From an uncultured Clostridium sp. (lineage in GTDB: Bacteria; Bacillota; Clostridia; TANB77; CAG-508): a stretch of DNA of 64,000 nt. The stretch spans positions 22,568-86,567 of the forward strand of contig USFR01000003.1 of the NCBI GenBank assembly GCA_900553945.1, given 5' to 3'. A program made the position numbers and the translations under genes. Positions 1 through 64,000 of the stretch are shown one piece after another (positions within the stretch are counted from its first letter, which is position 1; each line of letters starts with the position of its first letter). The notes under the pieces are model-generated. The model was given only the letters and a program-made list of their open reading frames with translations. It made no database searches and had not been told where the DNA came from.

Positions 1-245
1 GTTTTGAGGAAGGTGTTGATTCATACATTCCTTATGCTGGACAACTAAAAGATAATTTGAATATAACTGTTAATAAGATTAAATCTACAATGTGTAACTG
101 TGGTTCAATTTCAATACCAGAATTTCATCAAAAAGCTCGTTTAACACTAGTATCTAATATTAGTATTAAAGAGGGTTCTGCACATGATGTTATTTTAAAG
201 GAAATTGAGACTAAAGCGTAAAAATATATTGGAAGGATTGTTGTA

Positions 246-1784
246 ATGGAAAATAAAGAATTGATTATAGTATTAGATTTTTATGGGCAATATAATCAGT
301 TAATAGCTAGACGTGTTAGAGAGTGCAATGTTTTTTGCGAGATTTTGCCTTTTAATACACCAGTTGAAAAGATTATTGAGAAAAATCCAAAAGGAATTAT
401 ATTTACAGGAGGACCAGCTAGTGTTTATTTAGATGATGCTCCTAAATGTGATAAACGAATTTTTGAATTAGGTATTCCTATTTTGGGAATTTGTTATGGT
501 ATGCAACTTATGACTCATATGCTTGGAGGAGAAGTTAGAAGAGCATATAAAAGAGAATTCGGAGAAATTAATGTTAATATAGATAATAAGTCTTTATTAT
601 TTGAAGGATTTAAAGATGTTAATACTTGCTTAATGAGCCATATGGATTATGTTGAAAGAATACCTGATAATTTTGAAAAAATAGCTGATACACCTGATTG
701 TAAGTTTGCTGCTATGCAAAATGTTGAGAAGAAGTTTTATGGTATTCAATTTCACCCAGAAGTAAATCATACTAAAAATGGTGTTAAGATTATTCATAAT
801 TTTTTATATAATGTTTGTGGTTGCGAAGGCAATTGGAAAATGAATTCATTTGTTGAAGAGCAAATCAAATTAATTAGAGAAAAAATTGGAGATAGGAAAG
901 CTGTATGTGCTTTGTCTGGTGGAGTTGATTCATCTGTAGCTGCAGCACTTGTAAATAGGGCAATTGGTAAAAATTTAACTTGTATTTTTGTTGATCATGG
1001 ATTGCTTAGAAAAAATGAAGCTGAAGAAGTTGAAGAAATTTTTACAAAACAATTTGATGTTAATTTTATTAAAGTTGATGCAAGAGAAAGATTTTTATCT
1101 AAACTTGCAGGAGTTGATGATCCAGAGAAGAAGAGAAAAATAATTGGTGAAGAATTTATTAGAGTATTCGAGGATGAAGGAAAAAAATTAGGTAAAGTTG
1201 ATTATTTAGTACAAGGTACAATTTATCCTGATGTAATTGAGAGTGGAGTAGGTGTTGGAGCTAAAATAAAGAGTCATCATAATGTTGGTGGATTGCCTGA
1301 TTGTGTTGATTTTAAAGAGATTATAGAACCTTTAAGAGATTTATTTAAAGATGAAGTTAGAAAAGTTGGTGTTGAATTAGGACTTCCAGAGTTTTTAGTT
1401 TACAGACAACCATTCCCAGGCCCAGGACTTGCAATTAGAGTTATTGGAGATATTACAGAGGATAAGTTAAGTATTTTAAGAGAAGCGGATTACATATTTA
1501 GAGAAGAAATTGCAAATGCTAAATTAGATAGAGATATTAATCAATATTTTGCAGTTTTAACAAACTTGAAAAGTGTTGGTGTTATGGGTGATGAGAGAAC
1601 TTATGATTACACTGTTGCATTGAGAGCTGTTACGACATCTGATTTTATGACAGCAACATGGAGTAAAATTCCATATGAAGTTTTGGAAAAAGTTTCTGCA
1701 AGAATTGTAAATGAAGTTAAACATGTAAATAGAGTGGTTTATGATATTACAGGAAAACCACCTGCAACTATTGAATGGGAATAA
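246..1784 (+). CDS. guaA: GMP synthase (glutamine-hydrolysing)
   Basis: 512 aa. N-terminal class-I glutamine amidotransferase with GICYGMQ and FHPE motifs. C-terminal ATP-PPase with SGGVDSSV P-loop. Conserved C-terminus ...ATIEWE. Confidence 0.95.
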
Positions 1785-1864
1785 AATTATATTTTATGTA
1801 TTGCTAATTTTTAATGATTAGTATATAATAACAAACGAACTTGAAATATAGTTCGTTTTTATAT

Positions 1865-1939
1865 TGGGGTATCGCCAAGCGGTAAGGCATCGGACTCTGA
1901 CTCCGACATGCGTAAGTTCGAATCTTACTACCCCAGCCA
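1865..1939 (+). tRNA. tRNA-Gln (anticodon CUG)
   Basis: 75 nt. UGGGGUAUCGCCAAGCGGUAAGGCA... is nearly identical in its 5' half to canonical bacterial tRNA-Gln. Acceptor stem TGGGGTA/TACCCCA, discriminator G, CCA encoded. Anticodon loop CUCUGAC. Confidence 0.85.
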
Positions 1940-1946
1940 ACGTTAA

Positions 1947-1995
1947 AAATCTGCAAATGTAAAAAATTAAGAAAGCATTTGCAGATTTATTATAT
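1947..1995 (+). terminator. rho-independent terminator after tRNA-Gln
   Basis: Inverted repeat AAATCTGCAAATG...CATTTGCAGATTT followed by T-rich tract. Confidence 0.65.
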
Positions 1996-2127
1996 ATTAG
2001 GAAGGTTATATAAGGTTTAATGATAGAATAATTGATTAGTAAATTATAAGTGTATTGTAAAAAAGCTAAATAGTTAAAATTTTAAAATGAAGTTTCAAAT
2101 TATAAGTAATGTGAAAAGGAGAATGAT

Positions 2128-2916
2128 GTGATAAAATTTAGTAAAGAAGGTGGAATGATTAAGCCAACAGGAATTAGAAAATTAGATGGAAAACATGATA
2201 TGAATTTAAGTTTACCTCATATTGCAATAGGAGTGCTTTCGGAATGTTTATTGAATGATATTGTTCAAAAGTTTTTATGTGAAAAGGTTGGTACACTTAG
2301 TTGTGCTAATTGTCAAAGACCGGTGTATATTATGAAATATAAGGATGTAAAATTTACATTATTTCTTGCAGGTGTAAGTGGACCTTGGATAAGTTCAGAT
2401 ATTGAACAATTAAATGTTCACGGAGTTGATACATTTATTATTTTTGGAAATTGTGGCGTATTGGATAAAAATATCGAAGATTGTTCAATAATAATTCCTA
2501 ATAAGGCTTTTAGAGATGAGGGAACAAGTTATCATTATATGACTGAGTCTGATTGGGTTGAGCTAAATCCAAAATATACAGATGTATTTAAACAAGTGCT
2601 TAAAGAAAATAATTATGAATTTGTTGAAGGTGCAACATGGACTACAGATGGCTTTTTTAGAGAAACGAGGGAGAAGGTTAAATATTTTAAAGAGCAAGGT
2701 GCTGTTTGTGTTGAGATGGAAGGTGCGTGTATTGCTGCTGTTTGTAAATATAAGAATTTAGATTATTTTACGTTTTATTATGCAGGGGACAATATGGATG
2801 CGGTTGAATGGGATGAAAGAAGTCTTAATCAATTAACTAGTTTTGAAAAGAAAAAATTGGTGCCTTATTTAGCGTTTGAATTGGCAAGAAAAATAAGTGA
2901 TATAAGAGGATGTTAA
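2128..2916 (+). CDS. PNP/UDP-family nucleoside phosphorylase (GTG start)
   Basis: 262 aa. FGNCG and VEMEGAC motifs typical of the purine/uridine nucleoside phosphorylase / MTA nucleosidase fold. RBS AAAGGAGAA upstream of GTG. Confidence 0.75.
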   Translation: MIKFSKEGGMIKPTGIRKLDGKHDMNLSLPHIAIGVLSECLLNDIVQKFLCEKVGTLSCANCQRPVYIMKYKDVKFTLFLAGVSGPWISSDIEQLNVHGVDTFIIFGNCGVLDKNIEDCSIIIPNKAFRDEGTSYHYMTESDWVELNPKYTDVFKQVLKENNYEFVEGATWTTDGFFRETREKVKYFKEQGAVCVEMEGACIAAVCKYKNLDYFTFYYAGDNMDAVEWDERSLNQLTSFEKKKLVPYLAFELARKISDIRGC

Positions 2917-3647
2917 GCTTGGAAGAGTTTGTTGAAATAAATGGAGAAAAAATATATTTTTTTGTTCAAAGAAAAAGAATAAAGAATTTGAATTTAAAAG
3001 TAAATGTTGATAAAACAGTGACATTGTCAATTCCAATGAGATTGTCAATGAATGTTGCTAAAGATTTTGTTAGAAAAAAGAGCGGTTGGATAAAGAAACA
3101 GCAAAATTTTTATGAGAGAGTTTTAAAAGAAAAAGAGAATTTGAAATTTGAAAATGATGAAACTGTGTATTTGCATGGAAAAAAGTATAAGTTGGAAATT
3201 ATAAAGAATACGGTAAATGGTGTTAATGTAAAGGATGACACTATTGAGATTTATGTGAAAGAAAAGTATGCAGATAATGCTGAATACATAAGTAGAGTAT
3301 ATGATAAATGGCTTAGAGAATATGCATTAGAAGTTTTTGAAAAAGTTGTTATTGAGTATCAAAAGATCTTAAAGGATTATGGGGTTAAGATGCCTAAAAT
3401 AGAGGTTAGAAAAACAAAGGCTATATGGGGAAGTTGTATGCCAATGAAAAATAAGGTTACGTTTAATTTGAATTTGATTAAAACGCCTATGGAATGTATT
3501 GAATATGTTGTTTTGCATGAATTATCTCATTTTAAATTTCAAAATCATAGTAAGAATTTTTACAATTTTATTGCTATGTTTATGCCTGATTGGAAAGAGA
3601 GAAAGAGAATACTGGATAAAGAGTATATTGGAATAGGAAGAAAGTAA
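2910..3647 (+). CDS. YgjP-like metal-dependent hydrolase (DUF45/M48-like, HExxH)
   Basis: 245 aa. C-terminal HELSHF zinc motif and overall YgjP/SprT-like architecture. 7-nt overlap with the upstream gene. Confidence 0.75.
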   Translation: MLSLEEFVEINGEKIYFFVQRKRIKNLNLKVNVDKTVTLSIPMRLSMNVAKDFVRKKSGWIKKQQNFYERVLKEKENLKFENDETVYLHGKKYKLEIIKNTVNGVNVKDDTIEIYVKEKYADNAEYISRVYDKWLREYALEVFEKVVIEYQKILKDYGVKMPKIEVRKTKAIWGSCMPMKNKVTFNLNLIKTPMECIEYVVLHELSHFKFQNHSKNFYNFIAMFMPDWKERKRILDKEYIGIGRK

Positions 3648-3651
3648 TGTT

Positions 3652-3684
3652 AAGAATGAGTATTTTTTACTCATTCTTTTTATA
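3652..3684 (+). terminator. rho-independent terminator
   Basis: AAGAATGAGTA / TACTCATTCTT hairpin followed by TTTTT. Confidence 0.7.
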
Positions 3685-3689
3685 TTTTA

Positions 3690-3816
3690 AAAGAACATTA
3701 TATTTTATTTTTGCATTCCTTGCTAAAAGATTTTACCGCCCACTAAACTTTGTTTAGCAGGCTAGGTAAAAACTTTCAAACTGCGCGTCATTGGAAAATA
3801 AAATATAATGTTCTTT
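3690..3816. repeat. Structured palindromic intergenic element of unknown function
   Basis: Perfect 20-bp inverted repeat AAGAACATTATATTTTATTT / AAATAAAATATAATGTTCTT encloses an 87-bp core. The core has a nested palindrome (CTTGCTAAA...TTTAGCAGG). Confidence 0.4.
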
Positions 3817-3925
3817 AATAAAAAAAGAATAATATACATAGATTTGCTTTTGCTCTAAAGGTTGCTTAATTGTGCAAATTTTGTTATAATGTGTTTGATT
3901 TTTACGAATTTTGGGAGAAGATTAA

Positions 3926-4567
3926 ATGAATAATTTTATTGGAATTATAATTTCGGCAATATATATTACACTTGTTATAGTATCATCAAAGTTTGTTAAT
4001 AAATTTGGTGAAGAGGCTAGTAGAAAATATGTACATATTTTATTGTCAAATGTGTGGATCATTTATTTGTTTTTTATTGATTCAATATGGGCTGCTTGTG
4101 TTTTACCAATTGCTTTTGTTTTCATAAACTTATTATCTTATAAATTTAAATTGATAAAATCTATTGAACGTGAGAAAAATGATGGTTTAGGTACGGTATA
4201 TTATGCTGTGTCTATGTTGATTGCTTCAATTATTTCATATGGAGTTGGTTGCCCAATCGTTGGTGCATCTGGTATTTTAATTATGGGATATGGAGATGGT
4301 TTAGCTGCTATTGTTGGAAAAAAGATAAAGAGCCAAAAGTATAAAATAGGTGATACTGTAAAAAGTGTTGCGGGTTCACTAACTATGTTTATTATTAGTT
4401 TGGTGATTTCGTTTATAGTATTAAAAATTATAGGTATCAAGTGTTTATTTCTTGATGCTATTTGTATTGCTGTTATTTCAACGATTTTGGAAGCGGTTTC
4501 AATAAAAGGATTGGATAATATAACAGTTCCTGTAATTGTAACAATATTAACGTTATTGGCTGTTTAG
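3926..4567 (+). CDS. Polytopic membrane protein, CTP-dependent polyprenol/dolichol-kinase-like (CdsA-related) family
   Basis: 213 aa, multiple TM segments. YGDGLAAIVGKK...KSVAGSL motif resembles the CTP-transferase/polyprenol kinase family. Adjacent to dxs, likely co-transcribed. Confidence 0.5.
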   Translation: MNNFIGIIISAIYITLVIVSSKFVNKFGEEASRKYVHILLSNVWIIYLFFIDSIWAACVLPIAFVFINLLSYKFKLIKSIEREKNDGLGTVYYAVSMLIASIISYGVGCPIVGASGILIMGYGDGLAAIVGKKIKSQKYKIGDTVKSVAGSLTMFIISLVISFIVLKIIGIKCLFLDAICIAVISTILEAVSIKGLDNITVPVIVTILTLLAV

Positions 4568-4576
4568 GAGGATTAT

Positions 4577-6433
4577 ATGATTTTTGATAAGGTAAATATG
4601 CCTGAGGATGTAAAAAAATTAAATATTGAAGAAAAAAAAGAACTTTCAGGAGAGATAAGAGAAAAAATTCTTGATGTTGTGTCTAAGAATGGTGGACATC
4701 TTGCTTCAAATTTAGGTGTTGTTGAGCTTACAATTGCTCTTCATTCTGTTTTTAATATGCCTAAAGATAAGATAGTATGGGATGTTGGACATCAGACTTA
4801 TGTTCATAAAATGCTAACTGGAAGAAAAGATAAATTTGATTCTTTAAGAAAAATGGATGGACTTGCTGGATTTCCTAGAACATCGGAATCTGAATATGAT
4901 AGTTTTGATACAGGTCATAGTAGTACATCAATTTCTGTTGCTTTAGGTATGGCAAGAGCAAGAGATATATTGCATGAAGATAATAAAGTTATTGCTGTGA
5001 TTGGTGATGGTGCAATGACTGGTGGAATGGCGTTAGAGGCTTTAAATGATGCTGGTATTAGTAAAACAAATTTGATTGTTGTTTTAAATGATAATGAAAT
5101 GAGTATTTCTAAAAATACTGGTGGACTTGCTTTAATGCTTTCAAAATTAAGAACGAAGAAGCTTTATATAAATTCTAATGTTTCTGTAAAGAATTTTATT
5201 AGAAAGATCCCTGTTGTTGGAGAGTGGATTGTTAAATTAGTTGTTAAATTAAAAAATAGTATTAAACAATTAGTTATTCCAAAGATGTTTTTTGAGAATA
5301 TTGGTTTTAGATATTTAGGACCTGTAGATGGCCATAATATTGAGGATTTAGAAAGTATATTTAATATAAGTAAAGAACTTGAAGGACCTGTTCTAATTCA
5401 TGTTGTGACTAAAAAAGGGAAAGGTTATAAATATGCTGAGGAGAATCCTAATAAATATCATTCTACTTCTCCTTTTAATATAGAAACAGGTGAAAAGAAA
5501 AAAGGATCTGCTAAAGATTATTCTAAGGTTATGGGAGAAAAGTTAGTAAAACTTGCTGAGAAAGATGAAAAAATTGTAGCTGTTACAGCTGCTATGGAAG
5601 ATGGTACAGGGCTTTCAGAATTTGCTAAAAAATTTCCAAATAGATTTTTTGATGTTGAAATTGCAGAACAACATGCACTGGGTATGGTTGCGGGAATGGC
5701 TAAGAATGGCTTGAAACCTGTAATACCAATTTATTCGTCATTTTTACAAAGAGGATATGACCAGCTAATTCATGATATTGCTCTTCAAAAGTTGCCGGTT
5801 GTAGTATGTGTTGACAGAGCGGGAATTGTTGGAAATGATGGGGATACTCATCAAGGAATATTGGATTTATCTTTCTTAAATACTGTTCCTAATTTTACTG
5901 TAATGGCTCCAAAGAATTTTAGAGAATTGGATGATATGCTTGAATTTGCAGTAAATTTTGATGGACCAGTGGCTATTAGATATCCAAGAGGCTCAGAGAG
6001 TTCATATGATTTTGGAGAGAAAATTGAAAAAATTGAATTAGGAAAATCAGAATTGTTGCAACCAGGTGAAGATGTTACAATTTTAGCAATTGGTAAGATG
6101 GTTTCTTATGCAATGGAAGTTGCAGAGAAATTGAAAGAAAATGAAATTAATGCAGAAGTTATTAATGCTAGATTTATGAAGCCTTTTGATGAAGAAAATA
6201 TTTTAAAATCAATTTCAAAAACTAAGAAAATTGCTACTATGGAGGATAATATTTCTGCTACTGGATTTGCAAGTAGAGTTGATGTGGTAATTGCAAACAA
6301 TGATTGCAAGGTTTTAAATTTAGGATATCCAGAAGATTTTATAAAACATGGTTCAGTTTCTGAGATTGAAAATAAATATGAATTAGACGTTGAAAGTGTT
6401 ACAAAGAAAATAGTTGAGTTTGTTGGAAAATAA
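4577..6433 (+). CDS. dxs: 1-deoxy-D-xylulose-5-phosphate synthase
   Basis: 618 aa. TPP-binding GDGAMTGG motif, transketolase-like pyrimidine and C-terminal domains. Strong RBS AGGAGG. Confidence 0.95.
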   Translation: MIFDKVNMPEDVKKLNIEEKKELSGEIREKILDVVSKNGGHLASNLGVVELTIALHSVFNMPKDKIVWDVGHQTYVHKMLTGRKDKFDSLRKMDGLAGFPRTSESEYDSFDTGHSSTSISVALGMARARDILHEDNKVIAVIGDGAMTGGMALEALNDAGISKTNLIVVLNDNEMSISKNTGGLALMLSKLRTKKLYINSNVSVKNFIRKIPVVGEWIVKLVVKLKNSIKQLVIPKMFFENIGFRYLGPVDGHNIEDLESIFNISKELEGPVLIHVVTKKGKGYKYAEENPNKYHSTSPFNIETGEKKKGSAKDYSKVMGEKLVKLAEKDEKIVAVTAAMEDGTGLSEFAKKFPNRFFDVEIAEQHALGMVAGMAKNGLKPVIPIYSSFLQRGYDQLIHDIALQKLPVVVCVDRAGIVGNDGDTHQGILDLSFLNTVPNFTVMAPKNFRELDDMLEFAVNFDGPVAIRYPRGSESSYDFGEKIEKIELGKSELLQPGEDVTILAIGKMVSYAMEVAEKLKENEINAEVINARFMKPFDEENILKSISKTKKIATMEDNISATGFASRVDVVIANNDCKVLNLGYPEDFIKHGSVSEIENKYELDVESVTKKIVEFVGK

Positions 6434-6434
6434 A

Positions 6435-7199
6435 ATGATAGATGAAAATGATTTATTAATTGCAAAGGTTTTAGATAAGAAGAAAATTTGCAATTCTAAA
6501 AATAAAATTACATATACAGATTTTTTAAATGAAAAAGAGCAACGTGTTATTGAGAAAAATGTGAAACTTGAAAATGCTTTTTTCTATGGAGTGAATGAAA
6601 ATGCTGATAGAAAAATATTAGTTTTTTATCCTGAAAAGTTAACAGAAGAACTTGTTAGAAAATCACTTAAAAGTGTGCTTTCTGGAATTAGGATTATTCT
6701 TAAAAATGATCAAATAGGAAATTATGAACATAAAAATTATTTGTCTGCACTTATAAAAATTGGAATTGATAGAGGAAAAATAGGTGATATATTAGTTGAT
6801 GATTATGGTGCTGATATAATTGCTTTTGACATGAATAAAGAATTTATAATCCAGTCGTTGAGCGAACTTACTCGTTTTAGAAAAGCAAATATTGACATTA
6901 TTCCTATAGATGATATTAAGCAAAAAATTGATAGATTTGAAGAAAGTACGATTATTGTTTCTAGCATGAGAATTGATAATATTGTTGCTGAACTTGCAGG
7001 ATGTTCTAGAACAAATGCAGATGAGTATATAAACAGCGAAAAAGTATTTGTTAATTATGAGACGGTTTTAAAGGTTTCAAAGACTATTTTTGAAGGTGAT
7101 ATAGTAACTATTAGAGGCAAAGGAAAGTTTAGAATTGACGGTTTGGTCAGAAATACAAGAAATAATCGTTTTGTTATCAAAGTCAACAAATATGCTTAA
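6435..7199 (+). CDS. YlmH-like RNA-binding protein with C-terminal S4 domain
   Basis: About 255 aa. C-terminal S4 fold (IDNIVAELAGCSRTNADEYINSEKVFVN). ATG at 6435 is 2 nt after the dxs stop. An in-frame TTG at 6414 is the alternative start. Confidence 0.55.
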   Translation: MIDENDLLIAKVLDKKKICNSKNKITYTDFLNEKEQRVIEKNVKLENAFFYGVNENADRKILVFYPEKLTEELVRKSLKSVLSGIRIILKNDQIGNYEHKNYLSALIKIGIDRGKIGDILVDDYGADIIAFDMNKEFIIQSLSELTRFRKANIDIIPIDDIKQKIDRFEESTIIVSSMRIDNIVAELAGCSRTNADEYINSEKVFVNYETVLKVSKTIFEGDIVTIRGKGKFRIDGLVRNTRNNRFVIKVNKYA

Positions 7200-7296
7200 A
7201 ATCAACATATTTACAGATTTTGAAAATAAAATATTGCAAACTTATTATTAAAAATATATAATAATATATATTTTTATGATAGGTGATAAATAAATT

Positions 7297-7869
7297 ATGA
7301 ATAAAACTAAAAGAAAGATTTTCGAAACTTCTATGAAATTGTTTGCTGAAAAAGGTTATGATGCTACGAGTGTCGAGGAAATTACTGCTACAGTTGGTGT
7401 TGCTAAAGGTACTTTGTATTATCATTTTTCGAGCAAAGAAGAAATTTATAATTTTTTATTAGAAGAAGGTACAAAACTTTTAATAAATAATATAGATTTA
7501 AAAATTTCAAAATTAAATAATTCAATAGATAAATTGAGAGCAGTTGCGTTGCTTCAATTGAGAATAATAACTAAGTACCAAAATTTGATTACTATTTATT
7601 TATCTCAGGTCTGGGGTAGCGATCAGCGAAATCAAAAGTGTCAAAAGTATATAACTGATTATATTGGCAAGATTGAAGAGATTGTTAAAGAAGGTATTCA
7701 GAGTGGTGAGTTGAAAGATGGTAATAGTGGTATTATTGCTTCTGAAATCTTTTCATTTACGTGTGCTGGATTTATGTATAAAATAAAGTCAGGAAATCCA
7801 ATAGATATTAAAGAGTTATGTTTGGAATTTGATAAAATGATTTATGGATTGAAAAGAGATGTTAAGTAG
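7297..7869 (+). CDS. TetR/AcrR family transcriptional regulator
   Basis: 190 aa. N-terminal HTH FAEKGYDATSVEEITATVGVAKGTLYYHFSSKEE. An AT-rich palindrome in the upstream promoter region is a possible operator. Confidence 0.85.
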   Translation: MNKTKRKIFETSMKLFAEKGYDATSVEEITATVGVAKGTLYYHFSSKEEIYNFLLEEGTKLLINNIDLKISKLNNSIDKLRAVALLQLRIITKYQNLITIYLSQVWGSDQRNQKCQKYITDYIGKIEEIVKEGIQSGELKDGNSGIIASEIFSFTCAGFMYKIKSGNPIDIKELCLEFDKMIYGLKRDVK

Positions 7870-7902
7870 CAAGTGGTATTTTTAGGAAGGAATGAAATAA
7901 AA

Positions 7903-9645
7903 ATGGGTAAAGGGATACATGATTATGTTAAAATAACAGATTTAAAGGATATGTTAAATAAGTCTGCAAAGACATATGGTGATAAGCCGGCTTTTAGATT
8001 TAAAACTAAGGAACCTGGAGTTTTTAATGATATATCTTATAAAGAATTTTCAAATCAGGTTAATGCTTTAGGAACAGCGTTAGTTAATTTAGGTTTAAAA
8101 GATAAGAGAATAGCTGTTATTTCAGAAAATAGATATGAATGGGCTGTTTCATATTTAGCTGTTGTTGCTGGTACGGGAATTGTTGTACCAATGGATAAAT
8201 CTTTACCTGAAAATGAAATTAAAAGTTTAATTGAACGTTCGGAAGTTGATGCTATTATATTTAGTGATAAATATCTTGATGTTATGAAGGATGTCAAGAA
8301 TTCTGGAACTTCAAATTTAAAATATTATATTTGTATGGATTTAAAGAAAGATGAAAATGATATTTTATCTTTTAAAGAGTTAATAAAAAAAGGAGAAAAA
8401 TTACTTGCAGGAGGAAATAAAGACTTTGTTGATGCAACTATTGATGCTGAGAAAATGTCTATAATGCTATTTACTTCTGGTACAACTGCAAAATCAAAAG
8501 CTGTTGCTTTATCTCATAAAAATTTATGTACAAACCTTCAAGATATTGCTTCAATGTTTGATATAGGTACAAATGATAGAATGCTTTCTTTCTTACCTTT
8601 ACATCATACTTTTGAATCAACTGTTGGATTTTTATATCCAATTTATGCTGGTGCAACAATATGTTATTGCGATGGAATAAGACATATTGCTGATAATATT
8701 AGAGAATATCAAATTACTGCAATGATTTCAGTTCCTATTTTGTATGAAAATATGTATAAAAAGGTAATGAGAGGTATTGCTAAAAAAGGTAAATTAAAAA
8801 AAGTTGAAAAAGGAATGAAAATAAGCAACTTTTTAATGAAATTGCATATAGATGCTAGAAGAAAAATATTTAAAGAAATTCATGATTTATTAGGTGGAAA
8901 GGTTAGATTGTTTATTAATGGTGCTGCTGCTTTGGATCCTGAAGTTGAAAAAGGTTTTAATGCTTTAGGAATTAATATGGCACAGGGATATGGTTTAACA
9001 GAAACATCTCCTGTTTTAGCTGCAGGAAATGGACAACCTAAATATTCTAGAATTGGTTCTGTTGGTAAAGCTTTCCCAAGTGTAGAATTAAAAATAGATG
9101 AACCAAATGAAAATGGAATTGGTGAAATAATTGCAAAAGCTGACTCTATTATGCTTGAGTATTATGGCGATGAAGAGGCTACAAAGGAAGCGATTATTGA
9201 TGGTTGGTTTCATACAGGTGATTTAGGATATTTTGATAAAGATGGTTTCTTATTTATTGCTGGTAGAAAAAAGACAGTTATTGTGTTGAAAAATGGGAAG
9301 AATATTTATCCAGAAGAAATTGAAGCTTTGCTTGGTAGAATTGATGGTGTAAAAGAATCTTTTGTTTATGGAGTTCCTGCTAATAATGCTGATGAAAAAG
9401 AATCAAAGATTAATGCTGAAATAGTTTATGAAAAAGAAAGAATGAAAGAGTTAATTGAGACTGATGATGAAGATAAAATAAAAGAATATATGTGGGAGCA
9501 TGTTAAAGAAATTAATAAAACTATGCCATCATACAAATATATAAGAGAAATTATTGTTACTGATCAAGAGTTAATTAAAACAACAACTCAGAAAGTAAAA
9601 CGACATGAGGAAATCAAAAAAGTCCTAGGGAAACAAGAAATGTAA
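7903..9645 (+). CDS. Long-chain-fatty-acid--CoA ligase (AMP-binding enzyme)
   Basis: AMP-binding motif LFTSGTTAKSKAV, YGLTETS, GWFHTGDLG and FIAGRKK motifs. ATG at 7903 has RBS AGGAAGG. The ORF track begins at an in-frame GTG at 7873. Confidence 0.85.
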   Translation: MGKGIHDYVKITDLKDMLNKSAKTYGDKPAFRFKTKEPGVFNDISYKEFSNQVNALGTALVNLGLKDKRIAVISENRYEWAVSYLAVVAGTGIVVPMDKSLPENEIKSLIERSEVDAIIFSDKYLDVMKDVKNSGTSNLKYYICMDLKKDENDILSFKELIKKGEKLLAGGNKDFVDATIDAEKMSIMLFTSGTTAKSKAVALSHKNLCTNLQDIASMFDIGTNDRMLSFLPLHHTFESTVGFLYPIYAGATICYCDGIRHIADNIREYQITAMISVPILYENMYKKVMRGIAKKGKLKKVEKGMKISNFLMKLHIDARRKIFKEIHDLLGGKVRLFINGAAALDPEVEKGFNALGINMAQGYGLTETSPVLAAGNGQPKYSRIGSVGKAFPSVELKIDEPNENGIGEIIAKADSIMLEYYGDEEATKEAIIDGWFHTGDLGYFDKDGFLFIAGRKKTVIVLKNGKNIYPEEIEALLGRIDGVKESFVYGVPANNADEKESKINAEIVYEKERMKELIETDDEDKIKEYMWEHVKEINKTMPSYKYIREIIVTDQELIKTTTQKVKRHEEIKKVLGKQEM

Positions 9646-9662
9646 CGAAAATGTAATAGAAA

Positions 9663-9692
9663 AAAGATACAAAAGTAATTGTATCTTTTTTT
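9663..9692 (+). terminator. rho-independent terminator
   Basis: AAGATACAA/TTGTATCTT hairpin followed by TTTTTT. Confidence 0.7.
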
Positions 9693-9758
9693 AGTTAACG
9701 GTATAATGAATTTAGTTAAATTTTGAGTTTGTACAAATTTAAAGGAGGTCAGTTTACA

Positions 9759-10808
9759 ATGTCATTATTTGATAAATTATTTAATCATAAACAAGGCATA
9801 GTAAACGTGAGGATGGTAATCACGGAAGAAAAGATATTGTCTAATATAGAAAAAGTTCAAAAGATGATAAATCCTAAGAGCAAAAAGCAAATTGTTCAAC
9901 TAGAAGAAGATTCTTACTTCAAAGATTTAGTTGAATCAATTAAGACATACTTGGAGGAATATCCTAAGAAAAAGAATTTTCCAAGAAGTGTGTATAAGGC
10001 TGCTTATGATTTAGTTGAATTTGCAACAAATCAATTTGAAGAGAACACTAAAAAGATTGAGGAATTAATAATTCAAAGAGAAAAAAATATTAGTTCTGCT
10101 TTTGAATTAAAAACTATTTTATCTAAGGTTTTGAAGAAAGAAGAAGGATATGAACAAGAGATTGAAAATGCATCAGTTAAGTTTTCTGATGATATTGGTG
10201 AGTCTTTAAAAATTCTTTCTCAAGGAACTGATGATGAAGAAAAGAAATCTGCAAGAAAATTAATAGATGCTAGAATTAATAATTTGGAATCTAATTTCCA
10301 TATAGAAATAGATATGGAAAGAATTGAAGATAAATCTAAGGCTTTAAGCTATATTGGAATTGAAATTGCTGATGCTTTGAAGTATATACCTGCACCGGTA
10401 GAAGAAGTTTCTTCAGAACCTGTTCAAGAAAAAGTTGAAAAGGTTGAAGTTAAACCACAAGAAGTAAAAGTTGCTCCTGTTAAGGCTGAACCAGTTCAGG
10501 CTAAAGCTGATGTAACTGAAGCAAAAACTTCTTCTAAGAGTGGTTCAAACATTGCTGCTGCAACAGTTGTTAAGCCTCAAGCAGAAGCAAAGGTTAATCC
10601 TATTCTTGCGCAAGCTAAACAAGAAAAAGAAGATGATCAAATTTTAAATGATATGTATATGCAAGAGACCAGATTTGATGTTAAGCCTTCATTATGGCAA
10701 AGATTTAAAAATTCTAAAATTATTAGAACAATTAGATATGTAATGAAAATTAGAGTTGTCCTTGAATTTCCTGCTTTACCAGAAGGAAGAGGAGAGAGTA
10801 ATTTATAA
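9759..10808 (+). CDS. Hypothetical protein with low-complexity charged V/K/E/P/A-rich repeat region
   Basis: ATG at 9759 after strong RBS AAAGGAGG. Central region EPVQEKVEKVEVKPQEVKVAPVKAEPVQAKADV. No recognisable catalytic motif. Confidence 0.55.
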   Translation: MSLFDKLFNHKQGIVNVRMVITEEKILSNIEKVQKMINPKSKKQIVQLEEDSYFKDLVESIKTYLEEYPKKKNFPRSVYKAAYDLVEFATNQFEENTKKIEELIIQREKNISSAFELKTILSKVLKKEEGYEQEIENASVKFSDDIGESLKILSQGTDDEEKKSARKLIDARINNLESNFHIEIDMERIEDKSKALSYIGIEIADALKYIPAPVEEVSSEPVQEKVEKVEVKPQEVKVAPVKAEPVQAKADVTEAKTSSKSGSNIAAATVVKPQAEAKVNPILAQAKQEKEDDQILNDMYMQETRFDVKPSLWQRFKNSKIIRTIRYVMKIRVVLEFPALPEGRGESNL

Positions 10809-10818
10809 AAAATAGATT

Positions 10819-10857
10819 AAGGGACTACTAAAAGCGGTAGTCCTTTAATTTTTTTCA
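10819..10857 (+). terminator. rho-independent terminator
   Basis: GGGACTAC...GTAGTCC hairpin followed by T-rich run. Confidence 0.65.
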
Positions 10858-10924
10858 AAAAAATTAAAAAATGTCTTGACATATTTAAAGTATTAAATTA
10901 TAATAGGTCTTGCAGTTGAGAAAT

Positions 10925-11001
10925 GCGCCTTTAGCTCAGTTGGTCAGAGCAACCGGCTCATAACCGGTGGGTCCAAGGTTCGAATCCTTGAAGGCGCACC
11001 A
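10925..11001 (+). tRNA. tRNA with CAU anticodon (most similar to tRNA-Ile2/lysidine type; could be elongator Met)
   Basis: 77 nt GCGCCUUUAGCUCAGUUGGUCAGAGCAACCGGCUCAUAACCGG...GGCGCACCA. Cloverleaf with anticodon loop CUCAUAA. Body closely resembles Firmicutes tRNA-Ile(LAU). Confidence 0.8.
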
Positions 11002-11005
11002 TCTT

Positions 11006-11091
11006 GGGTAGGTGGTCGAGTGGTTAATGGCACCAGACTGTAAATCTGGCGACGAGAGTCTACGATGGTTCGAATCCATCCCTGCCCACCA
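11006..11091 (+). tRNA. tRNA-Tyr (anticodon GUA)
   Basis: 86 nt class II tRNA. Acceptor GGGTAGG/CCTGCCC with a G-U pair, anticodon loop CUGUAAA, long variable arm, CCA encoded. Confidence 0.9.
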
Positions 11092-11177
11092 AGACAAGTT
11101 TTCATCGAACTTTTTGAAAGTCTTGATATAACTTAATTCCAAGACAACAAAAATTTTGATGAACACAAAAATCTTAA

Positions 11178-11206
11178 ACCGTTTCAAAAGAAACGGTCTT
11201 TTTTTG
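11178..11206 (+). terminator. rho-independent terminator after tRNA pair
   Basis: AACCGTTTC/GAAACGGT hairpin followed by TTTTTTT. Confidence 0.75.
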
Positions 11207-11207
11207 A

Positions 11208-11510
<303 letters not shown>

Positions 11511-11637
11511 CAAGTCAAAAAAATTGATGTTTTAGAGTTTTTAAAAATTGTACTATATTGATTTATTAATTATGTTTAAAAGAAAAAATAGAGATAGTTA
11601 AAACAATAAATAAAAACTTTAAAGTGTCAATAGCTAA

Positions 11638-13525
<1,888 letters not shown>

Positions 13526-13538
13526 AAAATTTTAATAA

Positions 13539-13943
13539 ATGGAGAAATTGAAAATGGAAAATAAAAAATTAAAAGAAAATAATATTGATAATAAATATGG
13601 AATTGAATATAAAAAAGTTGGAGATTATTATATGCCTAACTTGGTATTAGAAAAAGAAAAAATTATATTAAATAAATATGGAAGAATGAGACTAAAATTT
13701 TTAAAAGAAAATAAGAAAGCAGAATATATGATAATGTTTACAAAAGGAATATTGAATAAACATTTAAAAGAGATTCAAGAAACAGCACAAACAAGAGTTA
13801 ACATTATAATTGAACAATTAAAACAACAAAATAATTTAACAGAAGAAATGAAAAATACAGACCAACTTTATTGGATTAGCATGATGAATAATTTTAAAAA
13901 AACAGCAGAAGAAATTATATTAAATGAACTAATATATGTGTAA
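13539..13943 (+). CDS. TnpV-like transposon-encoded protein
   Basis: About 130 aa. YYMPNL...YGRMRLKFL...NKHLKEIQETA...ELIYV pattern typical of the TnpV family found beside serine recombinases in clostridial elements. Start is 13539 or 13554. Confidence 0.65.
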   Translation: MEKLKMENKKLKENNIDNKYGIEYKKVGDYYMPNLVLEKEKIILNKYGRMRLKFLKENKKAEYMIMFTKGILNKHLKEIQETAQTRVNIIIEQLKQQNNLTEEMKNTDQLYWISMMNNFKKTAEEIILNELIYV

Positions 13944-13949
13944 GAAATT

Positions 13950-14100
13950 ACAGGTAGGAGCAAACAGACAAATGTATTGCCAAATTTAATGTCTATAAGT
14001 ATAGCGAGCATAAGTTTTGTATTGCCACAAAACCGACAGCTTAAGCTGAAATGGGAAAAATCTTCCCCTATAACCCCTACCTTATGAAATAAAAAGTTAA
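13950..14100 (+). other. Candidate oriT region
   Basis: Intergenic, just upstream of mobC-relaxase. Direct repeat GTATTGCCA(A/C)AA x2. Inverted pair GGTAGG...CCTACC. Short hairpin GGGAAAAATCTTCCC. Confidence 0.3.
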
Positions 14101-14197
14101 AAAAATAGATTAAAAATTGTATAAGGAATTAAAAGATTTTAAGAAAAATTTTATAAAAAAATAGAGCAAAAATTTATGAAAAAGGAAGTGAAAAATT

Positions 14198-14485
14198 ATG
14201 AGAAATAGAACAATAGGAATTAATGTTAGAGTGAGTGAAAATGAAAAGAAAAAATTACAAAGGAATGCTAAAAAGAGCAACTTGAATTTATCATCTTATT
14301 TAAGAAAAGCAGGATTACAAAAAGAAATTTATTCAATACCAGATGAAGAACTTCGTAAAATTTACAATGGAATTGTTGAACTAAAAAATGAGTTTTCTTA
14401 TATGAATGATGAAGAAATAAAAGAGAAAATAACAAAAATGCAAAGTGATTTTCTAGATATTTATAATTATAAAAAACGGAGATGA
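14198..14485 (+). CDS. MobC-like relaxosome accessory protein (ribbon-helix-helix)
   Basis: 95 aa. LSSYLRKAGL motif characteristic of the MobC family. Directly precedes the relaxase. Confidence 0.65.
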   Translation: MRNRTIGINVRVSENEKKKLQRNAKKSNLNLSSYLRKAGLQKEIYSIPDEELRKIYNGIVELKNEFSYMNDEEIKEKITKMQSDFLDIYNYKKRR

Positions 14486-14490
14486 TGTAG

Positions 14491-15861
14491 ATGGCAACAA
14501 CGAAAATATGGGCAATTAAAGATAGTATATCACGAGTAATAAGCTATGCAAAAAATCCAGAAAAGACAACATTTTCTGATTTGAAACAAGTATTAAAATA
14601 TGCAGAAAATGAAGAAAAGACTATTGATAATAATGAAAAAACTATGTATGTAACAGGAGTAAATTGTAATGCACAAACAGCCTATGAAGAAATGATAACA
14701 GTACAAAATAGATTTGATAAGACCACAGGAAATGTTGCATATCACGCATACCAAAGTTTTAAGACAGGAGAAGTATCGCCAGAATTAGCACACAAAATTG
14801 GAGTAGAACTTGCAGAAAAAATGTGGGGCGAATATCAAGTAGTAGTTGCAACACATTTTAATACAGGCACATATCATAATCATTTTGTAGTAAATTCCGT
14901 TAATATGTTTACAGGTAAAAAGTTTAATTGTAACAAAGGAGCATATTATCATTTCAGAGAGTTATCAGATAATCTATGCAGAGAATATGGTCTAACAGTT
15001 ATTGAAAAGCCAACAGGAAAAACACCAAGAAGTATATATTTTGCAGAAAAACGAGGAGAACCAACAAAGTATAATGTAATAAGACAAGCTATTGATGAAA
15101 CAATGGAAATGTGTATAAATTACGGGCAGTTTAAAAAGATAATGTTAAAAAAGGGTTATATAATCAATGATGAGTACAGCAGAAAATACCCAACAATTCG
15201 CTCAATAAATGATAAAAAAGCAGTAAGAATGTATCATTTAGGAGAAGAATATTTACCAAAGAACATTGCAAACAAAGTTGAACACAACCCTTATTATTAT
15301 CAAGATAGATATATGGAATTTATACATCCTAAAAAGAAAAAGCAGAGATTCAAAGTTTATAAATATAAAGGCAAATTCAAAGATATTAGTAAAATGAGTG
15401 GAATTGATGTGCTATTTCTACTGCTATTTCATTTATTAGGATTACTACCAAAACGAGAAAACTATAAACCACTATCTTCAGAAATGAAACAAGAAATAAG
15501 AAAAATGGAACGATATTCTAATGAAATTAGACTTATTGTACGCGAAAAACTAAAAATAACAGAAGATGTAAAAAGCTATATTACACAGACTGAAAAAGAT
15601 ATTGATAGTGTTACTAATTTAAGACAAAAATACAGAAATAAGCTAAGAAATTGTAAAGATGATAACTTAATAGAAGAATATAAAGAAAAGCAAAATGAAT
15701 GCACTACAATGCTAAATAAGTATAGAAAGAATCTAAAAATAGCTAATTGGATTTTAGAAGATACACCAAAAGTTAAAGAAGTTATCAAAATTGAAATGCA
15801 AATGAAAAATGGGCAAGAAGATATTACTAAAACAAAGAAAAAAGACAGAAACGCAAGATAG
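14491..15861 (+). CDS. Mobilization relaxase (MobA/VirD2-like)
   Basis: 456 aa. N-terminal relaxase domain with 3-His motif HFNTGTYHNHFVVN and an upstream tyrosine region. C-terminal coiled-coil-rich region. Confidence 0.8.
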   Translation: MATTKIWAIKDSISRVISYAKNPEKTTFSDLKQVLKYAENEEKTIDNNEKTMYVTGVNCNAQTAYEEMITVQNRFDKTTGNVAYHAYQSFKTGEVSPELAHKIGVELAEKMWGEYQVVVATHFNTGTYHNHFVVNSVNMFTGKKFNCNKGAYYHFRELSDNLCREYGLTVIEKPTGKTPRSIYFAEKRGEPTKYNVIRQAIDETMEMCINYGQFKKIMLKKGYIINDEYSRKYPTIRSINDKKAVRMYHLGEEYLPKNIANKVEHNPYYYQDRYMEFIHPKKKKQRFKVYKYKGKFKDISKMSGIDVLFLLLFHLLGLLPKRENYKPLSSEMKQEIRKMERYSNEIRLIVREKLKITEDVKSYITQTEKDIDSVTNLRQKYRNKLRNCKDDNLIEEYKEKQNECTTMLNKYRKNLKIANWILEDTPKVKEVIKIEMQMKNGQEDITKTKKKDRNAR

Positions 15862-15999
15862 AAAAATAAAGGTTGTTATAATAAAGATAACAGCCTTCAA
15901 CTATTTATAAGGAAATATCAATAAAAAGCTATGAAAATATTGAAAATTGTGATATAAATATATAGAAAAAATAAAAGTTAAAGAAAGGTTTGAAAAATT

Positions 16000-16656
16000 A
16001 TGAAAATTACAAAATTTCCACAATCATGTTTGCTAATAGAAGCGGAAGGAAAGAAAATTTTAGCAGATCCAGGAACATTAAAATACAAAGAAGAATATTT
16101 TGATACTTGGAATAATGTAGATATTATTTTAATAACACATAAACATCCAGATCATTGTAATACTGAAATATTAGAAAAGCTAAATAAAAATATAATAATA
16201 TATGCTACAAAAGAAGTTGCAGAAGCAAATAAAAGTTTAAAAATAAGTATTATTAAAGAAAATGATATTATAGAATTAGAGAATATAAAAATAGAAGTAG
16301 TACATGCAATACATGGATACCAACCATTATTAAAAGGTGCAAAAGAGGTACACGAAAATGTAGGATATATTATAGATGATGGAAAAAACAGATTATATAC
16401 AACAAGTGATACAATTTGTTTTAAAAATGACTATAAAGCAGATATTCTATGCATTCCAGTAACGGGATATGGACTAACTATGTCAGCATTTGAAGCAGCT
16501 TTATATGCAAAAGAAGTAGGAGCAGTGCTAACAATTCCAATTCATATGGATAATCCAGCATTTCCACCAGATTTTGACTTTATAAAAGAGATGTTTAAAA
16601 AATATGAAGTTGAGTATGAAATATTAGAGAATGATGAGAGCATTGAAATAGAATAA
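16000..16656 (+). CDS. MBL-fold metallo-hydrolase
   Basis: 218 aa. THKHPDH metal-binding motif. Confidence 0.75.
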   Translation: MKITKFPQSCLLIEAEGKKILADPGTLKYKEEYFDTWNNVDIILITHKHPDHCNTEILEKLNKNIIIYATKEVAEANKSLKISIIKENDIIELENIKIEVVHAIHGYQPLLKGAKEVHENVGYIIDDGKNRLYTTSDTICFKNDYKADILCIPVTGYGLTMSAFEAALYAKEVGAVLTIPIHMDNPAFPPDFDFIKEMFKKYEVEYEILENDESIEIE

Positions 16657-16694
16657 AAATACAAGTGCAAATTGTGTAGAAATAGGAGTTAAAT

Positions 16695-17267
16695 ATGAAA
16701 GTTTTAATATTAAGTTTCAGCAGTAACCAAGTCAATGAAGATAGTTTTATACCAAATAAAATAGGATTAACTTTTTCCTGTGTAGAAGAATGCGAAAAAC
16801 AATTAAAAACATTAAAATATGAATATGAACATATTTGTATAAATAAAAAGAATATAAAAAAATGTCTTGCATGTGGAAAAAGAGGTTGGGGAATTTGCTT
16901 AGATGAACATATTTGCATACAAAAAGATGATTTCAATGAGATTTATAAATATTTGGAAAATTTTGATGCATATGTATTTATTACTCCAGTATATTTTCAT
17001 GAGATGAGTGAATCAGCTAAAACTTTTTTTGATAGATTAAAAAGATGTGATGCTTTCAATGATAATTCAAAAATAAAAGGGAAGAAAATAGTTTGCATTG
17101 CTTGTGCAGGTGGAAGTGGTAGTGGAACAGAAGAAACATTAAAGTCATTTGATACATTAAATTACTTTTTAGGAACTGAAATGTATTCAAGAATACCAGT
17201 AACAAAAGCAAATTTTGAAAATCAAAAAGTGATTATAAGTGATGCAATGAAAATGGAGGGGAATTAA
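16695..17267 (+). CDS. Iron-sulfur flavoprotein-like NAD(P)H-dependent FMN reductase family protein
   Basis: 190 aa. Flavodoxin-like fold motifs (FITPVYF..S...K.FFDR). Compact Cys cluster CLACGKRGWGICLDEHIC (CX2CX7CX5C). Confidence 0.6.
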   Translation: MKVLILSFSSNQVNEDSFIPNKIGLTFSCVEECEKQLKTLKYEYEHICINKKNIKKCLACGKRGWGICLDEHICIQKDDFNEIYKYLENFDAYVFITPVYFHEMSESAKTFFDRLKRCDAFNDNSKIKGKKIVCIACAGGSGSGTEETLKSFDTLNYFLGTEMYSRIPVTKANFENQKVIISDAMKMEGN

Positions 17268-17268
17268 C

Positions 17269-18063
17269 ATGGAAACATTAGAAGAATATTTAGACTTTGC
17301 AAAAGATATAGCAAAATATGCTGGCGAAGTAATGATGAAATATTTTACACAGAATAATGGCGCAAGTTATAAAGGAGATAAAACTATTGTAACACTGGCA
17401 GACACAGAAATAAATTCATACTTAATAAAACAAGTTAAAGAAAAATATCCTTCTCATTCAGTAGATGGCGAAGAAGAACAGTTTGGTAAAAGTGATTATG
17501 TATGGGTATGTGATCCAGTTGATGGAACAGCAATGTATGCTAGACATATTCCAGTAGCAGTATTTTCATTAGCATTAGTTATAAAAGGAGAATCAAAAGT
17601 TGGAGTAGTATATGACCCATTTACTGATAGTTTATATACTGCTATAAAAGGTCAAGGTGCATATAAAAATGGAGAAAAGATAACTGTAAATGATTACAAA
17701 TTAGATGATATGAAAACAGTATGTCATTATGATTTATGGCCAGGAGCAGACTATAATATATCTAAAGTATTACAAGAATTAGGAAATAAAACATATATTA
17801 TTGGATTAGGAAGTATTATAAGAGCTTGTATGTGTGTAGCTTCTGGAGATTTTACTATTGCTATTTTTCCAGGTACAAAACATAAAAATTGTGATATTGC
17901 AGCAGTCAAAGTGATTGTAGAAGAAGCAGGTGGAACAGTTACAGATTTATTTGGAAATAAACAAAGATATGATGAAAGTATAAATGGAGCAGTTGTTAGT
18001 AATGGAAAAATACATAATGAAGTAACTGAAACTGTAAAGAAATATTTAAAAGATAGAAATTAA
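17269..18063 (+). CDS. Inositol monophosphatase family phosphatase (IMPase/SuhB-like)
   Basis: 264 aa. WVCDPVDGT and GLGS motifs. Confidence 0.8.
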   Translation: METLEEYLDFAKDIAKYAGEVMMKYFTQNNGASYKGDKTIVTLADTEINSYLIKQVKEKYPSHSVDGEEEQFGKSDYVWVCDPVDGTAMYARHIPVAVFSLALVIKGESKVGVVYDPFTDSLYTAIKGQGAYKNGEKITVNDYKLDDMKTVCHYDLWPGADYNISKVLQELGNKTYIIGLGSIIRACMCVASGDFTIAIFPGTKHKNCDIAAVKVIVEEAGGTVTDLFGNKQRYDESINGAVVSNGKIHNEVTETVKKYLKDRN

Positions 18064-18088
18064 CAAAAAAACAATTGGAGGAATTGAA

Positions 18089-18640
18089 ATGGAAAATTAT
18101 TTTATAATACATGAAAGTTTTGGGAGTCCATTTGAAAATTGGTTTAGTTGGTTACAAGATTTTATAACAACAGATGGAAAACAAGTATATGTACCACAAT
18201 TTCCAATAGGAGTTGGATATCAAAATTATGAAAATTGGAGTAAATTACTTAAATATTATTTAGATTTAGGATTAATCAATGAAAAAACAACAATAATAGC
18301 ACATAGTATTGCGCCAGTATTTGTTAGCAAATTTTTAGTAGAGAATAAAGTACAAGTAAGAAAACTAATATTTGTATGTGGATTTAACAACTATTTAGGA
18401 ATAAATGAGGAATATGATACAGTAAATAAGACAATGTATTTTGACAACTTAGTAGATGTAAAACAATATGCAAATGAAATAATATGTTTCTATTCAGATA
18501 ATGATCCATATGTAAAATATGAAGTAGAAAAAGATTTTGCAAATAAGATTGCAACAGAGCAAATTTTAATATCAAATGCAGGACATATAAATAGTGAAAG
18601 TGGATATGACGCATTTGAAGATATAGTAAGTTATATTTAA
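18089..18640 (+). CDS. YdeN/RBBP9-like alpha/beta serine hydrolase
   Basis: 183 aa. IIAHSIA nucleophile-elbow-like motif. Size and order match the YdeN family. Confidence 0.5.
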   Translation: MENYFIIHESFGSPFENWFSWLQDFITTDGKQVYVPQFPIGVGYQNYENWSKLLKYYLDLGLINEKTTIIAHSIAPVFVSKFLVENKVQVRKLIFVCGFNNYLGINEEYDTVNKTMYFDNLVDVKQYANEIICFYSDNDPYVKYEVEKDFANKIATEQILISNAGHINSESGYDAFEDIVSYI

Positions 18641-18653
18641 GGAGGAGTGAACA

Positions 18654-19040
18654 ATGAGAGAAAACAAATTAACAATATTTATTAACAAACCTGTAAAAGA
18701 AGTATTTGATTATTCGTTAGAGTCAAATAATGTTCCAAAGTGGATTATTCAAATTAAAGAAGAAATTCCAGAGGAAAGACCAGTTAAATTAGGAACACAA
18801 TTGAGAAATATTGGAGTAAATAGTAAAGAATGGAATAAATATGAGATGATTGAATTTGAACCACCAAAGACATTTACATTAAAAAAATTAAATGGTGATT
18901 ATTTTGTGAAATATACTTGTTCTGAAAAGGATGGAGGAACTGAATTTGAATATTTTGAATGGGCGGAAAATGGTGATTTAGATGCATTAATGGAAATGTC
19001 TGCATTAGAATTATTAAAAGAGCAAATCGAAAATATGTAG
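18654..19040 (+). CDS. SRPBCC (START/Bet v1-like) family protein
   Basis: 128 aa. Weak family resemblance only. Confidence 0.4.
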   Translation: MRENKLTIFINKPVKEVFDYSLESNNVPKWIIQIKEEIPEERPVKLGTQLRNIGVNSKEWNKYEMIEFEPPKTFTLKKLNGDYFVKYTCSEKDGGTEFEYFEWAENGDLDALMEMSALELLKEQIENM

Positions 19041-19060
19041 ATGATATAGGAGAGTGAAAG

Positions 19061-20086
19061 ATGAGTGATATAGTAAAACAAAATGAAGTATTTGGAAACT
19101 ACTACAATAGAATAAATTTATTGATTTTAAAGACAAAACAAAATGTTATAAAAAATATAAATTATGAGATGGTAGAATTATATTATGCTATAGGCTCTAC
19201 GATTAATGAATTAATTGAGGAATATCATTTAGAAGCTTCTCAAAATAAAATATTAAAGTCTTTTTCAGAAAAATTGACACGAGAATTTGGAGAAGGTTAT
19301 AGTGTACCTAATTTGAAATTAATGAAAAAATTTTATTTAACTTATAAAGGTGGTTACACACTGTGTAACCAATTAAGTTGGAGCCATAATCGTTTAATAA
19401 TGAATATAGATAATGAGGCTAAAAGAAATTTTTATTTGGAAGAAACTATAAAATCAAATTGGAGTGTTAGACAATTAGAAAGACAAATAAACAGTTTTTA
19501 TTATGAAAGGCTTTTATCAACAAGTGAAGAACATAAAGAAGAAGTAAAAGATGAAATAAATATTTTAGAGAAGAAGGAGAAAGTGCAAGATTTTATTAAA
19601 GATCCTTATGTTTTAGAATTTTTAGACATTAAAGATAGAAGATTTTTAGAAAAAGACCTAGAATCTAATTTACTTGAACATATTTCAGAGTTTTTATTAG
19701 AATTAGGTAGAGGATTTTCGTTTGTGGCAAGACAGAAAAGAATAGATGTAGATGGAGATAATTTTTATATTGATTTAGTATTTTACAATTATGTACTAAA
19801 GTGTTTCGTTTTAATTGATTTGAAATTAGACAAGCTAACCCATCAAGATATTGGACAAATGGATTTTTATGTTAGATACTATGATAATGAAATAAAGTCA
19901 GAAGATGATAATCCGACAATAGGAATAATACTATGCTCAGATAAAAAAGATACAATAGTAAAATATTCTGTTCTTAATGATAATAAGAATTTATTTGCAT
20001 CAAAATATCAATTATATTTACCAACAGAAGAAGAATTAGCGAGAGAAATTGAAAAACAAAAGGAAGAATTTGAAGATAAAGAATAG
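19061..20086 (+). CDS. DUF1016 (YhcG-like) PDDEXK-nuclease-domain protein
   Basis: 341 aa. Conserved N-terminal region (NYEMVELYYAIGS...) and C-terminal nuclease core FYIDLVFYN...CFVLIDLK, typical of the YhcG family. Confidence 0.7.
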   Translation: MSDIVKQNEVFGNYYNRINLLILKTKQNVIKNINYEMVELYYAIGSTINELIEEYHLEASQNKILKSFSEKLTREFGEGYSVPNLKLMKKFYLTYKGGYTLCNQLSWSHNRLIMNIDNEAKRNFYLEETIKSNWSVRQLERQINSFYYERLLSTSEEHKEEVKDEINILEKKEKVQDFIKDPYVLEFLDIKDRRFLEKDLESNLLEHISEFLLELGRGFSFVARQKRIDVDGDNFYIDLVFYNYVLKCFVLIDLKLDKLTHQDIGQMDFYVRYYDNEIKSEDDNPTIGIILCSDKKDTIVKYSVLNDNKNLFASKYQLYLPTEEELAREIEKQKEEFEDKE

Positions 20087-20141
20087 AGTGGTTCCACAGT
20101 GTGGAATCAGAAGATAGAAATAATATGGAGTATATATTAAT

Positions 20142-21755
20142 ATGGTAATAGATAAAATAAAAGTGAAGAATTATAAAATATTTCAAGAAAAAACCATACA
20201 TTTAAATGATAATGTAAATATTTTTGTGGGTGAAAATGATGCAGGAAAAAGTACTATTCTTGAGATTGTAAATTTAATAACAACAGGAAAAATTAATGGC
20301 TATTTTATAGATAGACAAATTACAGCTAATTTTTTTAATTATGAAGTAAGAAAGAATTATATAGAAAACATAAAAAGTGGAAAATATGCTGAATTGCCAG
20401 AAATAATGATAGAAGCTTATTGTAAAAATAAAGAAGATTCTGAATTTAGAGGAACAAATAATACATTGGGAGAAGACTGTCCAGGAATAGCATTTTATTA
20501 TACATTTAATCAAGATAATGCGGATATTTATAAGAGAAAATTAAAAGAAGGTGAGATACTTGATATACCACTGGAATTTTACAAAATTGAATTTATTGGC
20601 TTTCATGGAAATAGTATTACTAGCAAGTATTTACCATTTAAAGTTGCAACAATTGATGCTTCAAAAAGAGACTATAATAATTTGTTAAATAGATTTGTTT
20701 CAGAAAATATGGAGCAATTTTTATCAGATGAAGATAAAGTTATGTTAAGGTCTGAATATAGAAAAAGCATAATGAGTTTTAATAATATACCAAATATACA
20801 AGCATTAAATTCAAAATTGAAAGAAAATGTAAAATTGAATGAAAAAAGTATAAGTATTAATTTAAAAGATGAGAATGTTGATAATTGGAAAGAAGATATT
20901 GAGATAGCAGTTAATAATATACCGTTTGATAATATAGGATTTGGAAGTAGAAATTCAATGAAGATAGAATTAGCATTGCAAAATAATAAAGAGACAGTTA
21001 GTACACTTATTATTGAAGAACCTGAAAACAATTTATCTTATACTAATATGGCTAAACTAATTTTTAAAATTGAAGAAAACAAAGATAAGCAAATTTTTAT
21101 TGCAACACATAGTAGTTATATAGCAAATAAATTAGATTTACAAAATATACACATAGTACATAATGGAAATGTGAATAGTTTACAGAATTTAGATGATGAT
21201 ACAAGAGAATACTTTAAAAAATTACCAGGTTTTGATACCTTAAGAGTTATTTTAGCGAACAAAGTAATTTTAGTTGAAGGACCAGCAGATGACTTGATTA
21301 TACAAAGGGCATATAAAGATAAGTACCACAAATTACCGATTAATGATGGAATAGATATTATTGCAGTAAATGCATTAGCATTTAAGAGATACTGTGATAT
21401 TGCTATATTAGTAAATAAAGAAATAACTTTAGTTACAGATAATGATGGTAATATAAATGAAAATATTACACAAAAATATGATAAATATATAGGAAAAAGA
21501 AATATAAGAATTTGTTATGAAAAAGATGAAACTTTAAATACATTAGAGCCAAGTATTTTAGCAGCCAATACTATAAATGGCGAGATTTTGGATGATTTCA
21601 TTGATGGAATATCAAAAAATGGATCAATGAAAGGAAAAACAAGAGAAGAAATAAATAACTTTATGGAAAATAATAAAACAGAATGGAGTATGAGGATTTT
21701 TGATTATGAAAAAAATATAAGATATCCTCAATATATATTAGATGCAATCGAATAA
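20142..21755 (+). CDS. OLD-family ATP-dependent endonuclease (ABC ATPase + TOPRIM), GajA-like
   Basis: 537 aa. N-terminal Walker A FVGENDAGKST. C-terminal TOPRIM (VILVEGPADDLII...DIIAVN). Confidence 0.8.
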   Translation: MVIDKIKVKNYKIFQEKTIHLNDNVNIFVGENDAGKSTILEIVNLITTGKINGYFIDRQITANFFNYEVRKNYIENIKSGKYAELPEIMIEAYCKNKEDSEFRGTNNTLGEDCPGIAFYYTFNQDNADIYKRKLKEGEILDIPLEFYKIEFIGFHGNSITSKYLPFKVATIDASKRDYNNLLNRFVSENMEQFLSDEDKVMLRSEYRKSIMSFNNIPNIQALNSKLKENVKLNEKSISINLKDENVDNWKEDIEIAVNNIPFDNIGFGSRNSMKIELALQNNKETVSTLIIEEPENNLSYTNMAKLIFKIEENKDKQIFIATHSSYIANKLDLQNIHIVHNGNVNSLQNLDDDTREYFKKLPGFDTLRVILANKVILVEGPADDLIIQRAYKDKYHKLPINDGIDIIAVNALAFKRYCDIAILVNKEITLVTDNDGNINENITQKYDKYIGKRNIRICYEKDETLNTLEPSILAANTINGEILDDFIDGISKNGSMKGKTREEINNFMENNKTEWSMRIFDYEKNIRYPQYILDAIE

Positions 21756-22866
21756 TGCTGTTATTATGGCTGCTGCAGGAGCTGGAAAAACGCATGACAT
21801 TTGCAAAGAAGTAATAGAAAATGCAAAAACAACGAACAAAAAGATTTTAATTACAACTTATACTAATAAAGGTATTGATTCAATTAAAAAGGAATACAAA
21901 AAACAAAATAATGGTGTAATAGATAAGAATGTTATTATTTTGTCATGGTTTCAATTTTTATTGAGAGAGTTAGTAAAACCATATCAAAGTTCAATATTAA
22001 AAGGAATTAATATAATAAACTCAATAGATTTCAATCATCAATATGGATATATTAATTTTAGTTCTAGAGGAACACCTAAACACTATATACTTTCTAATAA
22101 TAATATATTGTCTAATACTGTTAGTGAATTTGCAATAGATAGTAATGTAAATTCAAATAGTAAAGTAATACAAAGATTAGAAGATATTTATTCCCATATT
22201 TATATTGATGAAATACAAGATTTGGCTGGCGAAGATATAGAGATATTAAACTTACTTTTTAATTCTAAAATAAGTGTACAATGTGTTGGTGATGTTAAGC
22301 AATCAACATATACTACATATAATGCTAAAAAGAATAAAAAAGTAACAGGAATATATTTTATAGATTATTTTAAACAATTAGAAATAAATGGCATAATAAC
22401 ATTAAGATTCAATAATAAAACTAGAAGATTTGGAAAGGAAATATGTGAGTTTTCAAATAGTATATTTGATGACAACAATAAAATAGAATCAGATACAATA
22501 TATAACAAAGAAAATCAAGGAGTATATCTTTTAGATAAAAAAGATTTTGAACAGTACTTTAAAATGTATAAACCTCAAGTTTTAAAATTTGATGCAAGAA
22601 CAAAAACAGATTATGATTCATTAAATTTTGGACAATGCAAAGGAATGACATTTGATAGAGTTGCAATATTTCCAAATAAAAAATATAAGGAATTTTTGCA
22701 GAAGAGAACAAGTTTAGACTCTCCTTGTAAATACTATGTTTCCGCTACTAGAGCAAAATATAGTATAGTATTTGTAGTAGAAAAATTATTTGAAAATGAT
22801 AGGTTTAAATATATGAATATAAAACTAGAAGATAGTAGTATAAAAGTATCAAAATATATGGTATAA
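21742..22866 (+). CDS. Compact UvrD-like helicase, GajB-like
   Basis: 374 aa. Motifs: I MAAAGAGKT; II IYIDEIQD; VGDVKQSTY; C-terminal GMTFDRVAIF and YVSATRAK. 14-nt overlap with the upstream OLD-family gene. Confidence 0.75.
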   Translation: MQSNNAVIMAAAGAGKTHDICKEVIENAKTTNKKILITTYTNKGIDSIKKEYKKQNNGVIDKNVIILSWFQFLLRELVKPYQSSILKGINIINSIDFNHQYGYINFSSRGTPKHYILSNNNILSNTVSEFAIDSNVNSNSKVIQRLEDIYSHIYIDEIQDLAGEDIEILNLLFNSKISVQCVGDVKQSTYTTYNAKKNKKVTGIYFIDYFKQLEINGIITLRFNNKTRRFGKEICEFSNSIFDDNNKIESDTIYNKENQGVYLLDKKDFEQYFKMYKPQVLKFDARTKTDYDSLNFGQCKGMTFDRVAIFPNKKYKEFLQKRTSLDSPCKYYVSATRAKYSIVFVVEKLFENDRFKYMNIKLEDSSIKVSKYMV

Positions 22867-23237
22867 GAAAATTGTTGAGAAAAAAATCAGAGAATTTTAT
22901 TAAAAAGTAAAATTTTCCTTGCTAAATACAAAAATTTATGTTAAATTAAAAACATAGTGATAGACAAAAAAACCAATATGGGTATACATATCTTTGAAAC
23001 TATTGCTATAACTGATTTTGAAACGGATAATAAGGTGCTTTTGTGCGAGACATTTTTCGAATACGTCCTCCGCTAACGCACCAAACACATAACTTTGGTT
23101 ATGTGTTTTTTTATGCTTAAAGATAGATAAAAAAGTTACAAGGTTTATTAGAATAATTGTTTTTATGCTGATTTTGTGATATAAGTAAAATGCAAAATTT
23201 AAAATATAATAAAAAATACTGAAAGGTATGAGAAGAA

Positions 23238-24146
23238 ATGGAAGAATCTTTACTTGAATTTTATTTGAATAAATTAGAATATAGTAATAAACCCGAGTTT
23301 CTAAATAAATATTTGAATGTTCCCTGTTTAAAGAGATTGAAGAAGATATGCTATTTTTGTGGAATGGATTATGCGTCAAAGCATATATATAATTTTAAAG
23401 AAAAGATTACAAGATATGATCATTCGTTAACAGTTGCTTTGCTAACTTGGAAATGTACAAAAGATAAAAAAGCAACTTTGGCAGGATTATTTCATGATAT
23501 TGCTACTCCTTGTTTTTCACATGTAATAGATTATATGAATAAGGATTATGCTAATCAAGAAAGTACAGAAGAGAATACGGAAAAAATATTAAAAAATGAT
23601 ACGTATTTGAGAAAGTGTTTGAAGGAAGATGATATTGAAATTGAAAATATTATTGATTTTAAGCAATATAATATCGTGGATAATAATCGACCCAAAGTAT
23701 GTGCAGATAGATTAGACGGAGTAATACTTACAGGAATTGCTTGGACAAAAAATGTGGATTATGAAGTTATAGATAATATTATAAATGATATAGAAATTTT
23801 TGATAATGAAATAGGATTTAAGACGAAAAGTGTTGCAAATAAAGTTTTAGAAATTAGTGAGAGTATTGATCTTTATTGTCATTCTAATGAGGATAATTAT
23901 ATGATGGAACTTTTAGCAGCTATAACTAAATATGGAATTGATAATAAATATATTACATATGAAGATTTATATGTGCTTAATGAAGAGGATTTAATTTACA
24001 GGTTAAAGAGCGTTAATGATTCAAAATTACTTGAGTATTTTGATAAATTTGAAAATATAACATTAGATGAAATCCCAAGTATTTGTTTACCAAATATAAA
24101 GATAAGAAGTTTAAATCCTTTAGTGCAAGGAAAGAGAATAAAGTAA
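23238..24146 (+). CDS. HD-domain phosphohydrolase
   Basis: 302 aa. H...HD...D metal-binding set (YDHSL, LFHDIATP, CADRLDG). Confidence 0.7.
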   Translation: MEESLLEFYLNKLEYSNKPEFLNKYLNVPCLKRLKKICYFCGMDYASKHIYNFKEKITRYDHSLTVALLTWKCTKDKKATLAGLFHDIATPCFSHVIDYMNKDYANQESTEENTEKILKNDTYLRKCLKEDDIEIENIIDFKQYNIVDNNRPKVCADRLDGVILTGIAWTKNVDYEVIDNIINDIEIFDNEIGFKTKSVANKVLEISESIDLYCHSNEDNYMMELLAAITKYGIDNKYITYEDLYVLNEEDLIYRLKSVNDSKLLEYFDKFENITLDEIPSICLPNIKIRSLNPLVQGKRIK

Positions 24147-24170
24147 AAATTTAAAAATAAAATATTGAGA

Positions 24171-24213
24171 AAGCTAGAAATCGATTTTAAGAAATCGTTT
24201 TCTAGCTTTTTTT
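24171..24213 (+). terminator. rho-independent terminator
   Basis: AAGCTAGAAATCGATTTTAAGAAATCGTTTTCTAGCTT nested hairpin followed by TTTTT. Confidence 0.7.
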
Positions 24214-24239
24214 CATAAATTATAGTGAAGGGAGAAAAA

Positions 24240-25604
24240 ATGAAAAAATATAAGAAAAGTTTAATTATAGTTATAATTTTAGGCTGTTTATTGATTTTAA
24301 AGTGTTTAGCAGGAATAGTTATAAAAAATGAAAATTTAAATAATTCGATAGATGAAATGCAGAATGTAATTAATAATGAAATACAATTTTATGAAATGAC
24401 AGAAGAAGAAATTATAGAATTGAAGACTGCAGAGATTATTGAGCGAAACGAAATTGATGAACAAAATCTAGAACAAGAGGTAGAAGATGAAGGTTTCGAA
24501 TTGCAAGGAGATATTGCATACGAGGGTGATAAGGCTAGAAGTTGGAATGTGACATTGGGTAATTATAAAGGTTTAACTTATTATTCTCAAATTGATAATA
24601 GATGGAGAAATAAAAGATATTCATCTACAGGAAATGTATCTCAAACAATTGGTTCAAGTGGTTGTGGACCAACGAGTGCTAGTATGATTGTAACTGCTTG
24701 CAAAGGTGCAATAACTCCTGATGTAATGTCTGATTTGTTTGTGAAATATGGTTACAGAAGTGCTAATAATGGAACTTATTGGAGTGCATTTAGAGCAATA
24801 GCTGATGAATTTGACATTGGGTATTCTGAAACAACTAATTTTCAAAGAGCAATTGAGTTATTAAGAAATAATAATTATGTTGTGGCTTCTGTAGGAAATG
24901 GATTATTTACAACTGGAGGACATATTATTGTTTTAACTGGAATAGATGGAGATACTATAAAAATATATGATCCTTATTTATATGCTGGAAAATTTGAAAC
25001 AAGTACAAGAAGAGGAAAAGTAACAGTTGTAGGAAATACAGTGTATGTATCTGTACAAAATTTTAGAAATTATGCGAACGCAAAAGGTTTCTTTTGTTAT
25101 AAGCATGATGAAAATGTTCAAGAAAATAATATTAAGCCAGTAGTTGTACAGCCATATACAAGGTATGTTAAAGCAAATGGCGGTTTAAATATTAGAAGTT
25201 CACCTAATGGAAATAGAATTGGAGCAATAAGAAATGGCGAACAAATAACTGTTTATGAAACCTCAGGTAATTGGTCAAGAATAGGTGCTGGAAAGTGGGT
25301 TAGATCTGATTATTTAGTTAGTTCAACATCTAATTATACGAATAAGGAGAAAGGTGAAAAATATTCAGTAGGTGGATATAGAGTTACATCTAGTGTCCTT
25401 AATGTGAGAAATGGCCCTTCAACGAATTATAGTAGTAAAAGGTATTATCAACTTTCTTCTAATGCAAGACTTCAAAATCGTAGATTGGGTGGAGAATGTA
25501 ATGGATATAGAAGAGGTGTTGTTTTTACAGTTTCAAAAATTATAAACAATTGGGGATATTCACCAAGTGGTTGGGTATGTTTGGATTATTGTTATAAATA
25601 TTAA
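24240..25604 (+). CDS. Secreted C39-like papain-fold cysteine peptidase with C-terminal SH3b domains (putative cell-wall hydrolase)
   Basis: Signal peptide/TM at N-terminus. GSSGCGPTSASM catalytic-Cys region and GGHIIVLTG His region. C-terminal SH3_3-like repeats (GLNIRSSPNG...). Confidence 0.65.
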   Translation: MKKYKKSLIIVIILGCLLILKCLAGIVIKNENLNNSIDEMQNVINNEIQFYEMTEEEIIELKTAEIIERNEIDEQNLEQEVEDEGFELQGDIAYEGDKARSWNVTLGNYKGLTYYSQIDNRWRNKRYSSTGNVSQTIGSSGCGPTSASMIVTACKGAITPDVMSDLFVKYGYRSANNGTYWSAFRAIADEFDIGYSETTNFQRAIELLRNNNYVVASVGNGLFTTGGHIIVLTGIDGDTIKIYDPYLYAGKFETSTRRGKVTVVGNTVYVSVQNFRNYANAKGFFCYKHDENVQENNIKPVVVQPYTRYVKANGGLNIRSSPNGNRIGAIRNGEQITVYETSGNWSRIGAGKWVRSDYLVSSTSNYTNKEKGEKYSVGGYRVTSSVLNVRNGPSTNYSSKRYYQLSSNARLQNRRLGGECNGYRRGVVFTVSKIINNWGYSPSGWVCLDYCYKY

Positions 25605-25610
25605 TAAAGA

Positions 25611-25643
25611 AGCAGGAGAAACAATTTGTTTTTTCTGCTTTTT
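25611..25643 (+). terminator. rho-independent terminator immediately preceding the intron
   Basis: AGCAGGAGAAACAA/TTGTTTTTTCTGCT hairpin followed by TTTT. The intron 5' end starts right after it. Confidence 0.7.
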
Positions 25644-27530
25644 GTGTGCGACAGGCATGTCGTTTAGCTAATCGGTGAGAGCCCGTATTGGAGGTATATA
25701 TCGCCAACCAATTAGAGAAACACAAGCTATCCATCGTGAGGTGGAAGTGGAGGAAGTGTGTATCAAAATCATGGCTCGATGTACAAAAACTTGATATTAA
25801 GGCTATGCAAGAGGGGAAGACTGCACAACAAGTCAAAGCCCAAAAGATATACGTAACCTTGTATAGTAAATCAAGCGAGTAAATGAGGAAAGTTAAACGG
25901 CTTACCCTGTGAGGTCTTGTGAGCATAGAGTAGTTAGGAAACGACGAGGAGTACATAGAATGAAGTATGGTCGAAAAAGGTTTATCACAAGAAGTCAGCA
26001 GAGGTCATAGTAGGAAAAATTTTTTTTTCGAAGGACTGAACAATTTGTAGTGTTTTCACTACCGAAAAATTTAGTGATAGATAATAGTTAGAATGTGTTA
26101 ATGAGGAGAGTATGAGCGTATCTCAGAGGGTTACTCAAAATCCAATATTTTATCTATCTACGGAAAGAAAAAGAGGAAACAGATATGGAACTTTTAGAAG
26201 AAATTCTTAATCAAAACAATTTAAACAAGGCATACAAGAAAGTTGTAGCAAACAAAGGTGAAGCAGGAGCTGATGGGATAACAGTAGAAGAAGAATTTGA
26301 TTACTTAAAAGAAAACAAAGACAGAATAATAAACCAAATAAGAAAAAGAAAATATAAACCGCAACCTGTGAAAAGAGTCCAAATACCAAAAGAAAATGGT
26401 AAAATGAGAAATCTAGGAATACCAACAGTGACAGATAGAATAATACAACAAGCAATATCTCAAGTAATAAGCCCAATTTTTGAAAAGCAATTTAATGATA
26501 ATAGTTTTGGATTTAGACCTAATAGAAGCTGTGAACAAGCAGTAATTAGGGCATTGGAATATTTGAATGATGGATATGAATGGATAGTGGACATTGACTT
26601 AGAAAAATTTTTCGACACAGTAAATCAAGATAAATTAATAACAATAATAGGAAAGACAATAGCTGATGGAGATGTGGTGTCATTAATTAGAAAATATCTA
26701 AGTGCAGGAGTAATGGAAAAAGGAATAGTTAAAGCAACAACAGTAGGAACACCACAAGGAGGAAATCTAAGCCCATTATTAAGTAATATAATGTTAAATG
26801 AACTAGATAAAGAACTTGAGGCAAGAGGACTAAACTTTGTAAGATATGCTGATGACTGTATAATACTTGTTAAAAGTGAAAAAGCAGCAAACCGAGTTTT
26901 GGCATCAATAACAAAATTTATTGAAAAGAAACTAGGATTAAAAGTAAATGCAGAAAAGAGCAAGGTAACAAGACCAACACAAACGAAATACTTAGGATTT
27001 AGTTTTTGGAAAAGTCCAAAAGGACAATGGAAACCAAAACCACACCTAAAATCATATCAAAAACTAGTAAGAAAACTAAAACAGTTAACCGATAGAAGTT
27101 TGAGTATTAGCTTAGATAATAGAATTAAGAAAATAAATTATGTTGTTAGAGGTTGGGTAAATTACTTTAGAATAGCAAATATGAAAAATAAAATCACTGA
27201 AATTGATGAACACCTAAGGGTAAGAATAAGAGTTATAATTTGGAAACAATGGAAAAAGATACGTAAGAAATGTGAAAGCTTACAAAAATTAGGAGTCCCA
27301 TTTGAAATAGCATTTAATTGTGCAAATACAAGAAAAGGTTATTATCAAATATGCAAAACTAGATATATACAGTTTGCAATAAATAATGAAAGATTAAGAA
27401 AAAGAGGTCTAGTATTCCTACTAGACCAATATGAAAAAGTTCATATTTAATATAAATTGAACCGCCACTTGCGAGAACCGCTTGAGTGGTGGTGAGAGAG
27501 GGGAAAAACACACTAAGTGTTATCCTCTAC
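25644..27530 (+). mobile_element. Group II intron (bacterial class C-like)
   Basis: 5' GUGUGCG/GUGCG at 25644-25650, directly after a terminator U-tract. About 540 bp of structured RNA comes before the IEP ORF in domain IV. A domain V/VI-like hairpin region follows the ORF (27455-27530), ending ...TATCCTCTAC. Confidence 0.8.
26185..27450 (+). CDS. Group II intron reverse transcriptase/maturase (no endonuclease domain)
   Basis: 421 aa. RT motifs RNLGIPTVTDRIIQQA, FGFRPNRSCEQA, GTPQGGNLSPLLSN and YADD. Maturase X domain RGWVNYF. Ends without an HNH/En domain. Confidence 0.9.
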   Translation: MELLEEILNQNNLNKAYKKVVANKGEAGADGITVEEEFDYLKENKDRIINQIRKRKYKPQPVKRVQIPKENGKMRNLGIPTVTDRIIQQAISQVISPIFEKQFNDNSFGFRPNRSCEQAVIRALEYLNDGYEWIVDIDLEKFFDTVNQDKLITIIGKTIADGDVVSLIRKYLSAGVMEKGIVKATTVGTPQGGNLSPLLSNIMLNELDKELEARGLNFVRYADDCIILVKSEKAANRVLASITKFIEKKLGLKVNAEKSKVTRPTQTKYLGFSFWKSPKGQWKPKPHLKSYQKLVRKLKQLTDRSLSISLDNRIKKINYVVRGWVNYFRIANMKNKITEIDEHLRVRIRVIIWKQWKKIRKKCESLQKLGVPFEIAFNCANTRKGYYQICKTRYIQFAINNERLRKRGLVFLLDQYEKVHI

Positions 27531-27635
27531 TCGATTTGAATTAATAAAGAAGTATATATATAATTTTAATAAAAGTTGAACCAAATTAAAAGATGTATCG
27601 TCTAATGGGTAAGAATATAGAAAGGATTAAAAAAA

Positions 27636-28133
27636 ATGAGTATTGAATTAAATAGTTTTACAAATCTTATAGAGGAAAATAAGCTTAGATTTTATAAAAC
27701 TGCTAAAGCAATATTAAAAAACGATGATGATGTTTATGATGCATTGCAAGAAGCTTTAATGAGTATTTATCAGAATTTTAGGCAATTAAAAGATTTGAAA
27801 TTTTTCTCAACATGGGCTACAAGAATTGTAATTAATAAATGCTATGATTTATTAAGAAAAAATAAGAATAATATTGTTCCTTTTGATGAAAGTATGGAAA
27901 ATAATCTTAATAATTCAAGAAATGATGTTTATGATATTGATCAATATGGAATAAGACTAGCGATAGAAAGCTTAAATGAAGATTTGAAATTAATTACTAT
28001 TCTTTACTATTATGATGATTATTCTGTAAATGAAATTTCAGAAATAGTTGATATTCCGGTAGGAACTGTGAAATCAAGGTTATCACGTGCTAGAGAATTT
28101 TTGAAAAATAAATTAGGAAAGGAGGAGTTTTAA
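27636..28133 (+). CDS. ECF-like sigma-70 family RNA polymerase sigma factor
   Basis: 165 aa. Region 2 (ALQEALMSIYQNF...FSTWATRIVINKCYDLLRK). Region 4 HTH (YSVNEISEIVDIPVGTVKSRLSRAREFL). Confidence 0.8.
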   Translation: MSIELNSFTNLIEENKLRFYKTAKAILKNDDDVYDALQEALMSIYQNFRQLKDLKFFSTWATRIVINKCYDLLRKNKNNIVPFDESMENNLNNSRNDVYDIDQYGIRLAIESLNEDLKLITILYYYDDYSVNEISEIVDIPVGTVKSRLSRAREFLKNKLGKEEF

Positions 28134-28134
28134 A

Positions 28135-29682
28135 ATGAAAGATGAAGAATTTGATAAATTGTTAAAAAAACAAATGAAATCGGATACATACATTCCAGAA
28201 AAAATAGATAAGCTTTTTTCTGATTTTGGAAAAAATAAAATTGATGATAATCATAAGGTATATAAGTTTAGACGATATCTAAAATCTGTATCAATTGCTG
28301 CATGTGCTATGTTGGTAATTTTTGTAGGAGGTTGCACATATGCTCATGTTAATGGAACAAAAACAATTATTTCACCTATATTGAGTAAATTAGGTATTAA
28401 TAGTAAGTATGAAGAAAATTCAACTAAATTTAATGATGAGGTTGTTAGTGAAAATGTTAAGATTAAATTAAAAGATGGGGCAATTGATGATACTACATTG
28501 ATTTTAGGATACGAAATAGAGATTGCTAATAGTAATCCCGATATATGGCTTGAAATAATTGGCGAGTATGAAATTAATGGAATGAATTTTGAACCAGTAA
28601 ATTCTACAGTTGATAAGATTTCTGATGGTGAATATGTTTATTATCAAGTATTTGATGTTAGTGAGATTATGATTGATAATCCAGAAAATGTTTATATAAG
28701 TTCGAAGATTTCTGAAATTAAAGAATATACTGAATGTGAGAATGAAAATTCTGCTTATCCTGTTTATGGAGATAGTTTGAAAGGTGAATGGAATTTTGAT
28801 GAGTCTATATCAGTTAAAAATTTAGAAGAAAATAAAAAATATGAATTTAATAATCCTCAAAAGTATGAAATTGCTGAAAATGTTAATGTGTCTGTTGCTG
28901 AATTTATAAAAGGTTCATATACTAATATTTTAAAAATTAAGGTGGATAAAACTAATTACACTGGAGATGATTTTGAGAAATATTATAAAGTTCTTGATGA
29001 TAAAAATAATGAGATCGCTATGTATAATGAAGAACAGAGAGAATATGATGATAGAGTATATAATGATAGGTTAGTTAGTGAGAAGATTAAAGAAAATTCT
29101 AAAATTAAGATGGAAATATATTTTAAGGAAAGTGGTAAAAAAGAATTTAATAAGGTAATAACTATTCCTATTGATTTATCAAAAGCTATAGAGAAGATTG
29201 AAAGCAAAGATGAATGGAAAGAATATGATGGGGATGATTATGGTTTTAAATATAACTCTAATTGGAAGGTTACTACTAATCTTGGAAAAGATAAACTTGG
29301 AGAAAATAGTATATATTTAGGAGCACTTGGAATAGAGATTCCTTCTACTACAAATTCTGAATATACTTCATCTATATATGTAAAAACTGTTAATAAGGAT
29401 ATTACATTGGATGAGTATGCAGAGGAAAGAAGAGAGATAAATAATAGTTCTGAATCAGGAGGATATAATGAAATTGAAAATGCAATGCTTAATCTAAAAA
29501 ATAATGAGGGATATCAAATAATTTATGAAACTTCTGATGGTTCTGAAAAATATATTTATGAAAATGTGTTTATAAAGGGTGAAGGAAAAATTTATGATAT
29601 AAGTTTTTTTGGTAGTGATAAGGAGTATAATAATTTAAAAAGTGCTATTAATAAATTTATTAATAGTTTTGAAATAAAATAA
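28135..29682 (+). CDS. Putative membrane-anchored anti-sigma factor (DUF4179-like)
   Basis: 515 aa. Starts 2 nt after the sigma factor stop. Short cytoplasmic N-terminus, single TM (SVSIAACAMLVIFVGG), large extracytoplasmic domain. Confidence 0.55.
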   Translation: MKDEEFDKLLKKQMKSDTYIPEKIDKLFSDFGKNKIDDNHKVYKFRRYLKSVSIAACAMLVIFVGGCTYAHVNGTKTIISPILSKLGINSKYEENSTKFNDEVVSENVKIKLKDGAIDDTTLILGYEIEIANSNPDIWLEIIGEYEINGMNFEPVNSTVDKISDGEYVYYQVFDVSEIMIDNPENVYISSKISEIKEYTECENENSAYPVYGDSLKGEWNFDESISVKNLEENKKYEFNNPQKYEIAENVNVSVAEFIKGSYTNILKIKVDKTNYTGDDFEKYYKVLDDKNNEIAMYNEEQREYDDRVYNDRLVSEKIKENSKIKMEIYFKESGKKEFNKVITIPIDLSKAIEKIESKDEWKEYDGDDYGFKYNSNWKVTTNLGKDKLGENSIYLGALGIEIPSTTNSEYTSSIYVKTVNKDITLDEYAEERREINNSSESGGYNEIENAMLNLKNNEGYQIIYETSDGSEKYIYENVFIKGEGKIYDISFFGSDKEYNNLKSAINKFINSFEIK

Positions 29683-29702
29683 AATTTAGTTATATAATTG
29701 AA

Positions 29703-29738
29703 AAAGCATGGTGGAGTTTATTCCACCATGCTTTTTAT
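29703..29738. terminator. Bidirectional rho-independent terminator
   Basis: AAAAAGCATGGTGGAGTTTATTCCACCATGCTTTTT between convergent genes. Confidence 0.75.
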
Positions 29739-30112
29739 AAAACTTGTAACAAATTATGCAGTCCATCTCGGAGTGCTTTTCTTGTTTTCCATTCTTCATC
29801 GTTTTCATCTTCGTTAAAGATGTCTTTGAAGTAGTTTGGATTGTTGAGGATATCATATGTTTCGCGTACAAGTATTACAAGGATTGCGTGCCGGTTATGT
29901 TCGAGTGCATGGTCAATTTCATAAATCATGTTTGCAATGGAGAACATGCCTGCTAAATCTTTGCAATCAATGTTTTTAAGATCTTTTGGGGAAGATGGAC
30001 CTCCTTTTGTAATTAGTTGTAGAGCTTCTGGCGCTGTAATGCATTGTACCGCTAGATTGCGTACTTCGTTGTTCCAAAGTTTTTCAAAATTCCACATACG
30101 ATAGTCAAACAT
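29735..30112 (-). CDS. Hypothetical protein, higher GC than surroundings
   Basis: 125 aa. Strong RBS AAGGAGG. GC-rich hairpin CGGAGGCACACGCCTCCG in the 5' UTR. About 38% GC versus ~28% for flanking sequence. Confidence 0.55.
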   Translation of the reverse strand: MFDYRMWNFEKLWNNEVRNLAVQCITAPEALQLITKGGPSSPKDLKNIDCKDLAGMFSIANMIYEIDHALEHNRHAILVILVRETYDILNNPNYFKDIFNEDENDEEWKTRKALRDGLHNLLQVL

Positions 30113-30318
30113 AATTAAACCTCCTTACTGTAGCCGGAGGCGTGTGCCTCCGAAAAATCTAAAGGCAACTAAAAAATTACAAAACTATTATATCATCATT
30201 TACATAATTTTGCTAGAAAATTTTTAAAAAATATTTACTGCTTCCAAATTATGACAATATTTGCAAGATTAATTAATTATAATTGATTTATGAAACTAAT
30301 GAGGAAAGGAAGATAAAT

Positions 30319-30774
30319 ATGAATAATTCTAAAAAAGAACAAGAGAATGTGAAACAAGTTATGGATCAGAAAATGCTTGAATGTATTGATTCTGAGCTAA
30401 AGAGATTGGAGGATGCTTCTAATATAGAAGAATACAAAAAAATAATTCATGAAAGAAGAATGGGGTTTAATTTAGTTTTTAGTGATTTTGATTTTTACAT
30501 AAAAATAATACGTAAGAAAAAAGCTTTTTTAAATAAGAGAAAAGCGGAAATTGGTTATAAAGAAATTTTGGATAAGATTTTAAAAGATAAGATAACACAT
30601 AAATTGGAACAGATTTATAAAAAGGCTGTTATTTGGGGTGAAGGAAGTGAAGAACTTTTTAATTGTAAGATTTCCCAGATAATAGATAGGCAAATTGGAA
30701 TTGGCGAAGTTTTGGATAATTATGATGAATGCATGAATTTAGTTAATTTATATCAGAAAAATGTAGTTAGATAA
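30319..30774 (+). CDS. Hypothetical protein
   Basis: 152 aa from ATG 30319 after RBS GAGGAAAGGAAG. Lys/Glu-rich. No recognisable motif. Confidence 0.45.
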   Translation: MNNSKKEQENVKQVMDQKMLECIDSELKRLEDASNIEEYKKIIHERRMGFNLVFSDFDFYIKIIRKKKAFLNKRKAEIGYKEILDKILKDKITHKLEQIYKKAVIWGEGSEELFNCKISQIIDRQIGIGEVLDNYDECMNLVNLYQKNVVR

Positions 30775-30878
30775 AAAGTACTTGTTAATTAAAAATATTA
30801 TCTATATAATTTATGTAAAAGTATAGTTATATTTTTAATGGTTATACTTAAGATAAGGAATTTTTAAGGAGGTTTTTT

Positions 30879-31955
30879 ATGGATAGAAAGGTAAGAGTTG
30901 TACAATACGGTACAGGCAAAATGTCAGTGTATACAATGAGATATGTATATGAAAAAGGTGCTGAAATAGTTGGAGCTTTTGATGTTAATCCTAATGTTAT
31001 TGGCAAAGATATAGGTGAAATTATGGGATGTGAACATAAAGGTGTTACTGTTTTAGATGTTAAAGATGCAAGAAGAGTTATGGAAGAATTAAAACCAGAT
31101 ATTTGTATAGTTACAACAATGAGTTTGATTGCTGATGTTGAAGAAGCTTTAATGCTATGTGCAGAACTTGGTGTAAATGCTATTACTACTTGTGAAGAGG
31201 CATTTTTCCCAGGAAACTCAAATCCAATTTTAACTCATAGATTAGATGAAATGGCTAGAAAAAATAATTGTACAATAACAGGTAGTGGATACCAAGATAT
31301 TTATTGGGGACAATTAATTTCTTCAATTGCTGGTTCAACACATAAAATAACAAAAATAAAAGGAAGTTCAAGCTATAATGTTGAAGATTATGGTATTGCA
31401 TTGGCTAAAGCACATGGTGCAGGACTTACATTAGAAGATTTTGATAAAGAAGTTGCTTCAGTTGATAAAATGTCAGATGAAGATAGATTAAAAATAATAG
31501 AGAGAGGAGAATATACTCCATCTTATATGTGGAATGTTAATGGATGGCTTGCTCAAAAACTTGGATTAACAGTTGTTTCTCAAAGACAAAAATGCATTCC
31601 GCAAACTCATGATACTGATTTATTCTCATCAACTTTAAATATGAATATTAAAGCAGGAGATGCAACAGGAATGAGTGCTGTTGTTACAACAGAAACTAAA
31701 GAAGGAATTACTATTGAATCTGAATGTATAGGAAAGGTTTATGCTGAAGATGAATTTGATAAAAATGAGTGGACAATTTGTGGAGAACCTGATACTACAA
31801 TAGTTGTTGCTAGACCTTGTACTGTTGAATTAACTTGTGCAAGTATAGTTAATAGAATTCCAGATGTTATTAATGCTGAAGCTGGATATGTTCCAACAGC
31901 TCAAATGCCGGATTTAGAATATAGAATTAAACCTTTAAATGAATATGTAAAATAG
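30879..31955 (+). CDS. NAD(P)-dependent amine dehydrogenase / DapB-like (2,4-diaminopentanoate dehydrogenase family)
   Basis: 358 aa. N-terminal Rossmann VVQYGTGKMSVYTMRYV. Overall length and pattern match the DapB-like amine dehydrogenase family. Confidence 0.6.
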   Translation: MDRKVRVVQYGTGKMSVYTMRYVYEKGAEIVGAFDVNPNVIGKDIGEIMGCEHKGVTVLDVKDARRVMEELKPDICIVTTMSLIADVEEALMLCAELGVNAITTCEEAFFPGNSNPILTHRLDEMARKNNCTITGSGYQDIYWGQLISSIAGSTHKITKIKGSSSYNVEDYGIALAKAHGAGLTLEDFDKEVASVDKMSDEDRLKIIERGEYTPSYMWNVNGWLAQKLGLTVVSQRQKCIPQTHDTDLFSSTLNMNIKAGDATGMSAVVTTETKEGITIESECIGKVYAEDEFDKNEWTICGEPDTTIVVARPCTVELTCASIVNRIPDVINAEAGYVPTAQMPDLEYRIKPLNEYVK

Positions 31956-32117
31956 ATTTTGTGTATTACAAAGGGAAATTGGATTAGACCAGTTTCTCTT
32001 TTTTGCTTGAAAACCAAATTAAAAAAGTGTGTGATATAGTCAAGTTATTATTGACGATTTTGCTATTTATATATATACTAATAATGAATATTTTATGGTT
32101 TTATAAGGAGAAAATCA

Positions 32118-33815
32118 ATGAATCAAAAGAAAAAATTTTTTATAAAATTATTATTATTATTTTTAGTATTGCTTTTTTCATTAACAACTGTTGGAAATGC
32201 TAATACAATAAAAGTTGAACAGTCAAGAACGGCTTCAGGTGGTGTTAATATTACGGTTTATTCTGATGTAAAAGTTCAAGAAATTAGAATGTATTTAAAA
32301 TCGTCTGGAAAATGGAATTTATTTTATATTAATACAGAATCTGGATATACAAATAAGAAATTTTTTGTTTCAAAAAATAAAATTTCAATGAGTGAAGATT
32401 CTACTATAAAGATTGTAGTAATCGACCAAAATGGGGATGAAACAACAAATATTGCATCGATAACGCCAAATACAATACCAAGTACAACACCAAGCACGAC
32501 GCCAAGCATAACGCCAAGTACGACGCCAAGCACGACGCCAAGTACAACGCCAAGTACAACACCAAGCACAATGCCAAGCACGACGCCAAGCACAACACAA
32601 AGTACGACGCCAAGCACAACACCAAGCACATCTCCAAGCCCAAGTACTAGTACAAAGCCTTCACAACCAGCTACTGTTAAATCAATAAAGTTAAATAAAA
32701 CATCAGCCAATATTGTTATTGGGGATACACTTCAACTTGTTAAAACAATTACACCTTCTAATGCTACTACTAAATTAACATGGAGTACAAATAATAATAA
32801 GGTAGCTACTGTTGATGGAAATGGTAAAGTTAAGGCAATTGCTAAAGGAACTGCAACAATAACTGTAAAAACAGCTAATGGAAAAAAAGCAACTTGTAAA
32901 GTTACTGTAATTGAAAAACCTGGTTATACAACAAAATTAAATGGTCATACTGTAAAATTACCAACAGGTGATGATAGGGTATATATTTTGGATACACAGG
33001 ATAGAGATGATAAGAATAACAGATATTCTACAAGTGATGCAATAATAATTGAAAGCAACGGAAAATTTGCAATGATTGATACAGGGCTTAAAAGAACATC
33101 AAAACGTGTTATGCAATATTTAAATGATTTAGGTGTTAAGGAACTTGAATTTGTTTTTATTACTCATGCACATATTGATCATGCAGGTGGCTTCCCAACT
33201 ATAGCTAATAGTAATATTAAAGTTAAGGGATTATATATTAAAGATATAAGTAAAAGTACAAGTAACAGAATGGCTGTTTATAACATGGCTATAGCTGCTG
33301 CTAAAAAGAATAACATAAAGATATATAATGTTTCTAATAGTAAATATCAAACTTTAAAATGTGGTGATTTTACTTTCAAATTGTATAATACACCAGATAG
33401 ATTAATAAAAGCTGGAAAAAATAATACTGAGAATGTTAATAGTGTTACTGCACTTACAAAAATACATGGCAAAAAACTTTATTTTGCAGCTGATATTGTA
33501 AATGATGGATATGTTAATTGCAATGCTGAAAATATTGCAGCGAAAGCAGTAGGAAAAATAGATTTTTATAAGGTAGCTCATCATTTGTATTCACCAAATA
33601 ATTCTGTAACTGCTATGAAGATTTTGAATCCATCATCTGCAGTTGCAACAACACAAAAAGGATATGATAAGAGTATAGCTGCGAGAGACAGAGTACTTAA
33701 TAATTCAAATGTTACTGATAAAACATTAAGATATACTGCAGATGGTACTGTTATTTTAACTATTGGTGTTGATGGAAACTTTTCATTTAATAAATTATCT
33801 CAAGATGGCATATAG
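32118..33815 (+). CDS. Secreted protein: signal peptide, (STTP)n Thr/Pro linker, Big_2 Ig-like domain, C-terminal MBL-fold (ComEC-type) hydrolase domain
   Basis: 565 aa. N-terminal signal peptide. Big_2 segment (KSIKLNKTSANIVIGDTLQL...ATITVKTANGKKATCKVTV). MBL motif FVFITHAHIDHAGG. Confidence 0.75.
   Translation: MNQKKKFFIKLLLLFLVLLFSLTTVGNANTIKVEQSRTASGGVNITVYSDVKVQEIRMYLKSSGKWNLFYINTESGYTNKKFFVSKNKISMSEDSTIKIVVIDQNGDETTNIASITPNTIPSTTPSTTPSITPSTTPSTTPSTTPSTTPSTMPSTTPSTTQSTTPSTTPSTSPSPSTSTKPSQPATVKSIKLNKTSANIVIGDTLQLVKTITPSNATTKLTWSTNNNKVATVDGNGKVKAIAKGTATITVKTANGKKATCKVTVIEKPGYTTKLNGHTVKLPTGDDRVYILDTQDRDDKNNRYSTSDAIIIESNGKFAMIDTGLKRTSKRVMQYLNDLGVKELEFVFITHAHIDHAGGFPTIANSNIKVKGLYIKDISKSTSNRMAVYNMAIAAAKKNNIKIYNVSNSKYQTLKCGDFTFKLYNTPDRLIKAGKNNTENVNSVTALTKIHGKKLYFAADIVNDGYVNCNAENIAAKAVGKIDFYKVAHHLYSPNNSVTAMKILNPSSAVATTQKGYDKSIAARDRVLNNSNVTDKTLRYTADGTVILTIGVDGNFSFNKLSQDGI
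32466..32645 (+). repeat. 12-bp tandem repeat (~14 units) encoding (S-T-T-P)n
   Basis: AGYACRACRCCA units repeated head-to-tail with point variants (ATA, ATG, CAA, TCT). Confidence 0.9.
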
Positions 33816-33842
33816 GATTGTAAATGATTTTTTGGAGGATGT

Positions 33843-35165
33843 ATGATACAGATAATATTACTTGTTTGTTTAATTTTACTTAATGCTTTTTTTGCTGCAA
33901 CAGAGATGGCTTTTGTATCGTTAAATGATGCAAAAATCTCTGTTAAGGCAAAAGAGGGAGATAAAAAATATAAGAAAATAGAAAAAATGCTAAAGAGTCC
34001 TAGTAAGTTTTTGGCTACAATTCAAATTGGAATAACGCTTGCAGGATTTTTATCAAGTGCTTTTGCATCTGACGTTTTTGCAAGTCAACTAGCGGTTGTT
34101 CTTTTTAATGTAACTCATGTATTTTCAATTGTTGTATGGCAAAATATTTCTATTGTCTTAATTACAATAATTTTATCTTATTTTACCTTAATATTTGGAG
34201 AGTTAGTTCCAAAAAGAATTGCTATGGAAAATGCAGAGAAATTTTCTAAATTTTCTATTTCAATTATTTCAGCTTTAGCTAAGGTGATGTCTCCATTTGT
34301 TAAGTTCTTAACATGGTCAACGGATGTAGTTTCTAAACTTTTTGGAGTAAAGAAGGAAAGTGAAGAAACTGTTACTGAAGAAGAAATTAGAATGATGGTT
34401 GATGTTGGACAAGAAAAAGGTACAATTAATAATGATGAAAAAGAAATGATTAATAATGTTTTTGAACTAAACGATAAAGAGGTTTCAGAGGTAATGACTC
34501 ATAGAACAGAGATTTTTGCTTTAGATCAAGAAATGACTGCATCAGAAGCTAGTAAGCAATTAATTGAAGAGGATTGTAGATATAGTAGAATTCCTGTATA
34601 TGATGAGGAAATTGATAATATTGAAGGAATTTTATATATTAAAGAATTGTTAAGAGCAAATTCTAATGTAAAAATAAAGAAATTATTGAAGAAAACTATG
34701 TTTATTCCTGAAACTAAGAGAATAAATGAAACTTTTAAAGAAATGCAAAAAGATAAGGTACATATGGCTATTGTTGTTGATGAATATGGCGGAACAGCTG
34801 GACTTGTTACAATGGAAGATATCTTAGAAGAAATTGTTGGTGATATTTATGATGAATATGATCCAATTGAAGAAAAATATGAGAAAATTGATGAAAATAC
34901 TTTTGTTGTTGATGGTCAAATTTCAATTTATGACTTTGAGAAATTAGTTGGAGTAAAAGATATTGAAACTGAATGTGATACTTTATCTGGATATTTAATG
35001 GAACTTATGGATAGAGTTCCTACAGAAGAAGAAAATCCTGTTATAGAAACTGATAAACTTGTTTTTAAAATTGAGGAGTTTGATGAAAGAAGAATTGCAA
35101 AAGTTAAAGTATGTAAAATAAATGTTTCTAAAAAAGAAAATGACGAAGATGAAGAACAAGAATGA
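33843..35165 (+). CDS. Hemolysin/CorC family transporter (CNNM TM domain + CBS pair + CorC_HlyC)
   Basis: 440 aa. N-terminal DUF21 TM region, tandem CBS, C-terminal transporter-associated domain. Confidence 0.85.
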   Translation: MIQIILLVCLILLNAFFAATEMAFVSLNDAKISVKAKEGDKKYKKIEKMLKSPSKFLATIQIGITLAGFLSSAFASDVFASQLAVVLFNVTHVFSIVVWQNISIVLITIILSYFTLIFGELVPKRIAMENAEKFSKFSISIISALAKVMSPFVKFLTWSTDVVSKLFGVKKESEETVTEEEIRMMVDVGQEKGTINNDEKEMINNVFELNDKEVSEVMTHRTEIFALDQEMTASEASKQLIEEDCRYSRIPVYDEEIDNIEGILYIKELLRANSNVKIKKLLKKTMFIPETKRINETFKEMQKDKVHMAIVVDEYGGTAGLVTMEDILEEIVGDIYDEYDPIEEKYEKIDENTFVVDGQISIYDFEKLVGVKDIETECDTLSGYLMELMDRVPTEEENPVIETDKLVFKIEEFDERRIAKVKVCKINVSKKENDEDEEQE

Positions 35166-35235
35166 AGAAAAAAGTCGAAAAATGAAGAATAGAGTTGACA
35201 TAAACAATATGAGGTAGTATAATTAGACTACTGAC

Positions 35236-35465
35236 AAAAAATACATGGTAGGTGAGGCCAGTATAGGGATACGGGTTACTACCGCAAACTAGTGGAGACA
35301 CTACGCGCCGGTTAACAGAGAATGTCGATTCAAGGCATGCTTTAATGTGATTTCATTGCCCTATAACGCTGAAGCTTGTACGGTATATGAAATGTGGTTT
35401 AGGTTAATAATTATATTAATTTAAGTTCTTATTACTGTGCAAGCACGTAATAAGAACTTTTTTTG
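35236..35465 (+). promoter_or_regulatory. M-box (ykoK) Mg2+ riboswitch with terminator expression platform
   Basis: GGTAGGTGAGGC...GTATAGGGATACG...TACCGCAAA...GTTAACAGA...TATAACGCTGAAGCT conserved M-box blocks. Followed by terminator AAGTTCTTATTACGTG.../...CACGTAATAAGAACTT + TTTTTT. mgtE lies downstream. Confidence 0.8.
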
Positions 35466-35595
35466 TGTGGGAATATTCATGGTTAAACAGAAATTTAAAT
35501 AGTTGTGAGTGGATATTAATATGATTTTATAATAGAAAAGTTCTCTATCTTACTGTGTATAAGAATATAAATAATGTAAGAAGGGAGATAATGAA

Positions 35596-36927
35596 ATGGT
35601 AGAAAAATTACAAGAATTATTAGAACAAAAGAAGTATGCGGAGATTCATAAAATGTTAGAAAGTTTGAATAGTGCTGATATCCCGAGTATTTTTGATGAA
35701 CTTGATGAAGAACAAATTGTGATTGTCTATCGTTTATTATCAAAGGATATGGCAGCTGATGTTTTTGTTGAACTTGACCCTGATATGCAAGAGAATTTAA
35801 TTAATGCTTTTTCAGATAAAGAATTAAAAAATGTGCTTGATGATATTTTTATGGATGATACAGTTGATTTGGTTGAAGAGATGCCTGCTAGTGTTGTTAA
35901 GCGTATTTTGAGGGCACAAAATTCTGAAGATAGAAAGATGATTAATGAATTGTTGAGATATCCAGAAGATAGTGCTGGAAGTATTATGACAACTGAGTTT
36001 GTGGATTTAAAAGAAAATATGACAGTTGAAAAGGCTATTGAGAAAATTAGAAAAGTTGGTGATGATGTTGAAAGTATATATGTTTGTTATGTGCTTACAT
36101 TGACAAGACAACTTATTGGAATTGTTTCTTTAAAAGATTTAATTATGGCAGATAAGGTTACTTTAGTAAAGGATATTATGGATAAGAACTTTATTAAGGT
36201 ATCTACTTTGGAGGAACAAGAAGAGGTTGCAAAGAAATTTGATAAGTATGATGAAATTTCTTTACCAGTTGTTGATAATGAAGATCGTTTAGTTGGAATT
36301 GTAACAGTTGATGATGCTATGGATGTTATGCATGAGGAAATGGATGAAGATTTTGAGAAGATGGCTGCTATTACTCCAAGTGAAGATACGTATTTTAAGA
36401 CGAGTGTTTTCAAGCATGCTCGTAATAGAATTTTCTGGTTATTAGTTTTAATGATTTCTGCAACAGTTACAGGAGGAGTTATTACTAAATATGAAGATGC
36501 TTTTGCTGCTATTCCGTTGCTTGTTGCATTTTTACCTATGGTTATGGGGACTGGTGGAAACTGTGGATCACAAAGTTCTACATTAATTATAAGAGGTTTA
36601 GCAAATGATGAAATTAAATTAAAAGATTTCTTTAAAGCTTGGTGGAAAGAAGTTAGAGTTGCATTTTTAGTTGGAATTGCATTATTTATTGCAAATTACA
36701 TTAGAATTATGATACAATACAATAACTTACATTTAGCAATCATTGTTGGTTGCACATTAATGGGAACAGTTACTATTGCGAAATCTTTAGGTTGTATATT
36801 ACCTATGATAGCTAAGAAGTTAAAAATGGATCCAGCAATAATGGCTGCACCATTAATAAGTACAATATTAGATACTTGTTCAGTATTTATTTATTTTAAT
36901 GTTGCTACTTTGGTAATGGGGTTGTAG
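35596..36927 (+). CDS. mgtE: Magnesium transporter MgtE
   Basis: 443 aa. MgtE N-domain, CBS pair, C-terminal MgtE TM domain (PMVMGTGGNCGSQS). Confidence 0.9.
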   Translation: MVEKLQELLEQKKYAEIHKMLESLNSADIPSIFDELDEEQIVIVYRLLSKDMAADVFVELDPDMQENLINAFSDKELKNVLDDIFMDDTVDLVEEMPASVVKRILRAQNSEDRKMINELLRYPEDSAGSIMTTEFVDLKENMTVEKAIEKIRKVGDDVESIYVCYVLTLTRQLIGIVSLKDLIMADKVTLVKDIMDKNFIKVSTLEEQEEVAKKFDKYDEISLPVVDNEDRLVGIVTVDDAMDVMHEEMDEDFEKMAAITPSEDTYFKTSVFKHARNRIFWLLVLMISATVTGGVITKYEDAFAAIPLLVAFLPMVMGTGGNCGSQSSTLIIRGLANDEIKLKDFFKAWWKEVRVAFLVGIALFIANYIRIMIQYNNLHLAIIVGCTLMGTVTIAKSLGCILPMIAKKLKMDPAIMAAPLISTILDTCSVFIYFNVATLVMGL

Positions 36928-36945
36928 TATAAAATGTAGGAGGGA

Positions 36946-37422
36946 ATGAAGAAAAAGATGAAGTTTATTAAAGAATTTAAAGATTTTGCAATGAAGGGAA
37001 ATGTTATGGATATGGCTGTTGGTTTAGTAATTGGTGGTGCTTTCCAATCAATTATTAAGTCATTAGTTGAAGATATAATAATGCCATTTACAGCACTTTT
37101 CACTGGTAGTGTAGATTATACGGATTGGGTTATAGAAGTTTCTACTGCACAAATTCGTATAGGTTCTTTTGTAACAGCTTTAATTAATTTTTTAATTCTA
37201 GCACTTTCAATATTCCTAGCTTTGAAGGTTGTAAATGGAATTAATAATAGATTGGAAAGAATGAATAAGGAAGTTGAAGGAAAACTTGCTAAAAAGCTAA
37301 AGAAAGGTAAGAAAAAGGAAGAGGTTGTTGTTGAACCTGAAACAAAAACATGTCCTTATTGCTTATCTGAAGTTAAATATAAAGCGACCAGATGTCCACA
37401 TTGTACATCTGAATTAAAATAG
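36946..37422 (+). CDS. mscL: Large-conductance mechanosensitive channel MscL with C-terminal zinc-ribbon extension
   Basis: FIKEFKDFAMKGNVMDMAVGLVIGGAF signature. Extra C-terminal CPYC...CPHC motif. Confidence 0.85.
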   Translation: MKKKMKFIKEFKDFAMKGNVMDMAVGLVIGGAFQSIIKSLVEDIIMPFTALFTGSVDYTDWVIEVSTAQIRIGSFVTALINFLILALSIFLALKVVNGINNRLERMNKEVEGKLAKKLKKGKKKEEVVVEPETKTCPYCLSEVKYKATRCPHCTSELK

Positions 37423-37523
37423 TAGGTATAGCAGAAAGAGCGTAGGCGTAGGCTTAATGATTAATTTAACTTAAAAACCTCTTTGCTTTCTGCATATATC
37501 GAAAAGTTTACATACTTTTTTTA

Positions 37524-37563
37524 AAGAGAAACATGCCAATTTATGGTATGTTTCTCTTTTTTA
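37524..37563 (+). terminator. rho-independent terminator
   Basis: AGAGAAACAT...ATGTTTCTCT hairpin followed by TTTTTT. Confidence 0.75.
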
Positions 37564-37592
37564 TGTGAATAATAAATTTGAGGTGTTGATTG

Positions 37593-39810
37593 ATGGAATA
37601 TAAATTAACTGAGGCTTCAAAAAATGTGTGGAATATTTCAGAAAAGATAGCTAAACAATTAGGACATTCTTATTTAGGAACAGAGCATATTTTATATGGG
37701 CTTGTAAAAAATGATATTGGTGTGGTTGCTAGTATTGTTAAGGAAAACAAGATAAATGCAGAGTATATTTATAAAAAAATAGAAGAGATTATTGGGAAAA
37801 ATTCAAGAGTAGATAGAATAATTGGACAGACTCCAAGATTAAAATATATTATGGAATGTGCTTATTTGGAATCTAGAAAGATTGGTTCTGAATACATAGG
37901 AACAGAACAGATTTTAGTTTCGCTATTTTCTGATAAAGAATCGTTGGGATGTAGAATTGCAGTGGATGCTGGTATTGATGTTAATTTGATGATCAGACAA
38001 TTATATAAGAAAATTTATAATACGCCAGAGGATAGAGGAAAAGATTTGAAAGCTCTTGAACTTAGTAAGTATAGTACGGATTTTGTGGAGCAAGCTTCTA
38101 AGAAGGAATTTGATGGAGCTTTTGGTAGAGAGAAAGAGATAGAGAGAATAATAGAAATTTTAGGAAGAAGAAATAAAAATAATCCTTGTTTAATTGGTGA
38201 GGCTGGGGTAGGAAAGACTGCAATTATTGAGGAGCTGGCACTTAGAATTTCAAAAGGTGAAGTTGATGATTTTTTGAAGAATAAGAGAATTATAAGTTTG
38301 GATTTAACTCAATTGTTGGCAGGAAGTAAGTATAGAGGAGATTTTGAGGAAAGATTAAAGAAATGTATAAAAGAAATTATTGATAATAAAAATATAATTT
38401 TATTTATTGATGAAGTTCATATGATTGTTGGCGCTGGTGCAGCAGAGGGAGCAATTGATGCGGCAAATATATTAAAACCACTGCTTGCAAGAGGGGAGTT
38501 ACAATTAATTGGTGCAACGACTATGGAAGAGTATAGAAAATATATTGAAAAAGATACTGCTTTGGCTAGACGTTTTCAATCTGTGATTGTTGATGAACCT
38601 AGTGAAGAGGATGCGATTAGTATTTTGAAGGCTACTAAGAAAAATTACGAGAAGTATCATAATGTTAGTATTTCTGATTCTGCAATTGAGACTGCTGTAA
38701 GACTTTCAATTAAGTATATTCCTGAAAAGTTTTTGCCAGATAAGGCAATAGATTTATTAGATGAAGCTTCTTCAAGAGTGAAAATTAATGAAGAAAAAGA
38801 AGTTGTTGAAGATGTGGATATTGAGAGAGTTGTAACTGCATTAGCTGGTGTTCCTTTGAAGAATTTGAATGAGAGTCAAATTGAAAAGTTGGTTAATATT
38901 AAAGAGAGAATAGAAAATAGAATTATTGGTCAAGATGAAGCGGTTGAAACCATTGTAAGAGCATTAAAGAGGGGAGCTTTTAAATTAAAAAATTCATCTC
39001 GTCCTATGGGAACATTTTTGTTCTTAGGTCCAACGGGAGTTGGAAAGACTGAACTTGCTAAGGTTATTGCAGAGGAGTATTTTGAGAGCAATAAAAATAT
39101 TGTTAGACTTGATATGTCTGAATATATGGAACCTAATTCTGTTTCTAAGATAATTGGTGCTCCTCCACGGATATATTGGATATGATGATGAAAAAAATTT
39201 AGTTAATATAATTAGAAAAAAGCCTTATTGTGTGGTTTTGTTTGATGAGATAGAGAAGGCACATGAGGATGTTTTGAATTTGTTACTTCAAATTTTAGAG
39301 GATGGTAAGCTTACCAATTCAAATGGGGTTACAGCAAATTTTCAGGAGACGTTTGTCATTTTAACTTCTAATTTAGGTGCAAATATAATGGAGGGAAAAG
39401 GTAAGATAGGGTTTCAAAATAATAGTGAAGGATTTGCTAAAAATGAGGTAATAGAAGAGGTTAAGAGATTCTTAAAACCTGAGCTTTTAAATAGAATTGA
39501 TGAAGTTATTGTTTTTAATCATTTGAATGAAAAAGATATTTATAATATTTTAAATAATGAGATAGATCAGTTAAAGGATGTAATGGGAAAAAAGAATATT
39601 TTGTTTGATGTTTCGAAAGAATTTAAAAAATATATGGTAGGGAAGTGTAATTATTTTCAATATGGTGCAAGAACTGTTAGAAGAGAGATGGAAAGAGATG
39701 TTGAGGATTTTATAGTTGATAAATTAATTAATAATGAGATTAAAACAGATGAAAAAATATTACTTGATGTTTATGATAATAAGAAAAGAATTATTAAGTT
39801 GAAGAGTTGA
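37593..39810 (+). pseudogene. ClpC-like AAA+ ATPase, frameshifted near 39178
   Basis: Clp_N repeats, D1 (GEAGVGKT) and D2 (GPTGVGKT). Frame breaks inside the conserved GAPPGYIGYDD motif (reads GAPPRIYWI*). Deleting the C at 39178 restores ...APPGYIGYDDEKNLVN.... The C-terminal part continues in the +1 frame (39154-39810). Confidence 0.85.
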
Positions 39811-39908
39811 AAAAGTAAATGCTATAAAAATATAGAAGAGTATTGAAAGAAAAATGCTATGAGAAATATAGATAAAATTAAACTTAGATCTATTGTTATA
39901 AAAAATAA

Positions 39909-39938
39909 ATGGAGGTCATTAAGACCTCCGTTATTTGT
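39909..39938 (+). terminator. rho-independent terminator
   Basis: GGAGGTCATTAAGACCTCC hairpin followed by a T-rich run. Confidence 0.6.
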
Positions 39939-39939
39939 A

Positions 39940-39996
39940 TATAATAATGCACATAAATTTATTTTGCAATTTTCATGCACGAACGAAAACTTATAC
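39940..39996 (+). repeat. Intergenic repeat family copy 1 (degenerate)
   Basis: TATATAATAATGCACATAAATTTATTTTGCAATTTTCATGCACGAACGAAAAC matches the consensus shared with copies at 47128, 53225(-) and 62245(-). Confidence 0.55.
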
Positions 39997-40033
39997 TAAT
40001 AATGTTATAATAAGGCAAAATTATTATGCTTTA

Positions 40034-42019
40034 TTATTTTGTTCCATATATTCTGTCACCAGCATCACCTAAACCAGGTACTATATAAGCATTTTCATTT
40101 AAGTGGTCATCGATTTTAGCACAATATATTTGTACATCTGGATGTTTTTCCTGAACTTTTTTAAGCCCTTCTGGTGCAGCTATTACACATAAGAATTTTA
40201 TTTTCTTAACATTTTTTTCTTTTAATAAGTCGATTGCATCAATGGCACTTCCACCTGTTGCAAGCATTGGATCAAGAAGGATAACTTCTTTTTGATCAAT
40301 GTTTTTGGGAACTTTGAAGAAGTAATTTACTGGTTTGTGTGTGTTTTCATCTCTGTACATTCCAATATGTCCGATTTTTGCATTTGGTATAACTGTTATT
40401 ACTCCGTCAAGCATTCCCATTCCAGCTCTTAAGATTGGAACAAATGCATATTTATCTTCATTTAATTTTTTAGTTTTCATTTTGCATATAGGTGTTTCAA
40501 TTTCTGTGTCTTCTAATTCTGCATCTTCCATTGCTTTGTAGCAAAGGAATGTTGCAATTTCTCCGGCTAATTCTCTAAATTCTTTTGTTCCTGTGTTTTT
40601 ATTTCTTAATATTCCTAATTTATGTTCAATTAGTGGATGGTTTAATTCGATTATTTTTTTTGAATTACTCATTTTTTCTTGCTTCTTTGTTTGTGAATCA
40701 TTATTTGGCGTTTCTGTAATGTTTTCTTCTTTTTCATTTGGTAATAATAGATTTAGTAAAATACCTATGATTGCTGCTAAGCTCATTCCTGAAAATGATA
40801 ATGAAAAGTCTCTATAATTGAAAGATAATATTGCTCCTCCAAGTCCTAATACAAGCATGCTTGATGCTAAGATAACGTTTTTATTTTTTCCAAAATCAAT
40901 TTTATTTTCAATTAAAACTTTAAGACCATTTACTGCTATGAATCCATAAAGTAGAAGAGATACGCCTCCAAGTACGCAGTTAGGAATTGTACTAACTATT
41001 GCTGTGAATTTTCCTAAGAAACCTAAGCAAATTGCAAATATTGCTGCAAGTCCAATTACCCAAACAGATGCGATTTTTGTCATACCAACTACTGATGTAT
41101 TTTCACCATAAGTTGTATTTGCTGGTCCTCCAAGAAGTCCTGCTACAAATGTTGCTAATCCATCTCCAAGAAGTGTTTTATCAAGTCCTGGATTTTTTAA
41201 TAAATCTTTTCCTATTATTGCACTTAATGCTGTGTGATCTCCAATATGTTCAGCAATTGTTACTAATGCAACTGGTGCAATTGTTAGTGCTGCTGCAAAT
41301 GATGGAGTATAGTTTAAAAATGGGATTGAGAATTTAGGAATGCTAAAGAATGCTGCGTTTAAGATTGGTTGAAAATCAACTAATCCAAAGCATATTGCAC
41401 TTATGTATCCTACGATTATTCCTATTAAAAATGGTATTATTTTTAGGAATCCTTTTCCTTTTACCATTATTAATGCTGTTGTTAAAAATGTTATTAAAGC
41501 TACGATTACGCCTTTCCATTCTAATTGTGTGTCTGATGAAAGACCTATTTGACTGATTGCATTTGGTGCTAAACCTAGACCAATTATCATTATCATTGGG
41601 CCTATAACAACTGGTGGTAAAAGTTTGTGAATCCATTCTTTACCTATTAGTCTTATGATGATTGAGAATATTACATATATAATACCTACAATCATTATAC
41701 CTGTCATTGCTCCTGCAACTCCACCTTTAGCATAGCCTGCTGCGATTGGTGCAATGAATGCAAATGAGCTTCCAAGGTACACAGGAGATTTTGCTCTAGT
41801 ACATATAATATAAATTAATGTTCCAATTCCTGATGTAACAAGTGCTACTGGTATTGTTAAAACTTCTGCTCCTGCTGTTGAATTTACTAGTATTGGAACT
41901 AAAATTGTTGCTCCAAACATAGCAAATACGTGTTGTAGAGCCAATATAATCCATTGTGCTAGTTTTGGCTTTTCGTTTACGTCTAAAATCAGTTTGCTGT
42001 TTTTTGTTGTTTCTTCCAT
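40034..42019 (-). CDS. Uracil permease (NCS2) fused in-frame to uracil phosphoribosyltransferase
   Basis: N-terminal ~440 aa NCS2 permease (ALQHVFAMFGATILVPILV signature, 12 TM). Linker NEKEENITETPNNDSQTKKQEK. Then a complete Upp (MSNSKKIIELNHPLIEHK...DPMLATGGS...GLGDAGDRIYGTK). RBS AAGGAGG 7 nt upstream of ATG at 42019. Confidence 0.85.
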   Translation of the reverse strand: MEETTKNSKLILDVNEKPKLAQWIILALQHVFAMFGATILVPILVNSTAGAEVLTIPVALVTSGIGTLIYIICTRAKSPVYLGSSFAFIAPIAAGYAKGGVAGAMTGIMIVGIIYVIFSIIIRLIGKEWIHKLLPPVVIGPMIMIIGLGLAPNAISQIGLSSDTQLEWKGVIVALITFLTTALIMVKGKGFLKIIPFLIGIIVGYISAICFGLVDFQPILNAAFFSIPKFSIPFLNYTPSFAAALTIAPVALVTIAEHIGDHTALSAIIGKDLLKNPGLDKTLLGDGLATFVAGLLGGPANTTYGENTSVVGMTKIASVWVIGLAAIFAICLGFLGKFTAIVSTIPNCVLGGVSLLLYGFIAVNGLKVLIENKIDFGKNKNVILASSMLVLGLGGAILSFNYRDFSLSFSGMSLAAIIGILLNLLLPNEKEENITETPNNDSQTKKQEKMSNSKKIIELNHPLIEHKLGILRNKNTGTKEFRELAGEIATFLCYKAMEDAELEDTEIETPICKMKTKKLNEDKYAFVPILRAGMGMLDGVITVIPNAKIGHIGMYRDENTHKPVNYFFKVPKNIDQKEVILLDPMLATGGSAIDAIDLLKEKNVKKIKFLCVIAAPEGLKKVQEKHPDVQIYCAKIDDHLNENAYIVPGLGDAGDRIYGTK

Positions 42020-42048
42020 TACAGAATACCTCCTTAAAATTTTTGGGA

Positions 42049-42080
42049 ATAAAAAAAATACTAGAAACAAATCTAGTATT
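42049..42080 (-). promoter_or_regulatory. Terminator/attenuator hairpin in the 5' leader of the permease-upp fusion gene
   Basis: On the - strand, AATACTAGATTTGTTTCTAGTATT + TTTTTTTT sits immediately upstream of the RBS. This suggests a leader control element (riboswitch/attenuator platform). Confidence 0.45.
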
Positions 42081-42367
42081 AAATCAAAATATTTAATTGA
42101 GATGTTAAAATGAAGAAAGTTTTTGCTTTCTTTTTCGCTACGTTTTTTTCAGTTAAATAGCTTATATATTTTTTCATTTTTTGCACCCTGGTTATAATAT
42201 TATAAAACAATTTATAATGCAAGAGTTTTTTTACTTTTTATTTTTAACGATTGGCAAAAACTTTGAAAGAGTAAGAATATAAAGATTTCAAAAAATAAAA
42301 TTATATTATTGATATCTTTTTTTCTATATGTTATAATCCAAATAGATTTATACAAAGGAGTAAACAA

Positions 42368-42703
42368 ATGACAGGGTTTCTTGTGATTGTTTTTATGCTT
42401 CTTCTTATAATTGTTATGTTGATTGCATTAGCCGTATGTCAAATAAAAATGGCTGGAATGAATGTAAAAGACTTTTGGACTTTTATTAAAGCTAATGAGA
42501 CTTTAAACAAATTATATGCGTTTTCGAAGAAGTATGAGAAGTTAACAACAAATGAACAATTAGTTTTTTTGCGTGAGGCTGAGAGAGTGTTTGATGCTTT
42601 TGATAAGGTTCCTAATGTGTTATGGGAAGAGGATTATCAGAAGTATATGGAGGTCTTGTCGAAGTATAAGGATATTAGATTGGTTAGATGGGAGAAAAGT
42701 TAA
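42368..42703 (+). CDS. Hypothetical small membrane protein
   Basis: 111 aa. N-terminal TM helix. RBS AAAGGAG. Confidence 0.5.
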   Translation: MTGFLVIVFMLLLIIVMLIALAVCQIKMAGMNVKDFWTFIKANETLNKLYAFSKKYEKLTTNEQLVFLREAERVFDAFDKVPNVLWEEDYQKYMEVLSKYKDIRLVRWEKS

Positions 42704-42725
42704 TCTTTTCTCTTTTTTGTTGTAT

Positions 42726-42899
42726 AGAAAGAAGATGATATATAAAATTTTTGAATTACCGCGCAGGGAACAAACGAACGAAGTGAGTTCGTTTGAAGCA
42801 TTCTACCCGTTTTGAAAATAGAAATAGTAAATTTTTATTTTCAAATTCCGAAGAATGCGACAGCAAGGTGTGAAAAAATTTTATATATCATCTTCTTTA
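42726..42899. mobile_element. MITE-like element, copy A (~174 bp, 26-bp terminal inverted repeats)
   Basis: TIRs AAAGAAGATGATATATAAAATTTTT / AAAAATTTTATATATCATCTTCTTT. Internal ~135 bp is ~85-90% identical to the reverse complement of copy B (52609-52783). Internal palindrome TTGAAAATA...TATTTTCAA. Confidence 0.6.
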
Positions 42900-42990
42900 A
42901 TAAAATTAAAAAAAGTTAAAAAATTTGTAGCATGATTATATATAATATGATAGAATGTGAAAAGTATATTAAGATAGGAGTTGTAAAAAA

Positions 42991-43686
42991 ATGTATAAAA
43001 GAGTTCTTTTAAAATTAAGTGGTGAAGCTATGGCAGGAGAACAAAAAACAGGAATTAATGCAAATGTGGTAGACGATATTTGTTCAAAGGTTGTAAAACT
43101 TGTTGAAATGGGAATACAAGTTGGTATTGTTACAGGAGGAGGTAATTTCTGGAGAGGAAAAAATGGTTATAAAATGGAAAGAGTTACTTCTGATTATATG
43201 GGAATGCTTGCTACGATTATGAATTCTTTGGCTATAAAAGATGCTTTAGAGGCAAAAGGTGTGAAGGCTGTTGTACAAACATCAATGACTATGGTTCAAG
43301 TTGCAGATACTTTTACAAAAAGAGATGCAGAAAGATGTTTTAATGAAGGAGCTGTTGTTATATTTGGAGGAGGTACAGGACTTCCATACTTTTCAACTGA
43401 TTCAGCTGCTGCATTGAGAGCTGCTGAAATAGGTGCAGATGTAATTCTTGTTGCTAAAACAATTGATGGAGTTTATTCAGCAGATCCTAAAATTGATCCT
43501 AATGCTATTAAATATACAGAAATTACATATGATGAAGTTTTAAATAAAGATTTAAAGGTTATGGATGCTTCAGCTATTGCTGTTTGCAGAGATAACAATA
43601 TTCCTTTATTTGTTTTTGCCCTACAAGATACAGAAAATATTGTAAGAGCTGCAAAGGGTGAAAATATAGGAACAATAGTAAAATAA
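42991..43686 (+). CDS. pyrH: UMP kinase
   Basis: 231 aa. [14 protein letters not shown] motifs. Confidence 0.95.
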
Positions 43687-43702
43687 AAAGGAGAGAAAAA
43701 AT

Positions 43703-44251
43703 ATGGAATTTGACAAATTAGAAGAAAGAATGAATAAAACATTAAGTGTTTTAGAAGAGAATTTTTCAGAAATAAGAGCTGGTAGAGCTAACCCAGCAAT
43801 ATTAAATAAAATTACAGTTGAGTACTATGGTGTTCCTACACCAATAAATCAAGTTGCTGGTATTTCAGTTCCAGAAGCTAGATTAATTGTTATTCAACCT
43901 TGGGATGTTAGTGTTTTAAAAGAGATTGAAAGAGCTATTCTTGCATCAGATATAGGGTTGAATCCAAATAATGATGGTAAAGTAATTCGTTTATCTTTCC
44001 CAGAATTAACAGAAGAAAGAAGAAAAGAATTAGTTAAAGATATTAAGAAAATTGCTGAAGAATCAAAGGTTGCAATAAGAGCAATAAGAAGAGATGGAAT
44101 TGATGAAGCAAAAGCTATGGAGAAAGAATCTTTAATGACGGAAGATGAATTAAAGAAAGCTGAAGATCAAATTCAAAAATTAACAGATAAGAAAATTACT
44201 GAAATAGACGTTATTACAGAAAAGAAAGAAAAAGAAATAATGTCAATCTAA
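43703..44251 (+). CDS. frr: Ribosome recycling factor
   Basis: 182 aa. Conserved RRF sequence ([14 protein letters not shown]...EERRKELVK). Confidence 0.95.
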
Positions 44252-44254
44252 TTT

Positions 44255-44983
44255 TTGAAGGGAATGAATATTATAATGGAAGAAAATAATATACCTACTC
44301 ATGTGGCTATTATTATGGATGGCAATAGAAGATGGGCAAGGAAAAGAAATATCGATTATAGATTAGGACATAAAGAGGGTGCTAAAACTTTAGAGAAGAT
44401 TGTAAGATATGCCAAAAAAGTTGGAATAAAATATATTACTGTATATGCTTTTTCTACAGAAAATTGGAAAAGAACTAGTGAAGAAGTAAGTGCATTAATG
44501 TTGCTTTTGAAAACATATCTTGATGATTATGGAAAAAGAGCTGATACAGAAAATATAAAGGTTAAGGTTTTAGGTGATATATTAGCATTAACACCTGGAT
44601 TGCAAAAAAGTATTAAAAAATGCGAAGAAAGAACTAAAGATAATGATGGAATTTATTTTTCTATTTGTATTAACTATGGTGGTAGAGATGAAATAGTGCA
44701 CGCTGTAAAAAAAATTGCACAAGATGTTAAAGATGGAAAAATAGGAATAGATGACATTAATGAAAAATTAATGAATAATTATTTATATACAAAGGAAATT
44801 CCAGATCCTGATTTAATTATTAGGACTAGTGGTGAATTAAGAACCAGTGGTTTTCTAACATGGCAATCTGTTTATTCTGAGTATTTGTTTATGGATAAAT
44901 ATTGGCCTGATTTTTCTGAAGATGATATTGATTTTGCAATAAAAGAATATCAGAAGAGAAATAGAAAGTTTGGAGCAAAATAG
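44255..44983 (+). CDS. uppS: Isoprenyl transferase (undecaprenyl diphosphate synthase)
   Basis: HVAIIMDGNRRWA, SGELRTSGFLTWQS motifs. Start is uncertain: TTG 44255, ATG 44264 or ATG 44276. Confidence 0.9.
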   Translation: MKGMNIIMEENNIPTHVAIIMDGNRRWARKRNIDYRLGHKEGAKTLEKIVRYAKKVGIKYITVYAFSTENWKRTSEEVSALMLLLKTYLDDYGKRADTENIKVKVLGDILALTPGLQKSIKKCEERTKDNDGIYFSICINYGGRDEIVHAVKKIAQDVKDGKIGIDDINEKLMNNYLYTKEIPDPDLIIRTSGELRTSGFLTWQSVYSEYLFMDKYWPDFSEDDIDFAIKEYQKRNRKFGAK

Positions 44984-45821
44984 TTTAAATAGGAGAAATA
45001 ATATGATTAAAAGGTCCGTGACTACAATTATCGGATTACCTGCAGTTTTGGTAATTTTGATTTTTGGTAATAAATATATATTAGATGTTATTATGGCAAT
45101 TTTAGCTATTATGGGAATATATGAATATATGAAGTGTGTTGCTCATAAATTTAATCCTGTTTATTGGATAGGATATGTGGCAGCAGCGAGTATTACATTA
45201 TTACATATTATTCCAAGCAATTATCTAATAGAATATCTAGCAATAGCGATACTTTCATTGATAGCTGTTTTATTTATGCATGTTGTGTTTACTGACATGA
45301 AAACTAATGCAGCAGATATTGCTATAACGCTATTTGGAATTTTATATATTGTTGGATTTTTCTCATTTGTAGCTTTATTATATGGATATGAAAGTAATGG
45401 TAGAAGTTTAGGAAAGTTTTATATAGCATATTTATTCTTAGCAACTTGGGGTAGTGATGTTTTTGCATATTTGATAGGTGTGAAATTTGGAAAACACAGA
45501 TTTAGTAAGATTAGTCCAAAGAAATCTATTGAAGGATGTATTGCTGGAACAGTTAGTGGTGTGCTTTTAGTTGTTCTTGCTACTGTAATATTTAATAATT
45601 TTTTCGATTTCAATGTAAATTATGTATTAATAACTATTATAGGATTGATTATTACTGTTCTTGGTCAAATAGGTGATTTCTCAGCATCTTGCATAAAAAG
45701 ATATGCAGAAGTTAAAGATTTTTCTAATTTGTTGCCGGGACATGGTGGAATTATAGATAGATTTGATAGTGTTATTTTTGCAGCACCATTTGCGTATTAT
45801 TTAATAACATTATTAATTTAG
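44970..45821 (+). CDS. cdsA: Phosphatidate cytidylyltransferase
   Basis: C-terminal signature KRYAEVKDFSNLLPGHGGIIDRFDS. Multi-TM. Confidence 0.9.
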   Translation: MEQNSLNRRNNMIKRSVTTIIGLPAVLVILIFGNKYILDVIMAILAIMGIYEYMKCVAHKFNPVYWIGYVAAASITLLHIIPSNYLIEYLAIAILSLIAVLFMHVVFTDMKTNAADIAITLFGILYIVGFFSFVALLYGYESNGRSLGKFYIAYLFLATWGSDVFAYLIGVKFGKHRFSKISPKKSIEGCIAGTVSGVLLVVLATVIFNNFFDFNVNYVLITIIGLIITVLGQIGDFSASCIKRYAEVKDFSNLLPGHGGIIDRFDSVIFAAPFAYYLITLLI

Positions 45822-45831
45822 GAGGCGCTAA

Positions 45832-47088
45832 TTGCTTACATTTTTATTAAATGCAATAAAAATTATATTTGTACTAGGTTTTCTTGTTTTAATTCATGAA
45901 GGTGGTCATTTCTTAGTTGCAAAATTTTTTAAGGTTAAAGTAAATGAATTTTCTATTGGATTTGGTAAACAACTTTTTTCTAAAAAGAAAGGTGAGACTG
46001 TATATTCAATTAGAATGATACCTTTAGGTGGTTTTGTAAGTATGCTTGGTGAAGAGGAGAGATCAGATGATGAAAGATCTTTCTCAAAACAATCAATTCC
46101 TAAAAGAATTGCTATTGTTGCAGCAGGTGGAATTGTAAATATTGCTTTTGGTATATTGATTTATTTCCTTGTTATGCTTTCAATTGGAAATTTTGCATCT
46201 AAAAATATAGATACTGTTAATGATGGATATGATGCAAAGCAAGCTGGAATATTGCCAGGAGATGAAATTGTTTCAATAAATGATAAACATGTTTTTATTA
46301 CTAAAGATGTGACAACACTTTTAGCTAAAAATGCATCTAATCCGTTGAAGGTAAAGGTTAAAAGAGATAATGAAATTAAAGAGTTTGTAGTAAATCCAAC
46401 CGAGATAAAAACAAGAACATTAGGAGTTTATTTAGATACAGAAAGTGAAAACAGTACTAAAATTTCTTATATGTTTGATAAATCACCTGTAAAAAATATA
46501 TTACAAGTTGGTGATATCATATTAGAAATAAATGGTGAGAATGTAGAAAATGATTATGAAAAATTGACTAGCGTTTTGAACAAAACTGAGGGTGAAGTTT
46601 CTATTAAAATAAAAAGAGGAGAAAGTGAAGAAAAAGTTAATATTACTCCTCAAGATTATTTTAATTATTATTTAGGTGTTACTTTTAAAGTTGCAGATAA
46701 GAAATTTTCAACAAGACTTTATTACGCATGGTTTGAAACAGGAAATTTTGTTATATCATTAGCTGATAATGTTAAAACTATGTTTACAGGTAGAGTGTCT
46801 GTTGACCAAATGATGGGACCAATCGGAATTTCTAAAACAGTTGCATCAACTAAAGGATTTGCTGATTTTATATATTTGATGGCATTGATTTCATTATCAT
46901 TAGGTATAACAAACTTATTGCCGTTTCCAGCTCTTGATGGTGGGAAAATCTTAATTCTTTTAATTGAAGCGATTAGGAGAAAGCCACTTAAAGAAAGTGT
47001 TGAGATTGGCATTCAGATGGTAGGATTTTCACTATTAATTTTGTTATCAATTTATATTTCTTATTTTGATATATTAAGATTTTTCTAA
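45832..47088 (+). CDS. rseP: RIP metalloprotease RseP/YluC
   Basis: HEGGHFLVAK zinc motif, PDZ domain, LDGG motif. TTG start with RBS AGGAGG. Confidence 0.9.
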   Translation: MLTFLLNAIKIIFVLGFLVLIHEGGHFLVAKFFKVKVNEFSIGFGKQLFSKKKGETVYSIRMIPLGGFVSMLGEEERSDDERSFSKQSIPKRIAIVAAGGIVNIAFGILIYFLVMLSIGNFASKNIDTVNDGYDAKQAGILPGDEIVSINDKHVFITKDVTTLLAKNASNPLKVKVKRDNEIKEFVVNPTEIKTRTLGVYLDTESENSTKISYMFDKSPVKNILQVGDIILEINGENVENDYEKLTSVLNKTEGEVSIKIKRGESEEKVNITPQDYFNYYLGVTFKVADKKFSTRLYYAWFETGNFVISLADNVKTMFTGRVSVDQMMGPIGISKTVASTKGFADFIYLMALISLSLGITNLLPFPALDGGKILILLIEAIRRKPLKESVEIGIQMVGFSLLILLSIYISYFDILRFF

Positions 47089-47127
47089 ATGTACAATTAG
47101 ATAAAAACTTTATTTTATATATAGGAA

Positions 47128-47212
47128 ATCTTTTTGAAATTTCTATTATATAAAATAACAATACACAGAAATTTGCTTTGCAAATTTCACACGCGAACAA
47201 AGAGGTTGAGCA
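47128..47212 (+). repeat. Intergenic repeat family copy 2
   Basis: GAAATTTCTATTATATAAAATAACAATACACAGAAATTTGCTTTGCAAATTTCACACGCGAACAAAGAGG. Contains the perfect 19-bp palindrome AAATTTGC-TTT-GCAAATTT. Extended similarity (~130 bp) to copy 4. Confidence 0.6.
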
Positions 47213-47295
47213 TAAAGAAGTTAAAATAAGTGCAAATGTTCTAAATAGTCCGCTTTGTTCTAAAAGCGGTTGTCGTAGAAAGGAATGAAGTAATA

Positions 47296-47850
47296 ATGAA
47301 GTGTAGAGTATGTGGTGCAGAGTTAAAAAAGGATGGAGAATTGTGTAATAATTGCTTAAATAGACTTCAACAAGAAGAAGCAATTAGAGGCGATAAAACG
47401 CCAGTTTATGGATTTAAGAGTACTTTTATTTTGGGTTACGAACTTTTAAGACATTGTGAACAAATTGGTATTGTAATTTTTATGATTGCTTTAATATTGT
47501 CAGTAGATTTATCATATTGGAAGTATGCTGTTATAATAGGATGTGCGTTTGCAATATTCGGAATTTTATATTTATTTTATGATAAATTTTCAATTAATTC
47601 TGTTTCATGTACAATTTACAGAACTAAATTGATATATACAACTGGAAGAATAAGAAAGAAAGTTAAGGTTATACCATTTTCTGAGATTGAAGAAATTTTT
47701 TATAATCAAGGAAATGCTCAAAAGTTATTTAATGTTGGTACGATTCTTATAAAAAGAAAAACTATGAATATTTTTGAAAAAAATATTTTTGTAGAATCTG
47801 TAAAAAATGTTGAAGATGTTTTTGGAAAAATAAAGGAAGTTTTTAAATAA
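47296..47850 (+). CDS. Membrane protein with N-terminal zinc ribbon and bacterial PH-like (YdbS/YdbT-type) domain
   Basis: 184 aa. CRVCG...CNNC ribbon, two TM helices, C-terminal bPH-like region. Confidence 0.5.
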   Translation: MKCRVCGAELKKDGELCNNCLNRLQQEEAIRGDKTPVYGFKSTFILGYELLRHCEQIGIVIFMIALILSVDLSYWKYAVIIGCAFAIFGILYLFYDKFSINSVSCTIYRTKLIYTTGRIRKKVKVIPFSEIEEIFYNQGNAQKLFNVGTILIKRKTMNIFEKNIFVESVKNVEDVFGKIKEVFK

Positions 47851-47864
47851 GGTAGGCGTAATAA

Positions 47865-50800
47865 ATGCAGAAAGTTAAAGATATATTTAGTGATTATTCA
47901 AATAGACAAGATAATATATGTGAGGCTGATTTTTTGAAAGCAAACTTGTATAAGAAAAGTAATAGGCTAGAAGTATGTTTAACAAGTTCAAATAAAATTT
48001 CTATAGGTGAAGTTTCTAATTTTGAAGACTATATTGTAGATAGATTTAAGGTCGGAAGTGCTAGAATTGAGATTCAATATCAAGATATTGATGTTGAGCC
48101 AACTATTGAAAATGATTGGCAAAATCTTGTTACATATATGTCAAGAAAAGAGCCAATGACAAGAGCTATACTTAGAAACAGTACTGTTAATATTGAAGGC
48201 AGTACTGTTTGTGTTGATTTAAAAATTAAAGGTGCTGATTTTTTGTGCTCAAAGAAATTTGATAAAGGATTAGAGCACCTTATTTATAATTTATATAATA
48301 AAAGATTTAAAGTTAATTTTCAAGAAAATCCTCAGAAGAGTAAAGAGGAATATGATAAATATTTGAAAGCTCAGGAACATGAAGCTATTATGCACTTACA
48401 AGAGATGGCAAGAAAAGAGGCTGAGGAAAAGGCAAATGCTCCTGTAGTTTCTGTTTCACCTGAAGGAGAAGTTTCACAAGAAGAAAGGCATATAGATGTT
48501 GAACAATCTAATGGATTAATTATTGGGAAAGTATCTACTTTTAGAAGTAAATTTGTTTCTATTTCAGATATAAATGATAGTACAACAAAGGTAAATGTTG
48601 AAGGTGAAATAATAAATGTTACAACTAGAGAAATAAAAAATAATAGAACTATTATTAGTTTTAGTATTGATGATGGGAATGCAAGCATTACTTGTAAGTC
48701 TTTTGTTGATACAAATTTGGTTCAAGGAATATTGGAGCATTTAAAAGAAGGTCAAGGTGTAAAGGTTGACGGAAATGCTAAGTTTGATGATTATGCAAAT
48801 GAAATAACAATAATGGCTAATAATGTTGTTATTTCTGGTTTTAAATTGTCTGGAAAAGGTGGAGAAGCATCTGATGCTAAAGAAGAAACAGCACAAGATG
48901 AGCAAAGTCCTCTAATTTATGGTAGAAGCCTTACAATAAAAGCTCCGAAAACAAAGATTATTGATATAAATAATGATACAGATAGAGTGTGTTTGGAAGG
49001 TGAAGTTATAAGTACAGATACTAGAGATATAAAGGGAGATAGAACAATTTTAATGTTCAATTTATATGATGGTACAAGTACTATGACAATGAAAGCTTTT
49101 ATCGAAACTAAGAAAACTAAAGAAGTTTTAGGAAGATTGAAAAAAGCAAAAGGAATAAAGCTTGAAGGTGTGGCTAAATATGATAATTTTGCAAAAGAGA
49201 TTACTGTTATGGCAAATACAATTTTAGAAACTTCTGGTGTTGCAAAGACAAAAAGAATGGATACTTCTGAAGAGAAGAGAGTAGAGTTACACATGCACAC
49301 CAAAATGAGTCAAATGGATGCTGTAACTTCAGCTGAAGATCTTTTGAAAAGGGCAATTAGTTGGGGATGGAAATCTATTGCAATTACTGATCACGGTGTT
49401 GTTCAAAGTTTTCCAGAAGCACATAAATTTTTGGGAAAAACTGGTGCGGATATAAAAGTTATTTATGGGGTTGAAGCATATTTCGTACCAGATAAAGATC
49501 CAAGTGTTGTTTATCCTAGAAAACAAGATATTGATGGAGAATATTGTGTTCTTGATTTGGAAACAACAGGGTTGTCATTTAGAACAGAAAAAATTACTGA
49601 GGTTGGAATAATAAAAATAAGAAATGGAGAGGTTATTGACGAATTTGAATGTTTTGTAAATCCTGAAAAGCCTATTCCCCAAGAAGTTGTAGAGGTTACT
49701 CATATTACAGATGATATGGTAAAAGATGCTGAAACAATTGACAAAGTTATTCCAAAGATAATTGATTTTATAGGTGATAGTGTATTAGTTGCACATAATG
49801 CTGACTTTGATATAGGATTTTTAAAACATAATTTTGCGGAGTATGGATATAGTTTGGATAATACATATATTGATACTTTGAGATTAGCTAAAGTTATATT
49901 CCCAGATATGAAGAGATATAAATTAGGCTTGATTGCAGATAAATTGGATATTGTTGTTGAGGTTGCCCATCGTGCTCTTGATGATGTAAAAACTTTGGTT
50001 GCAGTATTTAATGTAATGATTCAAAAACTAAAAGAAAATGGGGCCAAAACAGTTGATGATATAGATAATGTTATACAAGGTGATCCAGAAGCTTACAAAA
50101 AGCTTCCATCATATCATGCTATTATTTTGGCTAAAGATTATGTAGGTTTGAAAAACTTGTATAAGCTTATATCATATTCACATTTGAATTATTTTTATAA
50201 AAAGCCTCGTATTTTAAAAAGTATGTTTGAAAAGTATAGAGAAGGATTGATTTTAGGAAGTGCTTGTGAGGCTGGTGAATTGTATAGAGCGATTGTTGCG
50301 GGTAGACCAGAAGAAGAGATAGAAGCTATTGCTAAATATTATGATTATCTTGAAATTCAACCAATTGGAAACAATGAGTACATGGTTAGAAATGGTACTG
50401 TTGCAGATGATTTCGAACTTCAAAATATAAATAGAAAAATTGTAGAATTAGGTGAAAAACTAAACAAATTAGTTGTCGCAACTTGTGATGTTCATTTTAT
50501 GGATCCACAAGATGAGATTTATAGACGTATATTACAAGCTGGTCAAAAGTATGATGATGCTGATTTTCAAGCTCCATTATATTTACGTACAACACAAGAA
50601 ATGCTTGATGAATTTGCATATTTAGGTGAAGAGAAAGCATATGAAGTTGTTGTAACAAATACAAATAAAATTGCAGATTTGTGTGATAAAATTAGTCCAA
50701 TTTCTGATGAGAAATGTCCACCTCATATTGAAGGATGTGAGCAAACAATTAAAGATATTGCATATAGTAAAGCTCATGAGTTGTATGGTGATCCATTACC

Positions 50801-52601
50801 AGAGATTGTACAAAATAGATTGGATAAAGAACTGGATTCAATCATTAGAAACGGATTTTCCGTTATGTATATTATTGCTCAAAAACTTGTATGGAAATCT
50901 AATGAAGATGGCTATATTGTTGGTTCCAGAGGATCAGTTGGTTCTTCGTTTGTTGCTAACATGACAGGTATAACAGAAGTTAATTCATTACAAGCACATT
51001 ATAGATGTCCAAATTGTAAATATTCAGATTTTAGTGATTATGGTGTTAAAAACGGATTTGATTTACCTGATAAGGATTGCCCAAAATGTGGACATAAACT
51101 TGCAAAGGATGGTATGGATATTCCATTTGAAACATTTCTTGGATTTAATGGAGATAAAGAGCCTGATATTGACTTGAATTTCTCTGGTGAATATCAAGCA
51201 AAAGCTCATAAATATACAGAAGTAATATTTGGAAAAGGTACAACATTTAAAGCAGGTACAGTAGGTACAGTTGCTGATAAAACTGCTTTTGGCTATGTGA
51301 AAAATTATTATGAAGAAAGACACATACCTGTTACAAATGCTGAGATTGCAAGACTTTCAACAGGTTGTACAGGAATAAAGAGAACAACAGGACAGCACCC
51401 TGGTGGTATTATAGTTGTGCCAAAGGGAAGAGAGATATTTGAATTTTGTCCCGTTCAGCATCCAGCAGATGATCCAACATCAGATATAATAACAACACAT
51501 TTTGATTATCACTCAATTGATCAAAACTTGTTGAAACTTGATATACTAGGTCATGATGATCCTACAATGATTCGTATGCTGTTTGATTTAACTGGAATAG
51601 ATCCAACTAAGGTTCCACTAGATGATAAAGAGACGATGTCAATTTTTAAATCTACTGAAGCATTAGGAGTAACTCCAGAGCAAATACATTCAGAAGTCGG
51701 AACATTTGGTATTCCTGAGTTTGGAACTAAATTTGTAAGAGGAATGCTTGTCGATACAAAGCCAACTACTTTTGCCGAGTTAATAAGTATTTCTGGATTA
51801 TCACATGGTACAGATGTATGGTTAAATAATGCTCAAGAATTAATAGATAAAGGAATAGTAACTTTAAGTGAAGCTATTGGTTGTAGAGATGATATTATGG
51901 TATATTTAATGAAAATGGGATTAGAGCCAAATCATGCGTTTAAAATAATGGAAACTGTTCGTAAAGGTAAAGCTTTGAAAGATCCTGCAAAATGGGCAGA
52001 ATATGTTCAAATGATGAAAGATCATGATGTTCCAGATTGGTACATAAAGTCTTGTGAAAAAATAAAATACATGTTTCCTAAGGCTCATGCTGCTGCGTAT
52101 GTTACAAATGCTTTTAGAATTGCTTGGTTTAAGGTTCATCAACCAGAAGCATACTATACAGCGTTTTTCTCAATTAGAGCTGATGGTTTTGACTATGACA
52201 TAATGTGTCATGGTAAAGAAAAATTGTTAAATAAAATGCGTGAAATAGATATGGCTGGTAACGCTGCTCTTCCAAAGGATAAAGATATGTATCCTGTTCT
52301 TGAGCTTGTTCTTGAGATGTATGAAAGAGGTATTAAGTTTTTGCCTGTTGATTTGTATGAGTCAGATGCTACTAAGTTTAAAATGGAGCCAGAGGGTATT
52401 AGACCTCCTTTAAATAGTGTTCCTGGTCTTGGGACTGTTGCTGCTCTTAGTATTCAAGCTGCTCGTGAGGAAGAGAAGTTTATGTGTATTGATGATTTGC
52501 AGATGAGGGGCAAGGTCGGTAAGTCTGTTATTGAGGTTCTTTCTAAAGCGGGATGCTTGGAGGGGATGACGCAGAGCAACCAAATGTCGTTATTCGCTTA
52601 A
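47865..52601 (+). CDS. polC: DNA polymerase III PolC-type
   Basis: 1578 aa. PHP domain, DEDDh 3'-5' exonuclease (VLDLETTG...HNADFD...HRALDD), zinc-finger CPNC...CPKCG, polymerase core. It is ~130-150 aa longer than typical PolC because of an internally duplicated OB-like segment. Confidence 0.95.
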   Translation: MQKVKDIFSDYSNRQDNICEADFLKANLYKKSNRLEVCLTSSNKISIGEVSNFEDYIVDRFKVGSARIEIQYQDIDVEPTIENDWQNLVTYMSRKEPMTRAILRNSTVNIEGSTVCVDLKIKGADFLCSKKFDKGLEHLIYNLYNKRFKVNFQENPQKSKEEYDKYLKAQEHEAIMHLQEMARKEAEEKANAPVVSVSPEGEVSQEERHIDVEQSNGLIIGKVSTFRSKFVSISDINDSTTKVNVEGEIINVTTREIKNNRTIISFSIDDGNASITCKSFVDTNLVQGILEHLKEGQGVKVDGNAKFDDYANEITIMANNVVISGFKLSGKGGEASDAKEETAQDEQSPLIYGRSLTIKAPKTKIIDINNDTDRVCLEGEVISTDTRDIKGDRTILMFNLYDGTSTMTMKAFIETKKTKEVLGRLKKAKGIKLEGVAKYDNFAKEITVMANTILETSGVAKTKRMDTSEEKRVELHMHTKMSQMDAVTSAEDLLKRAISWGWKSIAITDHGVVQSFPEAHKFLGKTGADIKVIYGVEAYFVPDKDPSVVYPRKQDIDGEYCVLDLETTGLSFRTEKITEVGIIKIRNGEVIDEFECFVNPEKPIPQEVVEVTHITDDMVKDAETIDKVIPKIIDFIGDSVLVAHNADFDIGFLKHNFAEYGYSLDNTYIDTLRLAKVIFPDMKRYKLGLIADKLDIVVEVAHRALDDVKTLVAVFNVMIQKLKENGAKTVDDIDNVIQGDPEAYKKLPSYHAIILAKDYVGLKNLYKLISYSHLNYFYKKPRILKSMFEKYREGLILGSACEAGELYRAIVAGRPEEEIEAIAKYYDYLEIQPIGNNEYMVRNGTVADDFELQNINRKIVELGEKLNKLVVATCDVHFMDPQDEIYRRILQAGQKYDDADFQAPLYLRTTQEMLDEFAYLGEEKAYEVVVTNTNKIADLCDKISPISDEKCPPHIEGCEQTIKDIAYSKAHELYGDPLPEIVQNRLDKELDSIIRNGFSVMYIIAQKLVWKSNEDGYIVGSRGSVGSSFVANMTGITEVNSLQAHYRCPNCKYSDFSDYGVKNGFDLPDKDCPKCGHKLAKDGMDIPFETFLGFNGDKEPDIDLNFSGEYQAKAHKYTEVIFGKGTTFKAGTVGTVADKTAFGYVKNYYEERHIPVTNAEIARLSTGCTGIKRTTGQHPGGIIVVPKGREIFEFCPVQHPADDPTSDIITTHFDYHSIDQNLLKLDILGHDDPTMIRMLFDLTGIDPTKVPLDDKETMSIFKSTEALGVTPEQIHSEVGTFGIPEFGTKFVRGMLVDTKPTTFAELISISGLSHGTDVWLNNAQELIDKGIVTLSEAIGCRDDIMVYLMKMGLEPNHAFKIMETVRKGKALKDPAKWAEYVQMMKDHDVPDWYIKSCEKIKYMFPKAHAAAYVTNAFRIAWFKVHQPEAYYTAFFSIRADGFDYDIMCHGKEKLLNKMREIDMAGNAALPKDKDMYPVLELVLEMYERGIKFLPVDLYESDATKFKMEPEGIRPPLNSVPGLGTVAALSIQAAREEEKFMCIDDLQMRGKVGKSVIEVLSKAGCLEGMTQSNQMSLFA

Positions 52602-52608
52602 ATTCTAC

Positions 52609-52783
52609 GTTAAAGAAAAAATATATTAAATTTTTTCACACCTTGCTGTCGCATTCTTCGATTTTTGAAAATAAAAATATTAAATTTTTATTTTCAATCG
52701 GGTAGAATGCTTCAATCGAACTCGCTTTGCTCGTTTGGTCCCTGCGCGGTGATTCAAAAATTTAATATATTTTTTTCTTTAAA
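52609..52783. mobile_element. MITE-like element, copy B (inverted relative to copy A)
   Basis: TIRs TTAAAGAAAAAATATATTAAATTTTT / AAAAATTTAATATATTTTTTTCTTTAA. Core is the reverse complement of copy A. Confidence 0.6.
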
Positions 52784-52813
52784 TAAAATTATAAAAGATA
52801 GGAGGGAAAGCGT

Positions 52814-53122
52814 ATGGGAGAATACGGAATGATATTTTCATGGCAGGGGGCTGTGATTTATTTGATTGTTATAAATGTGATTGGCTTTTTGGCAATGTGG
52901 ATCGATAAGGTTAAGGCTAAAAGGGGTTCTTGGAGAATACCTGAAAAAACTTTGTTTACTATTACTTTTTTAGGTGGTGGTTTTGGTACAATTGCTGGAA
53001 TGTATACTTTTAGACATAAGACTAAGAAATTGTATTTTACTATAGGTTTCCCTGTTATTTTACTTACTGAAATTTTTATAGTTTTTTATGTTTTGTTTAA
53101 GTATGTTTGGAAAATAGTTTAG
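52814..53122 (+). CDS. DUF1294-like small membrane protein
   Basis: 102 aa. Two TM helices. RBS AGGAGGG. Confidence 0.55.
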   Translation: MGEYGMIFSWQGAVIYLIVINVIGFLAMWIDKVKAKRGSWRIPEKTLFTITFLGGGFGTIAGMYTFRHKTKKLYFTIGFPVILLTEIFIVFYVLFKYVWKIV

Positions 53123-53224
53123 TTGAATTTATATTGTAAATATAAAAAAATTGAATGAAATAAATGTATAAGGACAAAATTGATATTTTAATATTTGCAG
53201 TTATTATAACTTTGTAGAGGATAC

Positions 53225-53290
53225 AATTTTGTTCGTTTATGAAATTTGTAAGGCAGATTTCTGTGTATTGTAGAAATTTTAGAGAATATA
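53225..53290 (-). repeat. Intergenic repeat family copy 3
   Basis: Reverse complement reads TTTCTACAATACACAGAAATCTGCCTTACAAATTTCATAAACGAACAAAATTG. Confidence 0.55.
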
Positions 53291-53303
53291 TATATAAATA
53301 GAA

Positions 53304-53330
53304 GGCAACAGAATCATCTGTTGCCTTTTT
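53304..53330 (+). terminator. rho-independent terminator
   Basis: GGCAACAGAATCATCTGTTGCC hairpin followed by TTTTT. Confidence 0.75.
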
Positions 53331-53383
53331 ACAAGAAAGTCTTGTACTAACCCAAAATAATAACAAATAAATATTTTTGGCTT

Positions 53384-53566
53384 TTACTGCTCAAACATAT
53401 CAAAATATTCCCTGAAGGTTAAACCGTCAGCATCATGGTCAATAACGTAGTGTCCCATCCGTTCGAAAACACTTAAAAAATATTTCCGTTGATGGGTTGA
53501 TTTTAATTCCATAAGTTCGCTTTTTAGTTCATCTCCATAAGTCATATCCCAGTAGCTGTATGACAT
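53384..53566 (-). CDS. Hypothetical small protein
   Basis: 60 aa from ATG 53566 (MSYSYWDMTYGDELK...). Upstream RBS GAGAGGAGG. Confidence 0.45.
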   Translation of the reverse strand: MSYSYWDMTYGDELKSELMELKSTHQRKYFLSVFERMGHYVIDHDADGLTFREYFDMFEQ

Positions 53567-53748
53567 GTGTGTGCCTCCTCTCATATGAAAACGTATGAAA
53601 ATTGATAAGTGTTTTGATAGTTGTATTATAATAGCATTTTCTTAAATAATCAAGATAATCTAAAAAAAATAATGTTGTAACATTGAGTTGTTTAGCAATA
53701 AGTGATATATTAAATAAAACAAAATTTTGCAATTATAGGAGATAAAAA

Positions 53749-55794
53749 TTGGATTTAAATAAAAATGTACAGTTTATAAAGGGTGTAGGAGAGGCGAGAG
53801 CTAAGCTTTTGAATCGTCTTGGAATTTATGAATTAAAAGATTTAATTACGTATTATCCTAGAACATATGAAGATAGAAGTATTCCTAAAAAAATTGAAGA
53901 ACTTGTTGATGGTGAGGAAGCTTTAATTGAAGTAATGCCTGTTACAAGAGTAAGTGAAGTTAGAATTAGAAGAAATATGACGATATTAAAAATGAATGCA
54001 AGAGATGATACAGGTGTGTGCCAAATGACATGGTTTAATCAGTCATATTTAAAAGGAATGTTTAAACCTGGTGAATATTATAAATTTTATGGAAAAGTTT
54101 CTAAAAAGGGGAATAGAGTTGAAATGAATTCGCCTGTTTATGATAAGGCTGAAGATACTAAAAATACAGGCAGAATAATACCAATTTATCCAACAACATT
54201 TAAGCTTTCACAAACAACACTTAGAAAGATTATTGAAAATGGATTAAGTGAAATGAATGGAAAGATTAATGAGAGTCTACCAGAGTATTTAATAGATGAA
54301 TATAAATTGTTGGATTTAAATACAGCTGTTAAACAAATCCATTTTCCAGATAGTTTTGATGATTTTAATTTAGCAAGAAAAAGATTAGTTTTTGAGGAAT
54401 TATTGTCAATGCAACTTGCATTACTTGCTTTGAAAAATCAGTATTCTAAAGATGTTAAAGGAATTGCTTTTGATAAAGATGCTAAGATGTCAGACGTTAT
54501 TAATAAATTACCGTTTTCTTTAACTAAGGCTCAGCTTAGAGTTTTAGAAGAAATTGACTCAGATATGGAAAGAGAAAAGCCAATGAATAGATTGCTTCAA
54601 GGGGATGTTGGTTCAGGTAAAACCGTTGTAGCATTAATTGCTGCGTATAAGTGTGTTAAAAGTGGATATCAAGCTGCCATAATGGCGCCAACTGCGATTT
54701 TAGCTAGTCAGCATTTGGAGAGTTTTTCAGAAATTTTAAAAGATACTGGTATTAGATGTGAGTTGCTTATTAGTGGAATTACAAAAAAGAAAAAAGAAGA
54801 TATTTTAAGAAGGCTAGAAGCGGGAGAAATAGATATTTTAATTGGTACTCATGCGTTGTTAGAAGAAAATGTTGTGTTTAAAAATTTAGGTCTAGTTGTT
54901 ACAGATGAACAGCATAGATTTGGAGTAAGACAAAGAAGTATAATTACGCAAAAAGGTGATAATCCAGATGTTTTAGTTATGACTGCAACTCCAATTCCAA
55001 GAACTTTAGCTTTGATTTTGTATGGCGATTTGGATATTTCGATTATTGATGAGTTACCTCCTAATAGAAAGAAAATTGAAACATATGCTGTTACTAAAGG
55101 AATGGATCAGAGAGTTAATAATTTCTTAAAGCAACAGATTGATCAAGGAAGGCAAGCATATATTGTTTGTCCTCTTGTAGAAGAAAATGAAGAAATTAAT
55201 GCAAAGTCTGTTATGGAACTTGCGGAACATTATAAGAATGAAGTTTTTTCAGATTATAGAGTAGAGTATTTGCATGGAAAAATGAAGCCAAAAGAGAAAG
55301 ATGCAATAATGGAAGAATTTAAAAATGGGAATATTGATATTCTAATTTCTACTACTGTTATTGAGGTCGGTGTTAATGTTCCTAATAGTAATATTATGGT
55401 TGTTGAAAATGCTGAAAGATTTGGATTGGCACAGCTTCATCAGTTGAGAGGAAGAGTTGGAAGAGGTGAATATCAATCATATTGTATACTAAAATATAAT
55501 GGAAATTCACAAGTAATAAGAGAGCGTATGAAGGTTATGACTTCAACTAATGATGGATTTGTTATTTCAGAAAAAGACTTGGAACTTCGTGGTACTGGTG
55601 AATTTTTTGGAACAAAGCAACATGGTTTACCTGAATTTAAAATAGCAAATTTATTTGAAGATATTGGAACGCTTAAGGCTGTTCAAGCGATTGCAATTAA
55701 AATTATTAATGATGATCCAAAGCTTGAAAAAGATAAAAATAAATTACTTAAAAAGGTAGTTGATGAAAAATTTGGTAGTAGAATAGAAATATAA
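53749..55794 (+). CDS. recG: ATP-dependent DNA helicase RecG
   Basis: 681 aa. Wedge domain, Walker A GDVGSGKT, DEQH box, helicase C motifs (QLRGRVGRG). TTG start. Confidence 0.9.
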   Translation: MDLNKNVQFIKGVGEARAKLLNRLGIYELKDLITYYPRTYEDRSIPKKIEELVDGEEALIEVMPVTRVSEVRIRRNMTILKMNARDDTGVCQMTWFNQSYLKGMFKPGEYYKFYGKVSKKGNRVEMNSPVYDKAEDTKNTGRIIPIYPTTFKLSQTTLRKIIENGLSEMNGKINESLPEYLIDEYKLLDLNTAVKQIHFPDSFDDFNLARKRLVFEELLSMQLALLALKNQYSKDVKGIAFDKDAKMSDVINKLPFSLTKAQLRVLEEIDSDMEREKPMNRLLQGDVGSGKTVVALIAAYKCVKSGYQAAIMAPTAILASQHLESFSEILKDTGIRCELLISGITKKKKEDILRRLEAGEIDILIGTHALLEENVVFKNLGLVVTDEQHRFGVRQRSIITQKGDNPDVLVMTATPIPRTLALILYGDLDISIIDELPPNRKKIETYAVTKGMDQRVNNFLKQQIDQGRQAYIVCPLVEENEEINAKSVMELAEHYKNEVFSDYRVEYLHGKMKPKEKDAIMEEFKNGNIDILISTTVIEVGVNVPNSNIMVVENAERFGLAQLHQLRGRVGRGEYQSYCILKYNGNSQVIRERMKVMTSTNDGFVISEKDLELRGTGEFFGTKQHGLPEFKIANLFEDIGTLKAVQAIAIKIINDDPKLEKDKNKLLKKVVDEKFGSRIEI

Positions 55795-55926
55795 ATTGTC
55801 GAAAATTGCGATGAAATCAATAATTACAAACTTGCAATGCAAACAAAAAGATGGTATAATATTATTGTTAACATAATTATAAAACACCAGGCAGATGTGC
55901 CTAAGAGAAAGCAAGAGGTAATTAAT

Positions 55927-56598
55927 ATGCAGAAAGAAACAAGAAAATTAAAAGTAACTTTTGACCGTGAACGTTTACATTCAGCCATTGTTTTAGCTAT
56001 GAGACGTCGGAAAATTCCAAAGAATATGATAGGATATGATCTTATCAGAGGAATTGTATTTGGTATGATTGATCATCCAGAGTACTCTTTTGATGATGCT
56101 GTAACAAAGGCTGTTGATGTATGCAAGTTACCTGGATCACCTGAAACTGTTGAAGACGGAATTGAGCAGGCTTATGAATGTGCTGAAGTCGTTATCAGAG
56201 AAAGGGATTTGTATGTTCCAGGAACAAATGTTATGGTTTCAGAAAAGGAGCTTGTTGAGAAGATGGTGAATGCTATGATTTATGACATTTACAAAGATTA
56301 CTGCTATAACCAGACGGTAGCATATATCAGAAAACTTGCTCTGAAGGATGAAATTAGAACGGAAATCATCAAAAACATGTTGTTTAAAAAGCTTGTTGCT
56401 GATGATTCCACACAGCAGTGCATTTATGAGTATGCGTTTAAAAAGTCTTTCGTTTGGTCAGCTAGCGAGCCGATTACAGATGAAGAGATTATGCAGAAAG
56501 TTGATGATGTATTAGGAACTATTCCTGGAGGATTCACACCGTATGAATATGTCATGAAGATTGCAGATGAAATTTATGCGGAGAATGCTACAGAGTAA
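55927..56598 (+). CDS. Hypothetical protein, higher GC than surroundings
   Basis: About 224 aa from ATG 55927. A longer ORF from 55837 is also possible. About 40% GC versus ~28% for flanking sequence. Followed by a strong terminator. Confidence 0.5.
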   Translation: MQKETRKLKVTFDRERLHSAIVLAMRRRKIPKNMIGYDLIRGIVFGMIDHPEYSFDDAVTKAVDVCKLPGSPETVEDGIEQAYECAEVVIRERDLYVPGTNVMVSEKELVEKMVNAMIYDIYKDYCYNQTVAYIRKLALKDEIRTEIIKNMLFKKLVADDSTQQCIYEYAFKKSFVWSASEPITDEEIMQKVDDVLGTIPGGFTPYEYVMKIADEIYAENATE

Positions 56599-56623
56599 AA
56601 GAAAAGTTACATAGTTTTCTGAG

Positions 56624-56658
56624 AAGCACCTATCACTATTGTGGTAGGTGCTTTTCTT
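56624..56658 (+). terminator. rho-independent terminator
   Basis: AGCACCTATCACTATTGTGGTAGGTGCT followed by TTTTCTT. Confidence 0.75.
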
Positions 56659-56737
56659 GATATTTGTTTGGTCATTGACTTTTGAAAATGAAATAGGTAT
56701 AATGCTAATATAATTTAAGTAAAAAAGGATGTAGAAA

Positions 56738-56926
56738 ATGGATTTATTTTTAAGAATGTTAGGTGCAGTATTTGTTTTTATAGGAGTAATTTTAATATAT
56801 GATGCAAGACCAATTACTAAAAAGTTTTTTAGCTTTGGAGATCAAAATGAAGGCGCACTTGGGCTTAAGATGTTCGGATTTATTTTTACTGTTATAGGAG
56901 GAGTTCTATTATTATTTTATTTGTAA
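56738..56926 (+). CDS. Hypothetical 62-aa two-TM membrane peptide
   Basis: RBS AAAGGATG. Two hydrophobic helices. Confidence 0.45.
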   Translation: MDLFLRMLGAVFVFIGVILIYDARPITKKFFSFGDQNEGALGLKMFGFIFTVIGGVLLLFYL

Positions 56927-57041
56927 TAATAGATTAATATATTAACTATAATAAAAGGACAGGAAAAATATTTCTTGTTCTTTTTATCATTTATATAGAA
57001 AAATTTAAAACTTTATAAAAGGTTATGGAAGGAGAATGTTT

Positions 57042-58685
57042 ATGAGAATTACTTATGAGGAAAAGGTTTTTGAATCAAATAAGCCTGTAAAAGTTAATGA
57101 ACTTTTAAAAAATGATATTAATGACAAGCATATGGCTTGTATTGTAAATAATCAGGTTCATGCGCTTGATTATGAAATAAGAGAAGATGCAGAAGTTATA
57201 TTACTAGATCCAAGTTCAAAAGAAGGAAGAAGTGTATATATTAGAGGAATTATGTATATAATGGGTAAAGCTTTTCATGATATTTATCCAACAGCATGGC
57301 TTACAGTTAATTATCAATTACACAATTCAATGTTTTGTCAATTAGATAATATGGATTTAACTGAAGAAATGATACAAAAAGTTAAAAAGAGAATGCAAGA
57401 AATTATAGATGCTAAGTTGCCAATTACTAAAACAGTTATGACATTGGATGAAGCTAAGGCTTTTTATGCACATAGCAAAAATGCTAATGGAAGATTTCAG
57501 GTAAATACTCATACTAAAGAAGTTTCATTATATTTTTGTGAAGATTATTACAACTATTTATATGGACCAATGCCGTTACATACAGGTATGACACCATATT
57601 TTGATATTGAATTATATAAAGATGGATATTTAGTTCGTTATCCAGATAAAAAGAAACCTTATGAAATGGGTGAGTATGTTGAAACTAAAAAATTACTTGC
57701 TACATTTGATGAGTATGAAGATATTTATAGATTATTAAATGTTCATACTGTTCATAAATTAAATCAAAAAGTTGAAGATGGTACAATAAATGATTTCATT
57801 TTACTTTCTGAAGCTTTGCATGAGAAGAAAATATCAATATTAGCAGATAAAATTTGTAGAAGAAAAAATGTAAAAATGGTTTTAATTGCAGGTCCTTCTT
57901 CTTCAGGAAAAACGACGTTTGCTAGAAAATTATCATTAGCATTAAGATTAAATGGTTTAACTCCAGTTACAATTTCTGTTGATAATTATTTTGTGGAAAG
58001 ATCAGATACTCCAAAAGATGAATTCGGAAATTATGATTTTGAATGTATTGAGGCTATTGATCTTGATTTGTTTAATGATCATTTAGTTAAGTTGTTAAAT
58101 GGTGAAACTATCGAAGTTCCTAAGTTTGATTTTAAAGTAGGAACTAAGAGATATGATGGAACTACAATGTCACTTGGTAAAAATGATATTTTAGTAATTG
58201 AAGGTATTCATTGTTTAAATGATAGATTAACAAAGGCGATTCCAAAAGATGAAAAAGTTAAGATTTATATCAGCGATTTAACTGTTTTAAATATTGATTA
58301 TTTCAACAGAATTTCTACTACAGATACACGTTTGATTAGAAGAATTGTTAGAGATTATAAATTTAGAGGATATGATGCTTTAAATACTTTGAAGAGTTGG
58401 TATTCTGTAAATAGAGGTGAGGAGAAGAATATTTATCCATATCAAGAAGAAGCAGATTATATGTTTAATTCTTCACTTATTTATGAACTTGCTGTTCAGA
58501 AAAAATATGCAATTCCTTTATTAAAAGAAATTGATAGAAGTCATAAGGAATATGGGGAAGCTCAAAGATTAATTGAATTTTTGGAGTATTTTGATGATAT
58601 TCCAGATGATGATATTCCAAATACTTCACTATTAAGAGAGTTTATTGGTGGCAGTATTTATCATAAGGAGACGAAAAAGAAATAA
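57042..58685 (+). CDS. Uridine kinase/phosphoribulokinase-family nucleoside kinase with N-terminal ThrRS-like (TGS-like) extension
   Basis: P-loop LIAGPSSSGKTTFARKL in the C-terminal PRK/Udk-like domain. About 280-aa N-terminal extension. ATG at 57042 after RBS GGAAGGAG. The ORF track begins at an in-frame ATG at 57036. Confidence 0.7.
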   Translation: MRITYEEKVFESNKPVKVNELLKNDINDKHMACIVNNQVHALDYEIREDAEVILLDPSSKEGRSVYIRGIMYIMGKAFHDIYPTAWLTVNYQLHNSMFCQLDNMDLTEEMIQKVKKRMQEIIDAKLPITKTVMTLDEAKAFYAHSKNANGRFQVNTHTKEVSLYFCEDYYNYLYGPMPLHTGMTPYFDIELYKDGYLVRYPDKKKPYEMGEYVETKKLLATFDEYEDIYRLLNVHTVHKLNQKVEDGTINDFILLSEALHEKKISILADKICRRKNVKMVLIAGPSSSGKTTFARKLSLALRLNGLTPVTISVDNYFVERSDTPKDEFGNYDFECIEAIDLDLFNDHLVKLLNGETIEVPKFDFKVGTKRYDGTTMSLGKNDILVIEGIHCLNDRLTKAIPKDEKVKIYISDLTVLNIDYFNRISTTDTRLIRRIVRDYKFRGYDALNTLKSWYSVNRGEEKNIYPYQEEADYMFNSSLIYELAVQKKYAIPLLKEIDRSHKEYGEAQRLIEFLEYFDDIPDDDIPNTSLLREFIGGSIYHKETKKK

Positions 58686-58990
58686 TGGCTAATTTTGTTG
58701 TTATAGATGAAGAATTTATTTGTGAAAATTGTGGATTTCATGTTCCTAAATTAGGGTATTCTTGTAGAAATCACTGTCCTAAATGTTTACACTCAAAACA
58801 TGTTGATATTAATCCTGGAGATAGAGAAGAGACTTGCCATGGGGACTTAGAGCCTGTTGGGTTGGAAATTGGAAAAAAAGGATATGTGATAGTGTTTAGA
58901 TGTAAGAAATGTGGAGCAATACGAAAAAACAAGGTAGCAGATGATGATGATATGAATTTACTTATAGAATTGAGTACAAAACAATATTAA
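58685..58990 (+). CDS. RNHCP-domain zinc-ribbon protein
   Basis: 101 aa. Literal CRNHCPKC motif plus additional CxxC pairs. Start overlaps the upstream stop (ATAATGG), so it is translationally coupled. Confidence 0.7.
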   Translation: MANFVVIDEEFICENCGFHVPKLGYSCRNHCPKCLHSKHVDINPGDREETCHGDLEPVGLEIGKKGYVIVFRCKKCGAIRKNKVADDDDMNLLIELSTKQY

Positions 58991-59088
58991 TGCAAATACT
59001 ATATTTTGGTAAAAAACACGAAAAGTATTGAAAAATCATGAAAAAGATGATAGAATAATTGTTACACAAAATATAGGAGGTGCTTTTT

Positions 59089-59592
59089 ATGAAAAGAGAA
59101 CGGAAGAAACTGAGGGTGCAACTTGTTGATGAAGATATGATTCTGCTAAAAGTGCCGGATAAAGGTATTGTTGAATGGAAAATTCTTCAGGTTTCAAAGG
59201 ACTTTGTTGAGTTTGAGTATGCTCTTGATGATGTAATCTTTCGTCCCGGTGAATGGAACGAATGCAGACGCGAGCATATAAGACACTATGTTCTGGATCC
59301 AAAGAAGCAGAAAATTTGGCGTGCAACTGTTGCTTATACAAGTGCATTGATCGATTTGAAGGCAAAGAGACCATTTGTATTTTCTTCGCATGGAAAGTTG
59401 ATGCCGATTGAGATTTCAGCGGCTGAACTTGGAGATTACATGTGCTGTGGAGATCCTTCAAAGGATATTGAACCAAAGTTCTATCAGTTAAGAGGCTTTA
59501 ATTTCAACCGGTTACCTATGCAGAATATTCGACCAATCGGATTTTTCGCAGAAAGCGGTAAAACCTACGAGCTCAAGGTAGTTGAGCTGTAA
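59089..59592 (+). CDS. Hypothetical protein, higher GC than surroundings
   Basis: 167 aa from ATG 59089 after RBS TAGGAGG. About 42% GC. Confidence 0.5.
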   Translation: MKRERKKLRVQLVDEDMILLKVPDKGIVEWKILQVSKDFVEFEYALDDVIFRPGEWNECRREHIRHYVLDPKKQKIWRATVAYTSALIDLKAKRPFVFSSHGKLMPIEISAAELGDYMCCGDPSKDIEPKFYQLRGFNFNRLPMQNIRPIGFFAESGKTYELKVVEL

Positions 59593-59715
59593 CAATGTGT
59601 AATAACAAAAAGCGGATGTGGTATATTTACTGCACCGCTTTTTGTAAGATAAGATATTTGAAAATGTAGAGTATAGAAATTTGATTAAAAAATTGTATTT
59701 AAACATAGAGATAGA

Positions 59716-59766
59716 AAAACAAGTTACTTTAAAATATTTTGTTTTTAAAGTAACTTGTTTTTTTAT
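59716..59766. terminator. Bidirectional rho-independent terminator
   Basis: AAAAACAAGTTACTTTAAAA...TTTTAAAGTAACTTGTTTTTTT between convergent genes. Confidence 0.8.
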
Positions 59767-62180
59767 ATTTCTCTATTTAAATTTGCATTTGTGTATTGAG
59801 TTCCTTTTAATTTTTCACCTTTATTAACTGTGTCGATTATTTGTTGTATTTCGGAAATATTTTCTTCTAAAATATCTATTCGAAGAGAAGTAATATTTTC
59901 GAAGTCATTTGGTGCAATTGATGTAATTTTTGAATTGTATAATGTAGATACAGTTTGTATGTTGTCTGGTTCGATTGGAAATTTTAAATTTAATCTATCT
60001 TTTAAATAATAGTTATTATTTGTGTTGCATTTCATTGTACATTCTGGATAACATCTATTGCTTTTTCCAAGTGGACAATAATTCATATTCATTAATGGTG
60101 TTCTACCATAGCAAATTAATTCTTGATTTGATATTTCTAAAAATTTATCTATGGTGCTTTTATCTAGTTCTGGTGAAATTGTGAATTTATTTATTCCTAG
60201 TTTATCAAGTTCAGCTAATGTGCGTTGATTAAAAATGTTAAATGTGTAGTTTGCAATAAATTCAAAGTTTTCTGTATTAAAATCTTTTAAAAACTTGAAG
60301 TTTGATATATTTGAAAGAATAAATCCTTTGATATTGTATGTATTGATAGTTTTTTCTATATTGGCTGCAAGTAGATTTCTATAGTTAGATTTTATTATAG
60401 TAGGTAAATAAATGTATAAATTAAATTTATTACTTAGGTCATTTATTATTTGTTCATATTTCTTTTGAGTAAAGAACTTTAATGGAATATATATGTTATT
60501 TATTCCTTGTAAGCTTGTATAATCTTCGTTTAAATTGATTTTATTTAATAGTAAAGATATTGATTTTTCTTGATTTGTTTTATTATAGTAGTTCATATTT
60601 TCAAATTCTTTATTTGTTGCTCTTTGAATTTTACTTTTTGCAAAGTCTTCAACTAGTGTAAGGGCAGTTCTTCTTAATTCATTTAATGCTTTTATGTTTG
60701 GTAAGAATGTGTTTTCGTCTAATTTTATTTTAATATTTTTAAAGTAATAAGGTGTGTTATTTGTTTTTGTAATTTGTGATATTACTTTTTCTTTTTCTAG
60801 AGGATGTTTTATTGAGTCTGTTGGAATTGCATCAATTTCACAATAGATATCTAACTTCCTATATATTTCTAAATCACAAGCAGAACTTACATGTATTGAA
60901 ATTGGTGAGTTTTTTACAATTTTTATTTCACAGTTAAGAGGTATTTTTTTAGTTTGAATGTCATTTTCAAAAGAAGAGTAGGCAAGAGTGGTTAATTGCT
61001 TTGATGACATTTTATATATTTTATCTCCAACTTTAATATTTCCTTTCATTCTGCCAATAGTTACGAAATCGTTTGGATTAGCTGTTTTTATATTGGTATT
61101 TTTAGTCATTAATTCAGAGATTGTGTATGTTCCGGTTTCTTTTTCTAGAGCGATTGTATCTCCGATTTCGATTGGTTCGTTTAGGTTAAGTGTGATTAAA
61201 CCTTTTGATGGATTATATTTTGCAACATGCCCTAAAAATAATCCCATATTATTAGGCTTTTCAGAGAATATTAAATTCTTATTTGCGTGAGGATTTAGAT
61301 GTCCTGATGAGAAGTTGCCTCTGTTAAATACTTGCATTAAATTTTTTCTGTCTTGTTCATTTATTTTATATGGTTTATTTGATTTAGCTAAATTGATATA
61401 TTTTCTATAAATTCTTGTAACTGTTGCAACGTATTCAGGTGATTTCATTCTTCCTTCAATTTTTAGCGATTTTACGCCACAGTTTATTAGTCTTGGTAGG
61501 TAGTCTAGTGAGCATAAATCCCTTGGACTTAATAAGTAGCCTTTATCTAAAGTTGTTTTTTCATTTTCTATAAGTTCATATGGAAGTCTACAACTCTGCG
61601 CACATTTTCCACGGTTTCCTGAACGTCCACCAATCATACTAGAAAATAAACATTGACCAGAATATGAAATGCAAAGAGCACCATGAATAAAACATTCTAT
61701 TTCAATGTTTGAATTTTCACAAATATATTCAATTTCTTCAATTGATAATTCACGGGATAGAACAACTCTTGAAAAACCAAGTTCTTGTAATTCTAAAACT
61801 CCTTGAAGATTATGTACAGACATTTGTGTGCTAGCATGAATAGGTAGGTCTGGAAAGTTTTTGATAAGCATTTTGGCTAGACCTAAATCTTGAACTATTA
61901 TTGCATCTATGCCAGATTCATATGCTTTTTTCGCAACATTAAATGCTGATTCTAGTTCATTATCTTTTATTAATATATTTAGTGTTAAATTTGTTTTAAC
62001 ACCTCTAATTTTACAATATTCGATAGCTTTTGCGAGTTCATCATCATCAAAATTGTTTGCATATGCACGAGCACTAAATAAATTTGCTCCAAAATATATG
62101 CAGTTTGCTCCGTTTTGTACTGCAGCTTTAAGACATTCAAAATCACCAGCTGGTGACAAAAGTTCTATTTGTGATTCCAT
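59763..62180 (-). CDS. U32 family peptidase (collagenase-like), long form
   Basis: 805 aa. N-terminal U32 TIM-barrel signature (LLSPAGD...GADAIIVQD...E.F.HGALC.SYSGQC). Long C-terminal extension. Confidence 0.85.
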   Translation of the reverse strand: MESQIELLSPAGDFECLKAAVQNGANCIYFGANLFSARAYANNFDDDELAKAIEYCKIRGVKTNLTLNILIKDNELESAFNVAKKAYESGIDAIIVQDLGLAKMLIKNFPDLPIHASTQMSVHNLQGVLELQELGFSRVVLSRELSIEEIEYICENSNIEIECFIHGALCISYSGQCLFSSMIGGRSGNRGKCAQSCRLPYELIENEKTTLDKGYLLSPRDLCSLDYLPRLINCGVKSLKIEGRMKSPEYVATVTRIYRKYINLAKSNKPYKINEQDRKNLMQVFNRGNFSSGHLNPHANKNLIFSEKPNNMGLFLGHVAKYNPSKGLITLNLNEPIEIGDTIALEKETGTYTISELMTKNTNIKTANPNDFVTIGRMKGNIKVGDKIYKMSSKQLTTLAYSSFENDIQTKKIPLNCEIKIVKNSPISIHVSSACDLEIYRKLDIYCEIDAIPTDSIKHPLEKEKVISQITKTNNTPYYFKNIKIKLDENTFLPNIKALNELRRTALTLVEDFAKSKIQRATNKEFENMNYYNKTNQEKSISLLLNKINLNEDYTSLQGINNIYIPLKFFTQKKYEQIINDLSNKFNLYIYLPTIIKSNYRNLLAANIEKTINTYNIKGFILSNISNFKFLKDFNTENFEFIANYTFNIFNQRTLAELDKLGINKFTISPELDKSTIDKFLEISNQELICYGRTPLMNMNYCPLGKSNRCYPECTMKCNTNNNYYLKDRLNLKFPIEPDNIQTVSTLYNSKITSIAPNDFENITSLRIDILEENISEIQQIIDTVNKGEKLKGTQYTNANLNREI

Positions 62181-62244
62181 ATTTTTTCCTCTTTCATTTT
62201 TATAAGAACAAAAACGGACTATTTATAACGTTTGAACTGATTAT

Positions 62245-62330
62245 AACATTTTTAAGTTCGCGTCTTTGTTCGTGCGCGAAATTTGCAAAGCAAATTTCTG
62301 TGCATTGTTAATTTTATATAATAGGAAGTT
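62245..62330 (-). repeat. Intergenic repeat family copy 4
   Basis: Reverse complement reads TTCCTATTATATAAAATTAACAATGCACAGAAATTTGCTTTGCAAATTTCGCGCACGAACAAAGACGCGAAC. Confidence 0.6.
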
Positions 62331-62430
62331 CGTAGAACTTTCCAATGATATAAAATAATTATATCATAAAAAAACTTTTAGTATAGAGGAGAAACTTGAA
62401 AAATGTAACAAAAATAACATATTTATTTTA

Positions 62431-62459
62431 TTGACTAAAAAATATGTATAATATATACT
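62431..62459 (+). promoter_or_regulatory. Sigma-A-type promoter candidate
   Basis: TTGACT, 17-nt spacer, TATACT. Located ~45 nt upstream of the ATG at 62503. Confidence 0.4.
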
Positions 62460-62502
62460 AATTTTGAATAAAAATGCCGTATTTTGCGGTGAGGAGGAGC
62501 AA

Positions 62503-64000
62503 ATGAAAAAATTAAGTATAAAATTAATTGTTGTTATTCTTGTAGTTTCAATTATATTTAGTTTTATTCAAATATTTTTTGTAAAATCAGAGGTACATGC
62601 TGTTGATCTTAGCAGTTCATATACACAATATATAAAGTCTGGAATAAGAGCGTTTCCAGAGAGTTATCAAAAGAAATTAGCGTATTTAAAATATAATCAT
62701 CCTAATTGGCAGTTTAAAGCATATTATACTGGAATTGATTGGAATGAACTTACTTCTAGTTCTGCTGAAAATCAATGTTTAAAAAATACAATGTATAAAT
62801 CTGCTTTAGTGGATCCATTAACATTATGTGTTTGTGGAAGAAACGGTGATCCTGGTTATTATTGTGCTTCTGCTAAAATGGTTAATTATTATTTAGATCC
62901 AAGAAATTTCATGGATGAATCAATGGTATTTCAGTTTTTAGATTTAGCTAATGGTGATGGCGTTACAAGAGCTGTTGTAGCAAGTGCAACTGCTAATACA
63001 TATTTATATCAATATGTTGATGATATTATGGTAGCTGCTTCTGAAGCTGGAATAAATCCATTACATATTGTTGCAACTATTTTCCAAGAGCTTGGAAGAA
63101 CTGGAACACCAAGAGCTATTTCTGGTACGGTTCCTGGTTATGAAGGATTGTATAATTTTTATAATTATGGTGCTACAGATGGAAATGGAGCCGTTGAAAG
63201 AGGTTTAGCAGAAGCTGGAAGACAAGGCTGGACTTCACCAAGATATGCTTTAATAGATGGAGCAAAAAAAGTATTGAAAAATGGTTATATTTCAGCTGGT
63301 CAGACTACAAAATATTTTTATAAATTTGATGTTGTTGGAAATGAGATTTTAACTGAAAGTATGGGACAAAGAACATATGCATTAAAATATTTTTATGGAC
63401 ATCAATATATGACTAATTTAAGAGATCCTTCTAGTCAAGCTGGTTCTTTATATGATATTTATGCTGATGGAGAAATATTGAATGAGCAATTAACTTTTTT
63501 AATTCCTGTTTATAATAATATGCCTGATGCTACTATTCCTGTTCCAACGTCACTTACAGCAAATCAACAATCTTTATATTATATAAATAGTATGAAGATT
63601 GGAGGAATTAATTTTAGAAAATCTCCAAATGGAGATACATTAGGATCTGTTTATAAAAATACTGTTGTAGAACTTTTGGATAATCAAGGATATTGGTCAA
63701 AGGTTAGAATTATTAGAGCTACATCATATGTTCCTGGACAAAAAAGATGGAATTCTGAAAGCTTAGAAGGTTATGTTGCTACATCTTATTTGAAGAGTGT
63801 GACAGAAGATATACCGGATTATAGAAATCAAGTTGATATGGGAGATGGTGGAACAAATCCAACTCCAAATCCTGATGTAGGAAAAGCTGACTTTAAAGTT
63901 GATGGAGAAAATCTTGTTATGACTCCTGCAACTACGGTAAAGAATATAAAAGATAAATATGCTGGTGCTGTTGTAAAGAAAGCAGATGGTACTGATATTT
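62503..64000 (+). CDS. Secreted GH73-family N-acetylglucosaminidase (autolysin-like) with SH3b domains. Partial, runs off the window end.
   Basis: Strong RBS GAGGAGG. Signal peptide/TM. Glucosaminidase-like region (YYCASAKMVNYYLDPRNF...). C-terminal SH3-like repeat (GINFRKSPNGDTLGSV...). No stop before 64000. Confidence 0.7.
   Translation, partial: MKKLSIKLIVVILVVSIIFSFIQIFFVKSEVHAVDLSSSYTQYIKSGIRAFPESYQKKLAYLKYNHPNWQFKAYYTGIDWNELTSSSAENQCLKNTMYKSALVDPLTLCVCGRNGDPGYYCASAKMVNYYLDPRNFMDESMVFQFLDLANGDGVTRAVVASATANTYLYQYVDDIMVAASEAGINPLHIVATIFQELGRTGTPRAISGTVPGYEGLYNFYNYGATDGNGAVERGLAEAGRQGWTSPRYALIDGAKKVLKNGYISAGQTTKYFYKFDVVGNEILTESMGQRTYALKYFYGHQYMTNLRDPSSQAGSLYDIYADGEILNEQLTFLIPVYNNMPDATIPVPTSLTANQQSLYYINSMKIGGINFRKSPNGDTLGSVYKNTVVELLDNQGYWSKVRIIRATSYVPGQKRWNSESLEGYVATSYLKSVTEDIPDYRNQVDMGDGGTNPTPNPDVGKADFKVDGENLVMTPATTVKNIKDKYAGAVVKKADGTDI

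What the first reader, a model, noticed from the sequence alone, without database searches (positions are those of the whole stretch)
16000..22866. Eight-gene co-directional cargo operon ending in DUF1016 nuclease + OLD-ATPase/TOPRIM + compact UvrD helicase: candidate composite or novel defence system
Eight genes on one strand follow directly after the mobilization module of an integrative element. Intergenic gaps are 1-55 bp, and the last two genes overlap by 14 nt. The genes are: MBL-fold hydrolase, iron-sulfur flavoprotein-like, IMPase-family phosphatase, YdeN-like hydrolase, SRPBCC protein, YhcG/DUF1016 PDDEXK nuclease, OLD-family ABC-ATPase+TOPRIM, UvrD-like helicase. The terminal pair matches the Gabija (GajA/GajB) / class-2 OLD architecture. 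The upstream DUF1016 nuclease and five small enzymes are not part of described Gabija loci. Small-molecule-modifying enzymes (phosphatase, MBL hydrolase, flavoprotein) directly upstream of nucleases could be a signal-generating or nucleotide-modifying arm. This is the most plausible place for an undescribed multi-gene system here.
Basis: partly seen in the sequence, partly recalled or inferred. Interest (0 to 1): 0.75.

Follow-up and report, generated by a model that had tools for sequence, protein, structure and literature searches.

The report
Mobile element with Gabija cargo
The eight tightly packed genes are real, but they are interchangeable cargo of a 12-kb mobile element (a known two-gene Gabija anti-phage system, a separate candidate nuclease and swappable housekeeping-type enzymes), not one new eight-gene defence system.

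Summary
Observation confirmed. Eight + strand ORFs lie at 16000-22866, with gaps of 38, 1, 25, 13, 20 and 55 nt and a 14-nt overlap. All eight family assignments hold.

Interpretation mostly not supported. The genes are the complete cargo of a ~12.0-kb serine-recombinase integrative mobilisable element (window 11092-23083) inserted at the CCA end of tRNA-Tyr.

Related elements show that the cargo is a mosaic of at least four blocks that exchange independently. All breakpoints lie in intergenic spacers:
- MBL / FMN reductase / IMPase
- Ser-hydrolase / SRPBCC
- YhcG
- GajA-GajB

Sister elements keep YhcG-GajAB but carry other enzymes in the slot: Metallophos-NUDIX-HD, cupin-hydrolase-NUDIX-HD, dehydrogenase-GNAT-SDR, or unknown proteins. 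One has a Ppl-like gene and another a TPR protein in place of GajAB.

About 75 loci with 34-62% identical GajA, from many phyla, keep only the overlapping GajA-GajB pair. Close homologues of IMPase, Ser-hydrolase and YhcG (77-96%) occur elsewhere without Gabija.

Genes 7 and 8 are a compact Gabija subtype (537 + 374 aa) already covered full-length by PADLOC models. Gene 6 matches PADLOC candidate PDC-S02.

A side observation may be more interesting. The element's recombinase is split by +1 frameshifts at rare CGG codons, yet its downstream part remains under purifying selection.

The parts
11006..11091 (+). tRNA-Tyr. Its 3' CCA end is the left junction (attL side) of the element.
   Evidence: ARAGORN and Rfam. 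In the alignment of copies from different insertion sites, homology starts right after ...CCCACCA. In L007 the same element abuts tRNA-Leu.
11217..11510 (+). Small conserved ORF (97 aa, no Pfam hit) at the left end of the element.
   Evidence: An 88-94 aa ORF is present in all element copies.
11644..13525 (+). Large serine recombinase, split into a resolvase-domain ORF (11644-12075) and a recombinase-domain ORF (12089-13525) by a 1-nt insertion at about 12070 (AAT-C-GGT).
   Evidence: Pfam Resolvase 3e-26 and Recombinase 2e-18. Frames and indels. An intact 604-aa version exists in L114.
13539..13943 (+). TnpV-family protein.
   Evidence: Pfam TnpV 5e-34.
14198..14485 (+). NikA-like relaxase accessory protein.
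   Evidence: Pfam NikA-like 1e-17.
14491..15861 (+). MobA/VirD2-type relaxase. The conserved element backbone ends at about 15885-15897.
   Evidence: Pfam Relaxase 1e-38. blastn breakpoints.
16000..16656 (+). Gene 1: MBL-fold metal-dependent hydrolase (UPF0173-like), substrate unknown. Belongs to variable cassette block 1.
   Evidence: Block 15886-18066 has no counterpart in L107, L108, L121 or L114.
16695..17267 (+). Gene 2: NADPH-dependent FMN reductase / flavodoxin-like protein. Cassette block 1.
   Evidence: Pfam FMN_red 8e-18.
17269..18063 (+). Gene 3: inositol-monophosphatase-family phosphatase. Cassette block 1.
   Evidence: Pfam Inositol_P 4e-46. Homologues at 77-90% identity lie in chromosomal contexts without Gabija.
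18089..18640 (+). Gene 4: YdeN-like serine hydrolase (PF06821). Cassette block 2.
   Evidence: Block 18067-19047 is shared with L121 at 96%. An 89% homologue lies upstream of IMPase in L105. An 84% homologue lies in another Gabija element, L113.
18654..19040 (+). Gene 5: SRPBCC (Polyketide_cyc2) protein. Cassette block 2.
   Evidence: Pfam 27.9 bits against a cut-off of 27.4. A 77-81% copy lies in the chromosome flanking L108.
19061..20086 (+). Gene 6: YhcG/DUF1016 PD-(D/E)XK nuclease with an N-terminal ParB-like HTH. Matches PADLOC candidate PDC-S02. Putative catalytic residues D238, D253 and K255. A separate exchangeable block (19048-20110).
   Evidence: (6.5e-128). Block boundaries. dN/dS 0.06 against L107.
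20142..21755 (+). Gene 7: compact GajA (OLD-family ABC ATPase + Toprim nuclease, 537 aa). Walker A K36, Walker B E292-E295, H-loop H323, Toprim E379, DxD D433/D435.
   Evidence: PADLOC GajA 8e-166, full length. Invariant columns, sequence. AF2 model top PDB hits are BcGajA 8U7I/8SM3 at 2e-18. dN/dS 0.10.
21742..22866 (+). Gene 8: compact GajB (SF1 UvrD-like protein, 374 aa) with motifs I, Ia, II (DEIQD), III, IV, V and VI, and no 2B/Cacc insert. Overlaps gajA by 14 nt.
   Evidence: PADLOC GajB 2e-87. Sequence. AF2 model pLDDT 88.5. Top PDB hit is Gabija GajB 8TK1_F at 3e-14, then UvrD/PcrA/Rep. The overlap is conserved in about 75 loci.
22867..23083 (+). Conserved non-coding right end of the element, ending ...ACGCACCA. 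Identity among copies at different insertion sites stops here.
   Evidence: Alignment of seven copies. blastn end points at 23083-23085.
23083..23108 (+). Terminator hairpin just outside the element, most likely the displaced terminator of the tRNA-Met/Tyr operon.
   Evidence: Terminator scan. Its position directly after the junction. The assignment to the tRNA operon is inference.

Best explanation
The eight genes are the whole cargo region of a ~12.0-kb integrative mobilisable element (window 11092-23083). The element encodes a large serine recombinase, TnpV, a NikA-like protein and a MobA/VirD2 relaxase, and it is inserted at the CCA end of tRNA-Tyr.

The cargo is not one system. It is a mosaic of at least four blocks that exchange independently:
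1. MBL hydrolase, FMN reductase and IMPase.
2. Ser-hydrolase and SRPBCC.
3. A YhcG/DUF1016 PD-(D/E)XK nuclease (PADLOC candidate PDC-S02).
4. A self-contained compact Gabija system, gajA-gajB.

Only block 4 is an established defence system.

Likely mechanism, by analogy with B. cereus Gabija (inferred, not shown here). GajA and GajB form a complex. Nucleotides bound to the ABC-ATPase domain of GajA keep its Toprim nuclease off. Phage replication, sensed as DNA ends and/or nucleotide depletion and helped by the DNA-stimulated NTPase activity of GajB, releases GajA to nick or cleave DNA, which stops the infection.

YhcG is probably an independent nuclease-type defence or maintenance gene that rides next to Gabija in this element family. 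The five small enzymes are accessory genes of the house-cleaning/metabolic type, drawn from the host lineage's chromosomal pool. They may be co-transcribed with Gabija but are not needed for it.
For: Shown here:

1. Element and ends. Identical proteins and the same element occur at six or more different chromosomal sites in gut metagenomes. Homology among copies starts right after a tRNA CCA end: tRNA-Tyr in the window, tRNA-Leu in L007. It stops at window ~23083.

2. Gabija is autonomous. Of 80 genome loci from many phyla, about 75 keep GajA (median 537 aa) followed by GajB (median 374 aa), typically overlapping by 14-17 nt. No gene 1-5 homologue lies within 10 kb in any locus with GajA <=62% identical, and no YhcG is adjacent below 91% identity. 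Upstream neighbours are unrelated to each other: 45 singletons of 63, median gap 208 nt.

3. The cassettes are swapped. Sister elements (backbone 86%, YhcG-GajAB 89% nt identity) carry Metallophos-NUDIX-HD or cupin-DUF1749 hydrolase-NUDIX-HD in place of genes 1-5. L121 carries 2-hydroxyacid dehydrogenase-GNAT-SDR in place of genes 1-3 and keeps genes 4-5. L114 carries four unknown proteins plus a YhcG-family gene only 34% identical. L118 has a Ppl-like PHP+ATPase gene and L116 a TPR protein after YhcG in place of GajAB. All breakpoints lie in intergenic spacers: 15886, 18067, 19048, 20087-20110 and 23085.

4. The other genes occur elsewhere. IMPase homologues (77-90%) and Ser-hydrolase homologues (85-89%) lie in chromosomal arrays of NUDIX, HAD, His_Phos and Ham1 genes without Gabija. 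YhcG at 91% lies between unrelated genes. Every YhcG homologue at 45-60% identity lacks GajAB within 7 kb.

5. Gabija looks functional. PADLOC matches are full length. Catalytic motifs are intact and collinear with BcGajA: K36/K35, H323/H320, E379/E379, D433-D435/D432-D434. All SF1 motifs are present in GajB. Fold searches return Gabija GajA and GajB as top hits. dN/dS is 0.06-0.12.

Taken from the literature: the mechanism of B. cereus Gabija (PMC8136825, PMC10781630, PMC10568477).
Against: - A YhcG-family gene sits directly upstream of GajA in four or more variants of this element family. In L114 the YhcG-family gene is only 34% identical while GajA is 82% identical. This could reflect a lineage-specific functional pairing rather than mere hitch-hiking.
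- A Ser-hydrolase 84% identical to gene 4 reappears two genes upstream of a 69%-identical GajA in an unrelated element, L113.
- Three of the five cassette variants are rich in phosphoesterases (MBL, IMPase, Metallophos, NUDIX, HD), and Gabija senses nucleotides.
- No expression or phage data exist for this compact Gabija clade. It is very remote from the characterised B. cereus proteins: 16-18% identity in structural alignments, and sequence profiles of GajA and GajB did not reach any Gabija (GajA/GajB) PDB chain at the E-value limits used (0.001 and 0.01).
Confidence: 0.8

Rival explanations
1. YhcG-GajA-GajB is a three-gene functional unit in this lineage. YhcG would act as an accessory nuclease, sensor or regulator of the compact Gabija, and only the five enzymes would be passengers.
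For: - The triad is conserved, with similar dS (0.48-0.59) and strong purifying selection, between the window element and its sister family.
- A YhcG-family gene occupies the same position in L114 even though it is only 34% identical.
- The gap to gajA is 55 nt on the same strand.
- Both proteins are nucleases typical of defence islands. DUF1016 also sits inside Type I and next to Type IIG R-M loci (PMC9881135).
Against: - No YhcG is adjacent in about 75 compact GajAB loci at <=62% identity.
- YhcG at 91-93% occurs with no Gabija (L116, L122-124), and in the same backbone it is followed by a Ppl-like gene instead (L118).
- All YhcG homologues at 45-60% identity lack GajAB.
- Recombination breakpoints fall exactly between yhcG and gajA, at 20087-20110.
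- In L113 an unrelated 352-aa protein occupies the slot.
Confidence: 0.1
2. The variable small-enzyme slot is a counter-defence or nucleotide-pool-modifying cassette of the mobile element. It might degrade immune signalling nucleotides of the recipient, or tune the NTP level that Gabija senses.
For: - Three of five cassette variants contain phosphoesterases or nucleotide hydrolases: MBL + IMPase; Metallophos + NUDIX + HD; NUDIX + HD.
- Precomputed annotation gives the gene 1 MBL a 'faint' hit to the Anti-Pycsar Apyc1 family.
- Gabija is regulated by nucleotides (PMC8136825).
Against: - The Apyc1 family does not appear in a direct Pfam scan of gene 1 at E<=0.01. Its nearest relatives are UPF0173-type hydrolases of unknown function.
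- The L121 cassette consists of a dehydrogenase, a GNAT and an SDR, and the L114 cassette of unknown proteins.
- IMPase and Ser-hydrolase have 77-90% identical chromosomal homologues embedded in ordinary house-cleaning gene arrays.
- No such genes lie next to distant GajAB pairs.
Confidence: 0.06
3. All eight genes form one composite, previously undescribed defence system.
For: The block is tightly packed, has no internal terminator and is the longest such run in the window. The eight genes travel together in all near-identical copies.
Against: The near-identical copies are the same element, so they give no independent evidence. Every more distant comparison breaks the block apart at intergenic junctions.
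Confidence: 0.02

Closest known systems
Gabija (GajA/GajB) of Bacillus cereus VD045; Class 2 OLD nuclease + UvrD-like partner
   Same: - OLD-family ABC-ATPase + Toprim protein, directly followed by an overlapping SF1 UvrD-like gene.
- Catalytic residues are collinear with BcGajA: K36/K35, H323/H320, E379/E379, DxD 433-435/432-434.
- The top structural matches of both models are the Gabija GajA and GajB chains.
   Different: - Very remote in sequence: 16-18% identity in the fold alignments. HMMER profiles did not reach any Gabija (GajA/GajB) PDB chain at the E-value limits used (0.001 and 0.01).
- GajA is 41 aa shorter, and the whole difference lies after the DxD motif. That is where the Class 2 Toprim helical insert should be (inference from motif spacing).
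- GajB is 120 aa shorter and lacks the Cacc/2B subdomain, residues 314-416 of BcGajB.
- This compact subtype is already represented in PADLOC (models PDLC00102/00098 and PDLC00140/00148).
Class 1 OLD nuclease of Thermus scotoductus (PDB 6P74)
   Same: Best sequence-level PDB hit of the window GajA (8.6e-7 alone, 1.4e-9 with the profile). Similar length: 528 against 537 aa.
   Different: Class 1 OLD proteins are stand-alone genes. The window protein always has a UvrD-like partner, which is the context criterion for Class 2.
YhcG / DUF1016 PD-(D/E)XK nucleases (PADLOC candidate PDC-S02)
   Same: Full-length match at 6.5e-128, Pfam DUF1016_N + YhcG_C, and D238 ... D253-x-K255 present.
   Different: PDC-S02 is only a candidate single-gene system, and nothing here tests its function. 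Within this element family it is the most constant cargo gene.
Tn4451/Tn4453-type mobilisable transposons and other serine-recombinase integrative mobilisable elements (comparison from my own knowledge)
   Same: Large serine recombinase + TnpV + mobilisation gene(s) + a cargo region. About 12 kb. Found at many chromosomal sites.
   Different: - The relaxase is MobA/VirD2-type with a NikA-like partner.
- The targets seen are tRNA CCA ends.
- The cargo is defence genes plus small enzymes, not an antibiotic-resistance gene.
- The recombinase gene carries +1 frameshifts in most variants.

Membership tests
Gabija (as detected by PADLOC; Class 2 OLD + UvrD-like helicase) | [quoted passage not shown] | tested here: met
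   Pfam AAA_15 + OLD-like_TOPRIM. PADLOC GajA PDLC00102 at 8e-166 over residues 1-537. The AF2 model best matches BcGajA 8U7I/8SM3 at 2e-18.
Gabija (as detected by PADLOC; Class 2 OLD + UvrD-like helicase) | A UvrD/PcrA/Rep-like SF1 protein (GajB) encoded in tandem, directly downstream. | tested here: met
   ORF 21742-22866 overlaps gajA by 14 nt. PADLOC GajB at 2e-87. The pairing is conserved in about 75 of 80 loci. The fold search's top hit is Gabija GajB 8TK1_F.
Gabija (as detected by PADLOC; Class 2 OLD + UvrD-like helicase) | Intact Toprim active site (Glu, Gly, DxD) and ATP-binding motifs in GajA; SF1 motifs in GajB. | tested here: met
   K36, E292-E295, H323, E379, G403 and D433/D435 are invariant in 14 homologues. 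The residues match those listed for BcGajA. GajB motifs I-VI were read from the sequence and are invariant in alignment A5.
Class 2 OLD nucleases (Schiltz et al. 2019, as summarised in PMC10568477) | An extra helical insert in the Toprim domain that makes Class 2 proteins about 50 aa longer than Class 1. | tested here: inconclusive
   The window GajA is 537 aa, against 528 for Class 1 TsOLD and 578 for BcGajA. The 41-aa deficit lies entirely after the DxD motif: 102 aa follow D435, against 144 aa after D434 in BcGajA. This suggests the insert is absent or reduced, but no residue-level structural alignment was available.
B. cereus-type GajB architecture (prototype feature, not family-defining) | Four subdomains, including the C-terminal accessory (Cacc/2B) insert at residues 314-416. 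| tested here: not met
   Only about 65 residues separate motif IV from motif V. The AF2 model (pLDDT 88.5) shows the two RecA-like cores plus an N-terminal accessory insert, but no 100-aa insert in the second core.
Gabija | Anti-phage activity; 4:4 GajA:GajB complex; nucleotide-inhibited nuclease. | not testable with these tools
   Requires experiments. Known only for the B. cereus system (PMC8136825, PMC10781630).
PDC-S02 / YhcG (DUF1016) | DUF1016_N domain plus a YhcG_C PD-(D/E)XK nuclease domain with catalytic D...(D/E)xK. | tested here: met
   Pfam 5e-38 and 2e-59. PADLOC PDC-S02 at 6.5e-128. D238, D253 and K255 are present in the sequence.
   The components separate at every level of divergence beyond the near-identical element copies.
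Integrative mobilisable element (serine-recombinase type) | Recombinase + relaxase/oriT module, defined ends, and presence at different chromosomal sites. | tested here: met
   Pfam. Six or more insertion sites with different flanks. Sharp ends at 11092 and about 23083. The oriT itself was not located. The recombinase is frameshifted in this copy.

The most novel reading that the evidence does not exclude
In this family of gut-Firmicute mobile elements, the YhcG/DUF1016 nuclease is a lineage-specific third partner of the compact Gabija pair (a sensor, a second effector or an anti-anti-defence back-up). The enzyme slot upstream would be a hot spot where the element collects nucleotide-hydrolysing genes that modulate nucleotide-sensing immunity.
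Probability: 0.1. Interest if true: 0.5.

Novelty: new member of a known kind. Interest (0 to 1): 0.2.

Why it matters
As a defence-system lead it matters little. Standard tools already call the terminal pair Gabija and gene 6 a PDC-S02 candidate, and the enzymes are passengers.

Three things are still useful:

1. It is a clean, well-bounded example of a small mobilisable element whose cargo is rebuilt by exchanging blocks gene by gene at intergenic junctions. This shows how defence genes and host 'house-cleaning' enzymes get shuffled among gut Firmicutes.

2. It documents a very widespread compact Gabija clade (about 537 + 374 aa). The clade occurs in many phyla and on 1,702 plasmid records. 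It lacks the GajB 2B subdomain and probably the Class 2 Toprim insert, and I found no report of it being tested. Testing it would show which parts of the B. cereus machine are dispensable.

3. The element's recombinase shows a possible programmed +1 frameshift at rare CGG codons. This deserves its own follow-up.

Tried and rejected
- A megablast of the whole element against PLSDB plasmids found nothing.
- The repeat search in 10900-23400 gave only AT-rich chance matches. There were no terminal inverted repeats and no attC-like cassette sites.
- The promoter scan was uninformative: 84 sites found against 86 expected.
- The Apyc1 (anti-Pycsar) lead for the MBL gene was rejected. Precomputed tables list it only as 'faint', and a direct Pfam scan at E<=0.01 does not show it. 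The nearest solved structures and NCBIfam models are UPF0173-type hydrolases of unknown function.
- I first recalled TsOLD (6P74) as Class 2. The review shows it is Class 1.
- The 352-aa protein upstream of GajA in L113 was tested as a diverged YhcG. It shows no similarity and has no Pfam or PADLOC hit.
- L135 is too degraded to use.
- A literature search for frameshifting in serine recombinases found nothing relevant.
- The LsGajA paper did not give protein lengths, so I could not tell whether a compact Gabija has been characterised.

Full report
**1. Observation**

The eight + strand ORFs are at the stated coordinates. The gaps are 38, 1, 25, 13, 20 and 55 nt, and the last two genes overlap by 14 nt. 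NCBIfam and PDB sequence searches add no finer functional assignment for genes 1-5. Gene 1 resembles UPF0173 metal-dependent hydrolases, and gene 3 is an IMPase-family protein scoring below every equivalog cut-off.

Upstream lie resolvase-domain and recombinase-domain ORFs, TnpV, a NikA-like protein and a MobA/VirD2 relaxase. tRNA-Met and tRNA-Tyr lie at 10925-11091.

Co-directionality says nothing in this window, because 48 of 51 genes are on the + strand and the median gap is 42 nt. The eight-gene run with gaps <=60 nt is nevertheless the longest in the window. No + strand terminator-like site occurs before 23083.

**2. What the defence-model scan says**

PADLOC models match gene 7 as GajA (PDLC00102, 8e-166, residues 1-537 on a 532-position model). 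They match gene 8 as GajB (PDLC00140, 2e-87) and gene 6 as the single-gene candidate PDC-S02 (6.5e-128). Genes 1-5 match nothing meaningful.

**3. The block is the cargo of a mobile element with sharp ends**

Exact-sequence look-ups of GajA and of the IMPase found the same gene string, from recombinase to GajB, in gut-metagenome contigs at six or more different chromosomal sites. The left flanks include RecG/tRNA-Leu, sigma-factor genes and TetR/AMP-binding genes. The right flanks include HD, FtsY, DUF218, PDDEXK_5 and FtsZ genes.

Aligning the ends shows that identity begins right after a tRNA CCA end. This is ...CCCACCA|AGACAAG after tRNA-Tyr in the window and after tRNA-Leu in L007. Identity stops at ...ACGCACCA|, window ~23083. 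The hairpin terminator at 23083-23108 follows directly and is most simply the displaced tRNA-operon terminator (inference). The element is therefore about 12.0 kb (11092-23083), and the eight genes are all of its cargo.

Near-identical copies are one element. They give no independent evidence that the eight genes work together.

**4. Gabija stands alone**

A degenerate-pattern scan of 185,579 species genomes with an alignment of GajA homologues returned 80 loci, with GajA 34-98% identical. The hosts include Bacillota, Planctomycetota, Rhizobium, Bacteroidales, Desulfobacterota and one Methanomethylophilaceae archaeon.

tblastn of all 13 element proteins against these loci shows GajB immediately downstream in about 75 of them. 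None of genes 1-5 lies within 10 kb in any locus with GajA <=62% identical. YhcG is adjacent only in the three near-identical copies. Median lengths are 537 and 374 aa, and the genes typically overlap by 14-17 nt.

The gene upstream of GajA is unrelated from locus to locus. Among 63 loci there are 45 singletons, and the largest clusters have three members. The median gap is 208 nt, and only 7 loci have a same-strand neighbour within 60 nt.

The clade is also on 1,702 plasmid records, mostly Klebsiella and Escherichia. There the genes are annotated 'AAA family ATPase' and 'UvrD-helicase domain-containing protein'.

**5. The small enzymes and YhcG occur without Gabija**

- IMPase at 86% identity lies next to a different MBL gene, a CMD/cupin gene and an aldo-keto reductase gene.
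- IMPase at 77% lies between NUDIX/adenine-glycosylase genes and YebC/tRNA-methyltransferase genes.
- IMPase at 89-90% lies next to AAA+/S8 protease genes, or at the head of a long array of RibD_C, GNAT, NUDIX, HAD, His_Phos and MBL genes. In L105 an 89%-identical Ser-hydrolase lies upstream of it, the reverse of the window order.
- A metagenome scan with YhcG returned 80 loci. Copies 91-93% identical sit with no Gabija and no element backbone (L122-124, flanked by a Metalloenzyme-superfamily gene and DUF4153/DUF5050 genes). Every homologue at 45-60% identity lacks GajAB within 7 kb.

**6. Sister elements show the cargo is modular**

A very abundant sister family (GajB 87% identical, listed in more than 1,000 index blocks) has the same backbone and the same YhcG-GajA-GajB. 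The slot after the relaxase holds Metallophos-NUDIX-HD or cupin-DUF1749 hydrolase-NUDIX-HD.

The window element was compared by blastn with the other variants:

| Locus | Window regions that match | Identity | Contents that differ |
|---|---|---|---|
| L107 / L108 | 11086-15885 and 19048/19066-23085 | 86% and 89% | Nothing matches in between |
| L121 | resumes at 18067 | 96% | Keeps genes 4-5; genes 1-3 replaced by 2-hydroxyacid dehydrogenase, GNAT and SDR |
| L114 | resumes at 20087, the base after the yhcG stop | 84% | Slot holds four unknown proteins and a YhcG-family gene only 34% identical; its recombinase is an intact 604-aa ORF |
| L118 | ends at 20110 | 88.8% to the window (19048-20110); 99.5% to L108 | Same backbone as L108; a Ppl-like PHP+ATPase gene follows (PADLOC Ppl 2e-14) |
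| L116 | 19066-20110 plus the element's right end | 90% and 78% | NUDIX-HD-YhcG, then a TPR protein, then the right end |
| L113 | only the two Gabija ORFs and gene 4 | 75% and 84% | Unrelated element that interrupts a cotJC-like gene |

The cargo therefore consists of at least four exchangeable blocks, with junctions at 15886, 18067, 19048, 20087-20110 and 23085. All junctions are intergenic.

**7. Are the conserved genes functional?**

Between the window and L107, dN/dS is 0.06 for YhcG, 0.10 for GajA and 0.12 for GajB, at dS of about 0.5-0.6.

GajA keeps Walker A (K36), Walker B (E292-E295), the H-loop (H323), the Toprim Glu (E379) and DxD (D433/D435). These are invariant in 14 homologues and collinear with BcGajA K35, H320, E379 and D432/D434. 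GajB keeps SF1 motifs I, Ia, II (DEIQD), III (GDxxQS), IV, V and VI. YhcG keeps D238, D253 and K255.

**8. How this Gabija compares with the characterised one**

Sequence searches of the PDB reach only the Class 1 TsOLD (6P74) for GajA and PcrA/Rep/UvrD for GajB. They do not reach any Gabija (GajA/GajB) chain at the E-value limits used, 0.001 for GajA and 0.01 for GajB.

The AlphaFold models have pLDDT 79 for GajA and 88.5 for GajB. Their best PDB matches are the Gabija chains. GajA matches 8U7I/8SM3 at 2e-18, ahead of 6P74 at 4e-14. GajB matches 8TK1_F at 3e-14, ahead of UvrD.

GajA is 41 aa shorter than BcGajA, and the whole deficit lies after the DxD motif. That is where the Class 2 Toprim helical insert is described. 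The conclusion that the insert is reduced or missing is an inference from spacing.

GajB is 120 aa shorter than BcGajB and has no room for the Cacc/2B subdomain (BcGajB residues 314-416). The model shows none.

By the context criterion (an OLD nuclease in tandem with a UvrD-like helicase) and by PADLOC, this is Gabija. It belongs to a compact subtype that is already catalogued. I found no report of it being tested experimentally.

**9. Most likely function**

Shown here: a 12-kb tRNA-targeting mobilisable element carries an intact, selected, self-contained gajAB pair, a separately assorting YhcG nuclease and interchangeable small enzymes.

Inferred from the B. cereus system (PMC8136825, PMC10781630, PMC10568477): GajA and GajB assemble into a complex. 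Nucleotide binding keeps the Toprim nuclease silent. Phage-induced nucleotide depletion or DNA ends, together with the NTPase activity of GajB, release it to cut DNA.

Inferred: the element gains by protecting its host. The enzymes are accessory genes recruited from the host lineage's chromosomal pool of house-cleaning enzymes. They may be co-transcribed with the defence genes but are functionally independent of them.

**10. Rivals**

A lineage-specific YhcG-GajAB triad remains possible, at about 0.1. The position of a YhcG-family gene is kept even in L114, where it is only 34% identical. Against this stand the breakpoints between yhcG and gajA, the Ppl-like and TPR replacements, and the Gabija-free YhcG copies.

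A counter-defence or nucleotide-modulating role for the enzyme slot is weaker, at about 0.06. Two of the five cassette variants have no nucleotide hydrolases, and the genes have close chromosomal homologues.

The full eight-gene system is contradicted by the comparative data.

**11. Verdict**

The interpretation as a composite or novel system is not supported. Novelty: a new member of known kinds (a compact Gabija and a PDC-S02 candidate on a serine-recombinase mobilisable element). Interest is low for the finding itself.

The frameshifted recombinase, described under 'noticed in passing', is the most surprising thing seen in this locus.

Noticed in passing
window 11644-13525 (site A at 12068-12074); L007 ~4920; L107 1216-1386; L114 663-2477: The element's serine recombinase is split by 1-nt insertions at two sites of identical form, [codon]-C-GGN. 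Site A is AAT-C-GGT (window, L107, L108, L112). Site B is CCA-C-GGA (L007, L010, L106, L107, L108, L112). L114 has neither and encodes an intact 604-aa protein.

At both sites the 0-frame codon is CGG and the +1 frame restores Gly and the normal protein. CGG is the rarest Arg codon here, jointly with CGC: 7 of 18,276 codons, and one of the seven is this site.

The ORF downstream of the shifts is under purifying selection between frameshifted lineages (dN/dS 0.12 at dS 0.66). The frameshifted elements also occur at many insertion sites.

This is a candidate programmed +1 ribosomal frameshift at a 'hungry' CGG codon. The alternative is recurrent or recombined pseudogenisation.
   Followed up: partly
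window 11067-11092 and 23060-23108; L007 3722-3806: The element sits directly after the CCA end of tRNA-Tyr in the window and of tRNA-Leu in L007. Its own right end also finishes ...GCACCA, so the shared core is CACCA. The hairpin terminator at 23083-23108 looks like the displaced tRNA terminator.
   Followed up: partly
L007 16682-16966 and 16970-17512: About 870 nt after the right end of the element in L007 there is a second, 90%-identical copy of the element's left end (equivalent to window 11087-11371), followed by a YhcG_C fragment. This suggests tandem accretion of related elements at one site.
   Followed up: no
L113 4578-13568: A different element (~8.4 kb) interrupts a cotJC-like Mn-catalase gene, which is split into 72-aa and 132-aa parts. 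It carries an HTH gene, a 519-aa serine recombinase on the opposite strand, a Ser-hydrolase 84% identical to gene 4, an unknown 352-aa protein, GajAB (69/67%) and RhuM. It may be a sporulation-gene intervening element that carries Gabija.
   Followed up: no
L118 8085-9779; L116 8044-9651: In the same element backbone, the position after YhcG can hold a Ppl-like PHP + ABC-ATPase gene (PADLOC Ppl 2e-14) or a 535-aa TPR protein in place of GajAB. This position acts as a defence-cargo slot.
   Followed up: partly
window 25730-27450: A group II intron: Rfam group-II-D1D4-3 (129 bits) and D1D4-1 (48 bits) at 25730-26036, followed by an RVT_1 + GIIM maturase ORF at 26185-27450.
   Followed up: no
window 35237-35392: An M-box (Mg2+) riboswitch at 96 bits, upstream of the ORF at 35596-36927.
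   Followed up: no
L104 1-9100; L097 2798-7637: Chromosomes of the host lineage carry long co-directional arrays of small 'house-cleaning' enzymes: IMPase, RibD_C, GNAT, NUDIX x2-3, HAD, His_Phos, Ham1, NT5C, CYTH and an MBL with a solid Apyc1-family hit. These arrays are the likely source pool for the element's enzyme cassettes.
   Followed up: partly
L035 (Candidatus Methanomethylophilaceae archaeon contig); plasmid hits H1-H12: The compact GajAB pair (48/41% identity) is present on a contig assigned to a gut methanogenic archaeon. Homologues below 60% identity occur on 1,702 plasmid records, including 780 from Klebsiella and 654 from Escherichia.
   Followed up: no
window 19274-19303: The best sigma-70-like match in the region (TTGACA, 18 nt, TATAGT; 11 of 12) lies inside yhcG, about 840 nt upstream of gajA. 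It could give gajAB its own transcript, but the scan as a whole is no better than shuffled sequence.
   Followed up: no

Follow-up and report, generated by a model that had tools for sequence, protein, structure and literature searches.

Two overlapping genes in a 64,000-nucleotide stretch of DNA from an uncultured Clostridium sp., referred to below as the window, probably constitute a two-gene defense module of the Gabija type (class 2 OLD) that belongs to a compact subfamily. We place the probability of this reading at roughly 0.8, judging from protein sequences, predicted structures, and analogy with characterized systems. A sequence-only reading of this DNA had considered a minimal variant of Gabija, and this proposal is borne out in that PADLOC files the two proteins under GajA and GajB and that their best structural matches are solved GajA and GajB chains. 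The pair is an ordinary member of known Gabija, and its short-helicase subfamily is already recognized by defense-finding tools.

Organization and distribution of the gene pair

The genes, their borders, and the upstream neighbor are located as follows.

19061..20086, + strand: YhcG-like PDDEXK nuclease gene (Pfam YhcG_C, 2.3e-59, and DUF1016_N; PADLOC PDC-S02, 6.5e-128)
20092..20106, no strand assigned: perfect palindrome TTCCACAGTGTGGAA in the 55-nt spacer 5' of the OLD start
20142..21755, + strand: OLD-family (GajA-type) gene, 537 aa, from the ORF listing
21249..21752, + strand: Toprim nuclease region (OLD residues ~370-537), with a helical tail
21742..21755, + strand: 14-nt overlap of the OLD stop and helicase start (helicase ATG at 21742, OLD TAA at 21753-21755)
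21742..22866, + strand: compact SF1A/UvrD-like helicase (GajB-type) gene, 374 aa, from the ORF listing
23083..23108, + strand: terminator-like hairpin with a T run on its 3' side, 217 nt beyond the helicase stop

The 14-nt overlap noted previously is reproduced by the ORF coordinates and suggests that translation of the two genes is coupled. Overlaps of 8-23 nt are present in 40 of the 41 clade-1 loci, and an overlap of 16 nt recurs in every clade-2 locus (29/29). The OLD gene lies directly upstream of the helicase gene in 77 of 78 genome loci and in 25 of 25 viral contigs, and the pair is inherited strictly together in Bacillota and Proteobacteria, on plasmids, and in prophage-like contigs.

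The transcription unit probably ends at the hairpin at 23083..23108, which is the sole terminator-like site within 18900-24300. The DNA that the window shares with two of the loci, L001 and L002, stops at 23083-23085. Upstream of the OLD gene, the palindrome is kept at the same position in both of these loci and is a candidate operator or RNA hairpin. A scan for sigma-70 promoters returned 51 matches compared with 46.7 expected, which is uninformative in AT-rich DNA, and a megablast search of 19000-24200 against plasmids and phages gave no match.

Helicase homologs measure 340-410 aa even at identities as low as about 25%, and the short-helicase subfamily comprises 476 clusters at E<=1e-30. 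About 1,800 plasmids (1,786) have the same short architecture, as do 14% of the complete E. coli genomes; in the latter it already goes by the name Gabija. Short pairs on E. coli plasmids adjoin tmn and vapBC, and the plasmid context described for E. coli Gabija (Wu et al.) is the same as that of the short pairs. On a Pseudomonas plasmid, a short pair adjoins Shedu. The window pair lies beside the PDC-S02 nuclease gene and a relaxase/recombinase backbone, and in this gut Clostridium it is carried as cargo close to a mobilizable element.

Domain content of the two proteins

The OLD protein carries both motifs that had been attributed to it, with the Walker A motif GENDAGKST at residues 30-38 (K36) and the C-terminal TOPRIM motif ILVEGPADD at residues 375-383, where E379 is the Toprim Glu. 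Matches above the Pfam cut-offs were obtained for AAA_15 (2.7e-15), OLD-like_TOPRIM (8.9e-11), and AAA_21, and the PADLOC GajA model PDLC00102 (E=7.6e-166) aligns residues 1-537 with profile positions 1-530 of 532. In addition to K36, the N-terminal ABC ATPase has Walker B residues E292/E293 and H-loop residue H323, and the ATPase motifs are invariant among homologs. A four-helix dimerization insert is predicted at about residues 178-229 in the AF2 model (pLDDT 83).

The Toprim catalytic set consists of E379, D383, D433/D435 (DxD), T467/E469, and K512. All seven Toprim residues are invariant or conservatively replaced in 38 homologs, with either D or E at position 383. The set is collinear with the catalytic residues E400/E404/D455/D457/T506/E508/K562 of BpOLD (PMC6755086) and E379/E383/D432/D434/D511/K541 of BcGajA (PMC8136825), and each element of the two-metal Toprim arrangement (Glu, Glu/Asp+4, DxD, T/SxE or equivalent acid, Lys) is accounted for. 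The nucleotide site of the ABC ATPase is intact, and the two-metal nuclease site is complete.

This nuclease domain is compact, with a Toprim insert that is either short or absent. The segment from DxD to the metal-B site spans 34 aa, compared with 77 in BcGajA, 51 in BpOLD, and 47 in TsOLD, and the model has no helix between alpha3 and beta4. From the Toprim Glu to the C-terminus there are 158 aa in the window protein, 151 in TsOLD, and 199 in BcGajA, and the total length of 537 aa is class-1-like. According to the model and the alignment, the catalytic Lys lies in a helical region, about 70 aa long, at the C-terminus.

In the helicase ORF, all of the claimed UvrD motifs I-VI were located: I (AGAGKT, 12), Ia (TYTN, 39), II (DEIQD, 156), III (GDVKQ, 183), IV (TRRF, 227), V (KGMTF, 300), and VI (VSATRA, 333). 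Motifs I-VI, including the DExQD box, are invariant or nearly so in 50 homologs. Pfam assigns the protein to UvrD-helicase (3.1e-14) and AAA_19, and the PADLOC GajB models PDLC00140 (1.6e-87) and PDLC00148 (E~1e-87), with profiles of 365 and 369 positions, match it over its full length. Thus, a lack of OLD/TOPRIM or UvrD homology, which would have overturned the original proposal, is contradicted by Pfam and PADLOC matches far beyond chance. The N-terminus, MQSNNAVIMAAAGAGKT, places 9-11 residues ahead of motif I, in agreement with the 9 reported earlier. It is not a special feature, however, because BcGajB, too, is without the N-terminal element that binds adenine in UvrD (PMC10681800).

The helicase had also been described as unusually short, about 120 aa below a typical GajB. 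This shortfall holds against the B. cereus reference (494 aa; PMC10681800) but not as a general GajB trait, given that 340-410 aa is the rule in the large subfamily to which the protein belongs and that the PADLOC profiles are equally short. To locate the difference, motif-anchored lengths were used because a MAFFT alignment of long and short helicases proved unreliable between motifs III and V. A homolog search with a piece of BcGajA reconstructed from a supplement read by machine gave fragments only, and for this reason a decayed canonical Gabija locus, L084, served as the long-form reference for motif spacing. The distance from motif Ia to motif II, which covers subdomain 1B, is 117 aa in the window helicase and 116 aa in this canonical-type GajB. 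From motif IV to motif V, the interval that holds subdomain 2B, the corresponding values are 73 and 207 aa.

The AF2 model of the helicase has a compact fold (pLDDT 89.4) in which just 10 residues separate strands 279-282 and 293-295. Between the corresponding strands, BcGajB inserts the 103-aa Cacc/2B subdomain (residues 314-416; PMC10681800). Sequence and model together indicate a protein made of subdomains 1A, 1B, and 2A with all seven motifs, in which 1B is full-size and 2B is absent, and the length shortfall is almost entirely due to loss of 2B. The four-subdomain GajB architecture (1A, 1B, 2A, 2B) therefore does not apply; it characterizes the reference protein and not the family in PADLOC's delimitation. 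No structural description of a 2B-less Gabija helicase was found in the literature searched.

Searches of PDB sequences with phmmer and family HMMs never reached BcGajA or BcGajB, even at E<=10, and instead recovered class 1 TsOLD, the heads of Rad50, RecF, PtuA, and AriA, and the helicases PcrA, Rep, and UvrD. Because these sequence and profile searches missed both B. cereus proteins, a comparison of folds was needed. With Foldseek, the OLD model matched the GajA chains 8u7i_A (7e-18) and 8sm3_A (2.5e-17) best, followed by class 1 TsOLD (6p74; 3.7e-15), so that the class 1 Thermus enzyme is nearly as near in structure as GajA. The top match of the helicase model was the GajB chain 8tk1_F (2.3e-14).

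Proposed function and rival explanations

Class 2 OLD systems are defined by a UvrD/PcrA/Rep-like SF1 helicase encoded immediately downstream, often in an overlapping gene (Schiltz 2019; Doron 2018), and the window pair has this arrangement. Longer GajA and GajB models of PADLOC match its proteins as well, at 1e-25 to 1e-37. Phage protection by Gabija has been described for systems from B. cereus, P. aeruginosa PA14, and E. coli ECOR49. In E. coli, protection against lambda was about 1e5-fold and was lost on mutation of the ATPase, the Toprim domain, or the helicase (Wu et al.). The K35/H317 numbering published for ECOR49 Gabija fits the short plasmid-type locus L080 (K37, H314, H317) only partly. 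The helicase of the short Pseudomonas plasmid pair has a DEVQD box, whereas the box of PA14 Gabija reads "DESQ."

If the pair works as B. cereus Gabija does, the OLD protein would oligomerize through its four-helix insert, and the helicase would dock on it via 1B, the part of GajB that makes contact in the solved GajA-GajB complex (PMC10781630). Nucleotide bound to the OLD ATPase would keep the nuclease quiet until infection depletes nucleotides and/or leaves DNA ends exposed and unprotected. The Toprim site would then nick or cleave DNA while DNA ends stimulate the helicase NTPase, and replication of the phage or foreign plasmid would be blocked.

Because 2B is absent, control by rotation of this subdomain, as in UvrD, Rep, and BcGajB, would not be available to the window helicase. 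Deletion of 2B from Rep activates the monomer. For both reasons the helicase is probably not self-inhibited, and control would have to come from the OLD partner. A helicase that lacks 2B would also be expected to unwind DNA as a monomer, unlike BcGajB, which does no unwinding. Since the long Toprim insert is missing along with the helicase 2B, assembly, trigger, and nuclease specificity may all differ from those of the reference system.

We consider it unlikely that the module is Gabija-like in gene order only, having evolved separately or diverged deeply, and that it acts in a different way. For example, an unregulated translocase could feed a non-specific, class-1-like OLD exonuclease used mainly in competition between mobile elements. 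Such an origin would agree with the failure of profile searches to link the pair to BcGajA and BcGajB, with the rank of class 1 TsOLD as the best sequence match of the OLD protein, with the class-1-sized region after the Toprim Glu (158 aa), with the lack of 2B, and with the location of relatives in plasmid leading regions. It is harder to reconcile with PADLOC GajA and GajB models that cover both proteins end to end, with the additional matches to longer models, and with GajA and GajB chains as the top structural matches. Moreover, the invariant K512 and the TxE motif are class-2-like and not class-1-like (TsOLD has SxE and Arg), and the helicase neighbor that defines class 2 is present.

Two other explanations concern the limits of the system. 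The YhcG-like nuclease encoded upstream might act together with the OLD-helicase pair, and a single 4.0-kb block of all three genes is indeed shared by the window with L001 and L002 (89-95% DNA identity) within differing flanks, with a gap of only 55 nt between YhcG and OLD and with the nuclease in the PADLOC defense-candidate family PDC-S02. A three-gene system is nevertheless highly improbable, in that about 75 other genome loci, like the plasmid and viral loci examined, have no YhcG gene next to the pair, and the intergenic palindrome may separate two transcription units. YhcG is probably a separate defense-candidate gene outside the core system that travels with the pair only in this lineage. 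It was rejected as a core component, as was the downstream HD-domain gene (23238-24146), neither being conserved beside the pair. The only reverse transcriptase gene nearby (26185-27450) is part of a group II intron and is likewise not conserved in this position. It is hardly credible that the helicase is what truncation or a frameshift has left of a normal GajB of ~500 aa, or that the pair is a housekeeping repair module, although the protein is 120 aa shorter than BcGajB (PMC10681800) and decayed Gabija loci such as L084 do exist. Lengths of 340-410 aa are kept in hundreds of clusters, every helicase motif is invariant, the model is compact and confident, and the stretch from the helicase stop to the terminator holds no further helicase-like coding sequence. 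Truncation is refuted by these features, and the unseen frameshift that had been named as a risk finds no place among homologs that keep the same length. A patchy, mobile spread on plasmids and viral contigs is ill-suited to a housekeeping gene, and the universal, syntenic presence of the pair within a clade that would be a sign of one was not seen.

On the preferred reading, that of a compact Gabija module, the window pair is one of thousands of copies in its subfamily and would be called Gabija by standard defense finders. Structural and biochemical knowledge of Gabija comes entirely from the long B. cereus form, while the very common compact form, found in many gut Bacillota, lacks helicase 2B along with about 43 nuclease-domain residues. 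Regulatory models for Gabija that are based on 2B rotation or on the missing surfaces should not be transferred to compact systems before testing. More tentatively, the combination of a 2B-less helicase and an insert-less OLD protein might make the compact subfamily a mechanistically distinct "minimal Gabija," which we regard as possible but not likely. If this is true, the compact form could differ in its assembly from the 4:4 B. cereus complex, could possess an uninhibited translocase regulated solely through the OLD ATPase, and could escape inhibitors such as Gad1 that wrap the canonical complex. It would also be the more relevant model for enterobacterial plasmids and gut Bacillota, where it is common.

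Comparison with known systems

Class 1 OLD nucleases, represented by Thermus scotoductus OLD (PDB 6P74) and phage P2 Old, are encoded by genes that stand alone, whereas OLD proteins of the window type always have a helicase partner, and a class 1 assignment was rejected on this ground. TsOLD is nonetheless similar in size (528 vs. 537 aa), is the best sequence-level match in the PDB, similarly lacks the Insert-3 helix between Toprim alpha3 and beta4, and has Asp as the acidic residue at Glu+4 (D381 in TsOLD, D383 in the window protein). It differs in having SxE and Arg in place of TxE and the invariant Lys, and it lacks a helical domain at the C-terminus, where the window model has about five helices in class 2 fashion. 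Class 3 OLD (retron Eco8 type) was rejected because the only nearby reverse transcriptase is that of the group II intron and the partner is a helicase. PARIS (separate AriB Toprim) and Septu (PtuB HNH) were rejected because ATPase and Toprim are fused and the partner is again a helicase; the AriA and PtuA models match the ATPase half only, and weakly.

[quoted passage not shown] The window protein is more compact from DxD to metal B (34 vs. 51 aa) and from metal B to Lys (43 vs. 54 aa).

The reference system, Gabija from B. cereus VD045 (GajA, 578 aa; GajB, 494 aa; PDB 8SM3, 8U7I, 8TK1), likewise pairs an OLD ABC-ATPase/Toprim gene with an SF1A helicase gene that overlaps or abuts its 3' end. 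The window OLD protein is collinear with BcGajA from the N-terminus to DxD (K35/K36, H320/H323, E379/E379, D432/D433) and has the four-helix dimerization insert, and the helicase resembles BcGajB in its complete motifs, short N-terminus, and full 1B, the part that contacts GajA. Identity is about 15-19% by structural alignment and 24% over the core from Walker B to DxD. Missing from the window proteins are the 103-aa Cacc/2B subdomain of BcGajB and about 43 aa that BcGajA has between DxD and metal B. The B. cereus proteins form a 4:4 complex of a GajA tetramer with GajB; of the elements of this assembly, 1B and the dimerization insert are evident in the window pair.

The short Gabija of enterobacterial IncF/ColV plasmids, annotated as an AAA family ATPase (521 aa) and a "helicase UvrD" (340 aa) beside tmn and vapBC, differs from the window pair in its proteobacterial host, its location in plasmid leading regions, and its helicase C-terminus, with 22 rather than 41 aa after motif VI. 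The window proteins are 24% (OLD) and 22% (helicase) identical to this pair. Even so, the gene overlap is of the same kind, the pattern of motif spacing is the same (107 aa from Ia to II and 69 aa from IV to V in the plasmid helicase), and the best PADLOC sub-models, GajA PDLC00102/00098 and GajB PDLC00148/00140, match at full length. The same sub-models are best for the short pairs of E. coli, Pseudomonas, and clade 2.

The gene pair and its assignment

The OLD-family nuclease and its helicase partner are encoded by reading frames that share 14 nt: the helicase begins at the ATG at 21742, before the OLD frame closes with TAA at 21753-21755.

20142-21755 (+), OLD protein, 537 aa
21742-22866 (+), helicase, 374 aa

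Both ORFs and their overlap had been recognized in a sequence-only reading of this DNA, and the ORF listing and the start and stop positions bear them out. The OLD-type Walker A (GENDAGKST, residues 30-38) and the C-terminal TOPRIM motif (ILVEGPADD, residues 375-383) are present as that reading described, and the UvrD motifs it assigned to the helicase, which begins with MQSNNAVIMAAAGAGKT, were all located (SF1 motifs I, Ia, II [DEIQD], III, IV, V, and VI). Profile searches agree with the proposed homologies. Matches exceed the curated Pfam cut-offs for AAA_15, AAA_21, and OLD-like_TOPRIM in the OLD protein and for UvrD-helicase and AAA_19 in the helicase. NCBIfam holds no specific model for either protein.

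The PADLOC GajA model PDLC00102 aligns residues 1-537 of the OLD protein with profile positions 1-530 of 532 (E=7.6e-166), and the GajB models PDLC00140 and PDLC00148, which are only 365 and 369 positions long, match the helicase end to end (E~1e-87). Because these short models cover both proteins whole, whereas the long-type GajA and GajB models give weaker and partial matches, the short form is, on profile evidence, a Gabija sub-type already catalogued. The suggestion of a minimal Gabija variant was right.

The same reading considered the helicase unusually short and raised the possibility of an unseen frameshift. Nearly all of the best 120 helicase homologs (at least 44% identity) are 370-390 aa long, and an exhaustive profile search across 1.84 billion cluster representatives returned 476 clusters at E<=1e-30; within the top 150, all full-length proteins fall between 340 and 410 aa. 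Canonical relatives of Bacillus cereus GajB (BcGajB) are uniformly 493-503 aa. The homologs are thus as short as the window protein, and this conserved length, together with constant pairing with the OLD gene, rules out a truncated helicase. What had seemed unusual is the norm of a very large Gabija subfamily already catalogued, of which the pair is a member. Nor is the short N-terminus special, since the adenine-binding element at the N-terminus of UvrD is missing from BcGajB as well (PMC10681800).

Architecture of the two proteins

The helicase has an intact SF1A motor that keeps subdomain 1B and lacks 2B. In BcGajB, Ncore (1A) comprises residues 1-72 and 156-222, Nacc (1B) residues 73-155, and Ccore (2A) residues 223-313 and 417-494, while Cacc (2B, residues 314-416) is inserted between strands beta13 and beta14 (Oh et al., PMC10681800). 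As a long-form reference we rebuilt a 509-aa canonical-type GajB from L084, a decayed Gabija locus on a metagenome contig (3693-6976), where frameshifts have left GajA in two pieces (264 + 294 aa) and GajB in two more (150 + 329 aa); its GajA is 59% identical to that of B. cereus (BcGajA). Distances between motifs were compared among this protein, the window helicase, and the short type on E. coli plasmids.

Motif-to-motif distances in three helicases
N-terminus to I: window 11, L084 26, E. coli short type 9
I to Ia: window 27, L084 29, E. coli short type 22
Ia to II (1B inside): window 117, L084 116, E. coli short type 107
II to III: window 27, L084 28, E. coli short type 27
III to IV: window 44, L084 33, E. 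coli short type 45
IV to V (2B inside): window 73, L084 207, E. coli short type 69
V to VI: window 33, L084 27, E. coli short type 38
VI to end: window 41, L084 42, E. coli short type 22

By these distances, subdomain 1B is full-size and the 2B insert accounts for essentially all of the length gap. In the AF2 model of the helicase (pLDDT 89.4), a 10-residue link (283-292) joins strands 279-282 and 293-295 at the point where BcGajB carries its 103-residue Cacc. Four cysteines (C21, C181, C235, and C299), split evenly between 1A and 2A, are invariant or nearly so among 50 short-family members.

The OLD protein combines an intact ABC nucleotide site, a dimerization insert, and a two-metal Toprim site. 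Residue numbers for the comparison were taken from PMC8136825, PMC6755086, and PMC7049728, and BcGajA numbering was checked on clean gene fragments, which reproduced H320, E379, D432/D434, D511, and K541. As far as the DxD motif, counting from the N-terminus, positions in the window protein and BcGajA stay in step to within one residue (K36/K35, H323/H320, E379/E379, and D433/D432). Across 38 homologs, K36 of Walker A, E292/E293 of Walker B, and H323 of the H-loop do not vary, nor do the seven nuclease residues apart from a D/E exchange at position 383. The model (pLDDT 83) includes a low-confidence four-helix stretch (178-229), the counterpart of the dimerization insert described for GajA and the class 1 Thermus scotoductus OLD (TsOLD).

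From DxD to metal site B the window protein spans just 34 aa, compared with 77 in BcGajA, 51 in the class 2 Burkholderia pseudomallei OLD, and 47 in TsOLD. In its model Toprim alpha3 (438-444) leads to beta4 (455-459) with no intervening helix, and the class 2 “Insert 3” helix therefore appears to be absent, as in class 1 OLDs. As in class 2, the protein has a TxE motif (T467, E469), K512 as its invariant Lys, and roughly five helices at the C-terminus, whereas TsOLD has SxE, uses Arg, and lacks the helical domain.

Distribution and genomic setting

The two genes are strictly co-inherited with overlapping frames. The OLD gene lies directly 5' of the helicase on the same strand in 77 of 78 reference-genome loci, the exception being truncated at a contig end, and each of the 25 IMG/VR viral contigs with a match carries the pair too. 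The loci form two clades. In clade 1 (37-97% identity; median OLD protein 541 aa, helicase 380 aa) the genes overlap by 14, 23, 8, or 17 nt; clade 2 (23-30% identity; 526 and 374 aa) has a 16-nt overlap in 29/29 loci. Most hosts are Bacillota, joined sporadically by Bacteroidales, Spirochaetales, Melainabacteria, and a single methanogenic archaeon. The nearest copy (L002, from a gut Clostridium MAG) is 97% identical at the protein level.

A tblastn search with the helicase matched 1,786 plasmids, chiefly from Klebsiella and E. coli, on which a 520-521-aa “AAA family ATPase” or “ATP-dependent nuclease” gene overlaps that of a 340-aa “helicase UvrD.” Of 5,426 complete E. coli genomes, 769 have the E. 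coli version, which is plasmid-borne in 780 of 790 copies; RefSeq labels the pair by these names only. The best PADLOC sub-models are identical for the E. coli, Pseudomonas-plasmid, clade 2, and window pairs. On IncF/ColV plasmids the E. coli pair adjoins vapBC and a gene called Tmn by PADLOC (E=1.5e-294):

L080 (E. coli plasmid p1ColV5155) 1-5011, and L082: tmn, vapBC, short OLD (521 aa), short helicase (340 aa)

Wu et al. (bioRxiv 10.1101/2022.08.21.504612) described exactly this order, tmn-VapBC-Gabija, for the leading region, and reported that Gabija of E. coli ECOR49 protects ~1e5-fold against lambda and that ATPase, Toprim, or helicase mutations abolish protection. Its published K35/H317 fit the L080 short type (K37, H314, H317) only in part, which makes ECOR49 Gabija a candidate short type at most. 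A Pseudomonas aeruginosa megaplasmid carries a short pair (L081 2344-6612; 553 + 385 aa; 31% and 27% identity to the window proteins) that adjoins a Shedu nuclease gene and a tmexCD-toprJ resistance cluster.

The surroundings of the window pair include the following features.

10925-10998 (+), tRNA gene
11006-11088 (+), tRNA gene
12089-13525 (+), serine recombinase
13539-13943 (+), TnpV
14198-14485 (+), NikA-like protein
14491-15861 (+), MobA/VirD2 relaxase, with metabolic cargo next
19061-20086 (+), YhcG-like PDDEXK nuclease (Pfam YhcG_C, DUF1016_N; PADLOC defense candidate PDC-S02, E=6.5e-128)
20092-20106, perfect 15-nt palindrome TTCCACAGTGTGGAA, between YhcG and the OLD start codon
23083-23108, the region's only terminator-like hairpin
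23238-24146 (+), HD-domain protein (Pfam HD, 1.5e-6), just past the terminator
24225-25604 (+), secreted-looking protein with Peptidase_C39_2 and bacterial SH3 domains, a putative cell-wall hydrolase
25730-27450 (+), group II intron (Rfam D1-D4 at 25730-25900 and 25974-26036; RT/maturase ORF 26185-27450)

Upstream of the pair, 10925-15861 (+) resembles the backbone of a mobilizable element, either a Tn4451-like mobilizable transposon or an integrative mobilizable element. The window shares ~4.0 kb (19048 to 23084, 89-95% identity) with two related loci, L001 and L002. This block holds the YhcG-like nuclease, both genes of the pair, and 217 nt downstream, and ends at the terminator-like hairpin. 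Because the flanks differ between loci, the sequence comparison indicates that the block is transferred whole in this lineage. Other lineages among the reference-genome loci lack YhcG beside the pair. The palindrome is kept in both relatives, is lengthened to 21 nt in L001, and is followed by no T run; it may serve as an operator or form an RNA hairpin. The HD-domain protein has no PADLOC match and is not conserved beside the pair. Farther downstream, an M-box (magnesium) riboswitch lies at 35237-35392 (+) (96 bits; gathering score 44).

Comparison with B. cereus Gabija

Sequence comparison ties the pair only very weakly to B. cereus GajA and GajB. When phmmer and family HMMs were run against all PDB sequences, they reached the class 1 Thermus OLD (6P74), Rad50/RecF/PtuA/AriA heads, and PcrA/Rep/UvrD, and no GajA or GajB chain came up at thresholds as loose as E<=10. 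Foldseek searches with the models reorder the hits, with GajB first for the helicase (8tk1_F, E=2.3e-14, 19% identity) and UvrD, PcrA, and Rep behind it; the alignment with the full GajB chain 8sm3_B extends over 493 columns. For the OLD model the first matches are GajA chains (8u7i_A, 7e-18; 8sm3_A, 2.5e-17; 15% identity), with TsOLD close behind (3.7e-15, 18%).

Removal of 2B activates the Rep monomer. Rotation of 2B regulates activity in Rep, UvrD, and BcGajB (PMC10781630). Because of these two precedents, a naturally 2B-less helicase would likely be uninhibited by itself and controlled through the OLD protein. By analogy with B. cereus Gabija (PMC10781630; PMC8136825; Cheng et al. preprint), the OLD protein would oligomerize, the helicase would dock via 1B, and nucleotide binding would hold the nuclease back until infection set nicking or cleavage free, with DNA ends stimulating the helicase NTPase. 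Our literature search found no description of a 2B-less GajB as such. The remaining novelty is the compact architecture, for which no structural study was found, and it is possible, though less likely than not, that this compact form works differently from the B. cereus reference system.

Follow-up and report, generated by a model that had tools for sequence, protein, structure and literature searches.

What is the element that separates a gene for a C39/SH3 protein from a gene for an ECF sigma factor at this locus, and where does it begin and end? In the window, by which we mean the whole 64-kb stretch of DNA analysed here, positions 25646..27535 of the plus strand hold a unit of 1890 nt that reads 5′ GUGCGAC ... 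CUACUCGAU 3′. We are highly confident that it is a complete class C (IIC) group II intron retroelement, inserted in the sense orientation behind the predicted terminator hairpin of the C39/SH3 gene. Its ends, GUGCG ... CUCGAU, are fixed by comparison of filled with intron-less alleles of the same locus: the filled alleles exceed the empty ones (L012–L016, L018 and L019) by exactly 1890 nt, and the empty site in L015 joins CTGCTTTTTGT directly to TTGAATTAAT. Both ends, 5′ and 3′, are conserved among relatives, and GUGCG with the terminal GAU agrees with the pattern GUGYG ... AY. The initial annotation had recognized the element but not its exact ends. The GTGTGCG with which it began the intron is present at 25644–25650, yet the intron-less alleles place the first intron base 2 nt further on, at G25646 (GUGCG), and the last at T27535 (...CUACUCGAU), 5 nt beyond the proposed 27530. 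The start given for the element as a whole, 25611, is that of the hairpin, which belongs to the 5′ exon and lies outside the intron.

The intergenic position claimed at the outset was confirmed by open reading frames and Pfam matches. Upstream lies the gene for a protein with Peptidase_C39_2 and SH3_3 domains (24225..25604, plus strand), whose 3′ end, together with the terminator, makes up the 5′ exon; downstream lie the gene for an ECF-type sigma-70 factor (27636..28133, plus strand) and, next after it, that for a DUF4179 protein (28135..29682). Upstream of the sigma gene a promoter-like site, TTGAAT-17-TATAAT (27536..27564, plus strand; 10 of 12 matches, from a consensus scan only), takes as its first base the first base of the 3′ exon. 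A 13-nt direct repeat, ATTAATAAAGAAG, at 25600 and 27540 could be read as a target-site duplication, or as a sign that hairpin and intron move together. Both readings were rejected, because the intron-less alleles already hold the two copies, 50 nt apart.

How is the 5′ exon built at the point of insertion? A terminator-like hairpin (25611..25639, plus strand), seen in RNA and DNA folds alike, forms a structured target motif for the intron. It begins 7 nt after the stop codon of the C39/SH3 gene, and its arms are AGCAGGAGAAACAA (25611–25624) and TTGTTTTTTCTGCT (25626–25639). The G–C core spans 25612–25638 with a 3-nt loop, a T run follows at 25639–25643, and the intron starts 7 nt past the core. 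As RNA the hairpin has a minimum free energy of −22.8 kcal/mol (z = −5.1; none of 200 shuffles equalled it), and as DNA −8.0 kcal/mol (z = −3.0); the stem-loop lies where class C introns have one in place of IBS2. Its sequence is the same in the intron-less alleles and unique within the window. A simple terminator scan of the window did not list the hairpin, probably because the T run pairs with an AAGAAG further upstream, which makes the stem longer. Because of this miss we assessed the hairpin by shuffled folding and by family-wide statistics. Related introns at distinct insertion sites supplied 39 different 5′ flanks of 50 nt or more, and in all 39 a hairpin ends 0–7 nt before the intron, usually trailed by a T run. 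The mean minimum free energy of these flanks is −15.1 kcal/mol, against −4.4 kcal/mol in 1127 control 50-mers (Mann–Whitney p = 7e-25). The association of hairpin and intron is not due to chance. It had been proposed that the element lies behind a terminator hairpin and that class C introns use such stems as targets; both hold here, where hairpin, T run and GTGTGCG can all be read in the sequence, and at 39 of 39 distinct related sites.

Does the unit contain the RNA domains of a group II intron? On the 5′ side of the reading frame, Rfam identifies a domain I core (group-II-D1D4-3, RF02001; 25730..25900, plus strand) at 129.4 bits (E = 2.4e-26; gathering score 32) and a domain II/III region (group-II-D1D4-1, RF01998; 25974..26036, plus strand) at 48.2 bits (gathering score 35). 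Within the former, the AGGAA bulge motif of class C (25751–25755) coincides in the alignment with an unpaired AGGAA of the Rfam consensus. With these matches of 129 and 48 bits, and a protein that passes NCBIfam TIGR04416, the original identification as a group II intron is upheld.

The 3′ side did not yield to Rfam, as the domain V/VI model RF00029 gave no match at E ≤ 10 between 25550 and 27650. Domain V was sought instead by minimum-free-energy folding, covariation and a custom covariance model, and it was found at 27461..27493 (plus strand; fold z = −6.3). It has a 10-bp basal stem, a UU bulge (27482–27483) and a distal stem of 3 bp capped by the loop AGAAC. The CGC triad lies at 27463–27465, and G27464–U27490 is a wobble pair. 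Six of its 13 pairs show compensatory changes in an alignment of 35 relatives, with 98% of the cells paired; in 42 distinct, more distant sequences pairing reaches 100%, with seven compensatory pairs. Domain VI (27496..27532, plus strand) emerges likewise from folding and covariation. It carries the putative branch point, A27529, as a bulge 7 nt before the 3′ end, and this bulged A and the three pairs below it are conserved among relatives. Over domains V and VI together, a MAFFT alignment of the 35 relatives has 98.3% of cells paired and 11 compensatory pairs, with a covariation score of 0.342, which shuffling lowers to 0.131 and sliding to 0.077 at most; the covariation holds on the 42 more distant sequences too. 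Of the domain V test first suggested, therefore, the Rfam search came out negative while folding and covariation delivered the domain itself, and the miss of RF00029 is a failure of the Rfam model, not a missing domain V. The bulge is UU in the clade of this intron and AC in most relatives, so that its catalytic competence is predicted from the spread of that clade.

What can be said of the protein? The reading frame in domain IV (26185..27450, plus strand) is intact and encodes 421 aa with RT, X/thumb and C-terminal DNA-binding regions and a YADD active site. Pfam places RVT_1 at residues 67–273 and GIIM at 292–362, and its scan of the 421-aa protein found no endonuclease or nuclease domain. 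The initial description of RT and X domains without endonuclease is thereby borne out: RVT_1 and GIIM are the only domains, and an alignment with the 427-aa E. rectale protein runs from end to end (7UIM_D; E = 2.5e-154, residues 3–417 against 6–421). The class C RTs of E. rectale, R. intestinalis and GsI-IIC are its nearest solved relatives. Scores against solved class C RTs are 517, 406 and 387 bits, and the class IIA LtrA (159 bits) and IIB T.el4h (152 bits) fall far below them.

Might the RT nevertheless come from a retron or a defence system (DRT, Abi), or be a group-II-like RT that has been domesticated, without functional intron RNA around it? The weak matches to retron and DRT models and structures are such as any RT would give, and they stay far under the cut-offs (retron St85 81.5 against 235, Drt3a 62.8 against 200, AbiA 28.6 against 250), whereas TIGR04416 is passed at 434 bits against 300. 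Ribozyme domains flank the reading frame on both sides, and the whole 1890-nt unit is precisely missing at the empty sites. We regard this explanation, which the initial annotation had itself named as the alternative, as refuted by the flanking domains and the precise empty site, and as having next to no probability. Scarcely more probable is an endonuclease-less intron of class D, E or F, or an unusual IIB intron, which came to lie behind a hairpin by chance, or else a class C-attC intron. Since the endonuclease domain is missing from several bacterial classes (PMC4424553), its absence alone does not settle the class. The protein, however, is about three times nearer in bit score to the solved class C RTs than to those of IIA and IIB, and 39 of 39 related sites lie behind hairpins. 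The target here is a perfect hairpin directly after a stop codon, with a T run, and does not qualify as an attC site; nor is there an integrase among the five neighbour proteins scanned, which include an HD protein, the C39/SH3 protein, the ECF sigma factor and the DUF4179 protein. Published marks of class C are a CGC triad in place of AGC, a domain V distal stem 2 bp shorter than in IIA and IIB, an AGGAA bulge in the epsilon-prime region and an IBS1 of 3–4 bp (PMC1702495). The triad, the 3-bp distal stem, AGGAA and the short IBS1 are found here, and with the protein similarity they support the predicted membership of class C. The class C behaviour first ascribed to the element stands on the same ground, its protein being closest to class C RTs and domain V, IBS1–EBS1 and AGGAA agreeing. 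The intron is an ordinary and intact one, of an already known type of element.

Which bases of the exons would the intron pair with? IBS1 (TTGT, 25642..25645, plus strand), with which the 5′ exon ends, is complementary to EBS1 ACAA (25825–25828) in the loop of a hairpin, GACU-GCACAACA-AGUC (25819..25834, plus strand). The resulting 4-bp pairing (ACAA/UUGU) lies within the 3–4 bp of class C. Covariation across the family supports it: 89 of 108 cells are paired, against 53.8 ± 4.3 when shuffled, and none of 10000 shuffles was as high; positions −1 to −3 pair in 89–100% of cases and −4 in 52%. C25824, which precedes EBS1, corresponds to the delta position in E. rectale, and the loop layout C+NNNN+A matches the EBS1 loop C183-AAAG-A188 of the E.r. 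intron (PMC10190682). At the other junction the 3′ exon opens with T (27536..27536, plus strand), the putative IBS3, as it does at 42 of 45 related 3′ junctions. The E.r. intron pairs dT at IBS3 with A231 (PMC10190682). Where A231 predicts it, a candidate EBS3 A is found within AGUAAA (25865–25870), which we consider the likely EBS3 site. Of 47 related sequences in the alignment, 46 have this motif unchanged, and the remaining one, L024, is an internally deleted copy. Covariation is uninformative for EBS3, since AGUAAA is fixed in full-length relatives; L031, the one relative that has A at +1 and for which there are 5′ data, retains it.

If the intron is intact, has it moved recently? The same sigma protein occurs on 23 contigs, about 10 of them filled and about 12 empty. 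A copy 99.2% identical to the intron follows another hairpin, AAAGACCTTTTACAAGGTCTTTTTTGT, and agrees with it in EBS1, in IBS1 and in the T at +1, so that the TTGT/T junction recurs; this second site was reached through P0003, a protein variant in the same 90% cluster, and the copy may come from another species. Further sites hold copies of 97.8% and 96% identity. Searches with Rfam and the covariance model found no second copy within the 64-kb window. The mobility that had been thought probable is favoured by the presence/absence polymorphism, the precise empty site and the 99.2% copy behind another terminator.

The same pattern might be produced by an immobile relic, with presence and absence arising from homologous recombination of whole alleles, or from precise loss, rather than from recent retrotransposition. 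Downstream of the site, the intron-less alleles L013 (across 4 kb) and L018 (across 1.56 kb) are 100% identical to the window, while identity falls to 98.7% in the 612 bp next to the site on its upstream side, and about 650 bp are deleted from the upstream gene; such mosaic identity suggests allele exchange. Every contig with the exact protein, moreover, represents the same locus. Against a relic speak the intact reading frame with YADD, the intact domains V and VI, and the copies at the locus, which differ by only 0–2 of 1890 bases. The 99.2% copy, with the same EBS1 behind a different terminator at TTGT/T, and the copies of 96–98% at further sites speak against it too. Recombination between strains and an origin by retrotransposition are compatible, not mutually exclusive. 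On balance we consider an immobile relic unlikely; the intron appears to have been recently mobile.

What role might be played by the base at −1? Every filled allele has T there, and of the seven empty alleles read, one has T and six have G. G at this position disrupts a pair with EBS1 that 100% of related introns preserve. The T/G difference could be a natural target-immunity polymorphism, with the intron also altering read-through into the ECF sigma gene; strains with the G allele would then be refractory to invasion at the terminator, and read-through could change on account of the intron's position, exactly between terminator and −35 box. We also considered T at −1 as a mark of the haplotype closest to the filled one. 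It is not such a mark, for the T-bearing empty allele L015 (98.6–99.1%) is on the whole more diverged than the G-bearing L013 and L018. The idea of an immunity allele is speculative for this reason, and we think the combined proposal rather improbable.

How might the recently mobile class C intron persist? Drawing on class C biology (Toor 2006, PMC1702495; Chung 2022, PMC10190682; Zimmerly and Semper 2015, PMC4424553), we infer a cycle of read-through transcription, splicing, branching and priming at the replication fork. Read-through of the terminator would transcribe the intron, and the protein would bind domain IVa and aid RNA splicing. The RNA–protein particle would recognise single-stranded DNA folded as the terminator stem-loop, in part by its shape and in part by 4+1 bp (IBS1 and IBS3), and would reverse-splice behind it. 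Without an endonuclease, the DNA copy would be primed by the nascent strand at a replication fork. The GC skew is +0.23 to +0.39 and nearly all genes lie on the plus strand; the intron thus lies in the strand with the leading-strand sequence, the lagging-strand template, and fork priming fits with that. We take the intron to be a selfish resident in a harmless spot, whose population pattern indicates recent activity.

The significance of these observations beyond annotation is small. In place of a separate reverse transcriptase gene, an annotation of positions 25646..27535 should show a single mobile class C intron, with the upstream hairpin marked as its target. Since RF00029 misses this class C lineage, the lack of a domain V hit is an unsafe ground for rejecting such introns. 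The natural pair of filled and empty alleles with T or G at −1 is usable for an in vivo test of the IBS1 requirement of class C introns.

How does the intron compare with those already known? Relatives were found in metagenome-assembled genomes of uncultured Clostridia and Bacilli. Plasmid and phage collections yielded only distant relatives (about 68% identity along the full length, on Bacillus plasmids), one weak phage match and, besides, two short plasmid matches at 90–95% identity. The plasmid relatives are annotated ‘ltrA: group II intron reverse transcriptase/maturase’; the class C copies on Bacillus thuringiensis plasmids share about 68% nucleotide identity over 82–85% of the intron. 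The RT of GsI-IIC from Geobacillus stearothermophilus (PDB 6AR1) aligns with the protein end to end (E = 9.8e-115). GsI-IIC and the B. thuringiensis introns, in other hosts and at other sites, are more distant than the E. rectale/R. intestinalis group.

The recognition of the 5′ exon by B.h.I1 of Bacillus halodurans was reportedly also the subject of work by Robart in 2007. It was this class C intron that defined 5′ exon recognition (Toor 2006, PMC1702495). In B.h.I1 the distance from the terminator stem-loop to the insertion is 3–11 nt (PMC1702495), as against 7 nt here. The two share a 3–4 bp IBS1–EBS1 pairing, a stem-loop where IBS2 would be expected, the CGC triad, the short distal stem and the AGGAA bulge, a reading frame of about 1.3 kb in domain IV and several copies behind different terminators. 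B.h.I1 belongs to another sequence lineage, and its splicing in vitro and the role of its stem-loop were tested by experiment; for the present intron both are predicted.

Closest are the E.r. IIC intron of Eubacterium rectale (PDB 7UIM/7UIN; Marathon RT 5HHL) and the IIC RT of Roseburia intestinalis (5HHJ). The E.r. intron is known from structures and the present one, from an uncultured low-GC (~29%) bacterium, from its sequence alone. The lineage of its protein is distinct, most but not all aligned positions matching; EBS1 is ACAA here and AAAG in E.r., and the domain V bulge here is UU. The proteins are nonetheless collinear over their full length, with the same layout of RT, thumb and DNA-binding regions and no endonuclease, and the introns share a T at IBS3 and a target in which a short spacer comes after a stem-loop (PMC10190682).

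Where exactly does the element begin and end? An exact-sequence lookup of the downstream sigma-factor protein returned same-species contigs both with and without it. From the end of the upstream gene to the sigma gene the distance is 141 nt in the intron-less contigs; in the window it is 2031 nt, or 1890 nt more. The empty site reads ...CTGCTTTTTGT|TTGAATTAATAAAG... in one contig (L015) and ...CTGCTTTTTGG|TTGAATT... in six others (L012, L013, L014, L016, L018 and L019), while the filled site of the window reads ...CTGCTTTTTGT-GTGCGAC...CTACTCGAT-TTGAATT.... We conclude from this comparison that the inserted unit is 25646..27535, from 5' GUGCG to GAU 3'. Formally the boundary could be shifted by one T, an ambiguity settled by the relatives and by the GUGYG consensus. 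The initial annotation had recognized a real element but set its 5' end (GUGUG, 25644) 2 nt early and its 3' end (27530) 5 nt short. Position 25611, which it gave as the start, belongs to the hairpin of the 5' exon.

All the features of the locus lie on the + strand. The upstream gene is a 459-aa ORF with Peptidase_C39_2 and SH3_3 domains (24225..25604; ORF scan and Pfam). It is followed by the inverted repeat AGCAGGAGAAACAA / TTGTTTTTTCTGCT (25611-25639; sequence reading and folding), by a T run, by the string GTGTGCG (25644-25650; sequence reading), by about 540 nt without a long ORF, by the 421-aa ORF of the intron protein (26185..27450) and, 3' of this, by about 85 nt of G+C-richer sequence. 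The downstream gene encodes an ECF sigma factor (27636..28133). Folded as RNA, the inverted repeat reaches -22.8 kcal/mol (z = -5.1), a value equalled by none of 200 shuffles; as single-stranded DNA it reaches -8.0 kcal/mol (z = -3.0). The start of the intron is 7 nt past the stem's final G-C pair and 2 nt past the T run. A simple terminator scan did not list the inverted repeat at 25611-25639, likely because the A-rich stretch 5' of the stem pairs with the T run.

On the other side, a promoter-like TTGAAT-17-TATAAT (27536-27564; 10/12 matches in a consensus scan) starts at the first base of the 3' exon. The intron thus fits precisely into the gap that separates the terminator from the putative -35 box of the gene pair coding for the ECF sigma factor and the DUF4179 protein. 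The hairpin, and now also the intron, is flanked by a perfect 13-nt direct repeat, ATTAATAAAGAAG, at 25600-25612 and 27540-27552, the sole two occurrences in the window (0.07 expected). Both copies are also present in intron-less alleles, 50 nt apart (3856-3868 and 3906-3918 in L015), and are therefore not a product of the intron; they may stem from an old duplication or from insertion of the terminator unit. Elsewhere in the window there are an M-box (magnesium) riboswitch (35237-35392, 96 bits) upstream of an mgtE magnesium transporter gene (35596-36927; TIGR00400, 486 bits) and three tRNA genes (1865-1936, 10925-10998 and 11006-11088), an ordinary chromosomal context.

Does the element possess a domain V? 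At gathering thresholds, Rfam places group-II-D1D4-3 at 25730-25900 (129.4 bits, E = 2.4e-26) and group-II-D1D4-1 at 25974-26036 (48.2 bits); its domain V/VI family (RF00029) has no match here even at E<=10. The initial annotation had stated that the lack of a domain V hit would refute its reading. This is literally what Rfam returns, yet fold and covariation reveal the domain. The segment 27448-27535 folds at -34.7 kcal/mol (z = -6.3) as two hairpins. In the minimum free energy fold, domain V (27461-27493) has a 10-bp basal stem, a distal stem of 3 bp, a 2-nt UU bulge (27482-83) and, as its loop, AGAAC; the basal stem holds C27463-G27464-C27465, G27464 pairing with U27490 as a wobble. In domain VI (27496-27532), A27529 is bulged; it lies 7 nt from the intron's 3' end.

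For 35 distinct relatives, the 3'-terminal 80 nt were aligned (MAFFT), and pairs were counted on this structure. Paired cells amount to 98.3%, both sides change at 11 pairs, and the covariation score is 0.342, as against 0.131 ± 0.010 when shuffled (0/500 as high) and at most 0.077 with partners slid. A covariance model built from the alignment matches domains V/VI in 40 further or more distant loci, and in the alignment of those matches domain V is 100% paired, with seven compensatory pairs. Its basal stem reads ACU/AGU in the window's clade and GUA/UAC in most relatives, a compensatory change. Since fold, covariation and these clade changes support it, we conclude that domain V is present and that the Rfam model misses this lineage; screens demanding an Rfam domain V match would overlook it. 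The UU bulge and AGAAC loop (27474-27483) are shared within the clade (the window, L020-L022, L025-L027, L050, L051 and L088); in nearly all other aligned relatives the bulge is AC and the loop (C)GAAC, and the adjoining stem has changed compensatorily.

Might the reverse transcriptase instead belong to a retron or a defence system? The 421-aa protein carries YADD and matches RVT_1 (residues 67-273) and GIIM (292-362), and nothing else in Pfam. It passes the NCBIfam model TIGR04416, 'group II intron reverse transcriptase/maturase', with 434.5 bits (cut-off 300), and scores far under the cut-offs of retron, DRT and Abi models. These family scores, the flanking ribozyme domains and the precise empty site exclude a retron or defence enzyme. 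The proposal that it lacks an endonuclease holds, as there is neither a match to such a domain nor room for one. Among proteins of solved structure the best match is 7UIM, from the class C intron of Eubacterium rectale (E = 2.5e-154; residues 3-417 aligned to 6-421 of 427); others are GsI-IIC RT (6AR1, E = 9.8e-115) and the RT fragments 5HHJ (R. intestinalis) and 5HHL (E. rectale). IIA LtrA scores 159 bits and the IIB T.el4h protein 152 bits.

These nearest relatives, the absence of an integron context and the marks of class C make it very unlikely that the intron belongs to a different class without endonuclease or to the attC subclass. Class C introns are small and have a domain V with CGC in place of AGC and a distal stem shorter by 2 bp, as well as an 11-nt bulge with a conserved AGGAA, an IBS1-EBS1 pairing of 3-4 bp and EBS3 as in IIB introns (PMC1702495, Toor et al. 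2006); an endonuclease is absent from all their proteins, and they insert after terminators or at attC sites (PMC4424553). The sequence of the intron itself shows CGC, a distal stem of 3 bp and, at 25751-25755, AGGAA.

The EBS1 loop, GACU-GCACAACA-AGUC (25819-25834), contains ACAA (25825-25828), which can pair with TTGT (25642-25645), the four bases that end the 5' exon. When, for 27 distinct combinations of intron and site, the four aligned loop bases were compared with the exon's four, pairing was 100% at -1, 89% at -2, 89% at -3 and 52% at -4. In total 89 of 108 cells are paired, as against 53.8 ± 4.3 with loops shuffled among sites (0/10000 as high). The C + 4 nt + A layout of the loop is that of the E. 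rectale intron, C183-AAAG-A188 in the cryo-EM structure (PMC10190682). The +1 base is T at the window's 3' junction and at 42 of 45 related ones; the E. rectale intron likewise has dT at this place, paired to its A231. EBS3 likely lies within AGUAAA (25865-25870), whose invariance leaves covariation uninformative.

How general is the target? A protein scan of one genome per species yielded 80 loci with relatives of 60-99% identity. Each of the 39 distinct 5' flanks of at least 50 nt forms a hairpin that is 0-7 nt away from the intron and has, in most cases, a T run behind it. Their mean folding energy is -15.1 kcal/mol, that of 1127 control 50-mers from the same loci -4.4 kcal/mol; 90% of the target flanks fall under the controls' 5th percentile (Mann-Whitney p = 7e-25). 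Among the degenerate relatives, a 5'-truncated one lies directly behind domains I-III of another intron, nested or in tandem (L053, 1850-2500), and three are internally deleted and have truncated ORFs (L024, 1444 nt; L054 and L055, 1635 nt).

Several observations speak for recent mobility of the intron. Copies at the window's locus from independent metagenomes differ by 0-2 bases per 1890. Of 23 contigs with an identical sigma protein, about 10 are filled and about 12 empty; two of the empty ones are 100% identical to the window downstream (L013 over 4 kb, L018 over 1.56 kb) and yet lack the intron. A protein of the same 90% cluster (P0003) leads to a second site (L106-L108). There another hairpin, AAAGACCTTTTACAAGGTCTTTTTTGT|GTGCG..., precedes an intron that is 99.2% identical, shares the EBS1 and again has T at +1. 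Copies at yet other sites are 97.8% (L020) and 96% (L022) identical. Several contigs start 2-4 nt before the intron (L020, L023, L028, L039) or inside it (L005, L006, L009, L017, L102, L105); such breaks are typical of repeated elements in short-read assemblies and hint at multiple copies per community or genome. Within the 64-kb window the search found a single copy.

In empty strains that match the window by 100% on the downstream side, the 612 bp preceding the intron position show 98.7% identity. The C39/SH3 gene has lost about 650 bp internally in L012, L013, L016 and L018 (about 3296-3859), leaving a 187-aa SH3-only ORF, and is split in L014 (2808-3859); strains with the intron, and L015, have it intact (454-459 aa). 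In view of the unequal identities and the deletion, whole-allele exchange by homologous recombination has probably shuffled the locus, which is compatible with an origin by retrotransposition. Position -1 (25645) is T in all filled alleles and the empty L015, and G in six of the seven empty alleles read (L012-L014, L016, L018, L019). G would break the EBS1 pair kept in 100% of relatives, a lead that stays speculative because L015 is not the closest haplotype.

With this anatomy in hand, the steps of movement may be sketched from the family. A consensus scan of the + strand found no promoter-like site between the upstream gene end and the intron ORF, so that the intron is probably transcribed by way of terminator read-through. 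Binding to domain IVa, the protein would aid splicing and remain on the excised RNA. The particle would then read the shape of a DNA stem-loop together with IBS1 (4 bp) and IBS3 (1 bp), and reverse-splice behind it (PMC10190682). Lacking an endonuclease, it would have cDNA synthesis primed by the nascent strand at a replication fork (PMC4424553). By the + strand GC skew (+0.23 to +0.39 throughout the window) and the 42 of 44 long ORFs on that strand, the intron lies in the strand used as lagging-strand template, an orientation that nascent-strand priming would predict.

How new is this element? Class C gains at most a new member in this lineage, whose host is a gut-type bacterium, uncultured and low in GC; the minor peculiarities of the lineage are the UU bulge of domain V and the failure of the Rfam domain V model, and the T/G difference at -1 is the sole mildly interesting lead. 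The family, the target rule and the atomic structure of a relative, with whose protein the present one aligns closely along its whole length (E = 2.5e-154), were already known, and in comparison with them the element is a textbook class C group II intron.

Follow-up and report, generated by a model that had tools for sequence, protein, structure and literature searches.

Hairpin-forming MITE-like repeats are well documented, and PMC3184786 describes bcr1 of the Bacillus cereus group as a multi-copy intergenic repeat of about 155 bp, with a cruciform-like fold kept by compensatory changes, flanking 5-bp direct repeats and a distribution that is not conserved between relatives. Correia/NEMIS (Neisseria), ERIC/IRU, RUP, BOX and SPRITE repeats are reviewed in the same text and in PMC10969869. 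Of these, bcr1 is the nearest described counterpart of the family reported here, fam1, which likewise belongs to a Firmicute, is intergenic and multi-copy, has a similar size and possesses a compensated fold. The 5-bp direct repeats of bcr1 have no equivalent at fam1, and the flipping of the fam1 core in place is a feature that the passages of PMC3184786 consulted do not describe for bcr1. The likeness seen between the two is one of description, not of sequence.

The Correia/NEMIS, ERIC/IRU, RUP, BOX and SPRITE repeats are small and non-autonomous, bear terminal inverted repeats and are mostly intergenic, and fam1 resembles repeats of the Correia type in all of these respects. Correia and RUP elements have defined target duplications and IS-like ends, whereas fam1 possesses no duplication and no known parent IS. 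Read-through RNA folds into long hairpins at Correia-type repeats, which can influence promoters, termination or the processing of RNA; they are simple hairpins, in contrast to the conserved three-way junction of the fam1 core. REPIN/REP sequences are hairpin repeats that are vertically inherited at stable loci without duplication and whose RAYT transposase is encoded elsewhere. Fam1 is similar to them in forming hairpins, in occupying stable loci and in lacking a duplication, but REPs are GC-rich palindromes of 20-40 bp, mostly proteobacterial, while fam1 is larger and its arms are AT-rich. Finally, in the flg and cwpV switches of Clostridioides difficile and in gut invertons, inverted repeats of about 21-30 bp flank an invertible segment of 150-300 bp; each such switch regulates from a single locus and is inverted frequently by a recombinase. 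Inverted repeats also flank a segment found in either orientation in fam1; this family, however, is multi-copy, its orientation is fixed within the one species examined for it, that of the DNA analysed here, and its flips are seen only between lineages.

The DNA analysed here, referred to as the window, is a stretch of 64,000 nucleotides from an uncultured Clostridium sp., with a G+C content of 29% and with 42 of its 44 ORFs of at least 150 aa on the + strand. Besides the repeats discussed below, it contains a group II intron (25730-27450), with Rfam domains D1-D4 at 25730-26036 and an RT/maturase ORF (RVT_1 plus GIIM) at 26185-27450, and an M-box (magnesium) riboswitch at 35237-35392 (96 bits) upstream of an ORF at 35596-36927. 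At least 14 tandem 12-nt units resembling AACGCCAAGTAC occupy 32438-32677; they lie inside a 565-aa ORF (32118-33815), whose protein is thus repetitive.

Two copies of fam1 in the window

Copy A is an element of 171 bp at 42728..42898 on the + strand, with its core forward, and is matched by the covariance model of the family at 182.9 bits (E = 9e-36). Its left arm (42728..42752, +), AAAGAAGATGATATATAAAATTTTT, is a perfect 25-bp complement of its right arm (42874..42898, +), and between them lies a core predicted to form a three-way junction (42753..42873, +). Copy B, at 52612..52780 on the - strand, with its core reverse relative to the + strand, scores 189.6 bits and is 169 bp long, or 173 bp if an extra TT/AA pair is counted. 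Its 25-nt arms are located on the polC side (52612..52636) and the DUF1294 side (52756..52780) of the core (52637..52755, -) and are paired save for one unpaired T.

A first-pass annotation of the window had proposed two non-coding miniature elements at these places, and both exist, with boundaries within about 2-3 nt of those proposed. The terminal inverted repeats claimed for them are reproduced on exact alignment, at a length of 25 bp and not the 26 bp first given. Compared as reverse complements, the copies share 85% identity over the element alone and 88% mean column identity when the flanks are included in the alignment, in agreement with the 85-90% proposed and well over the limit of 70% that had been set for that proposal. 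A 20-mer of the core occurs exactly twice in the window and not once in 100 shuffles, and the covariance model detects no third copy there. The internal palindromes are real as well, since each copy folds at -55 to -67 kcal/mol, with z = -8.3 to -9.5 relative to shuffles. ORFs overlapping fam1 copies are chance ORFs only, and the description of the elements as non-coding, with terminal inverted repeats, is supported. Coding of a peptide in the core was considered and rejected, as there is no ribosome-binding site and the frames run out into the variable flanks.

Copies A and B probably belong to a lineage-restricted, non-autonomous, MITE-like family of foldback repeats, comparable to the bcr1, Correia and ERIC repeats. 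Such a family would have been spread by some enzyme that leaves no target-site duplication, and the perfect, copy-specific pairing of the arms would be kept by recombination or template switching between the arms rather than by selection for an RNA. The host may be affected incidentally, through a large hairpin formed in transcripts that read through the element and through a site prone to local rearrangement.

Fold, covariation and decay of the family

Elements of fam1 are non-coding and 135-200 bp in size. The arms are AT-rich, 22-25 bp long and of consensus AAAGRAAAATACATATWAAATTTTT, with a sequence that varies from copy to copy; their complementarity is 88% within a copy compared with 79% between copies, and none of 2000 permutations reached 88%. 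The core is GC-richer than the arms and is predicted to fold as a three-way junction made up of P2, P3 and P4. P2 consists of CACC/GGTG plus a GC pair (42757-60 with 42867-70 in copy A), and P3 is a hairpin with tandem G.A pairs (42772-42794 in copy A, where these pairs appear in the alifold model). P4 is GCATTCT/AGAATGC (42798-42804 with 42852-42858 in copy A) and carries a variable extension, which may be absent or about 45 nt or about 75 nt long and which in copy A is an AT-rich hairpin at about 42810-42846.

Both sides have changed in 18 of the 37 pairs, where shuffles gave 4.2 +/- 1.5 and slid controls 2-7, and pairing is maintained in 98.8% of the cells of the fam1 alignment. In one diverged copy (L017:1150-1288) the P2 and P4 stems are both compensated, CACC/GGTG having changed to CACT/AGTG and GCATTCT/AGAATGC to GCAATCT/AGATTGC. 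The extension of P3 found in the L001/L013 subtype retains the tandem G.A pairs and the hairpin design. Departures on the forward strand are G.T in 11 columns and A.C in 3. Nothing else points to one strand being favoured, and the predicted folds of both are equally stable (energies differing by 0.3 +/- 5.2 kcal/mol on average, n = 27, p = 0.77).

A second foldback repeat of about 130 bp, fam2, is located at 3686-3816 of the window and also at L017:1013-1140, L015:3313-3441 and other sites. It has 22-bp arms resembling those of fam1, folds at -49.5 kcal/mol (z = -9.1), shares the sub-terminal motifs GCGCAG and AGCAAGG with fam1 and lies within 100 bp of a fam1 copy at 7-8 loci.

The strong covariation in P2, P3 and P4 lends weight to a different reading, according to which the core acts as a functional structured RNA, whether a small RNA present in many copies or one that binds a protein. 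The copies would on this reading be RNA genes, and the long AT-rich outer stem would be the place where an enzyme such as RNase III processes the transcript. The retained design of the P3 extension, the excess of G.U-type over A.C departures on the forward strand and the GCGCAG and AGCAAGG motifs common to the second family point the same way. So does core identity between orthologues at the first two loci, which amounts to 96-99% compared with 74-95% at fourfold sites.

Conservation of the core is nevertheless uneven. Fourfold-degenerate sites or flanks vary more than the core at loci A, B, D and I, whereas at locus G and in some strains at A it is the core that is less conserved than the flanks. 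Purifying selection on the core was therefore not retained as an explanation, the first two loci being suggestive and the wider set of orthologues and the within-species data mixed. Excess variation of the core over its flanks could stem from chimeric short-read assembly through the shared core. At one locus assembled from two samples (L019 and L071), 500 bp of flank and arm sequence show no mismatch, but 9 of the 118 core positions differ; the difference represents either a hotspot, with conversion from other copies, or a chimera of short-read assembly.

Individual copies also decay. Within the window species, copy A shows point changes and, in L041, a 57-bp deletion in P4, while in L037 one arm of P4 has been converted to the exact complement of the other (quasipalindrome correction). 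Copy B is invariant within the species save for a change in the length of a T run and one 112-bp deletion. Copies have lost parts through deletions between short direct repeats. Elsewhere in the family, three lineages have three different P4 modules at one orthologous locus, and a synteny break between CAKPEG and USQZ falls at the edge of an element that is itself chimeric (L024/L028).

Disruptive mutations and deletions of this kind within a species, together with cores that in some pairs are more diverged than their flanks, speak against RNA genes. The equal folding of the two strands does so too, as do the lack of orientation bias and the ability of the core to flip in place without loss of the locus. 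No convincing conserved promoter was found, promoter-like sites being no more frequent than in shuffled sequence, and the family is confined to one narrow clade. Rfam gave no match to fam1 at the gathering threshold in a scan of the window, and for copy A at up to E = 10 its sole match was to U11 (E = 6.8), a chance match; at a permissive threshold, two other repeat families gave nothing. Part of the apparent conservation must also be discounted, since all copies were found via an exact 20-22-mer of the right-hand core, a seed that in part dictates how invariant this block looks. On this mixed evidence RNA genes are judged unlikely, and a selfish foldback repeat is the better fit because of the equal strand folds, the lack of orientation bias and the partial deletions.

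A single-stranded structure under selection would likewise be compatible with the strong covariation, the excess of G.T and the conservation of the core at loci A, B, D and I. The core with its GCGCAG and AGCAAGG motifs would in that case be a functional single-stranded nucleic acid, kept by the host at fixed loci and flipping as part of its function; RNase III might free it from the AT-rich stem as an RNA, or it might act as a DNA hairpin that a recombinase recognises. We regard this as quite improbable.

Distribution, insertion and mobility

The exact 20-mer of the core is present at 31 loci in a species-representative genome collection: 13 sites in the MAG CAKPEG01 (uncultured Clostridia, Hadza gut), 16 in USQZ01 (uncultured Clostridium sp. 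UMGS1994) and one in each of two further gut MAGs. A match in Paceibacterota was set aside as chance and not a copy of the family. From the 20-mer and the covariance model together, two related gut MAGs contain at least 14 and at least 18 copies, numbers that are lower bounds owing to the exact-match seed. The model, built on 27 full copies and searched against about 280 kb, adds just a few diverged or partial copies to the 20-mer set. A scan of metagenomes yielded 71 stretches with the core motif, and all named sources among them are human-gut assemblies. These counts confirm a dispersed, multi-copy family in relatives and gut metagenomes. Searches with two core patterns gave no matches in viral contigs, BLAST gave no fam1 match in phage and plasmid records, and a full-text search of the literature found no occurrence of the core sequence. 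Judged from the collections searched, fam1 is confined to one narrow clade of uncultured human-gut bacteria.

The 28 copies whose neighbouring genes were inspected all lie in intergenic DNA, 19 between tandem, 5 between convergent and 1 between divergent genes, with one neighbour uncalled in the remaining 3. Relative to the flanking genes, 8 copies have the same orientation and 11 the opposite, and there is no bias. Many copies sit at the ends of contigs.

Unoccupied sites in relatives demonstrate an insertional origin of both window copies with respect to more distant lineages. Locus B is empty in the P0038 lineage, in which the gap between polC and the DUF1294 gene is 28 bp long and holds no element; in other lineages the same gap holds other inserts. 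Locus A is empty in L033 and L039, whose junction can be aligned with the sequences on either side of the CAKPEG copy L026. A 230-aa ORF without a Pfam match occurs at the site of copy A in these two contigs (L033:2223-2915 and L039:2222-2914), and PyrH is identical.

One of the other inserts between polC and DUF1294 is fam4, a structured repeat of about 140 nt that fills the gap in relatives at L006:4975-5100, L053:930-1480 and L054:450-600, the second of these being a tandem array of four units. It contains CCTGATGACGGAG and has no match to a hammerhead or to any other Rfam family. A hammerhead had been considered for fam4 on account of CCTGATGA, and was rejected for want of Rfam support and because the expected GAAA is misplaced.

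No target-site duplication was found at any boundary offset among 25 copies, no direct repeat of at least 3 bp being common to more than 3 of the 25 at any offset, and none was found in comparisons of empty with filled sites at loci A and B. The same 25 copies show no conserved flanking motif on the left or on the right. A cognate transposase, which the first-pass annotation had suggested looking for, did not emerge: about 240 kb around 31 motif matches, of which 30 are family copies, contain no transposase and no repeated ORF, in a search that covered 31 loci of up to 8 kb each. No longer element sharing the ends was detected, as every core match inside a contig is element-sized, and a search for an autonomous partner via unpaired arms and repeated ORFs gave none.

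Fam1 thus agrees with MITEs in being small (less than about 500 bp), in having no transposase gene, in its terminal inverted repeats, in its dispersed copies and in its presence/absence polymorphism, and departs from them in the target-site duplication. The earlier label of MITE-like elements stands as regards small size, repeats, dispersal and insertion; classical MITEs they are not. Since the duplication is lacking and no parent IS is known, fam1 is classed as a new MITE-like repeat family of the foldback type.

The lack of a duplication and of a transposase adjoining any copy would also be consistent with movement as single-stranded DNA, the elements being palindromic derivatives of IS200/IS605 or REPIN-like sequences that a single-copy HUH/Y1 transposase, encoded elsewhere in the genome, would move in trans. 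The explanation favoured above is here narrowed to one class of enzyme, and the heavily structured ends and core and the tolerance of wobble pairs on one strand agree with this. Such elements normally have no long terminal inverted repeats, however, and would be expected to insert 3' of a fixed target of 4-5 nt, whereas the left flanks of fam1 have no conserved motif; fam1 also shows no orientation bias with respect to gene, and hence replication, direction. The involvement of an HUH/Y1 enzyme is considered very unlikely.

Orientation of the core and the pyrH-polC segment

The 74 full copies, when grouped by their flanks, form about 14 orthologous sets, and both orientations of the core are present, with flanks unchanged, in 4 of these, including both window loci. 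At both of the latter, orthologues from CAKPEG, USQZ and CAMCHB have the same flanks and the same boundary with the core opposite. The flipped cores at locus B are those of L006, L010 and L018, which are 98-99% identical to the core of copy B, and of the more diverged L097 (92.6%), and the boundary of the arm on the DUF1294 side is unchanged in the flipped-core relatives. Cores carry locus-specific signatures, being 96-99% identical between orthologues compared with 85-87% between the two window copies, and the arms of flipped orthologues are 80-87% identical. Between L072 and L113, the core-proximal arm variant TTAG travels with the core, which places the crossover in the distal arm. Both orientations are found in more than one independent assembly and follow lineage.

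The assembled sequences show that lineages differ by an inversion of the core in place, the crossover of which falls within the arms. The flips would represent rare recombination or template switching between the arms of an element, a process that would explain why arms are complementary to each other yet diverged from those of their orthologues. Recombination between copies A and B was rejected as the cause of the flips, because it would leave the orientation of each element relative to its outer flank as it was, and gene order is unchanged.

Inverted repeats of 25 bp around about 120 bp, with a core whose orientation varies by lineage at 4 of about 14 loci, also resemble an inverton, in which a site-specific recombinase acting on the arms would flip the core and change the expression of a downstream gene. 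In the assemblies of the window species, however, orientation is fixed, being that of the window in 8 of 8 at locus A and in 12 of 12 at locus B, and the flips track the divergence of lineages and look like rare recombination. Many copies, moreover, lie between convergent genes or just past stop codons, where there is nothing to switch; no conserved promoter is present, and the arms vary between copies. A regulatory switch of this kind is highly improbable, and rare exchange between the arms of a foldback repeat remains the preferred account of the flips.

The genes between copies A and B are pyrH (AA_kinase), frr (RRF), uppS (prenyltransferase), cdsA (CTP_transf_1), rseP (peptidase M50) and polC, as had been listed, with an additional small bPH_2 ORF just before polC that was absent from that list. 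The polC product is unusually long (1578 aa). The first-pass annotation had noted that the two copies bracket this essential cluster and had suggested them as potential substrates for the inversion of the 9.7-kb segment. Three contigs that span both copies have an exact spacing of 9823 bp from pyrH to DUF1294 in the window orientation, and none of them is inverted; the recombination that is seen lies within the elements. Around each element, the 20 assemblies of the window species that cover one locus run collinear with the window. Because nearly all genes are on one strand, polC and its neighbours would run counter to the general gene direction if the segment were inverted. The best explanation is that copies A and B do not act together on the pyrH-polC segment, and their bracketing of the essential cluster looks coincidental, as the family is scattered through many unrelated intergenic regions.

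The terminator or insulator role that the first-pass annotation gave the two copies is at most putative. A canonical intrinsic terminator of the upstream 111-aa gene was identified at 42690..42714 (+), so termination of this gene does not depend on copy A. The scan that identified it flagged neither element; these are branched hairpins of 170 nt with A/T-rich arms, unlike a short GC-rich stem followed by a T run.

Another repeat of the window, fam3, is located at 47111-47265 (+), 62166-62358 (-) and 53228-53271 and also occurs in related loci. It is composed of an AT-rich palindrome, TATATAGGAAAT...ATTTCTATTATATA, followed by a hairpin, GAAATTTGC-TTT-GCAAATTTC, and lies directly 5' of a bPH_2 gene and of a peptidase U32 gene. 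It has no Rfam match and could be a shared promoter/operator or leader.

Fam1 represents an undescribed family of small foldback repeats in a common but uncultured Firmicute lineage of the human gut. They break short-read assemblies, and contigs often end at a copy. In annotation, without expression data, they are not to be named terminators, RNA genes or markers of invertible operons. The flipping in place and the shared junction motifs are the more unusual features of fam1, and the family provides a clean natural case in which short inverted repeats flip the intervening segment in place while the arms stay complementary to each other.
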